Virus record (IMG/VR): IMGVR_UViG_3300037851_000941
Coordinates: 1 to 64,000 of that record
Length of the DNA stretch: 64,000 nucleotides
DNA from: a virus
Lineage: Duplodnaviria; Caudoviricetes
Strand: one strand, 5' to 3'
This document shows positions 1 through 64,000 of this stretch, piece after piece; the stretch's first letter is position 1, and every line of letters begins with the position of its first letter. The notes under the pieces are model-generated. The model had not been told where the DNA came from, made no database searches, and was given only the letters and a program-made list of their open reading frames with translations. A program made the translations under genes and the position numbers.

Positions 1-1282
1 CGGACCACGGGGCGGCGGTGGTGCGCTTGACCGACTGCCGCATGAGATAGTCTGAGGCAAAGACCAGTTTGGAGGCACGCAACAATACGTCATCAGCGGT
101 CCAGCCCACGCCCTGCACCCAGTAGGCGTTGTGGGTGATCGCCAGGTAGCCGCCGGAGGCTTGCTGGTAAAGCCGCACCCGGCGCGTCTCGCCGGATGTG
201 ACCGAGAACTCGGCCAGCAGCGTGAAGGACGAGACGCCGGACGCCGCCGCGACGGCCGACCAGCGCGCGGTGGCGGCCTCGGCCCCCGTGGCTAGCAGGT
301 TGGTGCCCAGGCTGATCGACTTCTGGAACGTGTTGAGCACGGCGGTCCAGGCATTGTTGCCCGCCAGGACGCCCTTGGCCCCGAGCGAGGTCAGGATCTC
401 CGTGAGCTGCGAGAACAGCGCGCCGGCGGTGAGGATCTCCGCGCCCACCGTCTGCCCGTAAGAGCCGATGCGATGGGTGCCCGACGTGGCGGCCATCGAG
501 GCCAGGTCGCTCACCACCGCCTCGAGGCCCTGGTCCACGTTCGTCGGCGGGCCAGAGAGCGGTGCGCCAGTTCGCCACCACTCGGTCGCCGTGAAGTTGA
601 TCCCGGTGGCTACGTGCTTGTTCGCCGCGTCCGTGACGTGATCGACCAAGTTGTCGGCCAGGTCGTTCAGTGCCTCGGGCAGGTACTTGGCCCGGTTGGA
701 GATGCCGGTGCCGGAGTCGTCCTGCGTGAGCAGGTACTCGGTGCGGTCGTGATAGATCTCCGCGTTGAGAATGCTCGCCACGCCCTGCAGGCGCCGCACG
801 TCGGCTACCAGGATCGAGTCCGAGCGCAAGCTAGGGCGAGAGCCGGTCCCGGCGGGGGCTTCGGCCGCCATCTCCACCCACAGCTCCACTGCCTCGTCAC
901 TGTCGTAGTAGATGGTGGCGCCGTTGCCGTCGAGCTTGGGGTTGGACAGCGCGCGGGTGAAGCGGGCGAACACGCTGCACCATCGCTCGTTGCCGGGCGT
1001 CACGACCGTCGTGCTGGCGCCCAGGTAGTCCTGCGACACGTCCACGTCCTGCGCGCTGGCGAGGGCGAGGCGCTGACCGTCCTTGTCGTGCGCCCGCCCG
1101 GGGCCGGCCACCACCACGTCCAGGCTCGGCGGCGCGTCCTGCGTTACACCGTAGCCGTCCAGGATACCGTAGAGGTCCAGGTCCTTGAGCTGGTTCTGGT
1201 CGGCCGCCTCGGCGAGGTCGAACACCTCGTCCAGCTCCGACTCGAGGACGAGCTGCTGGAAGTAGAAATCGCGTCGATCCAT
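1..1282 (-). CDS. Tail/baseplate-associated virion protein, 3' end runs off the window (absent from the ORF track)
   Basis: Manual translation from ATG 1282 (MDRRDFYFQQLVLESELDEVFDLAEAADQ...) stays open to position 1; GGGGAGAG RBS-like sequence upstream; follows the tail-I-like gene. Confidence 0.8.
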   Translation of the reverse strand, partial: MDRRDFYFQQLVLESELDEVFDLAEAADQNQLKDLDLYGILDGYGVTQDAPPSLDVVVAGPGRAHDKDGQRLALASAQDVDVSQDYLGASTTVVTPGNERWCSVFARFTRALSNPKLDGNGATIYYDSDEAVELWVEMAAEAPAGTGSRPSLRSDSILVADVRRLQGVASILNAEIYHDRTEYLLTQDDSGTGISNRAKYLPEALNDLADNLVDHVTDAANKHVATGINFTATEWWRTGAPLSGPPTNVDQGLEAVVSDLASMAATSGTHRIGSYGQTVGAEILTAGALFSQLTEILTSLGAKGVLAGNNAWTAVLNTFQKSISLGTNLLATGAEAATARWSAVAAASGVSSFTLLAEFSVTSGETRRVRLYQQASGGYLAITHNAYWVQGVGWTADDVLLRASKLVFASDYLMRQSVKRTTAAPWS

Positions 1283-1302
1283 GTTCTCTCCCCGTGTCCT
1301 TT

Positions 1303-3093
1303 CTAGCTCAAGATCGTATCGAGGCCCAGCAAGCCCTCGCCAAGCGACCACACAAATGGCGACGGCACCGGCGTCGCATCGAAGATGCCCCCCAGGTGCG
1401 TGTGCGCCGGGCGCATGAAGTGAGCGATGTCCTCGATGCGCTCCCGCTCCTCGTCGGAGAGGATGTTCGGCGCATAGATATGGAAGGTGTAAGACTGCCC
1501 CACGCCGCCCTCACCCGGCAGCGTCTCCTCGCCCAGCTCGGACTCCCCGAGCACCCACAGGCTGACGCCGAGCGCCTCCCGAATCTCCACCTCAATGCCC
1601 AGGAAGAACCGCACGGCGTCGATGATGCCCTCGGCGGTGCCCTTGGCCCGGTATATCTCGACCAGCACCGCCAGCAGACGACGCTTGTCTATCAGCGTCA
1701 GCTCGTCGGCGAATGCGAAGGGGTTGGCGAGGTCCGCCAACATGGCATCGACGAACGCCTCCGGGGCCAGGTCCAGGTCAATGATGTCGATCCAGGCGTC
1801 AACGTCGCACAGCAGCTCGTTGACCACCTCCTGCAGCACGCCGACGAAGGCGCGCAGGTCGCCGCTGTCGTCCTCGCGCACGTTCATCTTGGGCAGCAGG
1901 CGCAACAGATCGAAGTCCCGACCAGTGGCCCGCTGGCATGCGAGCGCCGTGAACGTGGCCTGGTCGTAGGGTGCGGCGACGACGTTGCCGCGCAGGTCCG
2001 TCACGGCCTCCACGGTCACTTGGTAGACGGCGCCCTGCGTGAGGTCTATGTCGGTCGTGAGCAGGTACTCGTAGCCGGAGATCACCGACACCTCGTCCAC
2101 GGCGACCTGCACGGCCGGCACCGCGCTGGTAACGAGGCTCCAGTTGGCGGGGTTCAGCGCATCGCCGAGCACGGCCGGGTCCGAGCCCAGCACCGACTCA
2201 TCGAAGCTGACCTTCACCGTCCTACGTCCCGTGGCCATCGCAGAGACCAGGCGCGGCGCCGTCAAGTCCTGAACGGTGAAGGAATAGCTGTCCTCCAGCT
2301 TCGATCCGCTCGACGAGACGGTCAGCACCCGCACACCGATCAGTGCCAGCGACGGCAGTGAGGTCGTGCGGTCGATGACGATCCGCAGCGTCGCGGCCGA
2401 TGGCATGCTCACTGCCGAGGCGGCGCCGTCCCATCCCACCTGGAACCCGCCCGAGCCGCCGTTGTAGGCCAGCACCTCCGCTGCGCCGCCGACGGTCACG
2501 TAGACCGCCGTGCCGGCGACGACGGGCGCGCCGCCGCTGAGGTCGGCGATGTCCAGCTCGATGTGGCTGCCGACGGGGACCTCCGTCTCCCCGTCGTCCG
2601 GCAGGCGGTTGATGAGCACCATCTTGGTCGTGGTGGCGTCCTCGATGAGCGCATCCACCATCACGGCGGGCAGCTCGACCTCCACCGGGTCCGGCGACGT
2701 GGTGTAGAACAACAGCTCGAACTCCACGAGCGCCGGCGAGGCGAGCCCGACCAGGTTGGCGGCGCAGCCAGTGAGCGTGCGCTCCCGGCCGACCTCCACC
2801 TCGACCAGCGGGAAGTCCACCCCGTCGGCGCGGGCCGCGAACCACCAGGTCGAGCCGGCCGGCATCGAGGACGGCCCGCGTAGGCGCAGCCAGTAGCGCA
2901 GCAGGTTGACCCCGACGCCGAACACCGCCGACTGGCTGGCGGTGATCTTGTCCCCGTTGGCCAGGACCTCCGTGCGCCCCGCGACCTCGCTACCGAGCAC
3001 GAGCAGGTGCGCGCCCTCAGGAGGGCTGAGGCTCGCGGGGGCTACTCGGCCCTGCGTGGTCCCGAGGTCCTTGGTGAATGGGGTCGCCGACAT
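1303..3093 (-). CDS. Phage tail protein with Ig-like domains and C-terminal P2 gpI-like baseplate domain
   Basis: C-terminal DLDLAPEAFVDAMLADL...KRRLLAVLVEIYRAKGTAEGIIDAVRFFLG motif; two W-x-LGE-x-x-LG repeats. Confidence 0.75.
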   Translation of the reverse strand: MSATPFTKDLGTTQGRVAPASLSPPEGAHLLVLGSEVAGRTEVLANGDKITASQSAVFGVGVNLLRYWLRLRGPSSMPAGSTWWFAARADGVDFPLVEVEVGRERTLTGCAANLVGLASPALVEFELLFYTTSPDPVEVELPAVMVDALIEDATTTKMVLINRLPDDGETEVPVGSHIELDIADLSGGAPVVAGTAVYVTVGGAAEVLAYNGGSGGFQVGWDGAASAVSMPSAATLRIVIDRTTSLPSLALIGVRVLTVSSSGSKLEDSYSFTVQDLTAPRLVSAMATGRRTVKVSFDESVLGSDPAVLGDALNPANWSLVTSAVPAVQVAVDEVSVISGYEYLLTTDIDLTQGAVYQVTVEAVTDLRGNVVAAPYDQATFTALACQRATGRDFDLLRLLPKMNVREDDSGDLRAFVGVLQEVVNELLCDVDAWIDIIDLDLAPEAFVDAMLADLANPFAFADELTLIDKRRLLAVLVEIYRAKGTAEGIIDAVRFFLGIEVEIREALGVSLWVLGESELGEETLPGEGGVGQSYTFHIYAPNILSDEERERIEDIAHFMRPAHTHLGGIFDATPVPSPFVWSLGEGLLGLDTILS

Positions 3094-3103
3094 AACGCTA
3101 CCG

Positions 3104-3802
3104 TCAGAGCTGGCGCAGCACCTCGATGTGGTCGAAGTAGGCGCGGCGCGTCACGTCGATGACCTGCATGCCGAAGCCGGCACGCCCGGAGGTGTACGGG
3201 GCACTGCCCGAGTTCACCCCGAGCGCGTCGTCAATGAACATCTCCATCCCGGGCTCCAGCACCCAGGATGGCGCGGTCACGTCCCCGCTTGCGCTGCGGT
3301 AGACCCGCAGCACGACGTCGCCGGTGCCGTTGACGATGGAGTCGAGGCGGGCATGAACCCAGTCGCCGACGGCGAACTCGGCCGTGCTCCGTAGCAGGAC
3401 CTTGTTCGTGGGCGCGTCCGGCACCAGGTCAGGCACGCCGTCCACGATGCGGCCCTTCTTCAGCACGAGGTGCGGGGGGTCGCCGTCGGACAGGCCCAGC
3501 AGGTAGCCGTAGTCGTTTACCGAGGTCCCTTGGAGCCCAAGGAACACGAGCGGTGACCAGCCCGTGTCGCCCCCACTCACGCCGCGCTGGATGGCGGCGC
3601 GGATGCTGCCACCCTCGGCCATCGGCGCATAGTTCACCTGGTTGGCGAAGAGGGCGACGGCTCCGTTGACGACGGCCAGCGAGTTGAAGCCGTAGACGAA
3701 GGAGCCCCCGCCGCCCGGTCGGGCAATCCCGGCGGTCACGCCGCGATCTACGCTCCCGATGCCCAGCGAGCCAGCAGCCACGGTCCAGTCCATCTCACTC
3801 AT
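3104..3802 (-). CDS. Putative virion structural protein (beta-rich)
   Basis: 232 aa ORF with AAAGGA RBS, inside the baseplate/fibre operon. Confidence 0.6.
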   Translation of the reverse strand: MSEMDWTVAAGSLGIGSVDRGVTAGIARPGGGGSFVYGFNSLAVVNGAVALFANQVNYAPMAEGGSIRAAIQRGVSGGDTGWSPLVFLGLQGTSVNDYGYLLGLSDGDPPHLVLKKGRIVDGVPDLVPDAPTNKVLLRSTAEFAVGDWVHARLDSIVNGTGDVVLRVYRSASGDVTAPSWVLEPGMEMFIDDALGVNSGSAPYTSGRAGFGMQVIDVTRRAYFDHIEVLRQL

Positions 3803-3820
3803 GGTTGGTCCTTTCGGTTG

Positions 3821-3829
3821 TGGTACACT
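3821..3829 (+). promoter_or_regulatory. Extended -10 promoter (TG-g-TACACT) for the HNH gene
   Basis: TGGTACACT lies 11 nt before ATG 3841. Confidence 0.5.
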
Positions 3830-3840
3830 GCCACTCCGAT

Positions 3841-4377
3841 ATGAAAACCGCCACGTATTCCGATGCGCTTCTAGCGATCAGCGAGTGCAGGTTGCGTGTG
3901 GACAGCACAAACGGCCGCATAGAGTACCGACGACCAACCCCTGGTGCCTGTTGGCGGCCTTGCGCATTGGAGATCGTTCGAGCGCCCCGCAGACGAGACC
4001 AAGGATATGTGCGAGTCACTTTTTCAAACAGCACCGGACGATTTCGCTGCCTCGTGCATCGACTCGTTTGGTTTGTCGCTCGTGGCGACATCCCAGATAG
4101 CTTGACCATCAACCACGATAACGGAAACAAGCACGACAATCGTGTCGACAATCTGAGTCTCGTTACGATGCAGGAGAACATCGACCACGCAATTTCTTGT
4201 GGCCTAACTAACCCACATGCCCCCAAAAACTGGAGCCTGCGCGCACAAGAAGTCCATGAGATCAGACGACGTGTGAGAGAAGGTGAAAGCCAGCGGTCTG
4301 TTGCAGCGTCCATGAGCATCCGTCCAAACGTGGTCAACCGAATCATTCTTGGTAAAACGTACACGTCTCTAGATTGA
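3841..4377 (+). CDS. Free-standing HNH (homing) endonuclease with C-terminal HTH-like DNA-binding domain
   Basis: VHRLVW...INHDNGNKHDNRVDNLSLVTMQENIDHA motif; opposite strand; visibly lower GC than flanks. Confidence 0.9.
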   Translation: MKTATYSDALLAISECRLRVDSTNGRIEYRRPTPGACWRPCALEIVRAPRRRDQGYVRVTFSNSTGRFRCLVHRLVWFVARGDIPDSLTINHDNGNKHDNRVDNLSLVTMQENIDHAISCGLTNPHAPKNWSLRAQEVHEIRRRVREGESQRSVAASMSIRPNVVNRIILGKTYTSLD

Positions 4378-4393
4378 TCTGTTGTCTGTCTCC

Positions 4394-6313
4394 TCAGATC
4401 GTGCTCATCAGGTATGTCCACCAGACTGCCGGGTCGCGCTGCACTGAGTGCGTGCCGGTCCCCGTGTCGGTGAAATCAACGATGCTGCCGCCAGGCGTCC
4501 GGGCAAGCTGGAAGGCGTCGGCCCCGACGCCCAGCGTCACGTAGTAGTCGCTGCGCAGGTTGAGGCCGGACGGCAGGAGCCCGCCCTCGTTGAGCAGCCG
4601 CACCTTGTCCCCGGCCAGCAAGGAGTGCCCGACGATGGTCAGCACGTTCGTCAGCGGGTCGGGCGTGCAGACCTCGGGTATGGCCACCTCCTCGAAGTCC
4701 TCGACCGCCTCCGCATCGAACAGCGCGGCATCGAGGTGCCCGGCCAGGAAGGCCCAGATGAAGCTGTTGTTTGCCCAGTCGTCCTCGAAGTTCTCCACCA
4801 CCTCGCCGTCGAAGATGGCCGCATCGAGGTCGCCGCCGCCGAACTCGGTCTCGAAGACCTCGTTGCCCAGCCACCCTTCCTCCAGGTCCTCGAGCGCCTC
4901 GACCGCCAGCGTCGCGGGTCCGACGGTCGTGTCCAGCGGGAAGCCGGTGGCTGTGCCCATTGGCGTCGTGTTCACGCGCACGGTCCCGGAGACGGGGGCG
5001 AACAGGCGCGCCACGCCGCCCAGGTCGGTGGCCCCGGCCCCGATGGCGGCCACGGTCGCTGAGCCGTTGACGAGCGCCGCCACGTCCTCGGCGGTGGCCG
5101 CCCCGGTCAGGCTCACGTTGCCGGTCCCGAGCACGGGCACGGCGATCTGGCTCGTGCCTAACCCGATCTTGGTCAGGGTGCCCACGGTGATGGCCGTGAG
5201 CATGATCTGCGACTCATACCCGTACCACTCGGAGCGCACATAGAGCTTGGCGGGCACGCCGCCGGCGAAGGCCCAGACCTCGGCCGAGACGCCTTGCAGC
5301 GCGGCCTCTGCGTTGATGGCGTCGGCCACGTCCTGCACGTCGATGTCCCCGTTGTCCACGGTGACCGTGAGGACGTGCCTGCCGTTGACGTGGACGGCAA
5401 AGTCCTCGCCGGCTGCGCCGAAGCTCCCTGACATCATGTTGGCCGCGATGAGCTGGGCGCGTGTCCCCGTCACGGCGTTCGTCAGGGCCGGACCACCCAG
5501 GTTGGTCGTGACGGAGAGCTGATGGCCGAGTGCCAGCACGAACGGGTCGGAAGCCGAGTCGAGGTACGAGTTGGCGTCAAAGCTCGCCAGCTCCGAGCCC
5601 GCGAAGTCGTCCAGGAACACGTCCTGTCCCCAGCCCTGCGAGAAGCCTTCATAGAGCGTAATGTTGAACTGCGCAGGTGCAGCCAACCCGAGCACCAGAG
5701 AGAAAGAGTCGGTGCCGCGCCAGCCCTCCTCGAACGCCTCCCGGGACCGCTCGAAGGCCGCCGTCCGGGTGGAGTAGGCGTAGAAGATGTCATGCCCGCC
5801 GATGTCGGTGTCAGGCACGTACTCGACGCCGCCGGCGAGGTTGTCGCGGACGAAGGTGATCTGGGCCTGATGGGTGGCGTCGTCGAAGGCATCGCCGTCC
5901 ACGGTCCCCGCCTCGGCCTGGAGCAGACCGAAGATGCGCCTGCCGTCGGAGTAGAGCGGCAGCCCGGTAGTAGCGTCCCAGATGACGCAGAGGCTCTGCG
6001 GCTCGGTGTTGGATATGCCGGCGATGCGGTTGAGTGACGGGTTGCCCATGACCGGGATCGTGGCGCAGACGGCGCCCTCGGCCGACCCGGTGATGGCCGC
6101 GACGTGCCCCGGGACCTCGCCGGCAGCGGCGCTGAGCACGACGCGGAAGTAGTAGAGCGGGACCGAGACGACCTGCTGCACGACCACGAGGTCCAGCAAG
6201 GCGGCCCCCATGGTCGCGTACTCCCGCGCCGTGGCCGTGGTGCCGATGGTCCACTGATCTGCCAGCCCCGGAGCGGCCCCTGCAGTCTCGAATCCCGCGT
6301 TAGCCAGCGCCAT
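4394..6313 (-). CDS. Baseplate/fibre-associated structural protein (639 aa)
   Basis: Directly downstream of baseplate J; acidic FEEGW-type repeats and a sheath-like nested module. Confidence 0.6.
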   Translation of the reverse strand: MALANAGFETAGAAPGLADQWTIGTTATAREYATMGAALLDLVVVQQVVSVPLYYFRVVLSAAAGEVPGHVAAITGSAEGAVCATIPVMGNPSLNRIAGISNTEPQSLCVIWDATTGLPLYSDGRRIFGLLQAEAGTVDGDAFDDATHQAQITFVRDNLAGGVEYVPDTDIGGHDIFYAYSTRTAAFERSREAFEEGWRGTDSFSLVLGLAAPAQFNITLYEGFSQGWGQDVFLDDFAGSELASFDANSYLDSASDPFVLALGHQLSVTTNLGGPALTNAVTGTRAQLIAANMMSGSFGAAGEDFAVHVNGRHVLTVTVDNGDIDVQDVADAINAEAALQGVSAEVWAFAGGVPAKLYVRSEWYGYESQIMLTAITVGTLTKIGLGTSQIAVPVLGTGNVSLTGAATAEDVAALVNGSATVAAIGAGATDLGGVARLFAPVSGTVRVNTTPMGTATGFPLDTTVGPATLAVEALEDLEEGWLGNEVFETEFGGGDLDAAIFDGEVVENFEDDWANNSFIWAFLAGHLDAALFDAEAVEDFEEVAIPEVCTPDPLTNVLTIVGHSLLAGDKVRLLNEGGLLPSGLNLRSDYYVTLGVGADAFQLARTPGGSIVDFTDTGTGTHSVQRDPAVWWTYLMSTI

Positions 6314-6318
6314 GGTCG

Positions 6319-7821
6319 TCAGACCGGCAGGCCGGTGTCCCCGTCGATGACCGTGACGGTGCCGAGCACCGGGAACTCCTGCAGCGCCAGCGACACGTCC
6401 TCGTCCTCGCCATTCAGAAGCAGCCCTTGGCCCGTGTCGGCGACCTTGCGGACGCCCTCGGTGTCCCGCACCGCGTTGTAGATGTCGGAGAACGGGACCT
6501 CGGAGGCCGGGGACCCGTCGGCGGCCGTGTAGTAGTAGCCGAAGTTGACCTTGAGGTTGGCCGAGCCGTCGGACAGCGTTAGCGCGAAGTAGTTCTGGAG
6601 AGCCGACAGTATCCGGGCACGCACCACAGCGGGGGTCTGCCCGGCCGAGAAGTGAACGGTCGTGCTCACGCTCACCGTCTTGTAGACGGCGGCCTGGACC
6701 CAGACCCTGAAGGTCAGCGTGTTGGGATAGGTGACCGTGACCAGCTCCTCCACGTCGTCGAGCAGACCCGCGCTCGGGGTGCCGCCGCCGACGAGCACAA
6801 TGAACAGGCGGCCCTGGTTCTCCGGCACCGGGGCCTCATTGGACGTGAGCATCAGGGCGCGGGCGACGCGGGCGTCCCGCCTCGCGTTGATCTCGTAGTC
6901 CTCCCGGCTCACAGTGCGGGAGATGGCCCGGATGCTCAGCGGGGCGGCCTCCCGAATCTGCTCCACCGTCGCGCGGTCGGCGCCGCCGCTGGCCGCCGAG
7001 GCGTTCGCGCAGCTCACGATGACGGGGTTGCCGAAGGCGTCGGTGTAGGAGCGGTCGACGCGCGTGACGGTGTTCGCCTCGACGTTTCCGCCAGTCCCGC
7101 CCCCCACCCGATAGGAGAACGTGATGGTGCCGGTCGGGATCTTGCCGTTGGCCCCGTTGCCGAAGCGCACAGTGGCCCGGTCGTTCTGGTCCACGGTCAC
7201 CGTCGCGTGCCGGTCCGAGGCCGTCGATGACAGGAAGGACTCCACCACCGTGTAGGCGGCCTCGGCGGCGATGAGCAGGCTGCCGTCCAGGAACGGGCGC
7301 GACGCCAGCTTGAACTCCTGGTTGGCGGCCCCGGTGGACTGCGCGGTCTCGGACACGGACGCGCTGTGCTCCACCGTGGCCGTGGCCTGCGGTGGGCTCG
7401 CCCCGGCGGGGATGGTGACGTCGGCGAGCAGCTGGAAGACCACGGGCGCGGTGACCTCCCTCGTGCGGAAGGTGTCCCCGGCAACCAGCGTCACGTCACC
7501 CACCGGCACCGCCGCGAGGGTCACGGTCAGGTCGGTGGTGGCGGCCGTCGCGCCCGGGGCGCGGTAGCCGAGGAGCTTGGCCAGGGCCAGGAGGCTGCGC
7601 CGCTGGCGGGCGGTGGTGATGCGCGACTCGCCGGCCTGGTTGTCCTGGTAGAAGGTGAGGATGCCGCCGACGAACGAGAACAGCCAGAGGAGCACGTTGC
7701 CGAAGTTGGCGCGGTTGTGGTCGGTCCAGTCCGGGAAGACGCCCGCGAGCAGGTTCGTCAGCCTCGCCCGGATCGCATCCTCATCCTTGTCGGTGTAATC
7801 GAGGCTCTGCCCAAGCGCCAT
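6319..7821 (-). CDS. Baseplate J-like protein
   Basis: DYTDKD...WTDHNRANFG...ITTARQRRSLLALAKLLGY; YRVGGGTGGNV; GGADRATVEQIR...RTVSREDYE. Start placed at ATG 7821 (track uses TTG 7830). Confidence 0.9.
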   Translation of the reverse strand: MALGQSLDYTDKDEDAIRARLTNLLAGVFPDWTDHNRANFGNVLLWLFSFVGGILTFYQDNQAGESRITTARQRRSLLALAKLLGYRAPGATAATTDLTVTLAAVPVGDVTLVAGDTFRTREVTAPVVFQLLADVTIPAGASPPQATATVEHSASVSETAQSTGAANQEFKLASRPFLDGSLLIAAEAAYTVVESFLSSTASDRHATVTVDQNDRATVRFGNGANGKIPTGTITFSYRVGGGTGGNVEANTVTRVDRSYTDAFGNPVIVSCANASAASGGADRATVEQIREAAPLSIRAISRTVSREDYEINARRDARVARALMLTSNEAPVPENQGRLFIVLVGGGTPSAGLLDDVEELVTVTYPNTLTFRVWVQAAVYKTVSVSTTVHFSAGQTPAVVRARILSALQNYFALTLSDGSANLKVNFGYYYTAADGSPASEVPFSDIYNAVRDTEGVRKVADTGQGLLLNGEDEDVSLALQEFPVLGTVTVIDGDTGLPV

Positions 7822-7832
7822 GGGCAGCAATC

Positions 7833-8252
7833 TTATCCTATCGGCACGACGGCTTCGAGACCCGGCACGAGCACCTCGTTCCCGGCCTCGTTTCTGGCCA
7901 CGACGTCGAACCCGACGCGCACCAGCAGGACGGCCGCGCCGTCTCGCTCCTCCTCGGTCACCTCGACGCGGCGCAGCTTGGCGCGCGGCTCCTGGGCGAA
8001 CGCCTCGGCGACGAAGACGCGGGCCAGTTCCTGAGTCGTGGCGTTGGCGCCCTTGTGGCGCAGGTGGTGTAGGCGGCTGCCCAGCTCATCGTCCCAGGGA
8101 ACCTCCCCGGCATCGGTGCCATGACTGCGCTCCGTGCCCAGGACCTGCTCCACGCACGCCGCCACCAGGGCGGCACCGCCGCCGTTTGCCAGGTCGCTCT
8201 TTAGGTCCCGCTGGAACGGGCGCAGCAGCCCACGGCCGAGGATGTCCGCCAC
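7833..8252 (-). CDS. Baseplate wedge protein, gp25/GPW-like
   Basis: QVLGTE...GEVPWDDELGSRL...EPRAKL motif; adjacent to baseplate J. Confidence 0.85.
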   Translation of the reverse strand: MADILGRGLLRPFQRDLKSDLANGGGAALVAACVEQVLGTERSHGTDAGEVPWDDELGSRLHHLRHKGANATTQELARVFVAEAFAQEPRAKLRRVEVTEEERDGAAVLLVRVGFDVVARNEAGNEVLVPGLEAVVPIG

Positions 8253-8258
8253 CTGCGC

Positions 8259-8618
8259 CTAGCCCTCCACCTGCGCGACCGCCTCGCGCAGCTTCGCGAG
8301 CGCCTGCTCGACCGCCTCGCGCTCGGCCGCCAGCATGGCGGCGGCGTGGTCCAGGTCCCGCAGCCTGGTCTCCGCGCGCTGGATGCGGTTGGTGACCACC
8401 GCCACGGGCAGCACCTTGTCGCGCCCGTCGGCGGGCTTCAGGACGTTCTTGCCGCCCTCCTTGACCACCACGATGGGTTCCCCCACGATGCCGCGAGACC
8501 GGCGCTTGCTCCGCTCGATGTCCTTGGCATGCCTGACAGCCAAGTCACGCTCGACCTTCTCGGCCCGTCTCTTCTCGTCCTGGCGGCGCTCGGCCGCCTC
8601 CTTCGGGGTCTGCGGCAT
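8259..8618 (-). CDS. Small coiled-coil protein (possible fibre chaperone)
   Basis: 119 aa charged helical ORF between the sulfotransferase and gp25. Confidence 0.5.
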   Translation of the reverse strand: MPQTPKEAAERRQDEKRRAEKVERDLAVRHAKDIERSKRRSRGIVGEPIVVVKEGGKNVLKPADGRDKVLPVAVVTNRIQRAETRLRDLDHAAAMLAAEREAVEQALAKLREAVAQVEG

Positions 8619-8619
8619 C

Positions 8620-9447
8620 TCAGAACCACTCCTTCCACTTGCTGAAAACGTGCGGGTAGTCTCGCGCGATCTTCTGGGCCATGCCCTCCGGGACGTGCTC
8701 GCGCCAGTCGGTCTTGGGGTCCTGCACGGGGCCGGCGGGCCGGTCGTGCCTGAACTTCATGTTGGTGAGCGCGTCCAGGTCCTGGGCGGTGGGCTCCACG
8801 CGCTCGAAGTCGTGCTCGTGCCAAGGCAGCTCAAGGTCGGCGTAGAGCTTTTGCACGGCACGCTTCGGGTGTCGCACCAGCTCCTCGAACACCACCCAGA
8901 CGAGGCTTGGCCAGCGACGCGGCAGCGCCAGCTTGTCCTCGACGCGCACCAGGTTCGACCCAATCATTCCCTTCTGCGGGTCGAAGTAGCGCAGCGTCTT
9001 GGCGAACAAGGGCTCGTTCTCGGGGCCGTCCCGCAGCACCGGGAACCGGGCGTGCAGCTTCTGGACCGACGCGAAGCAGGTGAGCGGGTTTCTGACCGTG
9101 CAGATCACCTTGGACTGCGGGTGCGTGACCTGGAGCTGCTCCAGGTGGTTGATCCAGTAGCGCCCCTTGTCGACCACGACGGGACGGTCAACGTCCTCGT
9201 ACCACGCCTCGAGGCCGGCCTTGAGGTAGCGCGTCATGCGGGCCTCGGCGCCGCGCTCGTCCCGGTGCAGCATGGCCTGCACGCCCTCGGGCGACACCTC
9301 GCTCCAGAGCGCGCCCAGCCGCCCGTAGGTGCGGTCCATGACGGACGTGCTGCTCGCGTGGATGGCCGGGTTCTGGCACAAGATGTCGGCCAGCAGCGTG
9401 GAGCCGCTGCGCGGCAGGCCGGCCAAGAAGTGAAAGGTCTTGCTCAT
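8620..9447 (-). CDS. Sulfotransferase (Sulfotransfer_3-like)
   Basis: Start MSKTFHFLAGLPRSGSTLL (PAPS-binding loop), VVDKGRYW, VICTVRNPLTCFAS, VVFEELV; ATGA overlap with the fibre gene. Confidence 0.88.
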   Translation of the reverse strand: MSKTFHFLAGLPRSGSTLLADILCQNPAIHASSTSVMDRTYGRLGALWSEVSPEGVQAMLHRDERGAEARMTRYLKAGLEAWYEDVDRPVVVDKGRYWINHLEQLQVTHPQSKVICTVRNPLTCFASVQKLHARFPVLRDGPENEPLFAKTLRYFDPQKGMIGSNLVRVEDKLALPRRWPSLVWVVFEELVRHPKRAVQKLYADLELPWHEHDFERVEPTAQDLDALTNMKFRHDRPAGPVQDPKTDWREHVPEGMAQKIARDYPHVFSKWKEWF

Positions 9448-11957
9448 GCGGTTGTCCCGTCCGTAATGATACCGATGGCCGCCAACTGCGTCAGCAGGCT
9501 GGCGAGCGCCGCGTTGCCGCCCCGGGAGCCCGTGACCGACGGCTGGTTGAACGTGACGTTGACGCCGTTCGACCTGATCTCGACCGCGTTCGACATGACC
9601 CGCATGTCGCCGTTGGCCGGGGTCGCGAAGGCGTCGTCCGGGATCTGCAGGAACCGGAACGCGGTCCCGAACCCCACGCAATGGTCCTCCGGGTTGGTGC
9701 CCTGCCCGATCTGCCAGGAGCCGACCCCGTTGGCGATCACGGCGGCGGTCTCGGCGTGCCCGTACGCGAAGGCCGCGACGCCGTTGGCCTCCACGTTGAA
9801 CCCGTCCGCGTACCCGAACGCGCTGGCCCCGACGGCGGTCGCCTTGATGGAGCCGTCTAGCGCGATGCCCTGCGCCCTGGTGCCGTCGGCCGTCGCTTCG
9901 ATGAAGCCACCAACCGCCGAGTAGTAACTTCCGGCGGTGCCCATGGCGCTGGCGCCGAAGCCAGACGCCAAGATGTGGGCATCATCGTTGTATGCCGAGA
10001 CGATTCCTTGCGCGAAGGCTCCGTCTGCAGACGCCTCGATGTAGTTCGACAGTCCAGTGCCACTGGGGCTGCCCGTAACCTGACCTTGTGCGAACGAGCC
10101 GGAGCCGGTGGCGCGCAACCAGGCGGTGTTAGTCGAGTCCGCTGTTACAGCCCCTTGCGCGAACGAACCCGCTCCCATGGACTCAAGGTACGCGGCGGGA
10201 GTCCCGCCGTAGCCCTGGGCTCGCACGTTGCCTTGCGCGAACGAGCCATAGGAGGTAGCGCGCAGATGCGCGACTCCATCTGCCCATGCAGTGGCGTATC
10301 CTTGCGCGAACGCGGCGAAGCCAGACGCCTCTATCAAGGCATCGGCATCTGACCAAGCTGTTGTGTAGCCTTGTGCAAAGGCGGCGGAAGCCCGCACGGT
10401 TAGGAGAGCTGCGCCGCCCGATCCAACAGCCGCCGCATAACCCTGACAGAACGCACCCCACGCGCCCGATGCAGCCGGCGCCGACACCTCGCCATGCCCA
10501 TCGGTGGCGTAGACGCTCCCAAATACGACAGCACCTCCTATGGCGTTCTCGATGACAGCCTCACCGCCGCTGTCCACCACTGCGTTAGCAGCCAGAAAGT
10601 TGGGCGCGTAGAGGTTGTCGCCTTCACGCACCAGGGTGGCGGTGCCGGTGCCGAAGGTGGAGACGCACCCTATCGTAATGCCGCCGAACGCGCCGTCCAA
10701 TATGGTGGGCAGCGCGCCGTCGGCCGACGGGTCAGCGTTCGCGCCGACAAAGCGGGCCTTATCGACCGCCAGGTTGTCGACCGCCATCTCTTTGAACGAG
10801 AGCTTAGTAACCGCCGCCTGCCCGACTACGATGGCCGGCAGAGTCGAGTATTGGATCTCCTCACCGAAGGTATTGGACAGCGCCAAGTTGCTGACCGTGG
10901 ATGGCGGGTGGTAGTACAGCACCTCCAGCCGCGCGCCCGCGCTGCCGGACTCCAGCGACGTTATGCGCACGGTATCGATATCTAGCTGCACAGCCTCCAG
11001 CACTGTGTCGAGCCCGGCCGCCACGATGGCGGCTTGCCACCTGGCGGCAATCTGCGCGGTCGTCAAGACGGTGCCGGGCGTGTCCAGGTATAGCTCGTTC
11101 GTCTCGTCGACGCAGAGCCCGATCTTGGCGTTCGTCGGCCAGTCGGGACCCATGGAGCGGGTGTTCCTGAACCAGAACTCGGGTATCACCTCGTTCGCCG
11201 CCAGTCGCCCGATGGTCCGCATGCCCGACACGTCGGGTAGCAAGTCTTGGCTCTGCAGCCAGCGGTGTTCGGAGCCCGCGACCGCGTCTGTACCTTCGAC
11301 GTGCTGAGGGTACGGGGCGGGTGGATCACTGAGCCAAGGGTCGCCGAAGACGCCCCGAACCGAGAAGTCCAAACTCTCGTCTGAGCCTGAGGGCAACGAG
11401 TAGATGCGTACCGCCTCGATCTGGCTGGGATAGCGCGGGTCGCCTACCGGGGCCTGTCGGTAGCCATACCAAGCACCGACGGACTGCTCCAGCCCAACGG
11501 TCGGCAGCCACGCCAAGAACTGGCCATAAGCATCGAAAACCGAGGTAGGCCAGAAGCTGAGTGTCTCCGCTGGGGCACCGTTTACCGAGACATCGATCTC
11601 CAGGCCACTTACAAATGGAGACCAGTCCCACGCCGGGAACGTCCAGAACTCGGCCCGGGTCGCATCAACACCGCCCACCACGCTGCCCAGCTTCCGGGTT
11701 ACGTCGGCGTCCGGCACGATGTCCTGGTCCACCGCGCTCAGGTCGGCGCCCATGCTCCAGGTACCGTCAACGCCCTTCTCCCAGATCTTCTGGGCCGTGG
11801 TCTCGACGTACTTGGTGCCTGCAGGAGCACCGACCAGGATGGCGGGCGCCCCGGGGTCGTTCGGGTCGCCGTCGTAGCCGCCGCAGCTAACCGGCGTGAG
11901 CAGGCTTCCCTTGAGCGGCATGTTCGCGCCGATGTAGTCCTCGAACGGTGTGCCCAT
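9444..11957 (-). CDS. Tail fibre / receptor-binding protein with YadA-head-like repeats
   Basis: About 12 x-x-G-[SA]FAQG-type repeats in the C-terminal half; located in the tail module. Confidence 0.7.
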   Translation of the reverse strand: MGTPFEDYIGANMPLKGSLLTPVSCGGYDGDPNDPGAPAILVGAPAGTKYVETTAQKIWEKGVDGTWSMGADLSAVDQDIVPDADVTRKLGSVVGGVDATRAEFWTFPAWDWSPFVSGLEIDVSVNGAPAETLSFWPTSVFDAYGQFLAWLPTVGLEQSVGAWYGYRQAPVGDPRYPSQIEAVRIYSLPSGSDESLDFSVRGVFGDPWLSDPPAPYPQHVEGTDAVAGSEHRWLQSQDLLPDVSGMRTIGRLAANEVIPEFWFRNTRSMGPDWPTNAKIGLCVDETNELYLDTPGTVLTTAQIAARWQAAIVAAGLDTVLEAVQLDIDTVRITSLESGSAGARLEVLYYHPPSTVSNLALSNTFGEEIQYSTLPAIVVGQAAVTKLSFKEMAVDNLAVDKARFVGANADPSADGALPTILDGAFGGITIGCVSTFGTGTATLVREGDNLYAPNFLAANAVVDSGGEAVIENAIGGAVVFGSVYATDGHGEVSAPAASGAWGAFCQGYAAAVGSGGAALLTVRASAAFAQGYTTAWSDADALIEASGFAAFAQGYATAWADGVAHLRATSYGSFAQGNVRAQGYGGTPAAYLESMGAGSFAQGAVTADSTNTAWLRATGSGSFAQGQVTGSPSGTGLSNYIEASADGAFAQGIVSAYNDDAHILASGFGASAMGTAGSYYSAVGGFIEATADGTRAQGIALDGSIKATAVGASAFGYADGFNVEANGVAAFAYGHAETAAVIANGVGSWQIGQGTNPEDHCVGFGTAFRFLQIPDDAFATPANGDMRVMSNAVEIRSNGVNVTFNQPSVTGSRGGNAALASLLTQLAAIGIITDGTTA

Positions 11958-11958
11958 G

Positions 11959-13746
11959 TTAGACCGTCTCCTGCACTGAGGTTATCTGCGCGGTGCCCGA
12001 TGCGTTGGCGTTGACCTGCGGTGTGTCGAGCCAGATCAAGGTCGTGGGGTTCACGCCGGTCGCGTCGATGGTGTAGCCGTCCGTGACGCTGGGCGGCGTG
12101 CCGATGGCCTGCTTGAGCGCCGGCTGGTTGGTGGCCGTGAAGATGCCGGCCGTGACCTTGCTGAAGTCCACGACCTCGGTGCCCAAGGTCGTATTGGGCG
12201 AGAACGCCGGGAACGTGAGGTCGCGCGCCACGAATCCCCCCAGCACGTAGGACTGTGAGCCGCCGGCAGGCGTGTTCTGCACCAGGCCCGCGAGCCCGGT
12301 GGCGACCAGGCCCTCGAACGCGAACGTCCCCTTCTGGTCGGGCACCAGCTCGCTCACCTGGAGCGCCCTGGTCCACGTCGAGGGGCCGCCGGCCCACGAG
12401 CCCAGGAAGGTGCCCCGACTGCCACCGCTGTCGGCGTTGAGCGTCGGCGCACTGATGAGCGGCTGGTTGCTGCTGATCGTGATGGTATGGCTCTGCGCCG
12501 CCGTCCCGTTGTTTCCACCAGAACGTAATCGGGTAGCAGGCTTCAGGATCGTGACGGTCGGGGCCACGTCAGCGATCACCACAACGGCGTTCACGATGGT
12601 CTGACTTCCGTTGGCCTCGCGCTGCAGCGTCATGCGGAAGTTGGTGGTGCTGTTGTTGAACAGCCCGGGATTGCGGCAGGTGACCAGCTTGTTGGCCTCG
12701 AACACGAACACGTTGGGGATCGTGAGCTGAGCACCCGTCGGGTCCGAGTACAGGATGGTGCTGTAGTTGGCGGCCATGTTCTGCACGCCCGGCGCCGGCG
12801 TGCTCTCCACGCCCTTCAGCGCGGCCTGCGTGGGCGGGTACGCGACGCCCGTCACCGAGCCGCTGGGGCGCAGGTCGTTGAGTGTCACGACGTGAACGCC
12901 GTCGGTCGTGCCGCCCCCGTAGTTGGTGTCCCGGGTCGCGGAGTAGGCGAGCGTCACCGCGTCCCGCACCCTGACGCGCGCCGGGAGCTGCTGCGGCGAG
13001 TCGCCCCGGTCGGCGGCCGCCATCGTGACGACTGAGGTCTGGGGGCCGCCCCCGCCCGCCGTCACCGTGCGGGTGACCGACTTGCTGGCGCCGTAGTCCA
13101 GGAACTCCACGCGGTCGAACGGCTTGTCGGCCGTGACCGATACCGAGAAGCTGTCGTCCTCCTTCAGCTCGGTCTGCGGCCCCACGAACCCGACCGGGTA
13201 GCTGCCCGTGAAGAGGGCCTCCGTGATGGTGGGGGGCAGGTCGAGAGCCACCGCGATGGTGTCCCGGGCGCCCTCCTCGCCGTCCGGGGTGATGAGCACG
13301 GCCTCCACGTCACCGGCGACCGGCACCGTGATCGCCACGTCGCCCCGGTAGAGGGCACCAACCCCAACCGGGTCGCGCGGCAGCTCGGCGTCCACGCCGT
13401 GAACGCGGACGAGCGGATAGGAGGCGCGCACCTTCACCAGCAGTCCGGTGGCCGAGCAGGTGACCTCCTGAAGCACGGTGTTGGCCGGCGGGTCCTGGTA
13501 CACCTTGTCCGTCGCCGTGCCGCCGGGGACCGTCACGTCCTCGATGTAGAGCCAGCCGCCCCCGGCCAGCACCGGCTCGTCGTACCAGTGCGCGAGACCG
13601 AAGGCGCGCTTCAGTTGGGATCGTACCGCGTTGAGGTCGTCTTCGACGGTCTCGGCCCCGCTTTCCATGGCGGGGCCGAAGGGCACGTCATCGTCGAAGT
13701 CATCCGATCTGCGAACCTGGTCCTGACGGATCTTCGTGCTGGCCAT
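11959..13746 (-). CDS. Virion structural protein with Ig-like beta domains (595 aa)
   Basis: Thr/Val/Gly-rich; start MASTKIRQDQ at 13746 preceded by an extended -10 motif. Confidence 0.6.
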   Translation of the reverse strand: MASTKIRQDQVRRSDDFDDDVPFGPAMESGAETVEDDLNAVRSQLKRAFGLAHWYDEPVLAGGGWLYIEDVTVPGGTATDKVYQDPPANTVLQEVTCSATGLLVKVRASYPLVRVHGVDAELPRDPVGVGALYRGDVAITVPVAGDVEAVLITPDGEEGARDTIAVALDLPPTITEALFTGSYPVGFVGPQTELKEDDSFSVSVTADKPFDRVEFLDYGASKSVTRTVTAGGGGPQTSVVTMAAADRGDSPQQLPARVRVRDAVTLAYSATRDTNYGGGTTDGVHVVTLNDLRPSGSVTGVAYPPTQAALKGVESTPAPGVQNMAANYSTILYSDPTGAQLTIPNVFVFEANKLVTCRNPGLFNNSTTNFRMTLQREANGSQTIVNAVVVIADVAPTVTILKPATRLRSGGNNGTAAQSHTITISSNQPLISAPTLNADSGGSRGTFLGSWAGGPSTWTRALQVSELVPDQKGTFAFEGLVATGLAGLVQNTPAGGSQSYVLGGFVARDLTFPAFSPNTTLGTEVVDFSKVTAGIFTATNQPALKQAIGTPPSVTDGYTIDATGVNPTTLIWLDTPQVNANASGTAQITSVQETV

Positions 13747-13769
13747 CGCTGCCGATGGTAGCAGCTCGC

Positions 13770-14492
13770 CTAGACCGGAATCGAGCCCCGGATGGTCTGC
13801 AAGGTCGTTACCAGGTCGCGGAGCACCTGAATGCTGGCTGCGAGGTCGTCCGGGTCCATGGCGCCAGGTAGTGGCAAAGGCGGTAGCCCGATGAGGTCGA
13901 GGAAGGCGTTGACCAGCTCGATGAACGGGCTCAGAGCACCGAGGGCCTCCTCGAGCACGCTGAACTGCGTGGCCACGTTCAGCTCGCCCGCATCGATGAC
14001 GCACTGGAGCGCGGGCACCTCCGCGACCACCAGCCGGGCCTCCTCGATCCGCGCCAGCTGCTCCTGGAGCGCCTCTAGCTCGGACACCAGCCCGTCGAGG
14101 GCCTGGATGATCGCGTCGATGATGCCGACGACCATCAGCGGGACCGACAGCTGCGGCACCAGCGCCAGGATCTTGTCCACCTTGCTGGTCAGCTCCTCGA
14201 TGGCCTCGACCAGCACTGTTGGGTCGGGCGGCGGGCCGAGCGAGTCCGGCACGGCGTCGGCGAACTTCTTGAGCGCCAGCAGGACCTCGATGATGCTGAA
14301 GACGGGCGCCAGCGGGGCCAGCGCCGCGTTGACCTGCGCGATGAGCTGCCGGCTAAGCTGAAGGCCGCTCGGGGGCGACATGGTGCTGGGCAGCTGGGCG
14401 CAGATGACGTTGCCGCCCGGCAAGGTGACGCAGAGCCCGCTCGGCCCCGGCGTGATCTCGGCGGTGATCTGACAGAGGTCCGGCAGCGGCAT
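13770..14492 (-). CDS. Hypothetical protein immediately after the spike gene (Cys-containing N-terminus, amphipathic helices)
   Basis: 240 aa ORF with GGAGGAG RBS. Confidence 0.55.
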   Translation of the reverse strand: MPLPDLCQITAEITPGPSGLCVTLPGGNVICAQLPSTMSPPSGLQLSRQLIAQVNAALAPLAPVFSIIEVLLALKKFADAVPDSLGPPPDPTVLVEAIEELTSKVDKILALVPQLSVPLMVVGIIDAIIQALDGLVSELEALQEQLARIEEARLVVAEVPALQCVIDAGELNVATQFSVLEEALGALSPFIELVNAFLDLIGLPPLPLPGAMDPDDLAASIQVLRDLVTTLQTIRGSIPV

Positions 14493-14508
14493 GACGTGCT
14501 CCTCCTGG

Positions 14509-15090
14509 CTAGATCGGGTCCGTGCCCGCGCGCACGACGCGCCCGTTGATCTGCACCTGCAGGGCGCGGATGTCCACGAGCCCCAGCGTCTCGATGCGCA
14601 CGGCCGCCCGGCTCTTGACCGTGATGCCCTCGTTGGTGCCGTCCAGCTCGATCTGGTTCCCGTTGTTCTTGTCCTCGAGGATGAGCGAGGCAGTGGCAGC
14701 GTTGTCGTCGAAGACTACGCGCCATCGCTCGGTCTCCAGCACCCCCACGCTCGCCGCCTCCTCCGGCGGTCGGTCGGCCACCTTGCCGGGCGTCTCCACG
14801 ACGCCGCCGGGCATGCCCCAGTTCGCGCCGATGTAGTAGGGGTGGTCGGGGTCACCTTGGTTGAAGAGGACGGCCACGTCGGCCCCGACGGCGGGCACGA
14901 CGTGCAGCCCGCGCCCCGCGCTGCCGCCTCCGATGGTCAGCGGCCAGACCCAGCCCGACTCGGGCTCCAGCAGGCCCGGTATGCGCACCCGCACCCGGTG
15001 CAGCTTCAGCGGGTCCACCCGGTTGGTCACCACCCCTATCGCCACGCCCGGGAGCCTCGGTCCCGCCTCGGTGTCGTCGAATGCCGGCAT
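14509..15090 (-). CDS. Baseplate central spike, gpV/VgrG-like OB fold
   Basis: IGVVTNRVDPLKLHRVRVRIP...ESGWVWP...VPAVGADVAVLFNQGDPDHPYYIG. Confidence 0.9.
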   Translation of the reverse strand: MPAFDDTEAGPRLPGVAIGVVTNRVDPLKLHRVRVRIPGLLEPESGWVWPLTIGGGSAGRGLHVVPAVGADVAVLFNQGDPDHPYYIGANWGMPGGVVETPGKVADRPPEEAASVGVLETERWRVVFDDNAATASLILEDKNNGNQIELDGTNEGITVKSRAAVRIETLGLVDIRALQVQINGRVVRAGTDPI

Positions 15091-15132
15091 CTACCGTCTC
15101 GCCTCCCGGCCGACATCATGCCTGGCCGCGCC

Positions 15133-16536
15133 TCAGTCGGGAATGCTCATCAGCGCCTCGCCCTCGGTGGTCGTGCTCATGAGGACGGCGGGCCGGTCCA
15201 CGTACTCGTAGACGGGCAGGCCCGACTCCGGGTCAATGGAGATGCGCGGCTCGAGCGATGCCTGCACCTGCCCCGGGGCAGCCTCGGCGGCATCGCCGGC
15301 TGCCGCGCGGTTGTTGCGGTTGCCGCGCTGTGACGGGCCACCATCCAGCAGCTCCAGGCCGGAGACGGTACGGCTCGTGGTGCTGTGCCCGCCGTGACCA
15401 TCCGAGACCATGGTCAGCTGCATCTTGTAGCCGCCCGAGGCCGCGATGGTGTGCTTGACCGACCGCACGTAGTAGCGCACCGACAGGCGCTTGCCGAAAC
15501 CCCGAAGCTCCACGATGGACTTTGCCAGGAGCATTGGGTCGCCGATGGCGGTGAGCTTCATCTTGACCGCCACCTGCTGCGCGCGCCTGGCCAGCCCCTC
15601 GGCCTCCCGGGTGGCCGACAGGGCGTCGGCAGTGGGGCCGGCGTCCTCGGACTCGATTTCGTGCTCCCGCAGCGTGACGGCGCGGGTCTCCGGGTCGATC
15701 ACGATGTCGGGCTCGCCAGGCCCAGGCGGTGCAGTCATTGCGGCGACCTGCTGCGTGGCCCCAATGCCCAGCAGCTCCTGCACGGCCGTCAGCACGTCAC
15801 GCTCGGGCGCCTCGGTGTCGCTGTCGCCCTCTACCGTCTCCTTCGCCAGCGGGTCCCGCGCCGCCCGCCGTACCCGGCCAGGCTTGGCCGTGATGTCATT
15901 CTCCACCTCGAAGCTGACGACCTCGCCCATGCCCGGGTCGGTGTACCACTGGAAGACACGGGTGGGCGGCGCCCCGAAGTCTCGCTTGTGGTAGTGCAGC
16001 CCGGCGGCATCCACGTAGAACTGGAAGCCTTCCAGGCGAGCCAGCCGCATGATGAACTGGGCATCCGTCATGGCTGCCTGATGAATATGGGGCAGCCGCA
16101 CGCCTGTCTCCTCGATCACCTGGGCGCTCTCGCCCCAGCCATACTCGGTGGCGATCTCGCGCACCACGTCCGAGCGAGTCTTGCTCTCGAAGGTGCGCGA
16201 GCGACGCCGGCGGTTCATCAGCTCAGCCACGCTGCGGCCCTCGATCTTCAGCGCCAAGGACCCCTGGACCTTGCCGATGACCACCTCACGCGGCACCGCC
16301 ATGCGCCCCGGGTAACCCCAGCTCACGATGAGCCGGTTGCCCTTCTTCCAGACGGGATCGTCGAAGTGTGCGAGGTCCCGGTTGTCCACGGTCAGGACGC
16401 ACTTGTCCGCGCCGCGCTCCGTGTCCTCGAACTCGAAGCCGAGCAGGCGGTCGCCGAGGTAGAGCCGGTGCTCGCCGGCATCGGACAGCAGGCGCACCCA
16501 GAAGCGCGGTGCGCTCCGGTCGAACTCGACGCTCAC
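15133..16536 (-). CDS. Baseplate hub / late control gene D-like protein
   Basis: GTG start overlapping the LysM stop (GTGA); DKCVLTVDNRD, SWGYPG, QAAMTDAQFIMRLARLEGFQFYVD, GKRLSVRYYVRSVKHTI. Confidence 0.85.
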   Translation of the reverse strand: MSVEFDRSAPRFWVRLLSDAGEHRLYLGDRLLGFEFEDTERGADKCVLTVDNRDLAHFDDPVWKKGNRLIVSWGYPGRMAVPREVVIGKVQGSLALKIEGRSVAELMNRRRRSRTFESKTRSDVVREIATEYGWGESAQVIEETGVRLPHIHQAAMTDAQFIMRLARLEGFQFYVDAAGLHYHKRDFGAPPTRVFQWYTDPGMGEVVSFEVENDITAKPGRVRRAARDPLAKETVEGDSDTEAPERDVLTAVQELLGIGATQQVAAMTAPPGPGEPDIVIDPETRAVTLREHEIESEDAGPTADALSATREAEGLARRAQQVAVKMKLTAIGDPMLLAKSIVELRGFGKRLSVRYYVRSVKHTIAASGGYKMQLTMVSDGHGGHSTTSRTVSGLELLDGGPSQRGNRNNRAAAGDAAEAAPGQVQASLEPRISIDPESGLPVYEYVDRPAVLMSTTTEGEALMSIPD

Positions 16537-16877
16537 TCGCCGCGCCTCCGCTCGGACAAGATCTCCTCCAGCAGCGTGCGGGTGGACGGCACAAACAGGG
16601 TGCGCCCCGTCTCCAGGCGCAGCGTGGGGTCCTGGATCGGGTCGGGCTGGAAGTCGGCCACGACCCACCAGAGGCCGGCCGGCCTGGGCAGCCCGCGAAA
16701 GTACCGGGCGGCGATGTTCCAGAGCGTGTCGCCGTCCTTGACCACATGCGTTCGGTTGTCCGCGAGGGCTCGATAGGCGTAGGTCACCCGGTCGGTCAAG
16801 AACACGGGCTCCTGCTCGTCGGCCGAGAGCCGGATGCCCTGCGTGAACGTGTGTCGGCTGTACCTGCGTGGCGGCAT
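16533..16877 (-). CDS. LysM/gpX-like tail protein
   Basis: HVVKDGDTLWNIAARYF...LWWVVADFQ...IQDPTLRLETGRTLFVPS. Confidence 0.85.
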   Translation of the reverse strand: MPPRRYSRHTFTQGIRLSADEQEPVFLTDRVTYAYRALADNRTHVVKDGDTLWNIAARYFRGLPRPAGLWWVVADFQPDPIQDPTLRLETGRTLFVPSTRTLLEEILSERRRGE

Positions 16878-16881
16878 GTTC

Positions 16882-17391
16882 CTAGCCCAACCTCAGCTCG
16901 TCGTCGTCGTATGCCTGCTCGGAGGTCAGGCGTCGGTCACGAATCTCTGCCACCTGCAGCTGGGCACGGAACTCCACCGACTGCGCCCGGCGGTTGAACC
17001 GCTGGTGCGCGATCTGCACGCTGCGCACCGTACAGGTCAGCGAGAGCATGTGCGGCCACACCAGGAGCACGCGCGGCGGGCCGGCACTGCCCACCTCGTC
17101 GGCCATGCCTATCGGGTAGGCGAGCGAGAGCAGGAAGCGCCGGGCTCGCTCCGCGTCGGCCATGGCGTTGATGCTGCTCACCATGTAGTGCAGCTCGAAG
17201 CTGACGGCGAAGTTGCTGGTGTGCGAGAACTGCGACGGCTGGTGGGACAGGCCGGGCACCGTCTCGTCCTGCCAGTTGGCGGTCACGGACTCCGTGAGCG
17301 TGACCGGGTTGGCCTGCGCCTCGAGCGTCTCGCCGGACGTGATGTTGGTCAGGCTCATGCGCGGCGGGCGGTAGTAGGTCTCGTCGCGCAT
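16882..17391 (-). CDS. Tail tube initiator (gpU/CIS-tube-like)
   Basis: AQANPVTLTESVTANW...GPPRVLLVWP; between tape measure and LysM genes. Confidence 0.7.
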   Translation of the reverse strand: MRDETYYRPPRMSLTNITSGETLEAQANPVTLTESVTANWQDETVPGLSHQPSQFSHTSNFAVSFELHYMVSSINAMADAERARRFLLSLAYPIGMADEVGSAGPPRVLLVWPHMLSLTCTVRSVQIAHQRFNRRAQSVEFRAQLQVAEIRDRRLTSEQAYDDDELRLG

Positions 17392-17394
17392 GGC

Positions 17395-20028
17395 TCAGCC
17401 CTCCTCCCCGATGGAGACCTGCTCGAATCCAGCGGAGGACATGCTGCGCACGGCGCGCTGGTTGGCCGTTGCGAGCACCTCCCCGTCCACCGCCACCGTG
17501 GAATAGAGGTTGATGGTCGCCTGCTCGCGCGGGCGGCTCGATACCGCCGCCAGCAGGTCGCCCATGGTGGACTGCCGGGTCTCCTCGGCCTCGAAACGAC
17601 TCATGGCCTCGGCGCCGGCCGGGAATGCCCCGGCGAGCGAGGGCGCGCTCACAATGGCGGGCGTCTTGGCCTCGGCCACCGTCTCACCTTTCGCAACGAA
17701 CTGACCGCGCTCCTTCGCGAGCCCCAGGCCCTCCAGCGCCGACGCGAGCAGGCGGAACGGCCCCGAGGTCACGAAGGACACCAGCTCCTTTAGGCGGGTC
17801 AGCACCCATACAACCGCGCCGGCGAAGGCCATGAACGCCGAGAAGCCTATGGACACGATGTTGACCACCACGCCCAGCACCACGGCCACGCCCTTGGCGA
17901 TGGCGATGATCGCCCCGAGGTTGTCGGCGAACCCGTCCGCGCTCTCGCCGGTCAGCCCGAGGTTGTCCATGAGCTGCGTGAACAGGAACCCCATCATGGT
18001 CACGAACACGTCCATGAAGGGCTGGATGACGCTCCAGAACACGCCGGCCACCTCGACGAACCCGTCGATAAGCTGGCGCACCACCGGACCCCACTTCTCC
18101 CAGATGGACTCGCCGGCCGCCCACATTGCCTGGCCGGCACCGACCGCCCAGGTGGCGAACTCGGTGAGCCGCGTAACCACGTCGAGCACGGCCACGGCCA
18201 CCTTGCCCAGCACCTCGCCCATCACGCGCCCTCGACCGGCCACCTCCTCGGACGGCCCACCGGCGAAGGACTGCGCCGACTCGCTCACGAAGCCCAGGGC
18301 GCCACCGAGCGCGGTGACGGCAGTCACCAAGGCGTCGAAGGCGCCACGGTTGTTCTCCATGAACGTGCCGAAGCCCTCGGTGATGCCCTGGATGAAACGC
18401 TGGATGCGGAACCCCGCCGCGTACAGGGTGGAGATGAGGCGCAGCACGCCCGCGTTCTCCACGCGCTGAAGCTCCGATGCCACCTCGCCGGAGATGGCGC
18501 CGGAAGCGAACAGCTGCGTGAGGCCGTGGAACGCCAGCCGGCCCGCGTTGTAGAGGCGGTCGAAGGTATCGCCCAGCCCCCCGATGTTGCGCCGAATGGC
18601 GAGGGCCATCGAGGCCACCGCCACGCCCACGGCCGCAGCAGCAGCGATGAGCGGGATGGCCGCCGCCGCGATCCCCGCCATGACCGTGAGCAGCGTCTGG
18701 AGCACCGGCAGGAGCAGCGTGATAGTGAGCCCGACGACGGCCAGGCCACCGAAGGCGAACATGGCGAGGCCGACCGCGCCCGCCGTGCCTGCCATCGCGG
18801 TCTGCACGGCCTTCGGCAGGGCGTCGAACAGGCGAATGACGGTGTTTAGACCGTTGGTCAGCACCTCGATGAGCGGCTTGAAGACCCGCGCCGCCGGCTC
18901 GCCGAACACCACGCCCATGGTCTGCAGGGTGCCCTCGAGCAGCGTCTTCTGGCCCTCGAAGGTGTCGAGGAGCCTGGCCCGGAAGCCGGCCGCCGTGCCC
19001 CCGGCATCGGCCATCGCGTCGCGCAGGGCGGCGATGGCGTCCCGGCCCTGCAGCGTCACTTGACGCCCGTCGCGCATGGTCGTGAAGGCGGCGCTTTCCA
19101 TGGCCGAGAAAGCCAGCAGGCCGCGCGCCCCGGCCGCCTGCACGACGATGCGCCCCTTCTCCTCGTCGGTCATGGAGCGCGTCGCGTCCACCAGGTCCAG
19201 CATGATGTCCACCACGCTGCGCATCTCGCCGGACTGCTCCTCGAAGATGCGCACGCCGGCTGCCGCCACCGCCTCCTGGGCGCCCTGGTCGGAGGCGAGG
19301 CGCCGCGTGGCCTCCCGGAACGCGGTGGCCGACGAGCTGGCGTCGATGTTCCGGTTGCGCAGCATGCCGACCGTGATGAGCACGTCGTCCAGGCTGGTGC
19401 CGAAGGTCGCGCCCGCAGCCGCCGCCTTGGCCAGGCCGATCTCGAAGTCCCGTGCCTGGAAGTTGGTGAGCTGCGTGATGCGCAGCAGCTTGTCGGTGAC
19501 GGTCGTGGCGCGCTCGGCCGCCATCCCGTAGGCATTCAGCGTGCCCACCACGGCCGATGCCGCCTCGCCGACGGCCAGCTGCCCCAGAGAGCCGGCTGCC
19601 AGATCGAGGACGGGGATGAGCGTCGCCGTGGCCTGCTGCGCGGTCTGCCCGGCCGTGGCCAGGCTCAACAGGCCCTCAACCGCCTGGTCCGGCGAGAACT
19701 GCGTCGCGATGCCCGCGTCGATGGCCGAGCGCCGAAGGGACTCGAGGTCCGCTGCTGTGGCCCGCGTAACCGAGGCCACCCCGGCCAGGCTGCGCTCGAA
19801 GTTGCCAGCGAGGTTGGCCAGGCTGAAGAGGCCCGTCATGGTCCCGGCGCCGGCAGCCATGGTGGCCAGCGCACCGCCCAGACCCAGGGCGGCGGCCTGC
19901 ATCACGCTCGCCGTCGTGGAGGTCTGGCGCTGCACCCCGACCAAGGACTGATTAACGGTGCGCATCTGCGCCGACGCCTGGTCGGTCGCACTGAATACGA
20001 ACCCGAGACCGTAGGAGTTCAGAGCGAT
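17395..20028 (-). CDS. Tape measure protein (TP901-like core), probable ATC start
   Basis: [31 protein letters not shown], hydrophobic helices. The frame is open to an in-frame TAA upstream and reads ATC GCT CTG AAC ([19 protein letters not shown]) behind a GGAGGG RBS. Confidence 0.9.
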
Positions 20029-20049
20029 GGGGGCACCCTCCAGCGCACC

Positions 20050-20055
20050 ATCTTA
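20050..20055 (-). promoter_or_regulatory. Putative -10 box (TAAGAT) upstream of the tape measure gene
   Basis: Followed by a short leader containing GGAGGG and then ATC. Confidence 0.4.
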
Positions 20056-20069
20056 CCTGGCGCCGGCCT

Positions 20070-20345
20070 CTACTCCAACGAGGACGGCTGACCCTTCAGC
20101 GCCCTGGTCTCCCGCCGCCGCTGCTCGACGAGCCACTCCACGTGGGACTCGATCTCCCCGAGGCTCATCTCCAGCACGTCGGCGCGGGTGAAGCAGTAGC
20201 CCGACCCGCCGTGCTGGTGATAGCAGAGGTTGCGGATCATCTGATGCACGTCCCGCTCGTCCACGAACGGGAAGAGGCCGGCTACCGAGCTGCGCCGGAC
20301 CTCCGGCTCCGAGATCGCGGCAGGAAGAATCCCGAGTCGAAAGGG
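20070..20345 (-). CDS. Tail assembly chaperone downstream frame (gpT-like), reached by -1 frameshift or by an independent start
   Basis: The -1 frame reads PFRLGILPAA...LCYHQHGGSGYCFTRADVLEMSLGEIESHVEWLVEQRRRE*. Confidence 0.65.
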   Translation of the reverse strand, partial: PFRLGILPAAISEPEVRRSSVAGLFPFVDERDVHQMIRNLCYHQHGGSGYCFTRADVLEMSLGEIESHVEWLVEQRRRETRALKGQPSSLE

Positions 20346-21046
20346 AGGTTCACCTCGGCGTGCTCGCGGCAGCGCGGGCAGTAGACCTCCAGGGCCGTGT
20401 CGATCCCCCCGTCGACCTCCTCGAAGCGGTCGAACATCCGGGTAAGCTCCGGGGCCGGCAGCTCCTCCAGGAAGGCCGTCACGTCCCGAGCCCGGGTCAG
20501 CTCGGCCCCGCCCCTCATCCTGACCTTGACGATGCGCGTGGCCAGCACCGAGATGAAGTCCACCTCGCGCTGAAGCATGGCGATGGCGGCCTTCTCGTCC
20601 GCGCCCACGTTGAGCCGGAACACGACCTCGGCGCCGTCGTCCCCGATCGGCATCGCGAAGGCGTTGCCCGCCCGGAACACGGCCACGCTCTCCGGCGGCA
20701 GCGGCTTGACCGGCAGGCTGTCCAGGGGCAGGTCCCACCAGAACTTCTTGCCCCGACACTGGCGGCTCTGGCACGAGACCTGGAACTCGTAGGTCGGCCC
20801 GTGCGTGGCGATGCGGATCTGGAGCAGCGCATAGAAGCGGTCACACGTGAGAACGGCCGACCATCGTGGCCGGCCGTCGAAGCCGTAGGGTCCCTGGTCC
20901 TTCGTCTCGACCCAGCAGGCGTCCAGGATCTTGTCGAACGCGGTGCCGTCGGACACCTCCTGCTGGTTGGACAGGAGCCTAAGCTCCGCGCCCTTGAGGT
21001 GCCTCACCTCGCCGGTCAGCCCCGACGGGCAAACAATGATGCTCAT
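20282..21046 (-). CDS. Tail assembly chaperone (gpG-like)
   Basis: Between tube and tape measure genes; start MSIIVCPSG with GGAGAGG RBS; two CxxC-like pairs. Confidence 0.8.
   Translation of the reverse strand: MSIIVCPSGLTGEVRHLKGAELRLLSNQQEVSDGTAFDKILDACWVETKDQGPYGFDGRPRWSAVLTCDRFYALLQIRIATHGPTYEFQVSCQSRQCRGKKFWWDLPLDSLPVKPLPPESVAVFRAGNAFAMPIGDDGAEVVFRLNVGADEKAAIAMLQREVDFISVLATRIVKVRMRGGAELTRARDVTAFLEELPAPELTRMFDRFEEVDGGIDTALEVYCPRCREHAEVNLPFDSGFFLPRSRSRRSGAAR
20339..20345 (-). other. Slippery heptamer C CCT TTC (X XXY YYZ) for programmed -1 frameshift
   Basis: In-frame heptamer near the end of the chaperone gene; the -1 frame is open to 20070. Confidence 0.65.
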
Positions 21047-21118
21047 CCTCTCCGTTCTCCCTTCCGTGGCTGCCCGGGGGTCGTGCCCCGGGCCGTCCAA
21101 GGAAGGGAGCCTAGCTCA

Positions 21119-21580
21119 TCAGGCCAGGTCGAAGAAGTCCTGCACCAGCACCACCTGGCGCATGACGTTCTCGTCGGCGGTGTTGTCCCACTGGCCGGCC
21201 ACGAACTTCTTGACCCAACAGGACTGCACGCGCCAGCGCATCAGCTCGGAGTTGTCGCGGTCGAGCTGCACGATGTCCGCGATGCGCCGGTAGAACGGGT
21301 CCACCAGGCCGCCGTTGGCCGAGGCGTCGGCGCACTCCTTGAACCAGCTCCACAGCTCGAGGTCCTGCGTGGCGCCCTGCGAGAGCGTGATGTCGGGGAA
21401 CGAGAGCCGGCCGGGGTCCTTCGCCAGAGCGATGATGCCCCCGCCCTCCCACTGCTCCACGGTGGCCAGCTCCCCGGACAGCTCGGAGCAGTCCTGGAAG
21501 CCGGCGTAGCCGAGCCCATCGATCTCGACCACGAACTTGAACTTCTTGTGGAACGTGCGCGGTGTCCCGAAAACAGGCAT
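21119..21580 (-). CDS. Tail tube protein (T4 gp19-like)
   Basis: FKFVVEIDG...FQDCSELSGE...DPGRLSFPDITLSQG...WRVQSCWVKKFVAGQWDNTADEN. Confidence 0.93.
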   Translation of the reverse strand: MPVFGTPRTFHKKFKFVVEIDGLGYAGFQDCSELSGELATVEQWEGGGIIALAKDPGRLSFPDITLSQGATQDLELWSWFKECADASANGGLVDPFYRRIADIVQLDRDNSELMRWRVQSCWVKKFVAGQWDNTADENVMRQVVLVQDFFDLA

Positions 21581-21599
21581 GCGTCAATCTCCTTCTTCC

Positions 21600-23852
21600 T
21601 CAGAGCCCGGCAGACGCCAGCTCCTCCTCGAGCGCCCTGGTGTCCTGGCTGACCTTGATGATGATCCACTCGGTCGGCTTGTTGGTGGCGAGGCCGATTG
21701 CGACGTTCATGCGCTGCGCGAACACCTCGCTGGCCGGGTTGATGCCCGGCCCGACGTCGGAGTAGAAGGAGTCGCTCGGCGTGTCCCCACGGAAGGCGCC
21801 CTTGCGCCACTGCTGGAGCAGGAAGAGGTCGATGGACCGCTTCACGCTGGCCCGCAGCGAGGTCGTCTGGTTGGCGTGCCGGGCGTACTCGATCCCGCTG
21901 CGCACCGAGAACTCGATGTGGATGACCCCGCGCCGCTCGCCGATGGAAGGGAAGTTGCCGTCCTGCTTCAGCGTCTTCGTGCCGTCCAGGTAGCCCGGGG
22001 ACACGATGGGGTTGATGCACTCGGGATACAGGAGATCCCGGACGGCCTCGTCGTTCACCTCGTCGGTCTCGAGGCCCGCGAGGCCCGCCAGGCGCATGCC
22101 CGAGCCGAAGCCGGCCGGCTGGTCGTAGATGCCCCCGTCTCGCGCCGCCGCGATCTTGCCGTAGAAGCCCGCGATGTGCCCCGAGGGCGGGCACACGATG
22201 GTCTCGTCGTTGCCGTAGACCGTCGAGTCGGGGTTGAGCACCTTCAGGTGCGGCCAGTAGGTGGCCCCGTACTCCGACAGCCCCTTCAGCGCGGCGGTCG
22301 TGAGCACGTAGGTCTTGGCCTGGTCCTTGGTGTAGCCCGAAGGCAGGTCGATGATGGCGAAGCAGCCCCCGGCGCGCTCATTCTCGCAGTAGGAGATCAT
22401 GGCCGAGGCCACGGCCGGCGTCGGCTGCTCGGGCACGCAGAGCAGGCGCACGTCCGACTTCGTGTTGAAGCTCTGCAGGCCCGTCTTGCTGACGGACGAG
22501 CCAATGAAGTCAGTGTCGGCCAGCGCGGTCAGGCCATCGTCCCCGCTGGTCATGGGACCGTACGGGTCGGGGGCACCGCCGACCAGCGGGCTGTTGGCCG
22601 GACGCAGACCGAGCGCCAGGTCGGTCGCCACCACGTAGTCGGAGCCCGTGTCGGCGTGGTTGATGATCGTGGCGAAGTAGCGATCTGCCGTGGAGAGCAT
22701 CGACAGGTTGGGGAACAGCTCGACCGTCACGCCCTTGAAGACCACGCCGAGGTTGAAGTCGTCCGTGACCCCGTTCGTGGCGTTGGAGACCACGAACTCC
22801 ACCTCGTTGCCATAAGCGCCGTAGGACTTGCCGTCGAAGCGGACGGTGGGCGCCGCCGCGCCGCTGCCGCCGGAGTGGACCGCGTTGTCGAGCCCGATCT
22901 CGTCGTCGGCCGTGCTGATAGCCTCCACCTGGATGCTCGAGAGCACCCCGGTCGTGTTCGAGGTGATGCGCGCCGACCCGCCGACATCGGTGACGGTGCA
23001 GCCGGTCACAGCGGCCTCGACCACGCTCTTGACCTCGGCGACCGCCACCGCGTCGATGTTGGCCACGTTGCCCGTGCCCGCGATCAGGCCGGTGACGAAG
23101 CCCAGGCGGTTGACGCCGCCGCTGTTCGCCGTGCCGCCGGTCACGTTGATGGCAGAGCCGGTGCCCCGCGTGTCCGAGGTGATGATGGGGGCGCCGCCTG
23201 CCACGGTGGCGTGGGCGCCGACGATCTTGGCGTTGATGACCGCCGCCACCTCCAGCGCCGTGGCGGCCACGATGCTCACGAACTCGGCCGTCAGGAAGGT
23301 GATCGTCTGGGTCGGCCCGCCGTCCACCTGGACCAGCAAGGTGAGCCCGTCCGCCAGGTCGTAGGTCTCGACGTTGCCGGCCGTTCTGCTGGCGGCCGTC
23401 GCGGCGAAGGTGGCCGCTGCGGCACCTCCCCCGTCCACCTTCACGCTCAGCGTGTCGCCGGGCTCCAGGTCGAACGGGGCAGTTGCCGTGCCCTGCACGT
23501 AGCCCGCCGTCGGCGCGGTCGCGGCGCTGCTGAGCTGGAGCGTGGCCTTGGCCGCCGTCGCCAGCGTGCCCAGGTCCAGGTTCGAGTAGTGCGCGGTGCG
23601 GGTGAACCAGAGGGCCTGCCCCCCGTTCTGGAAGAAGCCGCGAACGGCGCTCGCCGAGATGCCCGCCGCCACGTCGCCGCCGAACTCCTTGAACCACTCC
23701 GCGAAGGAGGTGGCGTACTTCGCCACGCCGATGGCGCCGCGCTCGGCGATGCCGACCATGGCGGCGATGCTGAGGGGGAGCCCGACGATCTGACGGATCT
23801 TGGGCGTCTCCTCCTGAATGACGATCTTGCTAGCCAGTAACTCGCGACCCAT
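21600..23852 (-). CDS. Contractile tail sheath protein (750 aa, with inserted domains)
   Basis: IAAMVGIAERGAIG...VRGFFQNGGQALWFTR; PPSGHIAGFY; INPI; GERRGVIHIEFSV; IGLATNKPTEWIII. Confidence 0.95.
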   Translation of the reverse strand: MGRELLASKIVIQEETPKIRQIVGLPLSIAAMVGIAERGAIGVAKYATSFAEWFKEFGGDVAAGISASAVRGFFQNGGQALWFTRTAHYSNLDLGTLATAAKATLQLSSAATAPTAGYVQGTATAPFDLEPGDTLSVKVDGGGAAAATFAATAASRTAGNVETYDLADGLTLLVQVDGGPTQTITFLTAEFVSIVAATALEVAAVINAKIVGAHATVAGGAPIITSDTRGTGSAINVTGGTANSGGVNRLGFVTGLIAGTGNVANIDAVAVAEVKSVVEAAVTGCTVTDVGGSARITSNTTGVLSSIQVEAISTADDEIGLDNAVHSGGSGAAAPTVRFDGKSYGAYGNEVEFVVSNATNGVTDDFNLGVVFKGVTVELFPNLSMLSTADRYFATIINHADTGSDYVVATDLALGLRPANSPLVGGAPDPYGPMTSGDDGLTALADTDFIGSSVSKTGLQSFNTKSDVRLLCVPEQPTPAVASAMISYCENERAGGCFAIIDLPSGYTKDQAKTYVLTTAALKGLSEYGATYWPHLKVLNPDSTVYGNDETIVCPPSGHIAGFYGKIAAARDGGIYDQPAGFGSGMRLAGLAGLETDEVNDEAVRDLLYPECINPIVSPGYLDGTKTLKQDGNFPSIGERRGVIHIEFSVRSGIEYARHANQTTSLRASVKRSIDLFLLQQWRKGAFRGDTPSDSFYSDVGPGINPASEVFAQRMNVAIGLATNKPTEWIIIKVSQDTRALEEELASAGL

Positions 23853-23860
23853 GGTTCACC

Positions 23861-24232
23861 TCACCCTTCGTCCTTGCCACCAGAGAGCTTCCCACCCCGC
23901 GCATGACGCGGCGGCAGCACCGTCGATGGCGCGGTGACGCTCGCGGCCCGGGTGGGTACCGACTGCACGGAGAGCTTCCCGGAGCGCACGAAGGCGGCGA
24001 CCGCCTCCACCTGCAGCACCTCGTCGGGCAGGTCGCAGGTGCTCGTCCTCGGCGGCACCCGCAGCGCCCCGGGGTGGACGCGCCGCACGGTGCGCGGCGC
24101 CACGGTCCCGTTCCTGCGCTTGTCGTAGACCTGGATGGCTCGCTGCTCGAAGCCCCAAGCCCCGCGATGGAAGGTGGGGTGGTCGAGCAGAACGATCACG
24201 GCCTGGTTCGTCTCATTGGTCAGCTTTACCAT
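23861..24232 (-). CDS. Hypothetical neck/tail-region protein
   Basis: 123 aa ORF with GGAGGAG RBS. Confidence 0.6.
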   Translation of the reverse strand: MVKLTNETNQAVIVLLDHPTFHRGAWGFEQRAIQVYDKRRNGTVAPRTVRRVHPGALRVPPRTSTCDLPDEVLQVEAVAAFVRSGKLSVQSVPTRAASVTAPSTVLPPRHARGGKLSGGKDEG

Positions 24233-24250
24233 CGTCTCCTCCGGGTCCGG

Positions 24251-25477
24251 TCAATCGATCCCCAGCGGGGTCAACATGATCTCCTCGACCTCGGCCGAGC
24301 GGTCGATGACGCCCTCGCCAACGATGCCCGGCAGATCTTCCACATCGAACCCACGGATGACGAACGTACCAGAGAAGGAGCGCAGGTTCGAGTCACTCGC
24401 GCCCCCGGCCACCTTCGGCACCCCGCCGGATGCCCAGTCCATCTCATAGGCGACCTGGCGCCCGCCGGGGTCGGCCGGGTCGGCTGCCATCCGAAGGTAC
24501 TTGTTCCGGTGGAAGAACTTGACCACCAGGGCCAGCAGGGTCAGCAGCTCGGCCTTTCGCTCGGACATCCCGACCAGGGAGAACGTCAGGTCGACCGTGA
24601 ACGGGGCGCGATGGGCCAGGTGCTCCAGGGCCTCCCCGTCCATCGATGGCTCCGTCATCTGCTCGCACGTCGCATAGACCCGGTTCTCGTCCAGCTCGGG
24701 GCCGACGACGGCGATGCCGGGCAGCTCGGCCAGCTCCACTGCCTGCAGGTTCAGCGGCTCGGCGTCGAAGTCGGTGTGCGTCGAGGTCGAGACGTTGGCG
24801 ATGATGCCCAGGCGCATCTGCCGCACCAGCTCGCGCACCAGGCGCTGGAGGTCGTCCTGCTCCGCGAGCTGCACGCGCCGGTAGCGGAGCGCCAGCGGGG
24901 CCGTGACCGCCTCGCCCGGGATGGGCACGCCGTTGTCGTCCAGGTTCTCGACGGTGAGGTCGGCCTTGCCCTCGCCGTAGGTGCGGCACGTCACCGTGCA
25001 GGCGACCGCCGCCTCGTCGGTCAGTGCCTCGTGCGCATCGAGCACCAGCGAGAGGGCCGAGACCGAGCCCACCGAGTAGCTCCGGTTGGCGCGGTCGCTG
25101 TCGTTCGAGGCCGAGCCGGCCACGGTCACGCGCGACCCGGCCACGAACCCGTCGGTCACGAACGAGCCCGAGGCCCGTCCGATGGTGCGTGTGGCGGCGG
25201 TGAAGCTGTGCTGCGCCGCGCTCGACCTGACCAGCACCGGGGGCACGGGGGACGGCGGCAGGCGGAAGAGGAGCCGGTTGGACCTGGGCACCAGCACGTG
25301 CTCGGACACCGCGTCGCCGACCGTCACCCGTACCGTGGGGCCGGGCGTGGGCACCGGCCCCGAGATGACGTCGGGGGTCTCGCGCACGCGGAAGCCGTCC
25401 CCGTAGACTGTCACGAGGTAGCCGCCCGAGGTGGAGACCTCCGACGGCGAGACGGTGAAGATCGATGGGGCGGTCAT
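24251..25477 (-). CDS. Tail terminator/completion-like protein with N-terminal IPT/TIG domain
   Basis: PSIFTVSPSEVSTSGGYLVTVYGDGF (IPT-like); C-terminal FTVDLTFSLVG; upstream of the sheath gene. Confidence 0.65.
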   Translation of the reverse strand: MTAPSIFTVSPSEVSTSGGYLVTVYGDGFRVRETPDVISGPVPTPGPTVRVTVGDAVSEHVLVPRSNRLLFRLPPSPVPPVLVRSSAAQHSFTAATRTIGRASGSFVTDGFVAGSRVTVAGSASNDSDRANRSYSVGSVSALSLVLDAHEALTDEAAVACTVTCRTYGEGKADLTVENLDDNGVPIPGEAVTAPLALRYRRVQLAEQDDLQRLVRELVRQMRLGIIANVSTSTHTDFDAEPLNLQAVELAELPGIAVVGPELDENRVYATCEQMTEPSMDGEALEHLAHRAPFTVDLTFSLVGMSERKAELLTLLALVVKFFHRNKYLRMAADPADPGGRQVAYEMDWASGGVPKVAGGASDSNLRSFSGTFVIRGFDVEDLPGIVGEGVIDRSAEVEEIMLTPLGID

Positions 25478-25502
25478 GGCCCGCCGATGATAGCATCCCG
25501 GC

Positions 25503-26117
25503 TCAGCGACCCAGCAGCCCCATGGCCGCGTCGACGACGCGCTCCATGATGCGCTCCTGCACCTCCCGCCTGGTGCGGTAGTGCTGGGCGAACACCGGAC
25601 GCAGGAACGGCCGGGCCGGGATCACGATGTAGCGCGTGCTCGGCTTCAGCGAGACGTGGAACACGGCGCGAAAGTAGGCGCGCATCTTGGGCGTGACGGC
25701 GATCTTCTTGCCGTACTCATGGATCTCGCCGAGGTTGGCCAGGCGCTTGCCGTCGCGGGAGCGCGCCGACCGCTTGAGGCCGACGAAGCAGGCCATCGAC
25801 GGGCCGTTGGGCTCGACCACCACGCTCTTGATCAGCTCGCCAGACCGAATGAGTATCTTGGAGCCACGGAACCGCTGCAGACGACGAGCCAGGAGCGTCA
25901 GCCCGGAGTGCGGCTTGAACGCCTGGCCGCCCGGGGCCTGGCTCTTGATTCCCTCGACGATCTGGCGCCGCGCCCAGGCCGCCTCCTGGTAGGTGGCGCG
26001 CATGATGGCGGCCCGGAGCCTGCGCTCGAAGGCGGTGGGCTGCGTGGCATCCAGGGCGCGCTTCCAGTCCCCGACCGGGCGCAGGTTCAAGGACAGCTTC
26101 GGCGCGATGCGGGCCAT
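25503..26117 (-). CDS. Tail completion / virion morphogenesis protein
   Basis: KILIRSGEL...LANLGEIHEYG...IPARPFLRP. Confidence 0.8.
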   Translation of the reverse strand: MARIAPKLSLNLRPVGDWKRALDATQPTAFERRLRAAIMRATYQEAAWARRQIVEGIKSQAPGGQAFKPHSGLTLLARRLQRFRGSKILIRSGELIKSVVVEPNGPSMACFVGLKRSARSRDGKRLANLGEIHEYGKKIAVTPKMRAYFRAVFHVSLKPSTRYIVIPARPFLRPVFAQHYRTRREVQERIMERVVDAAMGLLGR

Positions 26118-26126
26118 TGGTGTGCC

Positions 26127-26651
26127 CTACGCCCGCGTGGACAGGTCCCGGCTGGCGAAGGTCATCAGGAGCAGGTTGCGCCGGCGGTCGAGCCAGCCCC
26201 AGGCCGGCCTCACCGAGGTCGCGTACATGCCCGGCGGGTCGCGGAAGGTCTCCACCAGGGCGCCGGAGCGCAGGTCGCGCAGCTCGGCCAGCCTGTCGCC
26301 GATCTTCAGGGCCGGCGTGCCGTCGGCCTGCACCAGCCCCTTCGTTTCCAGCTCCGAGTAGTGGAGCACCAGCTCCAGGGTCGAGGAGGGCGCGGCGCCG
26401 GTCAGGCCGGCCTGCAGGCGCTCCACGTCGGCCGGCTCGACCTGGGCCAGCACGTCCACGAGGACCTCCTGCCGAGAGCTGGACCCGGGCTCCGAGCCCG
26501 CGCTGGCCGAGACCTCGGCGACGGTCTCCCGAAACTCGTCGTCGAGCCCGCTCTCCAGGGGTCCGGCCCCGTCCGGGTCCGCCACCGTGGCCACGGGGTC
26601 CAGCCGGGCTATCCGGGCCACGAGCGGGAAGATGAGCCGCCCCCGGGTCAC
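26127..26651 (-). CDS. Head closure / head-tail adaptor-like protein
   Basis: Probable GTG start (VTRGRLIFPL); position after the connector gene. Confidence 0.55.
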   Translation of the reverse strand: MTRGRLIFPLVARIARLDPVATVADPDGAGPLESGLDDEFRETVAEVSASAGSEPGSSSRQEVLVDVLAQVEPADVERLQAGLTGAAPSSTLELVLHYSELETKGLVQADGTPALKIGDRLAELRDLRSGALVETFRDPPGMYATSVRPAWGWLDRRRNLLLMTFASRDLSTRA

Positions 26652-26818
26652 GCCAGCCCCCGGCCCCTGGGGCATCGACGGGGGGCGCTGGCCCAGCCCA
26701 GGCTGCCCCCGACAGGCTCACCTGAGGGCCTGGGGCACCCCGACACCCCGGGGGCGTCCTGGGGGCTCTGGGGGGCGGTTACAGTGCGGTGCAGTGCGGC
26801 CATATAAATGAATGAGGG

Positions 26819-27880
26819 TCAAACGAACCCGAGGCGCATGGGGCGCCGGTGGGCCAGGAGGATGCGGTCAATCTCCGGGTCGCCCGTGAGCGGGCCGGCG
26901 CCGATGCGGCCGAGCTGGGCGGGGTTGCCGTAGGTGATCTGCTGGTCCCGGGTCCTCACCGAGGCCACGATCCCCGAGCCCGCCTCGCCGGTCTGGCTGC
27001 CCCAGCGCCCCTCGACGAAGCGCATGGAGAGGAGCGTCGCCGCGTAGCGGATGGCCGCCGGGGTCCTGCCCTGGCTCGTGCCGTCGTACTCGGTGAAGCC
27101 GAAGACGCCCTTGACCCGCACGTTCTGCTCGCCCTGCGGGAACACGCGACGCCCGTACACGTTGCGCCAGTAGACCGTCTCCGGCCTGGGCTGGGTGATG
27201 ACGATGCGCGGGTTGGCCCGGTCGTCCGGGTCCAGGAGGTTCTGCGTCAGGTGGCGGTTGTAGACGGCGAAGTCGAGCAGGTCGGCGGTCACGTCGTCGA
27301 TGCCGATCTCCTCGACGGCAATGATCGGCTGCTCCAGAAACATCTGCGCGCCGCCGGAGCCGTCCAAGTAGAACTCCAGCGCACGCGGCTCGAAGAAGCG
27401 CCCGGTGAGCCGGTCGATCTCCCTGGAGGCCAGGTCAATGGCGCGCACCAGCCTGTCGTCCGGGTAGGTGCTCGGCACGCCCTCGGCGCGCAGGTCGCTC
27501 ACGTAGCAGTAGCCGATGGTGCTGGGCGCGGCCTCGCTCAGCACCTCGAACTCCTCGGTGTACGACTGCTCCGGCGACAGCGGCAGCAGCCGGAAGAACC
27601 ACCGCACCTCGTGCGTCCCGATGGGCTCGGTGACGGGCACCTCCCACGACGCGACGTAGTGGCCGGTGCCGAGCTTCTCGCCGATGGGGCACGCGGTGGC
27701 GATGTCCACCGTCTCCCGGCCCGACAGCGGGTACACCTGCACGGGGCTCGCGCCGGTGACCCGCTCGAAGACCTGGAACTCGAGCTGCGAGACGTCGGTC
27801 AGCACGCCGTCAACCGCAACGTACAAGTCGAGCACGGGGTTGGCGCAGTCGCTCGTCTCGCCCCGGGTCAATGCGGGCAT
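26819..27880 (-). CDS. Head-tail connector protein with N-terminal Ig-like extension
   Basis: YCYVSDLRAEG...AIDLASREIDRLTGRFF...GFTE...PAAIRYAATLL. Confidence 0.75.
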   Translation of the reverse strand: MPALTRGETSDCANPVLDLYVAVDGVLTDVSQLEFQVFERVTGASPVQVYPLSGRETVDIATACPIGEKLGTGHYVASWEVPVTEPIGTHEVRWFFRLLPLSPEQSYTEEFEVLSEAAPSTIGYCYVSDLRAEGVPSTYPDDRLVRAIDLASREIDRLTGRFFEPRALEFYLDGSGGAQMFLEQPIIAVEEIGIDDVTADLLDFAVYNRHLTQNLLDPDDRANPRIVITQPRPETVYWRNVYGRRVFPQGEQNVRVKGVFGFTEYDGTSQGRTPAAIRYAATLLSMRFVEGRWGSQTGEAGSGIVASVRTRDQQITYGNPAQLGRIGAGPLTGDPEIDRILLAHRRPMRLGFV

Positions 27881-27900
27881 GACGAGGAAGGTAGCACGCC

Positions 27901-28206
27901 CTAGGCGGTGGGATCTATGCCGCTGGCCCGCACGAGCAGGTAGGCCGCCTCGGAGTCGTCGGCCTCGTACTGGACCTGCAGGGTGTCACCGACGCGGGGC
28001 GCCGCCGCCATCTGGAAGGTCGTCTCGTCCTGCTCCTCGAAGTCATCGCCCCCGACGAGGCTCCCGCCGAGCAGTCGCACACCGTTCAGGTGGACCAGCA
28101 GCGAGTCGACGACCATCGGCCCGGTGACCGTGAACGTCGCGGCGATGCCGTCCACCTGCGAGCCCAGGTCCTCGGTGACCGTGCGCTTCGGGAAGCCGTT
28201 GGTCAT
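27901..28206 (-). CDS. Small beta-rich virion protein
   Basis: DLGSQVDGIAATFT...SLLVHLNGVRL...DDFEE...FQMAAAPRVGDTLQVQY. Confidence 0.55.
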   Translation of the reverse strand: MTNGFPKRTVTEDLGSQVDGIAATFTVTGPMVVDSLLVHLNGVRLLGGSLVGGDDFEEQDETTFQMAAAPRVGDTLQVQYEADDSEAAYLLVRASGIDPTA

Positions 28207-28221
28207 GGCCGCTCAGCCGGT

Positions 28222-28770
28222 TCAGTCGGGATCGCTCAGCGCCTCTTGCAGCTCGGCCAGCACCTCGGCCTTCGTGCCGCGCGGATCGATGTCGAGGCCC
28301 TGCTCCCGCGCGTAGGTGAGCATCTGGGTGCGGCTCATCCCGGCGAGGTTGGGCATGGCCTTGGCGACCGGCTTGCCCGGGGTGGGCAGCGGGCTGGCGG
28401 GGACACCGAGCCGCTTCGGGTCCACCTCGCGGATCTTCGGCATGCCCGCAAAGGCGCTCTTGACCGGGCCTTCCTTCGGGGCCGGTGACGGCGGGGGCAG
28501 CGCGGCCCCGGGCATCGCGCGGCCCGCCATCATGTAGGCGGCGGCGATCTCGGCCCGGGAGATGTTCTCGAACTCGTCGGCGGCAACGATCTGGAAGTAC
28601 GGCACGCCGCTGCTCTGCACCTCGCCCTTCAGGCGCTCGGCCCATTCTTGGGGGACCTCGTACCAGCGCCCGCCCTCGAACGTCCGGCTGCCGATGGTGT
28701 AGCGCAGGGCATGTGCGCCCTTGCGGGGGTCATGCGGGGTCAGCCGAACGTGCAGGGTCTCCATGTCCAT
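28222..28770 (-). CDS. Hypothetical protein with C-terminal HeH/Rho-N-like helical motif
   Basis: LAGMSRTQMLTYAREQGLDIDPRGTKAEVLAEL at the C-terminus. Confidence 0.55.
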   Translation of the reverse strand: MDMETLHVRLTPHDPRKGAHALRYTIGSRTFEGGRWYEVPQEWAERLKGEVQSSGVPYFQIVAADEFENISRAEIAAAYMMAGRAMPGAALPPPSPAPKEGPVKSAFAGMPKIREVDPKRLGVPASPLPTPGKPVAKAMPNLAGMSRTQMLTYAREQGLDIDPRGTKAEVLAELQEALSDPD

Positions 28771-28823
28771 CCTCCCTCTGTCTGTCTTCGCTCTATCTCC
28801 CCGTCACTCTGCCGCAACGGGGC

Positions 28824-28879
28824 CCAGAAAACGAACTACCCGCCCAGCGCCTACACGTCAAGCACCGGGCGGGTAGCTC
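28824..28879 (-). terminator. Intrinsic terminator after the capsid/decoration genes
   Basis: CTACCCGCCC (28836-28845) pairs with GGGCGGGTAG (28867-28876); the minus strand continues TTCGTTTTCT. Confidence 0.6.
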
Positions 28880-28890
28880 CCCCGCCTAAC

Positions 28891-29277
28891 TCAGCCCTTG
28901 AGAGTCCTCACGGAGGCCGGCGCCGGCGACAGGAGCACCGCCGCCGCCGTCACCGCATCGGCCGCATTGAAGGTCAAGGTGGCGACACCGGCCGCGAAGG
29001 TGACGCGCACGTACCCGGCAGCCGGGGCCGCCGAGTACTGGATCTGCATGACGCCGGTGGCGGCGCCAGCAGTGGCCTCGACGGCCACGGGCACCCCGGC
29101 CCGCGCCATCGTGACCGTGTGGGAGGCGACCACGACGGTCGTCCAGGAGGACAGGCCGCCGGCCAGGTCGCCGAGGTCGTCCGCCACGTCCCGGAGGGCG
29201 TCGGCGAGCGATGGGGAGCCGTGGCCTGGAACCAGGTGCCGGCCGCCCTTGCCAAAGTCAGTGGTGATCGAGGACAT
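28891..29277 (-). CDS. Putative head decoration protein
   Basis: 128 aa Ala/Val/Thr-rich ORF downstream of the capsid gene. Confidence 0.5.
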   Translation of the reverse strand: MSSITTDFGKGGRHLVPGHGSPSLADALRDVADDLGDLAGGLSSWTTVVVASHTVTMARAGVPVAVEATAGAATGVMQIQYSAAPAAGYVRVTFAAGVATLTFNAADAVTAAAVLLSPAPASVRTLKG

Positions 29278-29297
29278 GGCTCGTCAGGTCTCCCAGC

Positions 29298-29621
29298 CTA
29301 CTGGAGGACGATGCCCTCGATGATGAGGTTCGTGTGACCGGACAGGTTCGTTGCTGCCCCCGTCTCGGCCCCCGGCGCGCCGGAGGTGTTGACGTAAGAG
29401 ATGACCTTGCCGGCCGAGGTGACCTTGAACCAGCGCAGGGCCGCGCCGTCGTAGTGCGGCACGGTGGGCGAGGACACGACCGTCCCGCCGCCGAGCTGCG
29501 ACGTGATGTCGTAGCCCCCGGTCGGGTACGAGGCGTCTAAGGACACGTTGATCTTCGCGTGGCGCACGGGCGCGGAGGGCTGCCCGGTGCTGAGCGCGGC
29601 GCTGTTGATGGTGATGGCCAT
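29298..29621 (-). CDS. Putative head decoration/cement protein
   Basis: 107 aa (LDASYPTGGYD...) directly after the capsid gene. Confidence 0.55.
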   Translation of the reverse strand: MAITINSAALSTGQPSAPVRHAKINVSLDASYPTGGYDITSQLGGGTVVSSPTVPHYDGAALRWFKVTSAGKVISYVNTSGAPGAETGAATNLSGHTNLIIEGIVLQ

Positions 29622-29652
29622 TATTATGTCTCCTTCGTTTGCTGGCCCGAGG

Positions 29653-30585
29653 TTACACGGCGCGAACGGCAGTGGCCTTCACGACCGCCGGCTCATGGGC
29701 GAACTTGAAGTCCACCCGGAGGCTGACCACGATGACGTAGACGCCGGCCTGAATGTCGCGGTCGGTGTCGAAGCGAATGTTCCGCCACACGCCAAAGAGC
29801 ATGTTGCTTGGGTCGGTGAGCAGCATGTCGGTCTGGTTGGCGCCGCCGCCCAGGTTCGTCGGGAACACCGGCACGTCCACCACCGGGATGCCCTCGAACG
29901 GACCGACCATCGGCGCCTGCACATGCTCGTCGCCCTGCGGCGTCATGCGGTCGGCGATGGACTCGTGGTAGTCGATGACCGCCTCGTCGGCCGTCATGAA
30001 GCGCAGGGCGCGCTTGTCGCGCCGGAACTCGCTGGGCATGGTCTTGAGAGTGTCCTTCAGGACCGTGCGGCTCAGCGTGGCACCGCCCGCGTTGACCGTG
30101 TTCGTGACGGTCTGCACCCGGAAGCCGTTGAGCAGCTTCAGCAACTCGTCGGCCGAGGTGGTGTCGCCATTGATGGCCACGTCCTCGAGGTCCAGTGAAA
30201 CGCGCTCGGCCAGCGTGTCCCGCACCGTCTGCTCGAAGGCCCCGCGCTCGATGGAGTCCTCCAGGGCCTCGAAGCTGACGCGCGTCTCCGCCTTGGCGAG
30301 CTTCGCGTCCAGCTCCACCTTGCTGGTGTCCGGGGCGGCCCGCTGGGCGACCGGGAGCGCCACCGCCTCGGCACCCGCGCGCAGGGCACGAGAGCCGTAG
30401 CGGATCTTCTCCCGCAGCTCCTTGGGGGCCTTCATGTCCACGCGCGTCATGAGCGGCAGGACGGCGCTCCGGTCAATCGCCAGCCGGATGAACCGGTCGG
30501 CCTGTGCTGGCTCGAGCAGTCCTCCGGGCGCGAGCTGCGCGAGGAGGAAGTCGGCCTTCTGAACGAGGTCTCTGTTATCACGCAT
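29653..30585 (-). CDS. Major capsid protein (HK97 fold)
   Basis: GGLLEPAQADRFI...VELDAKLAKAETRVSFEALEDSIE...LEDVAINGDT...LLTDPSNMLFGVWRNI. Confidence 0.92.
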   Translation of the reverse strand: MRDNRDLVQKADFLLAQLAPGGLLEPAQADRFIRLAIDRSAVLPLMTRVDMKAPKELREKIRYGSRALRAGAEAVALPVAQRAAPDTSKVELDAKLAKAETRVSFEALEDSIERGAFEQTVRDTLAERVSLDLEDVAINGDTTSADELLKLLNGFRVQTVTNTVNAGGATLSRTVLKDTLKTMPSEFRRDKRALRFMTADEAVIDYHESIADRMTPQGDEHVQAPMVGPFEGIPVVDVPVFPTNLGGGANQTDMLLTDPSNMLFGVWRNIRFDTDRDIQAGVYVIVVSLRVDFKFAHEPAVVKATAVRAV

Positions 30586-30639
30586 GTTGTCTTCTACCTC
30601 TCTATTTCAGGGCGACCTTAGGTCGAAACCTTCCCTTCA

Positions 30640-31698
30640 TCACCAGACCCACGGCCCGCCCTGACGACTGCCCCGGCGAGTCCGTTCCTTGTCACCGCCC
30701 TTGACGGGCGGAACATCTGCCTCGGGCCGGCTGCCCTGCGGCATCGGCGTGCTGGCGATCTGTGCGACCTGCGTGCCCAGGGTGTCGAGCCGCTTCATCA
30801 GCTCGGCCAGCTCGGGCACGTCCTGCTGGATCTTCGGCCCAGCCTTGCCGTCCGTGGTGTCGCCGCCGCCACCGATGTTGCCCATCTCGGCCGCCGGCTT
30901 GGGGTCGGGCGTCTGCGGGGTGCTCTCGGCCAGGCGCTTCTCCTCGGGCACCGACGGCTCGACCTCGGAGAGGATGCGCATGAAGCGGGCAAAGGCGTCC
31001 TCGAGGGACTTGACCGCCTCCTTGTACTGGGCGAGGCGACGCACGCCGAGGCGCGCCGTCTTCTCCACGTCATCGGGCGCGACCTGCGGCTCCGGCGAGG
31101 CCGGTGCCGGGGGAGCATCGCCAGCGGCGACCAGCGCGGTGGTGAAGTCCGACACGAAGGAGCGCATCTTGGCCAGCTCGTCGACCGATGCCTTCTCGGT
31201 GCTCGTCACCTCCAGGGACAGCCTGCCCAGCGCTTCGGCCAGCTCGGCCAACCGGATGCCGATGCCGGCCGGCTGCGGCGTCGCGGCCTTCTCGGCCATG
31301 GACGTGGGCGACGGGTAGCGGCTCAGCGCACCGGTGAGCAGCTCGGCGATGGAGCGCATCTCCGACGCGAACTCCGGGGGCATCGGCTCGGCCATCTGCT
31401 CGGCCGTCTCCTCGGCCTCCTTGATCATGTTCGTGAGCGAGACGCCCCGCTCCAGCACCTCGGTCAGGACGCGCAGGACGCTCTCCTTCACGGGGGTCGG
31501 GATCGGGCCTTTCTTCGTTTCGGTGGCTGCACTCTTGTCACTCATCTGGTGTCCTCCAGCGTGTTTCGCGTCCTTGATGACGAGGAACCGTCGGCGATTG
31601 GCGGCACGGTCCACGTAGGACACCTCCTCGGGTAGGATGTCATGGAGCCGAAAACGGGCCTCCGACTCCTCCGTCTCCTTGTCCCTGTCCGTGCTCAT
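30640..31698 (-). CDS. Capsid scaffold protein whose N-terminus carries a protease-like EVSxVDxxAN strand
   Basis: Helical Ala/Glu/Pro-rich protein directly upstream of the capsid gene; RLHDILPEEVSYVDRAANRRRFLVIK near the start. Confidence 0.75.
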   Translation of the reverse strand: MSTDRDKETEESEARFRLHDILPEEVSYVDRAANRRRFLVIKDAKHAGGHQMSDKSAATETKKGPIPTPVKESVLRVLTEVLERGVSLTNMIKEAEETAEQMAEPMPPEFASEMRSIAELLTGALSRYPSPTSMAEKAATPQPAGIGIRLAELAEALGRLSLEVTSTEKASVDELAKMRSFVSDFTTALVAAGDAPPAPASPEPQVAPDDVEKTARLGVRRLAQYKEAVKSLEDAFARFMRILSEVEPSVPEEKRLAESTPQTPDPKPAAEMGNIGGGGDTTDGKAGPKIQQDVPELAELMKRLDTLGTQVAQIASTPMPQGSRPEADVPPVKGGDKERTRRGSRQGGPWVW

Positions 31699-31753
31699 CT
31701 CCACCGCCTTCGCCGTGCAAATATAGCCGACGACGGGCGGACTAGGGAACAGG

Positions 31754-34700
31754 TCACTTCGAGCGGGCAGCCCGCAGGGCCTCCTTGACCGCCGTGCCGC
31801 CGATGGAATAGCCGTCCAGAGAGCCATTCTTGACTTGCTCCCAGACCTCATCTGGGCCGGCTCGCGTAGCGAGGAACCAGGTGCCGACAGGGAAGTCCTC
31901 CCCACCGTGGCTCTCGGTCACCTTCGACACATACGACTCGAGGACCTTGATGCCGTCTAGCGGCTTGCCGGCGTGCATGATGCGCATGTGCCCGCCGAAG
32001 TGCTCCAGGAAGGCGTGGGCGGCCTTGCGCACCGTGGCCGCGTCGTAGATGTCCCCTTGCGCGTCCACCTCGTCCGGCACCAGGACGACACCGAAGACAT
32101 AACGCTCCTCGGTCTCCGGCGTCGGCTGCTCGGCTTTGAGCAGGCGCACCGGGCGCTCGGCCTTCGCCAGCGAGCCGGGCATGGACTCACCCGCGCGCAG
32201 CAGGCCCAGCACCTCCGGGATCGTGCTGGGCGGGCCGTCCACCACGTCGATGGCCTGCGCCGGGCCGAACCACGAGACGCTCCTGGGCTCCAGGGAGCGA
32301 TGTAGGAACTCCAGCGAGTAGACGCGAATCACGTCCCCGACGTCGGCGGCGAGCCTCCTGTTGCCGGTGGTGCCGATGACGACCCAGGACTTACCGTCGC
32401 GCTCCACGGTGCCCTCCCAGGCGCCATCCTCCGGGCGCACCGGGCCGATGGCGCCCACGAAGTTGTAGACGCCGGGCGAGCCCGCGACCTCGTGGCGCTC
32501 CACGACCAGCGCCCGCAGCTCGCGCACGAGCTTGACCTTGGCCCAGAGGTCATTCTCCCCGCCGAGGCTCAGCGTGGAGCCGATGGCCTTCAGCATCGCG
32601 CCCTCGCTCCCGGGCTGCCGCGCCGCCCAGTCGATGGCATCGCGCAGGCTCGGGCGATCTGCGACGACCCGGAACTCGTCCAGGCAGATGTGCTGCAGCT
32701 GGGCCTTGTGCCGCTCGATCCATCCGTTGAGCGCAGCGCGGCGTACGCTCAGGGGCGCCGTCGTGAGGTTCTTCTGGTCCGGCAGGTACAGGGCGTCGAA
32801 GACGACGAACCGCAAGCCCCGGTCGTCTGGCTCCATGCCGCGCAGGTCTGCCAGCTCGCGGCGCGGCTTGTACGCGCCCGCGTCGGCGTCCCACTCCATC
32901 ACCTCGCCGTCCAGGATGAGGTCGCCGGGCAGCGCAAGCACCTCGCGCTCCAGGCTCGGCCACCGGGCGAGGATGTTCTCCTCCGGCGAGTCCTCGGTGA
33001 AGGCCATTGCGCCGTGCTCGCCCCATCGCTGAAGCACCACGCGGAACCCGTTGAGCTTGGGCTCGACCTGCACCCCCGCCGCCACCAGCTCGTCGGTGAA
33101 CGCCTCGCGGGCAGCCGACTCCGCGTCGGAGAAGGCGGCCGTCCGGCGCGGGGCGGGCTTCGTCGGCGTGAACCGGGCCGGCGGCCGAAGCAGCTCGCGG
33201 TCGCCGCCCCTGTCATCGCCCTCCGTGCGCTCTGCGGGGTCCCACACCTGCACCTCGCCGTCCATGCGCAGGCGCTTGGTGGCGGCATCTGCCTCGGCCG
33301 GCGCCTGGGGTCCCATGGTCCAGATGGCACCGCCGGGCTCCTCGGCCCGGAACTCGTAGGTGCCCTGGAGCTTCGGGCCGCCGAAGCGCACGAGCAGCCT
33401 GCTGCCGGGCTCGTGCTCCAGCAGCTCGGCGTCGCCGCGCTCCTGGATCGTCAGACGCGACGGCGTGGCCCGCGTGGGGTTCAGCGCGATGGTGCCCACG
33501 ACGGTCCCGGGCGGCACGTCGCCGCTCAGCGCCAGCAGCTCGTCGTTGACCGCCGCATGGCGCACGGCGAGCACCTGGGCATCACTAGCCAGTGGGTCCG
33601 TCTGGAGCTGGTAGTTCCAGAGGCCGCCCTCGGGCCGACCGATGATGACGTGGAACACCTCCCGGCCCACCCCGCGCACCACGGTCTGACCCTTGAATCG
33701 CTGCCAGGACAGCGTGTACGGGACGCGGACGGGCAGCGCGACTTTCTCGGCCTCCACGAGCGCGGCGTCGTTGAGCGTCCAGTCGTCGCCGAGCGCCTCG
33801 GTGAGGCTCTTCTCGACGAGGTCGTAGTTCGAGACGAGGAGCGTCGTGAGCACCTTGGGCCCGCCGACGCCGCGCATGGAGCCGATGGTGCGGCTCGGCC
33901 GGATGCGCTTGACCCGGAAGCCCTCCTTCTCGAACCGCGCGGGCAGCTCGCCCCGTGTCCCGTAGGTCACAAGGAACTTGCCCTTGATGGACTTGAGCAG
34001 CGCGAGGAAGCGCGCCTCGTCGAAGTCCGACTCGCCGACGTCCACGTTGTAGCCGGGGTACGGCGGGTCCAGGTAGAAGGCGGTGTCCTTGCCGTCGTAC
34101 TTGCGGACGACCCGTTCGTAGTCGCCGCAGTGGATGCGGACGTTCTTCAGGCGCGGGCCGAACTTCTCGATGCGATCGACGGTCGCGGCCTCGATGCCCT
34201 CGCCCGAGGGGCTGAAGGACCGGCCGCGCAGCTTCCTGTAGGAGAAGTGGGTGACGTACAGGAACCGGTGCAGCTTCTCGACGTCGTCCTTGGGCCGGGC
34301 GTCGAACAGGCGCTTGAAGGTCGCCTCATCGCCGGTCCAGGTCATCTTGCGCAGCCGCGCCACCTGCTCGGGCTTGAGCCGCTTGATGAGCCTGTAGGCC
34401 TCGACGATCTCCGGGTCGGCGTCGTTGATGACCTCGGTCTCGGCCGGGTCCTTGGCGAAGAGCACGGCGCCGCTCCCGGCGAAGGGCTCGACGTAGGTCT
34501 TGTGGGCCGGCAGCAGCGCGACCAGCCGCTCGGCGAGCTTCTTCTTGCCGGCGGGCGAGCCCCAGATGGTCTTGTCGACCAGTGTGGCCTTGGTCCGTGG
34601 TTCCGACCCCTTCAGCACGAACTGACCAGCCTCGACGGCCACGGTGTCCGCAGTGAACAGTCGCGCGGCCACCAGGGCGTCGCGCACGGCGCGCGCCCGC

Positions 34701-37438
34701 GCCTGGTCCGGCTCCTCCCAGTAGCGATACTCGGCGGGGGTCGCGGCCATCAAGGACTCGGGCATCCCGGAGCGCCCCGGCGGCGGCATCACGCGCCGCT
34801 CCACCGAGCGACGGTCCAGCACCGACGGCAGGGCGTTCCGCGCGAAGCCGACGGTCCAGAAGACCTCGCCGGCGGGCACGCCCGGTGCCACGGGGCCGCC
34901 CTCCTCCTCATCGAGGGCGCGGTCGCCGACGAGCGCCCGGAAGACCAGGCGACCGGAGAACCGCTCGTCGCCGGTCAGGAAGTACTCGTGCGAGTAGGGC
35001 TTCTGGAGGCCCCACTCCACCGTCGGGTGCGCCACGGCCACCATCACGCCGCGCTCGTACCGCGTGGCTCCGATCTCGCCCTCGCCGAACACCTCGCCCT
35101 CCACGTCGAGCCAGCCCTTGGGCTGCCGGGACTTGGGCGCCGCCATGATGCGCTCGGGCAGCCGGAAGGGCTTGGTGTACCGGGAGCCCTCGGCGCCGAA
35201 GTCGGCGGCCACGTCGCGCGCCGCCTCCAGCGTGTCCACGTCGGGCACGACATCGGGCCTCTGGAGCATGAGCGTCCAGCCGACGAGGTAGTCGCCCACG
35301 TCGACCCGGAGGTCCCCATGCACGCTCCGTCCCCGGAAGTGCAGCTGGAGCACCCCGGGCCGGGGGCCGGGCTCCCTGGGCCAGTCGAGCATCGGGTCGT
35401 CGGCCTTGGTGGCGAGCGCCATCTGCTTGAGCGACCGGTCCTCGTGAGGCACGAGCACCAGGTCGTAGAGCTTCACGAAGCTCGTGAACGGGCCGCCCAT
35501 CGGGTCGTGGTGGTAGCTCACGCGGCGCGACAGGTCCGGCGGCAGCGCCCGGCCAAGGCGGAACTTCACGACGTGTAGCGTGTCCTCGTCGAGCGGCCCG
35601 CGCACCAGAACGTCGATGTCGTTCTTGCTCACGCCGTCGTTGCAGAGCGAGCCCACGAGGCACACCGCCGCGTCTCGCAGCCGCATGGGCTTGTCGTAGC
35701 AGGCCAGCACGTCGGGCAGGCTCACCGGCTCCAGGGCGCCGTTGCTGCCGGCATGAATGGGCGCGAACTCGCCGGTGGCCGCCTGCTTCCAGGTGGCGGT
35801 CTCCTGCGCCAGCTGGTCGTCCTCGGGCATGGAGATCTCACGCCGGGCCATCTCGCGCAGAAGGAAGGCGTGCGCGTTGATCACCTGCTCCCGGCTCGCC
35901 CCGTCCGCCTCGGCGATGCCTGTCGGGAAGGCGTCGGCGAACCAGGCGTGCATGGCGCGGTCGAGCACTCGCAGGTCCTCGTCGCTGAGCGCGGCCAGGG
36001 CCTCGTCGCTGGGGCCGGCCACGAGGGCGTCGAGCTGCGCCTCCACGCCGTCCCGGAAGACCTTGGCAAAGGGCAGCCCGAGCTGACGCGCCCGGGCGAC
36101 AGCAGTGCTCAGCTCGATGTCGGGGCCGAAGCGCCGGCCGGGCAGCGGCGCCAGCAGACGGAGCGGAGGGTCGAACTCCACCAGGAGCCGAAGGGGCATA
36201 TGGAAGAACCCGCGCACGGCGGCGAACTCCTCGAGGCTTGGCTTGTCGATGCCCGCGAGCACGGCCTCGGGCAGCGCCTCGATCCCCACGTAGGGCTCGG
36301 GCTCGCCCTGCTCGACAACCGCCCAGACGAAGGTGCCTCCGCCGTCGGGCACCTCGTTGACCAGCGCCTGCGGCTTACCCACTCTCCCCACCCGACGCAC
36401 GCGGGAGAGGAACCCGGTGGGCTGGCCGGAGCGCAGGCGGTCCAGGTTGAACGCCGGGGCGGGCAGCTTGAGGACGGGCAGGGTGCCCCGTGGGGGCTCG
36501 GCCCGCCAAACGGCCACGGCACCCTCGCGCCTGGCCCTCTCGCAGGCGGCGTCGAGCGTCATCGGGGCGCCGGCGTCCGGCGTCTGCTCAACCTCTTCGG
36601 TCTGCGCCGCGCGGCACCAGGGCCACGCCTGCTCCGGCGTCAGGCTGCGCACGGCGCCCCAGGGCAGCGCGAGCCCGTGCTGGTGCGCCCCGCTGCCCGG
36701 CAGCATCGAGCCCCCGAGCAGCGCGTGACGGTGCGGCTCGCCCTCGTCGGTGTAGTGGTCCTCGCCGTCCACGATGACGTGGTGCGAGTGCATGCCGTTC
36801 TCCTCCGTCGTGGCGGCGTCGTGCGTCGGGATCGCGTGGGCGTGGGCGCCGTCCAGAGACGTGACCACAATGCGCGGGGCCGCCTCGCCCTCCCTCGCCG
36901 GCAGAACGAAGAAGTGCCGATGGGCGCCGTCCTCGCGCGTCGAGAGCTGCTCGCGCACCAGCTCGTGGCCGTGCGCCCCGCCGGCGAGCATCCGCGCCAG
37001 CCCGGCCCCGCGCCCGAGCAACGGTGGCAGCGAGGGCCAGTGGCCCTCCTCGCCTTCCAGGAGCGCGTTGATGATGCGCGCCGCCTTGCCCGCATCCTCG
37101 GCCCACGGCGCCAGGGCGGGGTCGACAACGGCGCGCTCCCCCAGCATCTTGGCAACGCCCTCGGCCGCCGCGCCTATGTCATCAATCTGCGCGCTGTCCG
37201 ACGATTCGCCAGAGAGCTTTTCCACAGCCGAGAACAGGACGGGGAGCCCCGCCAAAGCCTCTTCCGCTTCCGGGGGCACCCGGCCCTTGAACGAGCCCAG
37301 GGCGCCCGGCAGGCGGGCGGCCAGCGCGCGGCAAACGGCCGCCACGTCGACGGGGGCGGGGGCGGGGGTCGGGCTCTGGGCTGGGGTCAGAAGCTGGCGT
37401 GCGGCCTTGATGGCGCGTTCGGCCCGTTCGATGTCCAT
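31754..37438 (-). CDS. 1894-aa multidomain head protein: HxH repeats, nucleotidyltransferase, LigD-PE-like, Dam-like N6-adenine MTase, degenerate PE-like, ATP-dependent DNA ligase, XkdF-like prohead protease
   Basis: Motifs in order: G-x-HxH x6; VGS...KNDIDVLV; LQLH...VHGDLR; YVEPFAGSGAV...FYLDPPY; EPKLNGFR/ILDGEV/FVVFDAL/EGAMLK/WAKVK; VFGVVLVPDEVDAQGD...MH...GSLDGYSIGG. Confidence 0.85.
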   Translation of the reverse strand: MDIERAERAIKAARQLLTPAQSPTPAPAPVDVAAVCRALAARLPGALGSFKGRVPPEAEEALAGLPVLFSAVEKLSGESSDSAQIDDIGAAAEGVAKMLGERAVVDPALAPWAEDAGKAARIINALLEGEEGHWPSLPPLLGRGAGLARMLAGGAHGHELVREQLSTREDGAHRHFFVLPAREGEAAPRIVVTSLDGAHAHAIPTHDAATTEENGMHSHHVIVDGEDHYTDEGEPHRHALLGGSMLPGSGAHQHGLALPWGAVRSLTPEQAWPWCRAAQTEEVEQTPDAGAPMTLDAACERARREGAVAVWRAEPPRGTLPVLKLPAPAFNLDRLRSGQPTGFLSRVRRVGRVGKPQALVNEVPDGGGTFVWAVVEQGEPEPYVGIEALPEAVLAGIDKPSLEEFAAVRGFFHMPLRLLVEFDPPLRLLAPLPGRRFGPDIELSTAVARARQLGLPFAKVFRDGVEAQLDALVAGPSDEALAALSDEDLRVLDRAMHAWFADAFPTGIAEADGASREQVINAHAFLLREMARREISMPEDDQLAQETATWKQAATGEFAPIHAGSNGALEPVSLPDVLACYDKPMRLRDAAVCLVGSLCNDGVSKNDIDVLVRGPLDEDTLHVVKFRLGRALPPDLSRRVSYHHDPMGGPFTSFVKLYDLVLVPHEDRSLKQMALATKADDPMLDWPREPGPRPGVLQLHFRGRSVHGDLRVDVGDYLVGWTLMLQRPDVVPDVDTLEAARDVAADFGAEGSRYTKPFRLPERIMAAPKSRQPKGWLDVEGEVFGEGEIGATRYERGVMVAVAHPTVEWGLQKPYSHEYFLTGDERFSGRLVFRALVGDRALDEEEGGPVAPGVPAGEVFWTVGFARNALPSVLDRRSVERRVMPPPGRSGMPESLMAATPAEYRYWEEPDQARARAVRDALVAARLFTADTVAVEAGQFVLKGSEPRTKATLVDKTIWGSPAGKKKLAERLVALLPAHKTYVEPFAGSGAVLFAKDPAETEVINDADPEIVEAYRLIKRLKPEQVARLRKMTWTGDEATFKRLFDARPKDDVEKLHRFLYVTHFSYRKLRGRSFSPSGEGIEAATVDRIEKFGPRLKNVRIHCGDYERVVRKYDGKDTAFYLDPPYPGYNVDVGESDFDEARFLALLKSIKGKFLVTYGTRGELPARFEKEGFRVKRIRPSRTIGSMRGVGGPKVLTTLLVSNYDLVEKSLTEALGDDWTLNDAALVEAEKVALPVRVPYTLSWQRFKGQTVVRGVGREVFHVIIGRPEGGLWNYQLQTDPLASDAQVLAVRHAAVNDELLALSGDVPPGTVVGTIALNPTRATPSRLTIQERGDAELLEHEPGSRLLVRFGGPKLQGTYEFRAEEPGGAIWTMGPQAPAEADAATKRLRMDGEVQVWDPAERTEGDDRGGDRELLRPPARFTPTKPAPRRTAAFSDAESAAREAFTDELVAAGVQVEPKLNGFRVVLQRWGEHGAMAFTEDSPEENILARWPSLEREVLALPGDLILDGEVMEWDADAGAYKPRRELADLRGMEPDDRGLRFVVFDALYLPDQKNLTTAPLSVRRAALNGWIERHKAQLQHICLDEFRVVADRPSLRDAIDWAARQPGSEGAMLKAIGSTLSLGGENDLWAKVKLVRELRALVVERHEVAGSPGVYNFVGAIGPVRPEDGAWEGTVERDGKSWVVIGTTGNRRLAADVGDVIRVYSLEFLHRSLEPRSVSWFGPAQAIDVVDGPPSTIPEVLGLLRAGESMPGSLAKAERPVRLLKAEQPTPETEERYVFGVVLVPDEVDAQGDIYDAATVRKAAHAFLEHFGGHMRIMHAGKPLDGIKVLESYVSKVTESHGGEDFPVGTWFLATRAGPDEVWEQVKNGSLDGYSIGGTAVKEALRAARSK

Positions 37439-37441
37439 GCG

Positions 37442-37780
37442 TCACTCTCCCTTGTCGTCCACGGTCCACGCCCGGTCGGCGGGGGCAGGCGTCCAATCTA
37501 CCCCATCCAGGGTCGCCCGTAGAGCCTTGGGCAGAACGTCCAGGGCGTGCGTGGTGGAGTAGCCGCACTCGCGCAGGAGCGTCATGAAGCGGTCGTAGAG
37601 GATGCCCGTCCTGCGGGCCACCTCGTGTTGCGTGCGCCCCATCGGGCGCGCCAGCCGGGCGTCCTCCAGGAAGCTGTCCCGCACGATGTCCGTGAACCGC
37701 ACGGCGACCCGGGTCGCCTGGATGGGGTCCCCGAGGGCGCTGACGAGGACCTCGTGCCTGCTTCTGGTAACGTGTGCCAT
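37442..37780 (-). CDS. Hypothetical protein (112 aa) upstream of the polyprotein
   Basis: ORF with a TATGCT -10-like box 8 nt upstream. Confidence 0.6.
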   Translation of the reverse strand: MAHVTRSRHEVLVSALGDPIQATRVAVRFTDIVRDSFLEDARLARPMGRTQHEVARRTGILYDRFMTLLRECGYSTTHALDVLPKALRATLDGVDWTPAPADRAWTVDDKGE

Positions 37781-37810
37781 GGGGCGGCAGCATACCGCCC
37801 GGGGGCGTCA

Positions 37811-39079
37811 TCACAAGACGGGCAGCAGGGTGCAGCGGCACCCCTCGTGCGCCGGGGGCATCGTCACGCCCTCGGTGCCCCGGATGGGCGTCAGGGCGCG
37901 AAAGCCGGTGGGGGCGCCGTCGTCGTCGCGGCGGAACCGGGCAACCTCGGTGCCGGAGCTGCGGACCACGATGCGGTCGCCGCGCACCGAGTAGAAGCTG
38001 TCCATGGCCGCCGCCGCGTCCGGGCTCGGCGCCGCCTCGACCCGGGCCATGCGCGCGATGGCGTCCGAGGTGCTGAAGATCTGGCCGTCCAGGAAGGCGC
38101 AGACGGGGCACGTCACCTCGTCCATGACCGCCGACCACTGGTACTCCAGCACCGCGCCGTCCCGGAAGCCCGTGAGCTGTCCATAGCTGCGCCCCCGGGT
38201 CATGGCGACGTTGGCCACGGTGCGGAAGTACGCCTCCGAGCGCCCGGAGACCCGACGGCCCAAGGCCGCCTGCAGGTCGGTGGCGATGGTGCGCGCGTCG
38301 AGGCCCTGCGCCAGGCCGTCGCGGATGATGGGGGCGGCGTCGCGAGCCCACGCCCTCGCGCGTCGGCCGTACTCGTTCATCACCCAGAAGGTCTGATCGC
38401 GCCCGATGCGCGCCACGGCCGCCCGATCTGCCACGTCGAGGAGCGGCTTCACGGACTCCTTGCGCGCCGCGCGCCGGCTGTCGGCGGCAACCCGGAGCGC
38501 GCGGGACACCAGCGGCCCCTCCACCACCCGGGCCAGCGCGGGACTGCGGGCGATGCCCAGGACGACCTGGGCCACCTCCTCGATCTGCCGGGCCGTGGCG
38601 CGCGGCCCCAGGTCGTTCCAGCGCCGCTTGAGCTTGGCCGCCGCACGGGTCATCGCCTCACGCTCGGCCCTACGGGCACCGCGCAGGAGCTGCCGATGCA
38701 CCTCGTCCACGATCCGGGCGAAGTCGCGGCGGTTCAGCGGGGACAGGCGCCGGGCCTTGTCGAGGTCGACGACATGCCGCGCCCGCACGTAGAGCCGGGA
38801 GCCCGACCGGAGCTGCACGTGGCCCCTGAAGACCAGGGCGGTGCCGTCGCCCTCGGCCGCCAGGCGCAGCGCGCGGGCACCAGCCTCGCCGGGGCCGAGC
38901 GGGGCGGCCTCCAGGCGCCCGAGGTGCGGGGAGACGGCGGTCCAGCCCGTGCAGCAGACGAGCACCGGCGGGTCGTCCGACAGCTCCCGGGGCTCGGCCA
39001 CCAGGCGCCACGGGGGGCCAAGGACGGCGACGTGCTCGGGCCTCGGCCCCAGGGCTAGGAGACTCGGCCCGGTATCCAT
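37811..39079 (-). CDS. MuF / SPP1 gp7-like head morphogenesis protein
   Basis: YQWSAVMDEVTCPVCAFLDGQIF...PPAHEGCRCTLLP; start MDTGPSLL. Confidence 0.88.
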   Translation of the reverse strand: MDTGPSLLALGPRPEHVAVLGPPWRLVAEPRELSDDPPVLVCCTGWTAVSPHLGRLEAAPLGPGEAGARALRLAAEGDGTALVFRGHVQLRSGSRLYVRARHVVDLDKARRLSPLNRRDFARIVDEVHRQLLRGARRAEREAMTRAAAKLKRRWNDLGPRATARQIEEVAQVVLGIARSPALARVVEGPLVSRALRVAADSRRAARKESVKPLLDVADRAAVARIGRDQTFWVMNEYGRRARAWARDAAPIIRDGLAQGLDARTIATDLQAALGRRVSGRSEAYFRTVANVAMTRGRSYGQLTGFRDGAVLEYQWSAVMDEVTCPVCAFLDGQIFSTSDAIARMARVEAAPSPDAAAAMDSFYSVRGDRIVVRSSGTEVARFRRDDDGAPTGFRALTPIRGTEGVTMPPAHEGCRCTLLPVL

Positions 39080-39453
39080 TCGCCGCTGACGGCCACGATG
39101 TCCACGGTGGTCGCGGCGCCCAGCGTGATCGCCGTGATGCGCACCGCCATCTCGTGCCCGTGGTTGGCCACCGTGGTCACCGCCTCGTCGGTCAGCCCCG
39201 CGACGGGCGTCAGCTCGCGCCAGACGCGCCCAGCAACCGGGTCGTTGATGGCGATCAGCGGCGTGATGTCCACGTCGGTCCCGTCCACGATGGCGCCCAG
39301 GCCGTTGCGGAAGACGGGCGTCACGCGCACCGCCTCCCACTCGCGGGCGTCGAGCATATCCGCCGCCGCGCTCGGGAGCCAGTTGGCGGCGTCGGCCACG
39401 GCTCGCAGGGATCGGATCGTGACTGTCGCGTCGGTGTTGTAGAGTCGTTGCAT
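39055..39453 (-). CDS. Hypothetical beta-rich protein between portal and MuF
   Basis: 132 aa ORF coupled to the portal stop. Confidence 0.55.
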   Translation of the reverse strand: MQRLYNTDATVTIRSLRAVADAANWLPSAAADMLDAREWEAVRVTPVFRNGLGAIVDGTDVDITPLIAINDPVAGRVWRELTPVAGLTDEAVTTVANHGHEMAVRITAITLGAATTVDIVAVSGEWIPGRVS

Positions 39454-41273
39454 CAGAGCCCAGCCCCTTCCTCGTTGGCGGCGCCGTCGCGAGCATGGCG
39501 GCGCGCGGCGTCCACGGCCCGCTCCATCTCACGCTCCCACCGCTCGCCGCCGGCATCCTCGACGGCCGCCTGGGCCTCGAGCATCAGGTCGCGCAGTCGG
39601 TCCTCACGCGCCGACACCACCTCGTCGGCCTCGGGCATGATGCCCGCCATGGTGATCGGCAGGGGCTGCCTGGCAAACGGGCGGTCGAACGGCGGCAGCT
39701 CCCGGCCCACCACCTCGGCCACGATGGAGCGGGCCTCGTTCGGCGTGAGCACGGCGGCCTTCGTGAGCCGCTCGGCGGCCTCCACGATGGAGTCGAGGTC
39801 GCGCGTGCGCGGCCCCAGGCTCCTGAACTCCAGGAGCGAGATGCCCAGCTCGGGCAGCACCACCCGGTTCATGAAGGCGTCGAAGTCGTTGCGCTCGGGC
39901 TCGAACACCTGCTCGTCAGCGAACTTCAGGGCGCTCTCGCTCGTGGCGCGGTTGAAGTCCCGGGAGTCGCCGCGCAGGAGCCGGGGCAGGCGGAAGGCGC
40001 TGCCCACCTTGTCGATGTTCCGCTCGTCGTAGTTCTGGAAGAGGGCGTCGCCTTGCTGCGCGTCCACCAGGCGCTCGAACTTGAGCCGGGGCACCACGGC
40101 CTGCTCGCCGGGCATCAGCTCGTTGTCGGCGCCGATGGCCTCGATGACCAGGACCTTGTGGAAGTTCTCCCGGCCCCGGGCACGGTCGCGGAAGTGGTCC
40201 TCGATCCGCTTCACGGCGTCCGGCGACAGCTCGCCGCCCTGTACCAGGAGCGCCATGGGCGGCACGGCCTTGTTGTCGAAGTAGTCGAAGTTCACCTCGT
40301 CGGCGGCGCGGCTACCGAGCACGGACAGGAGCACGCCCATCCAGCGCGGCACGCCGTAGGCGCTGCCCGAGTCCTCGATCTTGAAGTGGATGACCTCGTT
40401 GGCGGGCCTGTCGCCTTGTTGCGCCCGACGCTCGAAGTCCGCCAGGTCGGTGTAGATGGCCCCGGTCTGCTGGGAGACGATGCGCGGGTCGCCAAACTGC
40501 TTGAACCACGTAACGCGCCGCCCCACCACCTGCACGTAGCGGCGGAAGAACCGATGCTGCTTCACCGGGCTCCACTCCAGCAGGTCAAAGGGCATGCGCT
40601 CGTCGACGAGCACCGGCTCCTCGTCCAGCTTGGTGCAGCGCACGTCCTCGTGCGGGACATGGACGAGGCGGGCCAGTTCCCCGCGCTTCGTCCGCAGCAC
40701 CTCCCAGTAGGCGTTGCCGCTCTCCTCGAGGTCGCGGCGCGTCTTCACCCGCAGCGCGACGAACGTCCCGTCCGGGTTCGCCGAGCGAAGGAACGCCTCC
40801 AGGCGCACCCGCTCCATGCGCGCCTGCTTGGTCAGGCGCTTGACCGCCGCGTCGACCTCCAGGTCGCTGGGCTCGCACGCCTCCGGGTCATGCACGGCCC
40901 CGCCGCGCCGCTCCTCGGTCCGCATGGCAGAGCGCCAAAGAGACTCCTTGACCACCCACCACGCCTCGTCGGAGTCGAAGTCCACGGCGCTCTTGATGCG
41001 GTGCCCCTGCCCGTCGATGTTGGTGGCGTATGCCTGGATGTTCTGGTTCAGGCACGAGCTGTTCTGCCTGATGCGCTTGAGGGTCCCGGGGTCGAACTCG
41101 GGCTGCACGACGGTCGAGCCCAGCAGCGAGCCGAGGTCGTCGGTGCCGTCCTGGGTGGCCGACGAGGCGGGGATGGCGAGCGGGGCCAGCTCGCGCACCT
41201 TCACCACCAGGCGCCGGGTGGCGCTGGCGAGTGGCTCGGGGGAGCGGGCGTCCTGGCTGCTGGGGCGGGTCAC
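39453..41273 (-). CDS. Portal protein (PBSX-like)
   Basis: DLEESGNAYWEV, NEVIHFK...YGVPRW, YFDNKAVPPMALLV, FRLPRLLRG...FNRATSESA. Start placed at GTG 41273 (track: ATG 41282). Confidence 0.93.
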   Translation of the reverse strand: MTRPSSQDARSPEPLASATRRLVVKVRELAPLAIPASSATQDGTDDLGSLLGSTVVQPEFDPGTLKRIRQNSSCLNQNIQAYATNIDGQGHRIKSAVDFDSDEAWWVVKESLWRSAMRTEERRGGAVHDPEACEPSDLEVDAAVKRLTKQARMERVRLEAFLRSANPDGTFVALRVKTRRDLEESGNAYWEVLRTKRGELARLVHVPHEDVRCTKLDEEPVLVDERMPFDLLEWSPVKQHRFFRRYVQVVGRRVTWFKQFGDPRIVSQQTGAIYTDLADFERRAQQGDRPANEVIHFKIEDSGSAYGVPRWMGVLLSVLGSRAADEVNFDYFDNKAVPPMALLVQGGELSPDAVKRIEDHFRDRARGRENFHKVLVIEAIGADNELMPGEQAVVPRLKFERLVDAQQGDALFQNYDERNIDKVGSAFRLPRLLRGDSRDFNRATSESALKFADEQVFEPERNDFDAFMNRVVLPELGISLLEFRSLGPRTRDLDSIVEAAERLTKAAVLTPNEARSIVAEVVGRELPPFDRPFARQPLPITMAGIMPEADEVVSAREDRLRDLMLEAQAAVEDAGGERWEREMERAVDAARRHARDGAANEEGAGL

Positions 41274-41294
41274 GTGGGGCATCCTAGCACGCGC

Positions 41295-41528
41295 TCACAC
41301 CTCCCAGGGAGAGCCACGGCGACGCGGGCGACGCCGCCGCACCGGGCGCCCGTGGCGGCGCAGGTTGGTCTTGCCTATCGGGCAGCTCGCGCACGACGAC
41401 AGAGCCGGGTCGGCCTCGGCTCGCTTGGAGGCGTGGTGTCTGGCGGCGCACGCCTGCTCGCTCAGTACCGCCGCGAACACCTTGCATCTCACGTATCCAG
41501 CCGAGGCGGGGTTGATCACCTCGGCCAC
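41295..41528 (-). CDS. Small Cys-rich (possible Zn-binding) protein
   Basis: VRCKVF...QACAARH...CASCPIG. Confidence 0.55.
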   Translation of the reverse strand: MAEVINPASAGYVRCKVFAAVLSEQACAARHHASKRAEADPALSSCASCPIGKTNLRRHGRPVRRRRPRRRGSPWEV

Positions 41529-41537
41529 GACGGCGAC

Positions 41538-41792
41538 CTATCCTCGCGGCACGGCCACGCAGCGGAACGCGCCGTCCACGCCCATGGACAGGCTGCGCAC
41601 CCGGAGGCCGTCGCGCTCGACCAGTCTGGCCACCTCGAGCCGCGCCGCGTCCAGGTCGGCAGCGAGCACGTGGCAGTCCCGATGCGGCTCGAGCCACTGC
41701 TTCGGTCGCCCGGGCGCCCCGGCACCGCGCCCGCTCGTCCCGGCCGCCGACCGAGAGCTGGTCACGGACACGATCACCCGGAACCTCCTCAC
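41538..41792 (-). CDS. Hypothetical protein
   Basis: 84 aa ORF in a tightly packed run. Confidence 0.45.
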   Translation of the reverse strand: MRRFRVIVSVTSSRSAAGTSGRGAGAPGRPKQWLEPHRDCHVLAADLDAARLEVARLVERDGLRVRSLSMGVDGAFRCVAVPRG

Positions 41793-41978
41793 CTACGCCA
41801 CCTCATCGACGGCGACGCTTGCACGCTCCTGGAGCTTCCGCAAGACCTCCCCGATCGTGCAGCCCCATGCCTCGACCCCGGGCATGCCACGGACCCAGCC
41901 ATGCAGGAGCCCGCCGCGCTCCCGGACGACGGCGTGTCCGGCCCATCCGTTGACCATCACCTCCACCACCGCGTGCAT
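41793..41978 (-). CDS. Small HicB-N-terminal-like protein
   Basis: HGWVRGMPGVEAWGCTIGEVLRKLQER resembles the HicB LPGc-x-x-G-x-T-x-E-E-A motif; AAGGGAGG RBS. Confidence 0.4.
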   Translation of the reverse strand: MHAVVEVMVNGWAGHAVVRERGGLLHGWVRGMPGVEAWGCTIGEVLRKLQERASVAVDEVA

Positions 41979-42002
41979 GGTTGGCCTCCCTTGTGATGCT
42001 AC

Positions 42003-42018
42003 TGTGAGCGGCCTCACA
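42003..42018. promoter_or_regulatory. Perfect palindrome TGTGA-N6-TCACA (CRP/FNR-family-like operator)
   Basis: TGTGAGCGGCCTCACA in the gap upstream of the HicB-like gene. Confidence 0.5.
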
Positions 42019-42031
42019 TTACACGGTAGGG

Positions 42032-42893
42032 TCAAGACCCGGTGGAGTCAACCGTGCCGGGAGCCTTGCTCGCCGTTCCGCGAGATGCGGACCGCGCCGT
42101 GGCCGCGCCAGCCCCATTCCTCTTCTTCGGCCTCTTGCCCTGTGGCTGTGCCCGGGCCGTGCCTGCCTGCCGCTCCTCAGTCGGCGGGGGTGCGACCTGG
42201 GCCAGCGCGACGGACAGCGCGGCAACCAGCGCGGCGCCTTTCTCATCGAAACCGGGCACGTCAGGGTTCTCTGCCAAGAACTCGAGGCCTCGATGCGCGA
42301 ACGCCCGCAGCGCGGGCTCCACTACCCGGTCCGCCGTGGCCGTGGCCACGGTCAGCTTGTAGGTCCGCACGGGCGTCACACGGCTATCAACGCGGGAGTT
42401 GGCAGGGTCCGCTGCCGCCTCCATCTCGCGCAGGTACTGCTCGGGCACCGAGATGGCATCGCGCAAGACCAACAGGTCGTCCTCCGTCAGGCCCATGGCA
42501 GGCAGGTCCTGGATCACGCCACCCGTCCAACTCCTCGATGGACGCTATCAGGGCAGCGAGCCCGTCCACGTCGAACTCGCCCTCAATCTCGTTCAGGCCC
42601 ACGTTGAGCTTCCTGACGTCGGCTGCGCCGAGGTCGTCGCGGAAGATCACCGGGACCTTCTGGTCCTTTGGGATCGCGCCGGCCTCGACCATCTCCTGCA
42701 CCGCGACCAGGCGCTGGTGTCCGCCAATCACGGTCATCGTTCCCCGCTCCACGACCATCGGGACCGTGAAGCCGAACCGCAGCAGAGAGGCCCGCAGCTC
42801 GTCCCGCTTGCGACGCGACATCCGACGCGGGTTGTAGTCGGCAGGCACCAGCTTGGACCAAGGAACCAGCTCGACCTTGTTGAACAGTCTCAC
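42032..42893 (-). pseudogene. ParB/Srx N-terminal domain protein, split by a 1-nt frameshift near 42522
   Basis: LVPADYNPRRMS...GFTVPMVV...VIGGHQRL...KLNVGLNEIEGEFD; continuation VIQDLPAMGLTEDDL is in the +1 frame after GACGGGTGGC. Confidence 0.75.
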
Positions 42894-43969
42894 GTCTCTT
42901 CTCCTTCTTCTGCGCACCCCGCGCCCGGACGCGCGCCCTCGAGCCCGTCGCGTCGCGCGACGAGCCCAACTGCCATCTTGTAGGCCTCGACCACGCGGTT
43001 CACGTTGCGGTCGGCCACGAAGAAGATGAAGCCGCGCGAGTTGCGCTGGTCATAGTACCGCTCCATCTTGGCGATGTGAACGACCGAGACAGCCGAGCGA
43101 TATGTTAGGTCCTCCAGCACGCGCCGCACGGAGAATCGGTGGCGCACGGCCAGGTCACGGACCTTCTCTGGCCTGAAGCCCCGAAAACCCGCCTGCTTGG
43201 ACACCAAGGTTATTCCATCGGCTGTTCTCTTACTCACCCGACGCTGCGTGGCCCGCGTACCGCCCAGGTGGCAGGCGAGCTTTTGACCGTCCCACAACCA
43301 CAACACCCCGTAACGCTGCACCGCCGCCAACATCGACGCATCCGCCGAGGCCCAGTCGAACGAGCGCATCAGCTCGCCGGCACCGCCTGTGCCGAGCGCG
43401 TGCAGTCGGGTCCCGTAGCGATACGCGAGCGAGTGGACGCGATGATACCAGCGCAGTCGGCGCAGGTACGCCTCGCGATTGTGCAAGAACTCCGTCTGAT
43501 TGTCCGTAGCAAGCCCAGTCCCCGAGTTCCCGACGGCGCACCAGCGATAGGCATCGCAGACCGACTCCACCTGCGCGTCGGTCATGAAGGGATGCAGGAC
43601 CGGCCAGGTCCTGCCCGCGCCCAGCGCGAGCCGGAGCGTCGCGGTGTGCCGCTTCACTATCTCGTGGTCGGACGGGTAATCGACGTCAATGGCCGCCTGC
43701 AGGAACCGACCCCAGTTCCTGGTCCTCAACCAGCCAGCATACCCTTCTACGCCGATCGCCACATTCTTCTGGCGGGCCGAGTAGACCCCGGAGTCGATCA
43801 GAAACCGGGGGACGCGCAGCCCTGCGCCCGAGAACTTCCTCGCTGCTTCCTGTGGATCGAACTGCCCGGACAGCAGCCAGTAGGACATCAGGAGGCCGCG
43901 CGCGGTCGGCTGTCCCCGATCAGCCGACCGCGCCGAGGCGATGCCAGTGCTCTGCGATGACTCGATCAC
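42890..43969 (-). CDS. tRNA-guanine-transglycosylase-like (DpdA-like) TIM-barrel protein
   Basis: FLIDSGVYSA, AIDVD, WPVLHP, LHALG and SADAS match the spacing of TGT catalytic motifs; sits beside que/fol genes. Confidence 0.65.
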   Translation of the reverse strand: MIESSQSTGIASARSADRGQPTARGLLMSYWLLSGQFDPQEAARKFSGAGLRVPRFLIDSGVYSARQKNVAIGVEGYAGWLRTRNWGRFLQAAIDVDYPSDHEIVKRHTATLRLALGAGRTWPVLHPFMTDAQVESVCDAYRWCAVGNSGTGLATDNQTEFLHNREAYLRRLRWYHRVHSLAYRYGTRLHALGTGGAGELMRSFDWASADASMLAAVQRYGVLWLWDGQKLACHLGGTRATQRRVSKRTADGITLVSKQAGFRGFRPEKVRDLAVRHRFSVRRVLEDLTYRSAVSVVHIAKMERYYDQRNSRGFIFFVADRNVNRVVEAYKMAVGLVARRDGLEGARPGAGCAEEGEET

Positions 43970-44942
43970 CTGCCCTCACTCCTTCCCCCGTGGCACCAGA
44001 TCCGTCGTGCCACACTCCGACGGGGTCAACAGCGTACCCGGACAAGACCCGACCGATGGCCCCGACCATGTCCTCAACAGTGTCGACCTCGGCGAAGCAC
44101 CCTTCCGCGAACAGCTCCGGGTAGCTGAGGCGGCGCGGCACGATCACCCGGCACCCCATCTGGGCGGCCTCGACCATCGCGATGCCGAACGTCTCCTGGA
44201 GGGCGGCAGAGACGCACAGGTAGGCGGACCCGAGGAGGGCGTGATACTCCGCCTTGGAGCCGGTGGCCTCGAGCGTCTCGACGAACCGCCAACCCGGCCA
44301 CGACGGTCGCAGCTGATCGACGGCCGCGCGCCAGATCCACGTCTGCTTCTCGGGCACCGCGCGGTGGGGCCAGACCACCAGCCGCTCTCGGCGACCTCCC
44401 CGCGCGGTCGGCGCCATCCTGACCGGCAGCGGGCTCACGGTCACGCGTTCGACGGGCAGCCCAGCCGAGGCCAGAAGCGTGCGGTGGTACCGGGTGGCGA
44501 CCACCGCGTCGTCCAGCGATCGCAGCACAGAGTCCTCGAACCCACGCGCCCACGCGCCGCAGCCGGCCTGGGCGAGGCGGTCGTGGGGGTCGTAGGTGCC
44601 GGCGTGCAGGATGCCGACCAGGCGCAGCGGCAGACCCGCCACATCGCGCATGTACGCGGCAGAGATCACCCCGGGATGCCAAGCATCGAGGAACACGACC
44701 GTGCTCGGCACGCCAGCGCGAGCCGCCGCCACCAACATCTCGACCTGGGCCGCCTTGTAGGCGTGCGTCTGCAGCGGGTCCAGGAACTGCTCCGCAGACA
44801 GGCTGCCCGAGCCCACGTCCGGGTGAAGCACGCCGACGTCGAACCCCGCCGCCGACAACGCGGCCGGCCACCACTCGAGCCACTGCGCCGTGTATCGCTG
44901 CTCGATGGGCTCGATGGGGAGCAGGAGGCAGCGGGCTCTCAC
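43920..44942 (-). CDS. GT-B fold glycosyltransferase
   Basis: PIEPIEQRYT, ILHAGTYDPHD, VVWPHRAVPEK, QETFGIAMVEA (E-x7-E), PRRLSYPELF. Confidence 0.85.
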   Translation of the reverse strand: MRARCLLLPIEPIEQRYTAQWLEWWPAALSAAGFDVGVLHPDVGSGSLSAEQFLDPLQTHAYKAAQVEMLVAAARAGVPSTVVFLDAWHPGVISAAYMRDVAGLPLRLVGILHAGTYDPHDRLAQAGCGAWARGFEDSVLRSLDDAVVATRYHRTLLASAGLPVERVTVSPLPVRMAPTARGGRRERLVVWPHRAVPEKQTWIWRAAVDQLRPSWPGWRFVETLEATGSKAEYHALLGSAYLCVSAALQETFGIAMVEAAQMGCRVIVPRRLSYPELFAEGCFAEVDTVEDMVGAIGRVLSGYAVDPVGVWHDGSGATGEGVRAGDRVIAEHWHRLGAVG

Positions 44943-45298
44943 GCTACCTCGGCGGCAAGGGCGACGCGGGCGCCGTTCTCACCGTCCTCGTCAACCTCGA
45001 CCGTGGCCCAGCCGAGGCCGTACCTTCCGATCATCTGCTCAGCGAGCTGGCCAGCCAGGGCCTCACATGACATCGCCCCAAGCTCGCCGCCCGGCCAGGT
45101 ATCGGCAACGTGCCGCGACAGCTCCCTCTTCGTTGTAATGAACTCTATGTCGCGGTCGACGTGCGACACTGGAACCTCCACCCTCACATTGAACAGGTGG
45201 CGGTGGCGGCTGGAGAGGAACCCGCACCACTCGGGTGCCTCGGGCCAGCGGTGAAAGCCCTCGAACGAGAAGGTGAACCAGACGCTGGTGCGCTTCAC
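44939..45298 (-). CDS. QueD/PTPS-like T-fold protein (second, divergent copy)
   Basis: GTG start overlapping the upstream stop; EGFHRWP...RHRHLF...DRDIEF...SCEALA...VDEDGENGA. Confidence 0.7.
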   Translation of the reverse strand: MKRTSVWFTFSFEGFHRWPEAPEWCGFLSSRHRHLFNVRVEVPVSHVDRDIEFITTKRELSRHVADTWPGGELGAMSCEALAGQLAEQMIGRYGLGWATVEVDEDGENGARVALAAEVA

Positions 45299-45969
45299 AG
45301 CGCTCTCCTCTCTCCGTCGTAGTCGCCCCAGTCCAGAGGGGAGTCGAAGACGTAGCCCGCGCACCGGCGGCAGAGGTCCAGGCTGCCTGTGGCCTCCACA
45401 TCGTTGCAGCACAGCGCGACCGAGCCGTCCCAGCACACCGCCCGCCACCCGTCAACGAGGAACGAGCACCGCGCCGACCGCGAGAGGTCCTCGCCCTCCA
45501 CATCGACGAAGCCTGCATACGACTGCAGCTCCTTCTTCGGCGCGTCGCTCTTGACCAGCAGCCGGTGCTCGGTCGCCAGCAGCGAAGGTGGAATCGAGAA
45601 CGTCGACAAACGCACGCCGAACGGGTCGGTGTGCAGTCGGAGATAGGACAGTCCGGCGTCCACCAGCGCGTTCAGCCGCTCCTGGGTCAGGCCCCGACCG
45701 TGCGTCGAGAACCCGACGGTGAAGCCGCGACCGGACGCCATGGACACGAGGCGCTCCAGCCCACGGTGCAGGAGCGGCTCCCCGAAGTGGTGCATCGACA
45801 TCACGCGGTTCGTTGCCACGTCCAGGACGCAGGAGAAGGTCTCCCCCGTGATGAACCCGCGCTTCCGCTGGTGCCGCGAGTGCGGGCAGTATGAGCAGCG
45901 GGCGTCGCAGTGGTTGGTCACCTCGACCTGGTACACCTTCAGCGCGGACGTGTCCCAGACCGAGGTCAT
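45295..45969 (-). CDS. Radical SAM protein with short SPASM/twitch-like C-terminus
   Basis: EVTNHCDARCSYCP (CxxxCxxC), HHFGEPLLH, VCWDGSVALCCND...CRRC. Confidence 0.85.
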   Translation of the reverse strand: MTSVWDTSALKVYQVEVTNHCDARCSYCPHSRHQRKRGFITGETFSCVLDVATNRVMSMHHFGEPLLHRGLERLVSMASGRGFTVGFSTHGRGLTQERLNALVDAGLSYLRLHTDPFGVRLSTFSIPPSLLATEHRLLVKSDAPKKELQSYAGFVDVEGEDLSRSARCSFLVDGWRAVCWDGSVALCCNDVEATGSLDLCRRCAGYVFDSPLDWGDYDGERRAL

Positions 45970-46433
45970 CGCAGCACCGCATCTTCCAGGTAATCCTGCG
46001 GCCTGGTGCGCCAGCCGGACCCCACGCGGAAGGTTACGATGTTGTACGGCGCCCCCACCGACACGAGGTCGTCTGGCCGGAGCAGGTCAAGGACAGAATC
46101 GTGTGCCCGTAGCCTCGCCACCACCACTGCCCCGCGCACGAGTGATGCTGCAGTCGTGGCCGCCAGCACGTCCTCCTTGTTGGTGGCATCGCACTCGATC
46201 GTGCATGGCATACGATGCAACTCCAGCCAGGGCGCGAGCGTGTCGCGGAACCAGGCCCAGTCACGCAGCGTGTCGCGCACGAAGACGTGCCCCACCCTTG
46301 CCACCTCCAGCACCGCCGGGGCCACCGGCGAGGAGATCATCGCCGTCTGGACGCGCCACGGCGCCATCGGCCCCTCGACCTCCGGGCCGCGCCACGATGA
46401 GCCCGGGGTCATGATGCCGCGCGGGTGCGTCAT
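45966..46433 (-). CDS. Unknown protein coupled to folE and the radical SAM gene
   Basis: 155 aa, ATGA overlaps on both sides. Confidence 0.6.
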   Translation of the reverse strand: MTHPRGIMTPGSSWRGPEVEGPMAPWRVQTAMISSPVAPAVLEVARVGHVFVRDTLRDWAWFRDTLAPWLELHRMPCTIECDATNKEDVLAATTAASLVRGAVVVARLRAHDSVLDLLRPDDLVSVGAPYNIVTFRVGSGWRTRPQDYLEDAVLR

Positions 46434-47008
46434 CTACCCAGCACCTTCAGCGCCTCGGCCCGCGCCGCAGCGTCCTCCCTCATGCTGCCGAAGAAGACCG
46501 TCGTGACCATCTCCCCCGTCGACTCGACGCCGCGCAAGCACATGCACGAGTGGACAGCCCGGACGATGACCCCGAGACCGACTGGGCAGAGCCCTTCCTG
46601 CAGCGTCCAGGCCACCTGCGCTGCGATCCTCTCCTGGACCTGGAGCCGCCGAGTGATGGCCCGGACGATGCGCGGGATCTTCGAGAGCCCGACGATTTTC
46701 CCGCTCGGGATGTACGCCACCGAGACGGTCCCGGTGAAAGGCAGGACGTGGTGCTCGCAGAGGGAGGCGAACGGGATGTCCTTGACCGCGACCATCGCGT
46801 CGCCCTCGCTCTCGAAGGTCACCAGCAACGAGCGCGGGTCCACCTCGTAGCCCGAGGTCAACTCCTGCATCGCCTTGGCCAGCCGCCGTGGCGTGTTCAC
46901 GAGCCCTTCCCGGGCCAGGTCTTCCCGACCGCCCAGCAACGCGGCCATGAACCCTCCTGCCGCATCCTGCAAGCCTGGCAAAGGGCGCTCGCTGTCAACG
47001 TGAACCAT
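46430..47008 (-). CDS. folE: GTP cyclohydrolase I
   Basis: REGLVNTPRR, SLCEHHVLPF, GLSKIPR, RRLQVQER, HSCMCLRGV. Confidence 0.96.
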   Translation of the reverse strand: MVHVDSERPLPGLQDAAGGFMAALLGGREDLAREGLVNTPRRLAKAMQELTSGYEVDPRSLLVTFESEGDAMVAVKDIPFASLCEHHVLPFTGTVSVAYIPSGKIVGLSKIPRIVRAITRRLQVQERIAAQVAWTLQEGLCPVGLGVIVRAVHSCMCLRGVESTGEMVTTVFFGSMREDAAARAEALKVLGR

Positions 47009-47026
47009 GTCGCAATCCTCCTCTCG

Positions 47027-47726
47027 TTACCGAAGACCGAGCGCCTTGTGCATCTGGACCGACAGCCGCCAGCCCGGGTGCCCAAAGACGTAGTTGACCG
47101 CCGCGCCCAACACCGAGGGCTCCACGGACAGCGAGCCGTCGCACGTCGGGCAGGCGGGGGGGGGAGACGTAGAGCCGCGCGAAGCCCCCGAGGGCCGCCG
47201 CGTACTCGTGCGGGGCCGGCAGCCCGGAAGGGTACACGACCTTTAGCTCGTTCCCCGACCGAACCGCCACCCTCTCGGGCGCCGTCTTCGGGGACACGCA
47301 GACCCAGTCAACGCCCGCGGCCTCCGCAGAGCCGTCCCTGAACTGGACCGTCCCGTTCGTCTCCACGGCGATCGTGAGCCGCTGCCCGTCGCAGGCCGCG
47401 CGGATGGCATCGGTCAGGCGGCGGTCGAGCTGCAGCAGCGGCTCCCCGCCCGTGATCACGAGCAGCCCCTCGGGCCCGGGACAGGTGGCGCCGAGGTGCG
47501 CGACCTCCCGTGCGACCTCGTCGACGGCGCGGCCCCGTCGGGCAGAAACAAAGTCCGTGTCGCACCAGCGCGGGCAGTCGGCCCCGGCCCGGGAGGCGTC
47601 GCGTTCGCGGTCGGCATCGCGCCCGCTCCACAGGTTACAGCCGGCCAGGCGCAGGAACACGGCCGGCCGCCCAGCATTGGCACCTTCGCCCTGCAGCGAG
47701 CGAAAGATCTCCTGGACCGCGTACAC
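47027..47726 (-). pseudogene. queE: 7-carboxy-7-deazaguanine synthase, frameshifted in a C9 tract (47156-47164)
   Basis: EIFRSLQGEG...FLRLAGCNLW...CPRWCDTDF...ITGGEPLLQ...ETNGT; the canonical tail HPGWRLSVQMHKALG appears only in the +1 frame after the C run. Confidence 0.9.
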
Positions 47727-47730
47727 GGTC

Positions 47731-48183
47731 CTACGCCTCGACCGTGGCGCAGCACTGCGGGGTCTCCCAGATCGTGACCCGGGAGACCCGGAGACCGCCC
47801 CCGTCATCCGCGCGCTCCAGCAGCGAGCGGGCCACGTCCAGCAAGGCGGCGGCCATCAACTCGGCCGTCGGCTCACCGTCGAGGCAGTATGGCGGGCGAT
47901 GCCCGCTCTGCTCCTCGTCCTCTTGGCACTAACGCAGGAGGCGCTCGTCGGCTCGGTTGACCAGGGTGGTGTGGTCCCAGTGGGAGTCGATCCACTGCCC
48001 GACCCTCGCCTTGATCTCTCCGAAGTCGATCACGCGCCCGCACCCGTCCAGCCGCTCGGCCGTACACGCGATCTCGGCACGGTATCGATGGCCGTGCAGC
48101 GTCGAGCACTTCGACTCGTGCCGCAGAACGCGGTGGGCAGAGTCCCACTCGAAGACCCTCGTGACGGTCGTCTGGTTCCCCAT
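47731..48183 (-). pseudogene. queD: 6-carboxytetrahydropterin synthase with in-frame TAG at 47929-47931
   Basis: WDSAHRV...CSTLHGHRY...VIDFGEIK...WDH; beyond TAG the same frame gives EPTAELMA...VTIWETPQCCATV. Confidence 0.9.
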
Positions 48184-48251
48184 GACCGCCTGGAGTACCA
48201 GCCCGGTGAACGGGACGCAACCGGGGCAGGCCGCAGCGCGTGGCTCGTTGG

Positions 48252-48743
48252 CTACCGGTCAATGAGGGCTCTGGCCCGCAACCACTGCCCCACGGCGACG
48301 AGTGCCGGGCTGGGAGGCCGCCGCTGGGCGCGGAGCAGGAGACGGATCTCGGCCAGGGCATCCTCGATCTCCCGGCTGGAGGGCTTCTTGATCGCGGGGC
48401 GCGGTGCCATCTCTACCGCGCTGGCCAGCCCGGCGACCCAGACGGCCGCGCTGCGCCCGCTGCGCGGGTTGCGGCGGCGCGCGCCCGAGTCGCGCACCCA
48501 GCCCCGGAGCACCAGCTCGCGGCGCCTGGCGCTCACGGTCTGGTGCGGCAGGCGGAGCCGGTCCTCCAGCTCCTCGTCGGTGCAGCCCCGTCGGCCGGCG
48601 TCCCGGATGGCGCTCAGCACCAGGGAGCGGAGGCGGCCAGCATGGGGCCTGATGTCCTGGGCGGCCTGCTCCGAGGTGTCGGAGTCGGCCTCGTGCGGCG
48701 GCTGCCCGTAGTAGGGCTCCCGGTAGAGCAGCACAGGGCTCAC
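48252..48743 (-). CDS. Winged-helix DNA-binding protein
   Basis: GCTDEELEDRLRLPHQTVSARRRELVLRGWVRDSG; GTGA-coupled start. Confidence 0.7.
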   Translation of the reverse strand: MSPVLLYREPYYGQPPHEADSDTSEQAAQDIRPHAGRLRSLVLSAIRDAGRRGCTDEELEDRLRLPHQTVSARRRELVLRGWVRDSGARRRNPRSGRSAAVWVAGLASAVEMAPRPAIKKPSSREIEDALAEIRLLLRAQRRPPSPALVAVGQWLRARALIDR

Positions 48744-48949
48744 CGCTCCTCGAAGGGCAGGTCGCGGTCCTCTGCGAGCCAGCGCGGGATGGCCAGCATG
48801 CCCTCGTCGCCCTCGCTCCACACCTCGGACTCTGGACGGACCTGACTGAGCGGGATGGTGACGCGGCCGACGGCCGTGTCCGCGACGATGGCTGCCTCGG
48901 TCTCCCGAAGCACGGAGGCCCAGACGAGCACGGTGTCACCGCCGCTCAC
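48740..48949 (-). CDS. Small phage hypothetical protein
   Basis: RETEAAI...IPLSQV...LAIPRWLA; coupled overlaps. Confidence 0.55.
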   Translation of the reverse strand: MSGGDTVLVWASVLRETEAAIVADTAVGRVTIPLSQVRPESEVWSEGDEGMLAIPRWLAEDRDLPFEER

Positions 48950-49182
48950 AGCCACGTCTCCACGATGCACGGGTCGTCGCTGGGATGACGGTCGAGGCGC
49001 ACCAGCCCATCGGGCAGGGCGGCGCGGGCCTCGGCCAGGCTGCCATGCACGGTGCGGTCGAGCGAGCGCGACAGGGCACCGTCCTCGCCGGGCACGGCCC
49101 AGCCCCGAAGGACGTGCTTGCCCGGGTAGTCCCGGGGCGAGTCGTAGATGGTCCAGATGACGAGCGGGTCGTTCGCGCTCAT
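48946..49182 (-). CDS. Small phage hypothetical protein
   Basis: IWTIYDSPRDYPG...DDPCIVETWL. Confidence 0.6.
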   Translation of the reverse strand: MSANDPLVIWTIYDSPRDYPGKHVLRGWAVPGEDGALSRSLDRTVHGSLAEARAALPDGLVRLDRHPSDDPCIVETWL

Positions 49183-49436
49183 GGCCTCATCTCCTCCCCC
49201 GTGCCGTTGTCCAGCTCGCGCCGCAGCGCGGGCGCGACCACGCGGTAGCCGCGCCACTGCAGCCGCCGCATCTCGTCCCGCAGGGCGACCTCCAGCCTGT
49301 GCTGCAGGGTGGCGAGGTCGGCGGCGTCGTCGAGGCACAGGCCGTCGCTCTGCTCCAGCGCGTCCTCCATGGCGCGCACGAGCTGGCGCAGCACTTCCCG
49401 CGCTCCCAGGGTCTCGTTCCAGGCACTCTCGTTCAT
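49179..49436 (-). CDS. Small hypothetical protein
   Basis: MNESAW start with GGAGGGAG RBS; ATGA overlap. Confidence 0.5.
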   Translation of the reverse strand: MNESAWNETLGAREVLRQLVRAMEDALEQSDGLCLDDAADLATLQHRLEVALRDEMRRLQWRGYRVVAPALRRELDNGTGEEMRP

Positions 49437-49468
49437 CGCGTTCTCCCTCCGTGCTCGTTCGTCCGTTG

Positions 49469-49681
49469 TCAGTTCTCCACGACGCGCTCCCAGTCCTCGG
49501 CGAGCGCCTCGATTGTCAGGTAGTAGATGGCCCCGTGCGGCAGCGGCCCGCGCAGGCCCACGATGCCCGCGACGTCCACGCTGACCACGCGCCACGTCGG
49601 GCTCATGCACCCCATCCCGCGCTGGCGCCAAAGCTCGTTCGACCGCACGGCCACGGGCACGCTGTGCCCGATGATCTCCAT
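49469..49681 (-). CDS. Small hypothetical protein
   Basis: MEIIGH start with GGAGG RBS. Confidence 0.5.
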   Translation of the reverse strand: MEIIGHSVPVAVRSNELWRQRGMGCMSPTWRVVSVDVAGIVGLRGPLPHGAIYYLTIEALAEDWERVVEN

Positions 49682-49714
49682 GTCCACTCTGCGCCTCCTC
49701 CGTCTCCGCATCGC

Positions 49715-50512
49715 TCAGCCGACGGGCCGTCGTACCGCAGCCCCGGGCCGGGGTCCAGATCGCAGCACCGGGACGAGCTGCCGGTAGCGCGGGTCCTCGG
49801 CCAACTCGGGCGCCTCCAGGGTGGCCCAGCGCAGCGTGAGCAGATCCGGGCTCACGGTGCGGTAGCGCCCCGCGACCAGGCGCTCCCAGGCAGCGGCGCC
49901 GCCCCGGAGCCAGGCGTGCGCCCAGAGCAGCGCGACGGGCAGCGGCACCGCGACTGGCGGCAGGCCAGCGGCCTTGGACAGGTCGAGGCAGGTCTCGAGG
50001 AGGGCGGCCCGGGCGGCGCGCAGGTCCACGCCGGGCACGGCGGCCCCGACGACGGCGCAGGCGGCCGGGGCCTCCGGCGCGCAGGCCAGGTAGGTGCGAC
50101 ACATGACGGGGCGCACGTCGTAGACCGCGCAGTCGCGCCAGAGCGTCTCGAGGACGCACCGGCGGTTGGCCGCGTGCCAGCTCAGGCACGTGGCGTCCGG
50201 GCGCAGCAGCTCGTCCTCGTGCGCCGCGCAGAGCGGCAGGACGTTACGCTCCAGCCACGCGGCGCGGCCCTGCTCGCCAAGCTCGGCCACGATGACCACG
50301 GCCTCCAGCATGGAGCACGTGACCACGTAGCGGCAGCACGCATCGCAGTGACGCGCGCACACCACCCGGCGCCCGGTGGCATCGACGGACTCGGCGTTCG
50401 CTCGCTCGATGGCCGCGTCGGCCCGCCGCACCAGCTCGCGGCAGGCGTGGCGCGCCCGCCCCAGCGGGTCGCCAGTCACCCGCTCCACCTCTTCCCTCCT
50501 GCGCTCGTCCAT
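49715..50512 (-). CDS. YkgJ-family cysteine-cluster protein
   Basis: CARHCDACC...RCVL...CAVYDVRPVMCRTY. Confidence 0.8.
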   Translation of the reverse strand: MDERRREEVERVTGDPLGRARHACRELVRRADAAIERANAESVDATGRRVVCARHCDACCRYVVTCSMLEAVVIVAELGEQGRAAWLERNVLPLCAAHEDELLRPDATCLSWHAANRRCVLETLWRDCAVYDVRPVMCRTYLACAPEAPAACAVVGAAVPGVDLRAARAALLETCLDLSKAAGLPPVAVPLPVALLWAHAWLRGGAAAWERLVAGRYRTVSPDLLTLRWATLEAPELAEDPRYRQLVPVLRSGPRPGAAVRRPVG

Positions 50513-50853
50513 TCGTCCCTCCGTGCCGTGTCTTGGTTCGTGTCTGATTGACCAGGCGCGCTCGTGCCGCTAGCCTGGTGCCCTTCGGAGTCGTTCCTCC
50601 TTTCCTCGTCGTGTGTGGGGAGCGCCCCGGGGGCCACCGCTCCAGGTCCCCGGGGCGCAGGTTTTTAAGGGTCGTGCCCGAGCCGAAAGCAAGTGGAATC
50701 GTGGCATCGGCACGGAAAAGAACCCGCTCGGGGAAGCCCCCCGGCGCCCTGTAGGGGCTCCCGGGCATGTTGGGGCTAGCGGAGTAGCCCCGAGGGTGCT
50801 CCGACGCCCCTGGTGACGGCTGGGGCGCGCCCACGAGCGAGCCGGGTAGAGGG

Positions 50854-52506
50854 CTATGCCTGGGCGATGAGACGACCCCGGGGGCTGCCGCCCAGGGCGC
50901 CCAGCGGGTTCGCCAGCGCGGGGGCTACCGGGGCGTCCTCGTGCTGCCCCGTCCCGTTGCCGGCGTGGCTCCTGGCGGCGCGGCGCTCCCGGCGGCGCAG
51001 GCTGCGGCGCACCCGGCGGGCCAGCTCACGAGCGAACCAGGAGGCCATGAGGCGGTCGCCGGTGTGGGCACCCGGCTCGTAGCGGAGCATCTCGCAGAGC
51101 CACTCACGGACATCCTCGTCGCACTCCCCATGCACCGCGTCGCCGTGGCACCTGGCGCCGACGTTCGGCACGATCCAGCGGGCGGCCTCCATCTCGGCCG
51201 CCAGCGACTCGACGCCGAAGGACGGGTCGGCCTTGTTCCGGCCGGTCGTGAAGCGCGCCACCGGCAGCGTCACCTCCAGCTCGCGGGCGAACTGCACGAT
51301 GAAGTCCTGCGCCGCGTTGTTCTCCACGATGAACATGCCGCCGAAGGCGTCGTGCGTGCCCTCCATGCGGGTCAGGATCTCCCGGCCCTTCCAGCGACCG
51401 CCCTGGACGCGGATCACCTGGCGGTCGTCGTTCGGGTGAACGAACACGGAGAAGATGGTGGACACGTCGTTGTGCGCCAGCAGCCCGACGCCGAGGTCGA
51501 CGCCGTGGACCACGAACGAACCGGGCGGCAGCTCGTCGGGCAGCTCCTGGTAGGTCGGCACGCCGTCGCCCCTGAGCAGGCAGCCGTCCAGCCACTCGCC
51601 CCGGAACCGCCGGGCGGCCTCGTCGTAGGGCAGCAGCTCCATCTGGCGCCGGTACTCCAGCTCGCCGAAGTCCACCCGCTTCTCGGCCAGGCGCTCCGGG
51701 GGCCAGCGTCGCTCGTCCACTATCCTACCGTCCGCACTAACGATCGGGCACCGCTCGGTGGCCCAGCCGTCGCGCTCCAGCTCGTGCGCCAGGTCGTCGG
51801 GGTGCCAGGCGTTCGTCAGGAACATGACCTCGGCGCGCCTCGTGAGCCGGGAGAACAGCGTGGCGCGCACCCACTTGCTCACCGCCTCGCGCTGGGCGGC
51901 CGTCGCGGTGTTGTCGGCGTCCAGGATGTCGTCGAGCACCAGGATGTCGATGCGCGACCCCTGGATTGCACCGTGCAATCCGACCGCCTGCACGGTCGGG
52001 TCCCTGGTGAACACGCGCTCGCGCTGGATCACGATCTCGTTGTCGGCCCACTTCGGGCCGGGCAGCAGGTGCGGGTAGACCTCCCGCAGCTCGGCGCTCC
52101 GCTCGATCAGGCCCTTGAGCGCGCCGAGGGTCTTTTTTGCCTGCTTCTCGGTGTCGCTGACGATGGCCACGCGCAGCGTCGGGTCCTGGCCCAGCCGCCA
52201 GAGGACGCGACCGACGGCGAGCTGGCTCGACTTGCCGCTCTCCGGGAAGGCCCAGAGCACGAGGCGAGAGTGCCTCATCGCCATCTGCTGCCACCGCTCG
52301 TGATGCGGCAGCTGCACTAAGGGTTCGGCCGTCTCCTCGTCGCGGAGCACGTGCTCGACGAAGGTGCTGGGATCGGTGCGCGCCAGCGCCAGGCGCTGCA
52401 GGCGCAGCTCGGACCAGACCTCGCCCATGTCCACGCCGGCCTCGAGGTCGGGTGGCAGCGGGGCCGGCGTGGGCAGGGTGGCGTCAGCTCGCCGACGACG
52501 CGCCAC
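50854..52506 (-). CDS. terL: Terminase large subunit
   Basis: Walker A-like AFPESGKSS, GSRIDILVLDD (Walker B), TNAWHPDDL, nuclease GVDLGVG...D, VENNAAQ, HTGDRLMASWFA. Confidence 0.95.
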   Translation of the reverse strand: MARRRRADATLPTPAPLPPDLEAGVDMGEVWSELRLQRLALARTDPSTFVEHVLRDEETAEPLVQLPHHERWQQMAMRHSRLVLWAFPESGKSSQLAVGRVLWRLGQDPTLRVAIVSDTEKQAKKTLGALKGLIERSAELREVYPHLLPGPKWADNEIVIQRERVFTRDPTVQAVGLHGAIQGSRIDILVLDDILDADNTATAAQREAVSKWVRATLFSRLTRRAEVMFLTNAWHPDDLAHELERDGWATERCPIVSADGRIVDERRWPPERLAEKRVDFGELEYRRQMELLPYDEAARRFRGEWLDGCLLRGDGVPTYQELPDELPPGSFVVHGVDLGVGLLAHNDVSTIFSVFVHPNDDRQVIRVQGGRWKGREILTRMEGTHDAFGGMFIVENNAAQDFIVQFARELEVTLPVARFTTGRNKADPSFGVESLAAEMEAARWIVPNVGARCHGDAVHGECDEDVREWLCEMLRYEPGAHTGDRLMASWFARELARRVRRSLRRRERRAARSHAGNGTGQHEDAPVAPALANPLGALGGSPRGRLIAQA

Positions 52507-53206
52507 CGTCGCTCGCCCTCCCCCCGGGCAGCGCCACCAGGCCGTGCTTCACGCGCTGCACGGCGCGGCTCGTGGCCTCGAACTCGCGCACCACCTCCTC
52601 CAGCGTGGCGGTGGTGCCCACGATCTCCGTGGGCTCGCCCAGGAGCAGGCGCTCCATGCGCACCACCTCGGCGGCGGCCTCCGACGCCCGCTGAACGATC
52701 CGGGCCAGCGTGTCCATGGCGCGCATGCGCTGCGGCAGGCTGAGCACCTGGCCGTTCGAGCTGTCCTTGCCGGCGCGCAGCTCGCCCTCAAGTATGCGAG
52801 CCTGCTCGATCATTCCCCGCAGCGCGTGGCCGGTGATGCCGACCAGCGCCGCGACGTTTCCCCTTTGCGCCCGAACCAGCTCCGCTTCCTGCTTCCGGGT
52901 GCGCGCCAGGTCCTCACGGGCCTTTCGTGAGTTCTCGCGCTGGGTTCGACGCCGATCCTCGAGGTCGAGGGCGGCCTGGCGGGCGTGCTCGTCGGCCATG
53001 CTGGCGCGGGCGGCGATCTGCTCGTCGGTGATGACGCGCTGGATGGCAGGGCGGTTCACCCGTGGGTAGCCGACGGCCCAGGCGCGGCGGGCGGTGGCGC
53101 GCGACACGCCCACGATCTCGGCGGCTTGGGTGATGTTGCCGGGGTTGCGGCGGAACGCCTCGGTGAGGGCGTCGTACAGGTTGTCCGGGATGGGGCGGTT
53201 GGCCAT
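52484..53206 (-). CDS. Terminase small subunit candidate (N-terminal HTH)
   Basis: GNITQAAEIVGVSRATARRAW HTH, coiled coil, C-terminal GEPTEIV; overlaps the terL start. Confidence 0.7.
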   Translation of the reverse strand: MANRPIPDNLYDALTEAFRRNPGNITQAAEIVGVSRATARRAWAVGYPRVNRPAIQRVITDEQIAARASMADEHARQAALDLEDRRRTQRENSRKAREDLARTRKQEAELVRAQRGNVAALVGITGHALRGMIEQARILEGELRAGKDSSNGQVLSLPQRMRAMDTLARIVQRASEAAAEVVRMERLLLGEPTEIVGTTATLEEVVREFEATSRAVQRVKHGLVALPGGRASDGGASSAS

Positions 53207-53301
53207 TCGTGGGCTCGTTTCTGCCTCCCGCCTACTTACCACCGATGTCGTGGCGGGCAAAGTGTGCGGTGGTGGTCACGTTCGGGATGGCCGCTGGCCA
53301 G

Positions 53302-53895
53302 CTACGGGCTGGCGAACCGGGCGTGGGCGCGGCCCTCCACGCTGTCGGGGCCGGTGCCCCAGACCAGGGCGTTCGTGTGGCCGCTGTCCCACCGCTCCAG
53401 GCCGTGGATGACCTCGTGGACGGTGGGCGAGCCCCGCTCGATGCTGGCCCCGATGAGCGAGGCGCGGATGGTGGCACCGAGCGGGCCACTGCCGATGGCC
53501 CTGGGGATCTGCCCGCGCACGGCGCACGTCCGGGGTCCCATGGGGGCGAGGTCGCCCTGCCAGGCGGCCTCGTAGGCGGCGTCGGGCAGGAAGTGAAAGG
53601 TGAAGCCGGCCAGCTGGCGGCAGGGGTCGAGGCGCCCCCGGTCGTGCTCGCGCCAGGACTCCCCGGTGACCACCACGGCGCGCAGGCACGCCTGGGCGAG
53701 CCAGCGCAGCGTGGCGTCGTCGATGTCGGGCACGGCCCGGTCCACGATGGTCGTGACGCGGCCGTAGCAGGGGTGGGGCACGTCCACGCGGCGCCCGGCC
53801 GGGTAGCGCACCCGCCGGCACAGGGTCAGGCCGACGACGGCGATGGCGACGGCGCCGATGATGGTCAGGGTGAGCACGATCCACTGCGGTTCCAT
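53302..53895 (-). CDS. Membrane-anchored putative zinc metallopeptidase
   Basis: N-terminal hydrophobic helix (WIVLTLTIIGAVAIAVVGLTL); HEVIH followed by DSGH. Confidence 0.55.
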   Translation of the reverse strand: MEPQWIVLTLTIIGAVAIAVVGLTLCRRVRYPAGRRVDVPHPCYGRVTTIVDRAVPDIDDATLRWLAQACLRAVVVTGESWREHDRGRLDPCRQLAGFTFHFLPDAAYEAAWQGDLAPMGPRTCAVRGQIPRAIGSGPLGATIRASLIGASIERGSPTVHEVIHGLERWDSGHTNALVWGTGPDSVEGRAHARFASP

Positions 53896-54259
53896 GTTTC
53901 GGGGCTTTCTGGGGAAGAGGGGTCAGCGGGACGGTTCGGAGGTGTTCGGAGGTGTCCGGCGGCGGCGCGGGCAGGAAGACATCGTAGCGCCAGGCCGGCA
54001 GCCGCAGGGAGCCCCGCGACTGGATGTCCACGGCGACCACGCGGAGGCGCTGGCCGGGCGGCAGCGACAGCGCGTGGAGCTGGGCGAGCAGCGGGCCAAG
54101 GGGCTCCCGGACCGGGTCGAGGAGCAGGGCGCGACCGTCGTCCAGTCGGACCACCGCCGCCGCGCCCTCCCAGGCGGTCAGGGTGCCCTCGAAGCCGTCC
54201 CCGCGCTGCCTGGGCAGCCAGGGCTCCGGGGGCATGGCGCGCACCCACCGGGCGGTCAC
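53890..54259 (-). CDS. Possible OB-fold-like protein; 3' end unresolved (first in-frame stop at 53276)
   Basis: GTGA-coupled start; GDGFEGTL...VVRLDDG...GQRLRVV...YDVF. Confidence 0.35.
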
Positions 54260-54462
54260 CGGACCACCCTCCTGATGCGGGCCAGGCGCTCCTCGGCCTC
54301 GAGATATCGGGCTGCCCAGTCCGCGCGCTCCTTTCGGGCGGCATCGAGGTGCTCCAGGATGATGCGCACGGCCGAGGCGGCGCGCTCGTGGAACTCCCGC
54401 CCGGCCCCGCCGTAGGCTGCGTGGGCCTCGTGCCACTCGGCCAGCTCGTGGACCGTGTGCAT
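54256..54462 (-). CDS. Small helical hypothetical protein
   Basis: MHTVHEL start with GGGAG RBS. Confidence 0.5.
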   Translation of the reverse strand: MHTVHELAEWHEAHAAYGGAGREFHERAASAVRIILEHLDAARKERADWAARYLEAEERLARIRRVVR

Positions 54463-54469
54463 GACGGGG

Positions 54470-54769
54470 TCAGTCTCCCTCGGTGTGCGATCGCTCACTG
54501 CTAGGGTCCCCGTGTCGGTGCTGCTGCCGTAGCCAGGCATCGAACTCGTCATCGGTGCAGCCGCAGCGCAGGGCGTGGTCGTGGCTCCGGTAGCCCAGCT
54601 CCCGCGCCCACGCTGTCCATCGGCCCATGATCCACTCCGAGTAGTGCGTCGTCCAGGGCAGGCGCACGCCGCCCACGGTCACGAGCGGCAGGTCCTCCCC
54701 GGAGCGCCGTGTGATGGCCTCGCGGGGCAGGCCGACCACTCTCAGCCAGATGATCACCCGGGGGTTCAC
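54470..54769 (-). CDS. Small hypothetical protein
   Basis: 99 aa, GTGA-coupled. Confidence 0.5.
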   Translation of the reverse strand: MNPRVIIWLRVVGLPREAITRRSGEDLPLVTVGGVRLPWTTHYSEWIMGRWTAWARELGYRSHDHALRCGCTDDEFDAWLRQQHRHGDPSSERSHTEGD

Positions 54770-55182
54770 GGCGCCGCCTCGTCGTCATTAGGCACGCCTT
54801 GGGGGGCGGGCGCGGGACTACTGGCGTACCAGTCCTCGTCGCGCCACGGGCACCGACCGGCCCGAATGGCGGCCCACTCCTCGTCGGTCGGGGGTCGGAA
54901 GCGCCCTCGCGGGTGCGTCGTGCAGGAGTCGGGCACGTCACAGAGTGCCGCAGACAGGCCGTCGAGCAGGTACTGTCCGGCCCAGATCGAGATGCCGAGC
55001 GGCGCGTCGTCCAGGCCCAGGTCCTCGAGCTGCACGCAACCGGTCTCCTGTTGCTCGAACTGCACGTGAGGCCCGGCGGTCCAGAGCACGCACCCGGTGC
55101 CCCCGCCGTCCGAGGCCACGACCGCGAGCGATTCGCGGTCCCAGTCGTAGTCGTTCCAGTCGTGGATGCGCGTGTCTGTCAT
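54766..55182 (-). CDS. Hypothetical protein, paralogue of 56077..56712
   Basis: Shared LxDLGLxDAPxGxSIWxG and PRGxFRPxTxEE motifs. Confidence 0.65.
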   Translation of the reverse strand: MTDTRIHDWNDYDWDRESLAVVASDGGGTGCVLWTAGPHVQFEQQETGCVQLEDLGLDDAPLGISIWAGQYLLDGLSAALCDVPDSCTTHPRGRFRPPTDEEWAAIRAGRCPWRDEDWYASSPAPAPQGVPNDDEAAP

Positions 55183-55880
55183 TCCCCGGCCTCCTGCTTC
55201 GCACGCTCGCGCAGCCAGCCGGCCACGACTGCCCAGGCGTCGGAGCCGGGGCGCTCGATGCTGGGGGTGGAGCGGTCGAGCACGCGCCGTTGCGGGTCGC
55301 AGTGATCGGCTGCGTCCAGCAAGGCGACGGCGCGGGCTGTCCGTAGACGCTCCTCCAGCGCCTTCCGGGCCTCGGCCTCGCGCTCCGCGAGCTTCGTCGC
55401 GTTGTTGAGCAGCACGTGCTGCTCCTCGACCGAGCCCGACTCGGGCAGTGGCTCCTGCTGCTCCTCCGTTTCCAGCGCGCACCGCTTGCAGCGGGTGGGG
55501 CCGCCAGGCGTGAGGCAGCCGCAGTCGATGCACTCCCGGACCGTGCAGCCCAGGTCGTGGACGAAGCCCTCCGTCCCGGTGTACTCGCTTGGTGTAGGGG
55601 GAGGAGGCGGCGGGTCGCATCGACGGATCTCGATCCTGCGCCGCTCGATGCCATATGCCAGGTCGCGCAGGGCGGTCTCGTGGAGGCGCGGCTCGTCGAT
55701 GCCGTGCCAGCACGGAGCGCCCAGCGCGTCGGTGCCGCACCGCTCTACGACCGAGCGGCGCACTGGGGCGCCACCGTACCCGCTGCTGTCCTCCCACGCC
55801 ACGATGCGCCAGCACGGCGCGTCGCTGATGCTGCCCCACTGCACCACGACGTGGCGCGGCCTACATTCCTGCTCGCTCAT
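55179..55880 (-). CDS. Hypothetical protein with Cys4 zinc-finger-like segment
   Basis: CIDCG...CKRC; coupled overlaps. Confidence 0.5.
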   Translation of the reverse strand: MSEQECRPRHVVVQWGSISDAPCWRIVAWEDSSGYGGAPVRRSVVERCGTDALGAPCWHGIDEPRLHETALRDLAYGIERRRIEIRRCDPPPPPPTPSEYTGTEGFVHDLGCTVRECIDCGCLTPGGPTRCKRCALETEEQQEPLPESGSVEEQHVLLNNATKLAEREAEARKALEERLRTARAVALLDAADHCDPQRRVLDRSTPSIERPGSDAWAVVAGWLRERAKQEAGE

Positions 55881-56080
55881 GATCTACCTCCCTTGCCCAC
55901 CTTCACGACGGTCGCCTCGATGCCGTAGTCGCCTTCCAGCTCGACGACTGACAAGATAATGGTCTTGCCATTGTCTAGCTGGAGCCACCGCACGTTCCCA
56001 AACGGACGGCCACTGGGGCTGACAGTCCGCTCCTGATGCACCTCCACGATCTTGCGCCCCACCACATCGGACGCTTTCAT
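55877..56080 (-). CDS. Small hypothetical protein
   Basis: MKASDV start with AAGGAGG RBS. Confidence 0.55.
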   Translation of the reverse strand: MKASDVVGRKIVEVHQERTVSPSGRPFGNVRWLQLDNGKTIILSVVELEGDYGIEATVVKVGKGGRS

Positions 56081-56712
56081 GGCTCCTCCTTTTGCTGGTC
56101 TATCGGCCCGACCAGCTCCCGCGACAGGTCCATGGGGCGCCTGGCGCGGCCGGCCTGCTGCGCGGCGTCGTGGCAGGAGCAGGCTCCCCGGCACATGCAG
56201 GACGGCCCGTGGAAGTGATCGCACGGGTGGATCGCGCTCTCCGGCTCCCGGTCGCGCGCAGCCTCCCACGCCTCGCGCACGGCCCGTACTGCGAACGGCT
56301 CTGGGGCACCCGCATCGATCCAGTCTTGCTCGCTCCAGGGAGCGCGCCCGGCAGCCACCGAGGCCAGCTCCTCGGCCGTCAGCGGCCGGAACCCGCCGCG
56401 CGGCTCGACCTCGCCCACCGAGCTGTCCTCACGCTCCGGGAAAAACACGTACCAGCCCTCCCAGATCGATAGACCGGCCGGTGCGTCCGCGAGGCCCAGG
56501 TCGTCGAGGCGCTCAAAGCCGTTCTCCTCGACCTCGAAGGCCAGGTCGCCGCCAACCCAGTGCAGCACGGCCCCGCGATTCTGCGTGCCCCGGGCGCCGT
56601 TGGAGGCCACCACAGCGCGGGACGGCAGGCACCGCCAGCCGCGCTCGGTGGCCCACGAGTTCCACCGGGTCTGCTTGCCCGCACCGGGCAGCGAGAAGAT
56701 GTCCGTGGTCAC
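56077..56712 (-). CDS. Hypothetical protein, paralogue of 54766..55182, with Cys/His-rich tail
   Basis: Shared motifs; CDHFHGPSCMCRGACSCH near the C-terminus. Confidence 0.65.
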   Translation of the reverse strand: MTTDIFSLPGAGKQTRWNSWATERGWRCLPSRAVVASNGARGTQNRGAVLHWVGGDLAFEVEENGFERLDDLGLADAPAGLSIWEGWYVFFPEREDSSVGEVEPRGGFRPLTAEELASVAAGRAPWSEQDWIDAGAPEPFAVRAVREAWEAARDREPESAIHPCDHFHGPSCMCRGACSCHDAAQQAGRARRPMDLSRELVGPIDQQKEEP

Positions 56713-56936
56713 AGAGCCCCTCCGGTGGTCGCGCCCACGGCGGGGTTGAGGTCTGCCGGAGTAAGCCAGCGCCAGGCACGAGACCCGTCGTGCCACCGCA
56801 GCGAGGCACTCTTGCCGTCCGGCCACTGCAGGGTCGCCATGTCCGAGTAGCTCGGGGAGACCGAGATAACAGCGGGCTCCCCCGCTCGCTCCCCCACTGC
56901 CATTGCCCACAACTGCTGCCACCTGTCGTCGCTCAT
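56709..56936 (-). CDS. Small hypothetical protein
   Basis: MSDDRW start, coupled overlaps. Confidence 0.5.
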   Translation of the reverse strand: MSDDRWQQLWAMAVGERAGEPAVISVSPSYSDMATLQWPDGKSASLRWHDGSRAWRWLTPADLNPAVGATTGGAL

Positions 56937-57997
56937 CGTTCGCCTCCTTGCTCGTCCTCTACCTGCTCGTTCTCGTGGCACGCCGCGCACACCATCTTGC
57001 CGGCAATGTCCTTGTCCTGCCCCGGCATCACGGGCTCGTCGCAGCGGTCGCAGAGCCCCAGCGGCTCCACGTCCGTCGTCTTGGGCGCCGGCAGCCGCAG
57101 CGTGCGGCAGATCATGTCGCGCTCGTTCGCGAACACCGGGGCATGGACGCACTTAATGATCTGCCGCACCCGCACCTCGGCCGAGGCCCTCTTGCTGCCG
57201 ATCTCCATCAGGCCGCACGTCTGCATCTCCATGATCGCGTCGAGTGCCCGGTCGGCCGCCACCACCAGGTTGTGATCGGTGTCCCCGAAGTCGTGCCGCT
57301 CCATCGCCGCCAGGCAGTGCTGGAGCGCCACGCGCATGTCGTCCACCACCCGCACGGCCAGGTCGCGCATGCTCTCCGCGCCGTGTCTGGCCACCTCCGC
57401 GTCCGAGAGCCGGCTGTCCTTCGACGCCTGCTCCAACGAAAGGCGTGACTCAAGGTCCCGTTTCTCGGCGAGCAGCCCGGCTATCTGCGCGGCGTCCTCC
57501 CGGTGCTTCTGCCGCGCCGCCCACGCCTCGTGCAGCGCGGGCGTCCAGCGCGGGTCCGCCTTGTCGTCGTGCGGCATCTTCGGATCGCCGCACAGCTCGC
57601 TCGCCACCATCGACAGCTGCGCCGATGTCAGCGCGTGGACGGCGCGCGTCTTGTCCAGGGCCTCCTCGGCCGCTGCAGCCCTCGCGCCTAGCTCCCGGTA
57701 GCCGTCGAGCCTCTGGTCGGCTGCACGCTCGACCATGAAGCAATAGTTGGCCTGCGCCTCGTCGCGCTCCCGCATGAGCGCGCCGGCGCGATCCTCGGCT
57801 TCGCGCCACGCGAGGTGCTCGCGCAGGACCTCGACGCACCAGGCGCACGAGCTGCCGTGCTCCCCATGCTCGCGGTAACACTGGATCGGATGACCGCACC
57901 GCATGACGGCGGGCGCAGCCCCGGTACCGTCGCAGAGCAGACATCCGTTCTCGGCCGCGCTAGATGAGCCCGTGCCGTTGCAGCGCGGGCAGATCAT
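56933..57997 (-). CDS. Coiled-coil protein with DnaJ-type CxxCxGxG finger and C-terminal Cys4 finger
   Basis: CPRCNGTG...CLLCDGTG; CDRC...CAAC. Confidence 0.55.
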   Translation of the reverse strand: MICPRCNGTGSSSAAENGCLLCDGTGAAPAVMRCGHPIQCYREHGEHGSSCAWCVEVLREHLAWREAEDRAGALMRERDEAQANYCFMVERAADQRLDGYRELGARAAAAEEALDKTRAVHALTSAQLSMVASELCGDPKMPHDDKADPRWTPALHEAWAARQKHREDAAQIAGLLAEKRDLESRLSLEQASKDSRLSDAEVARHGAESMRDLAVRVVDDMRVALQHCLAAMERHDFGDTDHNLVVAADRALDAIMEMQTCGLMEIGSKRASAEVRVRQIIKCVHAPVFANERDMICRTLRLPAPKTTDVEPLGLCDRCDEPVMPGQDKDIAGKMVCAACHENEQVEDEQGGER

Positions 57998-58269
57998 GGC
58001 TGCCTCCCGCGCAGCGCCCGCACGCGGTCGAGAGCATCCTCCCATGTGTCGGCCGTCTGTTCGCACCCGAGGACGGTCATGAGCTGCTCCAGCATCTGGC
58101 GCGCGATCATCGTGCTCATCAACCCCACCTCGTCGGCAGGGCGCCAACCGGCATCGCGCAGGTCCTGTTCACTCGCGTACTCGATCTCATGGGGGCGTGG
58201 TGCCTCGGACGCCCTGTACGGCGCCGTGAGCAGCGCCCATGGTTGTCTGTGGTCGTACGTGATCGGCAT
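57994..58269 (-). CDS. Small hypothetical protein
   Basis: MPITYDH start, coupled. Confidence 0.5.
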   Translation of the reverse strand: MPITYDHRQPWALLTAPYRASEAPRPHEIEYASEQDLRDAGWRPADEVGLMSTMIARQMLEQLMTVLGCEQTADTWEDALDRVRALRGRQP

Positions 58270-58502
58270 CAGGTCCTCCCGCCGCGCAGCAGGCCGGCCA
58301 GGTGCCGGCTGGCCTCGTGGCCGGTCGCAAACCCCCGGCGCTCGATCTCCACCTCCTCGATGCCGTCCCCGTCGTCGATGACCTGCTCGGTGAGCAGCAC
58401 GAGGTCGCACGGCCCTTCCAAGTCGCAGTCGTCCTCGTCCCGCCAGCCGGCGGCAGGCCGGCCTTTCGGCACCACCCGCATGATGCAGTAACGCTCGCTC
58501 AT
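58269..58502 (-). CDS. Small acidic hypothetical protein
   Basis: MSERYC start with AAGGAG RBS. Confidence 0.5.
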   Translation of the reverse strand: MSERYCIMRVVPKGRPAAGWRDEDDCDLEGPCDLVLLTEQVIDDGDGIEEVEIERRGFATGHEASRHLAGLLRGGRT

Positions 58503-58711
58503 CGTTCTTGCTCCTTTCGTTCCTCTTGCTCCTTGGCCCCGCACTCCTGCGCGTGGTCCCAGACCTCGCGCGGCCCCCGGCACCGGAAGCCGCACTCGCA
58601 CCCGTACCAGCGCGACCACGCGACCAGGTTGTCGCCGGCCGGCGCCAGGAAGCGCCCCAGCGCCATCGTCTCGGCATGCACGAACCCGCGACGCCCGTCA
58701 CTGCCGATCAT
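58499..58711 (-). CDS. Small protein with C2HC-type finger
   Basis: CECGFRC...WDHAQEC. Confidence 0.45.
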   Translation of the reverse strand: MIGSDGRRGFVHAETMALGRFLAPAGDNLVAWSRWYGCECGFRCRGPREVWDHAQECGAKEQEERKEQER

Positions 58712-58917
58712 GCGCCGTAGCCCTCCTCCCACTCTGCCTCGTAGAGCAGCGCCTCCCAGGCGGCCTCGTCAATGCCTGTGAGTTCGCGCGCCAGCTCGAA
58801 CGTGCGCCGGTACGTGAGCCCACGCGCTCGCAGGGCGTCAACGGCCCGCGCCGCCGCCCCGGGGCTTCGCCCGCGCACGGCGGTCTCCAGTAGCTCCTTG
58901 ATCGTCATCGCCACCAC
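58708..58917 (-). CDS. Small hypothetical protein
   Basis: 69 aa with GGAGG RBS. Confidence 0.5.
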   Translation of the reverse strand: MVAMTIKELLETAVRGRSPGAAARAVDALRARGLTYRRTFELARELTGIDEAAWEALLYEAEWEEGYGA

Positions 58918-59320
58918 CTCCTGCTCCTTGGTTCTTACTCGTCAACTCTCGCTCCATGGCCGCCGCCAGCAGGCGACGCAGCTCGGACAGGACCAGCGCC
59001 GGCACCCGGCTGCCCACCGGGCAGTCCACGGTGCCGACGGCGCCGTCCAGCTCCACCTCCACCACCCTCTTAATGACGCGCCTCTCGTGCAGGCAGGAGA
59101 AGCGCCGGCCCGCGATGATGCCCGAGCGGGCGCGGGCTATGTGGCGACCCAGCGGCCGATACCACGGGCCGTCATACGTGGGATAGAACGCCTCGGCCAC
59201 GTTCAGGCAAGCGTGGCGAAGGCGCTCCCGGCAGGCCGCTGCCTTGCACCACGGGCAGATGAGGCGTCGTTGGTGCTCGGCGACCAGCCGCCGCCAGTTG
59301 TCCCGCAGCGTGCCGCTCAT
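58838..59320 (-). CDS. Hypothetical protein
   Basis: 160 aa, ATGA-coupled start. Confidence 0.45.
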   Translation of the reverse strand: MSGTLRDNWRRLVAEHQRRLICPWCKAAACRERLRHACLNVAEAFYPTYDGPWYRPLGRHIARARSGIIAGRRFSCLHERRVIKRVVEVELDGAVGTVDCPVGSRVPALVLSELRRLLAAAMERELTSKNQGAGGGGDDDQGATGDRRARAKPRGGGAGR

Positions 59321-59523
59321 CGCTGCTCGGTCCGCTGGAGCATGCGCAGCGAGCGCATGAGCTGCCGGAGCATCTCCCCGTCGAGGTGGCAGCCGGCGGC
59401 CGGCTCGCTCTCGCCCCGACGACAGATGCCCAGCCAGACGCCGCGCTCGCCCTCCTCGGCCCGCAGCACCAGGCTCCCGTTCCAGCCCGGCAGCCGCACC
59501 TCGCGCGTCGCCTTGTTAGCCAC
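59317..59523 (-). CDS. Small hypothetical protein
   Basis: Probable GTG start VANKATREV with GGAAG RBS-like sequence. Confidence 0.4.
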   Translation of the reverse strand: MANKATREVRLPGWNGSLVLRAEEGERGVWLGICRRGESEPAAGCHLDGEMLRQLMRSLRMLQRTEQR

Positions 59524-59722
59524 GCCCCGCTTCCTCCTCGTAAGGGCCGAACTCACCCGCGCCGTCGAAGTCGTAGCGCCCGTCCGGGCTCTCGACGACG
59601 ACCCCATAGTGGTAGTCGTGGGCCAACCTCCTGGCCCTGTCGTAGCACTCGTCCTCAGGGCCGACGAACAACACCGCCCCGGGGGAGCCTGGCTCTATCA
59701 CCCGCACGCTGTACTGCCTCAT
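59516..59722 (-). CDS. Small hypothetical protein
   Basis: MRQYSV start with AAAGGAGG RBS. Confidence 0.55.
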   Translation of the reverse strand: MRQYSVRVIEPGSPGAVLFVGPEDECYDRARRLAHDYHYGVVVESPDGRYDFDGAGEFGPYEEEAGRG

Positions 59723-60132
59723 CTGTCCTCCTCCTTTCCTTCCTCCTCGTCTAGCCACGTCTCCCACCACGCCTGCGCAATGCGCATGGCCAGGTCCATC
59801 ACGGACGAGCCCACGCCGCCGCACCAGTCGCAGGTGTGCAGCGTGTCGGTCTTGCCGTCGAACAGGCACCCCTGGCCCGAGCACTGGGAGCACGCGGGCA
59901 GGCCGGCGCGCCACTCTATATGAATGGCGCGCACGCCGCCGAACCGGTCACCCGGGCGCTCGTGAACAAAGGACAGCTGCGCCGTCCCGGGATCGCCCTC
60001 GGCCCTGGGGTCGCGCCCCAGGATGCGAAGGCGCGGCATGAGCGGGTGAGCTGGCTCCGCTGCGATGGACAGATGACCGGGCCTGTGAACCCATCGCAGC
60101 TGCCGCACGGCAGCGAGGTCACGGCTCGCCAC
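59719..60132 (-). CDS. Hypothetical protein with DnaJ-type zinc finger (start uncertain)
   Basis: CSQCSGQG...CDWCGGVG. Confidence 0.45.
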   Translation of the reverse strand: MASRDLAAVRQLRWVHRPGHLSIAAEPAHPLMPRLRILGRDPRAEGDPGTAQLSFVHERPGDRFGGVRAIHIEWRAGLPACSQCSGQGCLFDGKTDTLHTCDWCGGVGSSVMDLAMRIAQAWWETWLDEEEGKEEDR

Positions 60133-60352
60133 GGTCCACCCGGCCCTTGCGCTCGCGCTCGTCCACGATGAGCCCGCCCACAAAGAACGCCAGCTCGCCC
60201 TTGCGCATGTGGTCGACGCGCATGCGCTGGCCGGTCAGCCGGTCGACCACGTTTACCACGCGGCCGGGCGACTCGGCCACGTAGCGGGACATGACGCCCT
60301 TGCGCTCGAACTCCCGATTGAGCTTGGCGCGCAGCTCAGCCATGGGACCCAT
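60119..60352 (-). CDS. Small hypothetical protein
   Basis: AAGGAGG RBS. Confidence 0.5.
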   Translation of the reverse strand: MGPMAELRAKLNREFERKGVMSRYVAESPGRVVNVVDRLTGQRMRVDHMRKGELAFFVGGLIVDERERKGRVDRGEP

Positions 60353-60944
60353 GTTGCACCTCCTTCTCGGTGAGCAGGGCGTGCAGGCGCCGCACGGCGG
60401 CCAGCGCGTAGAACAGCCGCGTGCTCGGCACCCGGCCGGCCGACCACGGGGTCGAGTCGCCAAGGGTCGCCGCCTCGTTCCCCAGCACCCGCAGATATTC
60501 CTCGTGCGTCTGGCAGCCCCGTAGGTGCTCCAGCAACCGCGCCCGCTGCTGGTACTCGTGCGTGTTGCCGGCGGCAGCCGCCACCCAGTCGCCCATCTCC
60601 TCGCGCATCACGGCGTCATCCCAGTCCACCAGGTCGGCACTGCCCCCGATGGCCGCCTTCTCGGCCGCGTAGTCGAGGTGTGCCGAGGCAACCCAGGCCA
60701 CGCGATCCACCGCCCCGGGAGGTCCGTAGCCGAAGACGACGTGCTGGATGTCGCCCCCCACGTACAGCTGCCGATTGGCCAGGCACACGACCTCGAAGCT
60801 GTAGAAGCCTGTCCAGTCGTCGGGCTCGTTGCACCGCTGCACCACCCACCAGCCGTCCGCCACCTGCTGCCTGATCGAGTGCTCGGAGAATCGGCTCTCC
60901 GCGATGCTGGACCACCTGCTCACCCACTCCGTTCGCTGCGTCAT
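60336..60944 (-). CDS. Hypothetical protein
   Basis: MTQRTE start with AAGGAG RBS; LYVGGDIQHVVF...LDYAAEKA. Confidence 0.55.
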   Translation of the reverse strand: MTQRTEWVSRWSSIAESRFSEHSIRQQVADGWWVVQRCNEPDDWTGFYSFEVVCLANRQLYVGGDIQHVVFGYGPPGAVDRVAWVASAHLDYAAEKAAIGGSADLVDWDDAVMREEMGDWVAAAAGNTHEYQQRARLLEHLRGCQTHEEYLRVLGNEAATLGDSTPWSAGRVPSTRLFYALAAVRRLHALLTEKEVQHGSHG

Positions 60945-61468
60945 CTTCCTTGCTCCTTTCGTTGTCGTTGTTGTCGACCACCGCTCTGCCCCATACGCGA
61001 CTGCACCAGACCCCAGGCCGCGATGCACAGCGCCTCGGCCTCGTCCTCGCCGGCGACCACGCCGAAGCGTGACCGCGCGTATGCCACCGCTGCGGGCTTG
61101 CCCAGTGCCCCGTTGCCGAGCACGAGCCGGCGCCACGTCTGCGGCAGCACCCGCGAGATGCGTGCCTTGGGCACCCCCGCCAGCTCCAGCGCGAGCGCCC
61201 AGCGTCCCCAGGCAGCACCGAGCCCGAAGACGGTCTTCGAGTTGCGGGCGTACTTCGCCCAGCCCGGCGACCAGGTCTCGGCCGCCACCGCTAGCCTCCC
61301 GCCGCCGCGCTTCTCCTGGTCGGTGGCCACCTGGACGGCCGCCACGATCTCGCTGGCAGAGCGCGCGGACCCGGATGCCACCCTGGCGCCCCGAGCATCG
61401 AGCACGGCCCAGCCGCTCGTGGCCCCCGGGTCGATGCCCAGGCAGCAGGACTCAGAACAGCGAGCCAC
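60941..61468 (-). CDS. RuvC-like Holliday junction resolvase
   Basis: LGIDPGATSGWAVL, AAE, VLPQTWR, EDEAEALCIA. Confidence 0.85.
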   Translation of the reverse strand: MARCSESCCLGIDPGATSGWAVLDARGARVASGSARSASEIVAAVQVATDQEKRGGGRLAVAAETWSPGWAKYARNSKTVFGLGAAWGRWALALELAGVPKARISRVLPQTWRRLVLGNGALGKPAAVAYARSRFGVVAGEDEAEALCIAAWGLVQSRMGQSGGRQQRQRKEQGR

Positions 61469-61799
61469 TGTCGCCCCCCGCCTGAGTGCCCCGGCGCACG
61501 CGCGCCCGTCCTGCTGTCATGGGCACCGCGTCGCCCGGCAGCTGCGCGGCCGATGCCCGACGCCCGCGCGCCCGCCCCGGCTCGGCCCCCGGAACTGCCA
61601 AGGGCGGCCTCGCCTTGGCGGCCAGCAGCTCGGGTCGCACCGCGTGCGGTCGCACCTGGCACTCGGCGCAGTAGTGCTCCGCCGTGCGCTGCTTGCCCTC
61701 GTCGACGAAGCGCACCGTCCACTCCGGCGGCAGGGCGCCGGTCTGCCGGGAGCAGGGCGCCTCGGCCGCGCAGCCGTCGCATCGATAAATGATGCTCAT
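61452..61799 (-). CDS. Cys4 zinc-finger small protein
   Basis: CDGC...HYCAEC. Confidence 0.5.
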   Translation of the reverse strand: MSIIYRCDGCAAEAPCSRQTGALPPEWTVRFVDEGKQRTAEHYCAECQVRPHAVRPELLAAKARPPLAVPGAEPGRARGRRASAAQLPGDAVPMTAGRARVRRGTQAGGDSGSLF

Positions 61800-62524
61800 G
61801 ACGACCCCGCCAGGCGACGGCGCCGCGCTCGCCTCGGCACCGACTCCTGCGGCGCCGCATCGGCCGGCGTGTCCTCGTCATCGCTCCCGGCCCCGGTCGG
61901 GGCTGCCCGACGCCGCTGCAGGGGCAGCGGGGGCTCCGTTTTGCCGCTCGGGGCGTGGGCGCGCGGCACGTAGCGCGGTGGACGCTGCCCGTTCAGGAGC
62001 CAGGTCGGCATCACGTCCTTCCGCCGACAGGCCCGCGCGACGGTCGTCTGCCGATCGACCCGATCCCGGCACAGCAGACCATCCTCGGTCAGCTCCCCGG
62101 CGGGCCAGTACCGCTGAATGTGGGCCAGCAGCTCGTCGCGCCGCGCCTCCAGGGCACCGTCGAGCCCCCCGCTGGCCTCGATGGACCGAAAGGTCTCCAG
62201 CACGTCGAGGAGCAGACCGAGGTTGCCCGCGCTCCACGCCTCGGCCCGCGCCACGTCGCCGCGCCACTCGGAGATCTTCGCGGCCAGCCGCTTGTCCTCG
62301 CGACTGGAGCGGGCGCTCTGCCCGCGCAGCATGGCCGCCCACACGTCGTTGTCATCCTCCGGCACCACGGCCGGTCGCTCCGGGAGCGCCGATGGCCTGT
62401 ACCTGGCCAGGTCGGCCAGCACCGCGTCCGCGATCACCAGTCGGGACGCCAGCGGCACCGGGCGCCCCTTGCCCATGCCGCTCAGCGCCTCCCCGATGAA
62501 CGCGGTCCAGTTCACCCTACCCAT
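61796..62524 (-). CDS. Hypothetical protein in the replication module
   Basis: 242 aa with AAGGAGG RBS. Confidence 0.55.
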   Translation of the reverse strand: MGRVNWTAFIGEALSGMGKGRPVPLASRLVIADAVLADLARYRPSALPERPAVVPEDDNDVWAAMLRGQSARSSREDKRLAAKISEWRGDVARAEAWSAGNLGLLLDVLETFRSIEASGGLDGALEARRDELLAHIQRYWPAGELTEDGLLCRDRVDRQTTVARACRRKDVMPTWLLNGQRPPRYVPRAHAPSGKTEPPLPLQRRRAAPTGAGSDDEDTPADAAPQESVPRRARRRRLAGSS

Positions 62525-62527
62525 CGT

Positions 62528-63118
62528 CTACCTCCTTGGCTTGCGCCCCATCAGTGCCTTGGCCTCGCGGTTGAGGCGGTTGTACTCTTCCACGTCCCCG
62601 GCCTGCTTGGCCGCGCGTGCCGCGTCCTCCAGCTCGCGCAGCCACTCTGCGGCCTCCCCCGTCACGGGCTCGGGCGTCGCCGAGTCCGGCAGGCGCCCGA
62701 TGCGCTCGATATGGCCCTCCACGACCTCGCAGTTGCGGAAGATCGTCCTGATGTCCAGGTAGGTGGTGCCGGTCTCGTTCTCGCCGCAGTGGTACGGTGA
62801 CGACAGCGCGCCGTCCACCGCCCGCTTGAGGTCCGCGACGCTGAAGCCGTCGCTTGCCAGGCGTGCCCGGATCTTCTGCGCACGATCGGGGCTGAGGCGG
62901 GCACGCGCCTTGCCCGTGGCCTGTCGCCAGTGCTCGTAGACCTCCTGGATCGCCGACGCCAGGTCGGACTGCGCCTTCTGGACCCGCGTCTGGTAGATGG
63001 CATCCTCGGCGTCGCGCGTAGTACCGACACGCGCGGCCGGCCTGGCTGGCCCGGCGTCGTCTGCCTCGATGAGCATGGCCAGCTCGCGCAGCAGCTCCGC
63101 GATTCTCCTCTTGTCCAT
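62528..63118 (-). CDS. Replication initiator-like protein (conserved phage C-terminal domain)
   Basis: VYEHWRQATG...KIRARL...FSVADLKRAVD...YLDIRTIFR; GGAGGGAG RBS. Confidence 0.6.
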   Translation of the reverse strand: MDKRRIAELLRELAMLIEADDAGPARPAARVGTTRDAEDAIYQTRVQKAQSDLASAIQEVYEHWRQATGKARARLSPDRAQKIRARLASDGFSVADLKRAVDGALSSPYHCGENETGTTYLDIRTIFRNCEVVEGHIERIGRLPDSATPEPVTGEAAEWLRELEDAARAAKQAGDVEEYNRLNREAKALMGRKPRR

Positions 63119-63264
63119 CGCTCCCTCCGATGAGTGAGGGTGAGCCGGGCAACCCGCCCGACGATGGCGACCAAGCGCAGCCCGATACCAGCGAGCAAGG
63201 AAAGCTGACTCGGGGTTCCTGGTCGCCATCGTCGGGCGGGCCGCCCATGGCCCGCCCCGTCTGG

Positions 63265-63804
63265 CTAGAACGGCAGGTCGTCGTCCTGGATGCCCGGGTC
63301 GCCGTCGGCGTCCCCGGGGAACCCGCCGCGCCCGAGCGCCTGCCGCTCGGCCTCGTGCTCGGCGATCCACTGGTTGATGACCTCCACCTGCTTGTCGTCG
63401 ATGTCCCGAAGGAACATCTCGATGGTCGCGTACTTCGTGATCGCGCCCTGCTGGTTCGGCTCCGACCGGATGCCGACCCGCGCCAGGAACGGGCGGAAGC
63501 ACAGCGCCTCCCGGGTCTCCATGTCGCTGTCGAGGTCGAAGGGCTCCTGGTAATCCATGGCGGCGGTCCACCGGCCGAGCTTCCACCACGTCTCCTCGTT
63601 GGTGTAGACGCGCTCGGTGAACTGGTGGTCCTTGAGCGGCCCGTGAATGACGCGGAACTTGCACTTCAAGAACGGCTTGGCGTTGCGGCTCTGGCCGCGC
63701 GAGAACCCGATGCACGCCAGCAGGTAGTCGCCGGCCACGGTCAGGTAGCGGCCGTCATTGCCCTCGTCGCCTTGGTGCTGCTTTGGATCGAACTTCCTAC
63801 CCAT
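63265..63804 (-). CDS. Single-stranded DNA-binding protein (DUF669-like)
   Basis: GDYLL...LKCKFRVIHG...WKL; acidic DDDLPF C-terminus. Confidence 0.75.
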   Translation of the reverse strand: MGRKFDPKQHQGDEGNDGRYLTVAGDYLLACIGFSRGQSRNAKPFLKCKFRVIHGPLKDHQFTERVYTNEETWWKLGRWTAAMDYQEPFDLDSDMETREALCFRPFLARVGIRSEPNQQGAITKYATIEMFLRDIDDKQVEVINQWIAEHEAERQALGRGGFPGDADGDPGIQDDDLPF

Positions 63805-64000
63805 GATCTACCTCTCCTTCCGTTTCGTTCGAGCGCGGCGCGGTCGCTCGCGCATCGTTCCCGTTCTGTGCCTTTCGCCTGGCGGTGGTGCGCCTGGCAG
63901 TCGCCGGCGCCTTGCCCTGATGCAGCTCCGGGTCGGTGGCCGGCTCGTAGCCGCCGAGGTCCAGCGGGGGCACCGAGGCGGCCTCGGCATCCCGGCTTGA
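63797..64000 (-). CDS. C-terminal end of a gene entering from the right edge
   Basis: High-GC3 frame SSRDAEAASVPPLDLGGYEPATDPELH...DHG* ends at TAG 63797, overlapping the SSB start. Confidence 0.55.
   Translation of the reverse strand, partial: SSRDAEAASVPPLDLGGYEPATDPELHQGKAPATARRTTARRKAQNGNDARATAPRSNETEGEVDHG

Follow-up and report, generated by a model that had tools for sequence, protein, structure and literature searches.

What a single gene of 1,894 codons might be doing at the prohead-protease position of a phage head module is the question raised by a window of 64,000 nucleotides, which belongs to a viral contig of 77.8 kb (approximately 74% complete) from an uncultured high-GC phage. 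The features of the locus are collected in Table 1, and we regard it as probable, on balance, that the ORF encodes a capsid-directed cargo polyprotein, a polyvalent protein for which the head-maturation protease serves as the base. The fusion would serve the loading of enzymes into the capsid, where they are probably cut free and from which they are possibly delivered with the DNA.

Table 1. Head genes and polyprotein domains in the window, with residues numbered along the polyprotein
Feature	Size or residues	Position	Strand	Basis or distinguishing sequence
Portal protein	609 aa	39453..41282	(-)	phrog_12, E 1.6e-37
MuF-like minor head / head morphogenesis protein	581 aa	37811..39556	(-)	PHROG 595, 115, 2841, 241
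Small conserved gene in the MuF/polyprotein interval	112 aa	37442..37780	(-)	Same site in most related loci
Polyprotein ORF	1,894 codons	31754-37438	(-)	Without internal stop
N-terminal amphipathic leader helix	1-17	37388..37438	(-)	Recurrent pattern; leader region to ~residue 74 (AVEK)
HxH-repeat module	150-262	36653..36991	(-)	Six T-x-x-D-G-x-H-x-H-x-L units, end SLTPEQAW
Conserved domain	~300-470	36029..36541	(-)	AEPPxGxLPxLKxPxPxF ... GRRFG
Helical lead-in and minimal pol-beta-type nucleotidyltransferase (NTase)	~470-575 and ~575-680	35399..36031	(-)	Motif and structure match
LigD-type 3'-phosphoesterase domain 1 (PE1)	~690-875	34814..35371	(-)	Fold and invariant site
Small conserved module	~875-945	34604..34816	(-)	LPSVL..R.V....MPPxGxSxxP...YRYW...RDALV, end FVLK followed by G
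D12-class (Dam-like) N6-adenine DNA methyltransferase (MTase)	957-1210	33809..34570	(-)	Pfam and PDB
LigD-PE fold domain 2 (PE2)	~1233-1385	33284..33742	(-)	Structure match
ATP-dependent DNA ligase, NTase domain	~1397-1640	32519..33250	(-)	Pfam and profile
Presumed OB domain after the ligase core	~1640-1760	32159..32521	(-)	Family-conserved
XkdF-type (Peptidase_S78_2) prohead serine protease	1769-1894	31757..32134	(-)	Pfam; preceded by RLLK, then A
Scaffold-like gene	352 aa	30640..31698	(-)	RBS and ATG at 31698, GC3
Major capsid protein	310 aa	29653..30585	(-)	phrog_1623, E 1.5e-81, and major head protein PHROGs

The neighbouring genes were observed in the order portal, MuF, small gene, polyprotein ORF, scaffold and capsid, and the ORF exhibits a GC3 of 0.93, as in the real genes of this 70% GC contig; ORF call, GC3 and gene order thus bear out the first-pass annotation, which had described a single stop-free ORF of 1,894 aa in the prohead-protease slot. 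Portal and/or MuF, followed by an XkdF gene and then by scaffold/capsid, were found in about 50 of 59 IMG/VR loci, the rest being contig fragments or unfused forms, and the scaffold-like gene, which carries the N-terminal motif EEVSYVDRAANRRRFLVIK in front of an acidic and helical remainder, is syntenic in most of the 59. A programmed frameshift that would carry translation on from the polyprotein to the scaffold was considered and dropped, as the scaffold lies in frame +1, the GC3 of the overlap is low (0.66-0.76) and the start of the scaffold gene has a good ribosome-binding site and ATG. The contig also codes for recombination and replication genes (Sak4-like, exonuclease and clamp), and a DNA-hypermodification cluster is present on it.

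The C-terminal domain matches Peptidase_S78_2/XkdF of Pfam at residues 1775-1886 (E 1e-24, 87 bits where the cut-off is 24, covering positions 9-125 of 126), and a six-frame search of the contig recovered XkdF as a single copy with 93 bits. D1792, H1822 and S1878 occupy alignment columns without variation across 84 diverse proteins of the family and represent candidate catalytic residues, and proteolysis of head proteins is predicted. The domain adjoins scaffold and capsid within the head module, and with no S78 or ClpP protease on the 77.8-kb contig it is the sole prohead-protease-type domain there, so that the polyprotein must supply head maturation. Ordinary XkdF protease-scaffold genes, such as gp33 of Lactococcus phage 28201 and gp3 with gp4 of PAK_P3, have in common with this locus the protease domain and its slot, as well as the VSxVDxxAN...hhxK motif and an acidic scaffold. 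The versions of cultured phages, however, are cargo-free proteins of 139-349 aa with the protease N-terminal to the scaffold or alone, and no cultured phage with a cargo-XkdF or HxH-XkdF fusion was detected in a collection of 50,697 records. Whether the scaffold gene's EVSYVDRAAN strand is a fragment detached from the protease fold was also considered, and the idea was rejected: the same motif lies N-terminal to the protease in Lactococcus phage 28201 and C-terminal to it, after a linker, in the relative P0046. With a position that varies in this way, the motif is no constant strand of that fold, and docking or cleavage is its likelier role. P0046 unites cargo, XkdF and scaffold in one chain, the C-terminal part of which resembles the scaffold adjoining the polyprotein (E 5e-8).

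Six of the seven domains that the first-pass annotation had proposed along the ORF were confirmed, the calls being essentially right and the boundaries right to within about 10-20 residues, with the OB domain as the part without a match; the HxH repeats, the NTase and XkdF were upheld by the repeats themselves, by a structure match together with a motif (at a moderate level) and by Pfam, respectively. At the N-terminus, a (D/E)R-h-xx-A-h-xx-A pattern opens many cargo-XkdF proteins, whichever domain comes next, and a loose regular expression for it matched 14 of 48 family members and 15 of 120 other XkdF proteins against a background of 0.5%, making the leader helix a candidate signal for capsid targeting or docking. 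The six GxHxH repeats at residues 154-254 form a real and conserved module, whose 12 histidines are invariant across 17 diverged proteins; arrays of at least three units occur in 32 of the 122 nearest C-terminal-XkdF proteins, in 9 of 48 family members and in 0 of 170 shuffled controls, and the six-fold pattern looks metal-binding-like. Neither Pfam nor, with a profile of HxH-XkdF proteins, the PDB returned a relative of this module. The units resemble, by eye only, a motif of the scaffold gene ([ST]-x-x-D-[GR]-A-[HA]). The conserved domain at residues ~300-470 is kept in most family members, and in some short proteins, P0086 among them, it is the sole partner of XkdF; it was empty in Pfam, and the ESM Atlas gave no usable match with either the polyprotein or P0086 (scores of at most 0.82). 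Pfam searched at up to E 10 gave no match in segments 1-560, 540-960 and 1210-1400. By these searches, no known fold could be assigned to the HxH module, to residues 300-470 or to residues 875-945.

The NTase core spans residues ~587-661 and contains a VGS-x9-DID motif at 595-609, of which G596, D607 and D609 are invariant in the family alignment. The VIA matches were 1no5 (Z 5.8), 8xeh, an MNT (5.5), 2rff (4.8) and 1wot (4.6), and six MNT structures, including 7ae2 and 1ylq, matched at Z 4.4-5.8 over ~70 residues, which are modest scores alone; Foldseek matched 8xeh with a probability of 0.97. Motif and modelled fold together support, with moderate confidence, a minimal (MNT-type) pol-beta nucleotidyltransferase.

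The two phosphoesterase folds exhibit high structural similarity to LigD and differ in their active sites. PE1 (residues 692-866) matched 3p4h in VIA with Z 13.7 and an rmsd of 2.0 over 117 of 118 residues, and 3n9b with Z 12.2, and Foldseek matched 3p43 at 1.6e-5; PE2 (residues 1238-1378) matched 3p4h with Z 16.3 over 116 of 118 residues, 3n9b with Z 14.2 and Foldseek structures at 1.4e-5, the unrelated structures next in both rankings scoring Z <6. When PE1 and PE2 were searched as single sequences against the sequences of the PDB, only noise came back, such as DHFR and apolipoprotein. The invariant residues of PE1 are H700, R702, G703, H707, D709, R711, E818 and Y819, and its intact H..HxDxR site supplies the ligands for Mn and phosphate (His, His-x-Asp-x-Arg and a later His/Tyr), which we take, by motif and not by residue-level superposition, to correspond to H42/H48/D50/R52 of PaeLigD. 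In the relatives P0043 and P0044, PE1 is interrupted by inteins, which argues that PE1 is functionally important. In PE2, which reads SWQRFKGQTVVR..FHVII, the His-x-Asp-x-Arg is absent, no His or Asp is found among the invariant residues, and the conserved motifs are its own (SWQxFKGQTVVR and LNxTKATPS). Since the metal and phosphate ligands are absent, PE2 is probably not a second phosphoesterase, and is probably a binder of DNA ends or nicks devoid of a catalytic site; the earlier description of a degenerate second PE-like domain agrees with this combination of fold and missing site. The stretch 680-930, previously assigned to a phosphoesterase as a whole, does hold the LigD-PE fold, together with most of a separate small module at ~870-945, which was modelled at pLDDT >90 and whose motif opens several XkdF proteins of ~350 aa.

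The ligase core was matched by DNA_ligase_A_M of Pfam at residues 1450-1636 (E 5e-16) and contains motifs I, III, IIIa, IV and V (K1461 in KLNG, LDGE, FDALY, EGAMLK and WAKVK), with motif I being KxNG, not KxDG, family-wide. With the family profile, Lig1-type ligases of archaea and eukaryotes were matched at 1e-15 and LigD of Mtb at 1e-8, and no RNA ligase. Of the ligase with OB domain proposed earlier, the core therefore stands, while the presumed OB domain at residues ~1640-1760 was detected neither by Pfam nor by the family profile search of the PDB. An AEP-type primase-polymerase was not found in the ORF by Pfam, and with a minimal pol-beta NTase in its place the ORF is LigD-like in content and not a LigD. 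With bacterial LigD (POL, PE and LIG, acting with Ku) it has in common an ATP-dependent DNA ligase joined to a 3'-PE of the same fold, the H..HxDxR site and a nucleotide-adding domain within one chain; it differs in having an NTase of ~100 aa where LigD has an AEP polymerase, an extra PE fold lacking the catalytic site, another domain order, KxNG as motif I and fusion of the whole set to a capsid protease. Ku (PF02735) is likewise absent from the 77.8-kb contig, of which ~74% completeness makes a host or off-contig Ku possible.

The MTase, placed between PE1 and PE2, was confirmed as D12-type by MethyltransfD12 of Pfam at residues 964-1156 (E 3e-21, 76.9 bits against a cut-off of 22), by the motifs FAGSG at 986-990 (SAM, FxGxG type) and DPPY at 1124-1127 (catalytic), and by PDB matches to Dam and DpnM. 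Over 818 nt, its coding sequence shares 93.4% identity with an MTase copy in L002, a Myxococcota prophage, with unrelated flanks; the exchange ends exactly at junctions with a hydrophobic-x-Lys motif, and the domain is absent from the nearest relative, P0002. From these comparisons the MTase is a recently exchanged cassette outside the toolkit core, so that the earlier inclusion of a Dam/D12-type MTase in the toolkit holds for the domain type and not for membership in the core.

Differential cargo was observed among the 47 long relatives of the polyprotein, which carry 0-3 MTases, a 2H phosphoesterase (P0034), the Thoeris inhibitor Tad3 (P0038, E 8.5e-8) and inteins. XkdF and the NT/PE1 match lie in one open frame in 35 of 42 checkable IMG/VR loci. 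Among the 150 nearest of 5,443 XkdF matches, the domain nearly always forms the very C-terminus of proteins of 127-2,087 aa, and the variable N-terminal cargo that a search for XkdF proteins had been proposed to reveal was indeed found; the N-terminal partners (n=84) include D12 MTases in 10, ligases in 5, InPase in 3 and Tad3 in 1. The junctions between these domains exhibit a recurrent signature, as [VILMFA][ED]K lies at most 22 aa upstream of 30 of 37 MTase starts and 13 of 28 PE2 starts, and a hydrophobic-hydrophobic/acidic-Lys triplet precedes 37 of 39 XkdF starts, in each case against a background of 8-16%; a lysine upstream of the PE2 starts is, by inspection, at a near-fixed position. 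This hydrophobic-x-Lys motif, common to non-homologous domain junctions, may mark cleavage sites, although the x-x-K before XkdF lies inside the edge of the Pfam model and is perhaps structural. Extended to the family, C-terminal XkdF fusion could be how uncultured tailed phages in general load cargo in modular form: a conserved leader helix (often with the six-fold HxH module) and the protease would bracket exchangeable cassettes that are cut at hydrophobic-x-Lys and injected, a generalisation put forward tentatively and judged somewhat more doubtful than probable.

The sequence of events would be as follows. The polyprotein would be made late and enter the procapsid via an interaction of the protease with the scaffold and/or via the leader; XkdF would digest the scaffold and cut the polyprotein at the hydrophobic-x-Lys junctions; and part of the freed enzymes would remain in the head and exit with the DNA. 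Their tasks in the new cell would be 3'-end trimming, nucleotide addition and sealing of the genome, the last through circularisation or through the re-joining of breaks made by host nucleases, and the MTase would methylate GATC-type sites. The domain identities, slot, modularity, junction motif and lone protease are observed; encapsidation, cleavage, ejection and substrates are what we infer, and action before any phage gene expression would be pure conjecture. The KxNG form of ligase motif I throughout the family, the lack of Ku on the contig and the lack of such fusions among the cultured phages of the collection count against this reading. The earlier idea of the protease as a packaging tag is supported in part, by the conserved slot, the sole protease, P0046, the variable cargo and the junction motif, while its general form is not new.

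Polyvalent proteins in which an assemblin-like prohead-type peptidase is always C-terminal have already been described (Iyer 2017, PMC5512222), and the polyprotein has in common with them many enzyme domains per chain, the portal/MuF neighbourhood, variable architecture among relatives, predicted capsid packing and delivery with DNA, and shared domain types (MTases, pol-beta NTases, 2H and InPase); MTase, InPase, Tad3 and 2H as partner domains are the vocabulary of counter-defence polyvalent proteins (PMC5512222). It differs in its anchor, XkdF (Peptidase_S78_2), which is unnamed in PMC5512222 and was later called unrelated to SH/S77 prohead peptidases by the same group (PMC7824862), and in its HxH module and leader helix, which are undescribed in PMC5512222; since the three mentions of ligase there concern RNA ligases and LigD is absent, DNA ligase and LigD-type phosphoesterase also seem to lie outside the domains covered. 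According to a citation of Pitcher 2006 in PMC7719229, the mycobacteriophages Omega and Corndog need their own Ku and host LigD for successful infection, and the cited title ascribes the need for NHEJ to genome circularisation. As far as that citation goes, they have in common with the role proposed here end-joining enzymes for successful infection, whereas they supply Ku and borrow host LigD and the studied phage would supply ligase, PE and NTase and no Ku. Literature searches returned nothing specific on XkdF fusions or on LigD/phosphoesterase in virions; the first-pass annotation had noted that polyvalent proteins are known and had not recognised this architecture as characterised. The Dar system of P1, with DarB, and the internal proteins of T4 (IPI*, Alt) enter the head, where the assembly machinery serves to process or target them, and are injected to protect the incoming DNA, and DarB contains an MTase domain. 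These are separate products, recruited by head proteins or by a protease-removed N-terminal peptide, whereas the cargo of the polyprotein is covalently joined to the protease itself. The concept is known from Iyer 2017, P1 DarB and the T4 internal proteins, and the XkdF-anchored LigD-like toolkit is the part for which no description was found.

If the cargo is packed and injected, fusion to a procapsid-entering protease would be a simple covalent means of loading arbitrary enzymes and a natural template for placing foreign proteins in phage heads. The N-terminal parts of thousands of XkdF-terminated proteins would then represent a catalogue of injected early effectors, of which one is a proven Thoeris inhibitor and most are without a known fold. 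The set of PE, inactive PE, ligase and a pol-beta NTase replacing the AEP polymerase would likewise be a virus-borne Ku-less end-joining kit that seals or circularises the phage genome without host enzymes, and would bear on the escape of incoming linear genomes from exonucleases and restriction.

An unlikely alternative is that the enzymes act in the producer cell or procapsid, their late expression being coupled by the fusion to head assembly. There they would methylate progeny DNA and seal its nicks or gaps just before or during packaging and would afterwards be lost, by degradation or by expulsion along with the scaffold, none being injected. The gene lies in a late head operon, the recombination and replication genes and the hypermodification cluster of the contig may leave nicks, and a late MTase would protect progeny DNA without injection; as it would already have methylated the DNA in the producer cell, the case for an injected MTase is weaker. 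Head room for 205-kDa chains is also small, and at the normal copy number of a protease they would crowd the head, so that the copy number must be low or most of the cargo lost. Against this stand Tad3, which inhibits the Thoeris sensor ThsB and in the relatives would seemingly be most useful early in infection, and the InPase and 2H domains, which are characteristic of polyvalent proteins that are injected (PMC5512222); joining a cytoplasmic enzyme to the one protein that has to enter the procapsid would moreover be odd. Should enzyme action be confined to the producer cell, the ORF would still represent an unusual coupling of head assembly to DNA finishing.

Within capsid delivery, the substrates could also differ from those proposed, with the NTase, PE and ligase repairing RNA (such as host tRNAs cut by anticodon nucleases or HEPN RNases, in the manner of T4 Pnkp/Rnl1) or the NTase AMPylating and thereby neutralising a host HEPN toxin, which we consider improbable. 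The PE of LigD removes 3'-phosphates and 3'-ribonucleotides, and the 2H/LigT phosphoesterase of P0034 belongs to a class that acts on 2',3'-cyclic phosphates; the best structure matches of the NTase are MNT antitoxins of HEPN-MNT pairs (8xeh, 7ae2, 1no5), and motif I of the ligase is atypical. The ligase profile, however, points to DNA ligases of Lig1 type and to LigD, no 5'-kinase domain was found in the ORF by Pfam, and the Dam-type MTase in the same chain acts on DNA. That the long ORF is an artefact, whether of mis-assembly, of a missed frameshift or of a chance open frame in GC-rich DNA, is hardly credible and effectively refuted already: spurious long frames do arise at 70% GC, such as one of 1,028 aa on the opposite strand at 32492-35578, but the polyprotein has the GC3 of a real gene, all its segments have homologues with their order kept in the 47 long proteins, which come from separate samples, and 35 independent IMG/VR loci keep XkdF and the NT/PE1 domains upstream of it in one reading frame, so that the mis-assembly allowed for in the first-pass annotation does not apply.

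The open frame on the minus strand probably encodes a capsid-directed, self-processing cargo polyprotein, in which several enzymatic domains precede a C-terminal XkdF (Peptidase_S78_2) prohead protease. Its contig is linear, viral and 77.8 kb long with a completeness of ~74% (CheckV), the scaffold-like gene starts 56 nt past its stop codon, and a search of the contig for a further domain of the prohead-protease type (S78, ClpP or another XkdF) found none. Pfam matched three segments and was silent on the others, which were therefore examined by homologue alignment and by two structure predictions (residues 540-960, pLDDT 83.7; residues 1210-1400, pLDDT 84.2).

Features of the polyprotein (residue numbers) and its surroundings (window coordinates); a slash marks the junction
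Feature	Position	Remark
TerL	50854-52506	same strand as polyprotein gene
Portal	39453-41282	same strand
MuF	37811-39556	same strand
112-aa gene	between MuF and polyprotein gene	same strand
Polyprotein gene	31754-37438 (-)	1,894 codons without a stop
Scaffold-like gene	30640-31698 (-), between polyprotein and capsid genes	true start ATG 31698, GGAG-type site ahead
Major capsid protein	29653-30585	310 aa, same strand
Leader region	residues 1-74	conserved, no fold or family assignment
Domain	residues ~300-470	conserved, no fold or family assignment
Small module	residues ~875-945	conserved, no fold or family assignment
D12 MTase	residues 964-1156	Pfam
ATP-dependent ligase core	residues 1450-1636	Pfam
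XkdF	residues 1775-1886	Pfam
Candidate processing sites	K74, K943 or K956, K1210, K1232, K1768	
Junction before PE1		..LAK/QDDP
Junction before MTases		..VEK/TIWGSPAGKK
Junction before PE2		..VEK/QP..TLSWQ
Junction before XkdF		..RLLK/A..EERYV
Junction in scaffold		FLVIK/D

The model of residues 540-960 contained two recognisable folds, a minimal pol-beta nucleotidyltransferase (NTase; ~75 residues long; Z 5.8-4.4 to six MNT-type structures) and then a LigD 3'-phosphoesterase barrel (PE1, residues 692-866), which matched 3p4h (VIA Z 13.7, rmsd 2.0, 117/118 residues) and 3n9b (Z 12.2), with Foldseek matches to 3p43, 3n9d, 3p4h, 3n9b, 5dmp and 2lj6 at 1.6e-5 to 5e-3. Both active sites are kept, as G596, D607 and D609 of the NTase GS..DxD motif and H700, R702, G703, H707, D709 and R711 of the PE1 site, plus E818 and Y819, are invariant in an alignment of 22 family members. 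Inteins (Hint and LAGLIDADG domains) split PE1 at GEVGA/C... in the relatives P0043 and P0044, and insertion at this conserved site suggests strong functional constraint on PE1. The first-pass annotation had proposed a degenerate second phosphoesterase, correctly, because residues 1210-1400 form another such barrel (PE2; Z 16.3 to 3p4h, 14.2 to 3n9b, next match 4.5; Foldseek 1.4e-5) in which none of the His/Asp/Arg ligands of the PE site is present; PE2 shows conserved motifs of a different kind, SWQxFKGQTVVR and LNxTKATPS, and may bind ends or nicks without catalysis. Ligase motifs I, III, IIIa, IV and V are all present, with K1461 in motif I, which reads KLNG and whose Asn is nearly invariant across the family. 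Of the ligase with OB domain proposed initially, the ATP-dependent core was upheld by Pfam and by the family profile, and the OB domain gained no confirmation.

The polyprotein would enter the procapsid, where the chain would be cut after Lys, and the cargo would stay in the head until ejected; in the next host it would heal DNA ends, ligate or circularise the DNA, and methylate it. By analogy with LigD, the NTase would add nucleotides, the PE would trim 3' ends and the ligase would seal. Pol-beta-superfamily polymerases serve eukaryotic NHEJ too. Phage entry can depend on end joining, as in the mycobacteriophages Omega and Corndog (Pitcher 2006, cited in PMC7719229). P1 DarB and the internal proteins of T4 provide functional precedents for such a protein. 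It appears unlikely that the enzymes act in the producer cell or the procapsid alone. Still less probable is a role in RNA repair or toxin AMPylation and not in DNA repair: the family ligase profile matched Lig1-type DNA ligases (1e-15) and Mtb LigD (1e-8), with no RNA ligase matches. An artefactual frame is highly improbable: chance long frames are possible at 70% GC and the opposite strand also has one of 1,028 codons, while GC3 of the polyprotein gene (0.93) is similar to that of the remaining genes and every segment has homologues. Mis-assembly, raised in the first-pass annotation, was excluded because related IMG/VR loci repeat both the fused frame, with XkdF and the NT/PE1 match sharing an open frame in 35 of 42 checkable loci, and the head-gene slot, with the XkdF gene preceded by portal and/or MuF and followed by scaffold/capsid in ~50 of 59; the others are contig fragments or unfused forms.

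In these loci the cargo ranges from the complete set down to PE1 alone. A word-indexed search with mapping of the window's segments yielded 47 relatives of 1,050-2,370 aa, nearly all ending in XkdF, with the order unknown domain, NTase, PE1, PE2, ligase and XkdF conserved and with 0-3 MTases at varying positions; a second architecture (~1,050-1,100 aa) comprises two or three MTases and XkdF. Some relatives carry extra cargo, such as C5-MTases, a 2H/LigT phosphoesterase (P0034) and the counter-defence domain Tad3 (P0038, E 8.5e-8). Among cellular records, a Myxococcales MAG is the nearest. NTase-PE-ligase proteins without XkdF occur in the archaeal virus ANMV-1 and among several metagenomic proteins, which supports these domains being one functional unit.

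A hydrophobic-x-Lys sequence precedes each cargo module. In the 22 residues ahead of the sequence anchors, [VILMFA][ED]K was found at 30/37 MTase starts, where the copies are mutually homologous and the common motif could be mere inheritance, and at 13/28 PE2 starts (8% in windows drawn at random from these proteins); a broader hydrophobic-hydrophobic/acidic-Lys triplet was found at 37/39 XkdF starts (background 16%), a stretch that falls inside the Pfam model edge. The case for candidate processing sites rests on motif recurrence before non-homologous domains. Entire cassettes bounded by the junction motifs move between polyprotein genes: the MTase DNA (residues 954-1225; window 33761-34580, -) shares 93.4% identity over 818 nt with one (L002:10861-11678) of the three MTase copies of another XkdF polyprotein, which is carried by a prophage. 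The flanking DNA shows no similarity, and P0002, the nearest relative, has no MTase. Such identity points to a recent exchange of domains between phages, which probably have a common host lineage.

With the XkdF domain alone as query, an exhaustive HMMER search returned 5,443 representatives, and among the best 150 the domain is nearly always at the extreme C terminus of proteins of 127-2,087 aa (median 494 aa). A Pfam scan of 84 of these detected D12 MTases (10), ligases (5), InPase (3) and Tad3 (1), and the N-terminal parts of most had no match; InPase was defined in the polyvalent-protein paper (PMC5512222). Many of the nearest proteins open with a common short amphipathic helix, irrespective of the next domain. 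The HxH repeats noted at first reading are real: the six repeats (154-254) form part of a defined module, in which 12 histidines are invariant across 17 diverged proteins, and arrays of at least three units occur in 32/122 nearest XkdF proteins vs 0/170 shuffled controls. Many short leader-HxH-XkdF proteins (P0064, P0073, P0066, P0099, P0091 and P0085) carry EDGK[WY]CV...G..LGCY.T.EEAE.RL.Q between leader and HxH, a motif absent from the window's protein.

In P0046, cargo, XkdF, a EEVSLVDRAANKHRFLIVK motif and an acidic scaffold form one chain, whose tail matches the window's scaffold gene (E 5e-8). The motif [EV]VS-x-VD-x-AAN-x-x-x-F-h-h-x-K stands at the start of that scaffold gene, after XkdF in P0046 (residues ~830-850) and before it in Lactococcus phage 28201 gp33 (L004:3896-4945). 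Since its place with respect to XkdF varies, the reading as a strand of the protease fold was rejected, and a role in docking or cleavage seems more likely. Among cultured phages no XkdF with cargo was found; the domain is bare in PAK_P3 gp3 (139 aa) and ahead of scaffold in 28201 gp33 (349 aa). Bare XkdF proteases (139-349 aa) are widely annotated 'DNA methyltransferase', as in the PAK_P3 record (L005, 2919-3335) and many Pseudomonas and Lactococcus phages, probably a carry-over from MTase-XkdF fusions.

The closest concept is that of polyvalent proteins, some of which carry a prohead-type peptidase 'always at the C termini' (Iyer et al. 2017, PMC5512222); in its main text XkdF, the anchor here, goes unnamed, the few 'ligase' mentions concern RNA ligases, and no LigD phosphoesterase appears. 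The general concept is thus published and the XkdF-anchored LigD-like form is a variant on it. No paper was found that describes cargo anchored by XkdF, the HxH module or a LigD-like set linked to the capsid, in a literature coverage that was incomplete and took in the main text of PMC5512222. The interest of the polyprotein is mainly that it is widespread, modular and directly testable.

Upstream of the portal, a cluster (window 42890-48183, -) encodes a TGT/DpdA-like protein (phrog_887, E 3e-10), a GT1-family glycosyltransferase and two radical-SAM proteins, which suggests 7-deazaguanine-type DNA hypermodification, possibly glycosylated. Past the window (L007, contig 63.8-74 kb), a Sak4-like annealing protein, an exonuclease and a sliding-clamp-like protein are encoded at 797-2362, 3635-4861 and 9814-10962, and the phage therefore has its own recombination and replication module.
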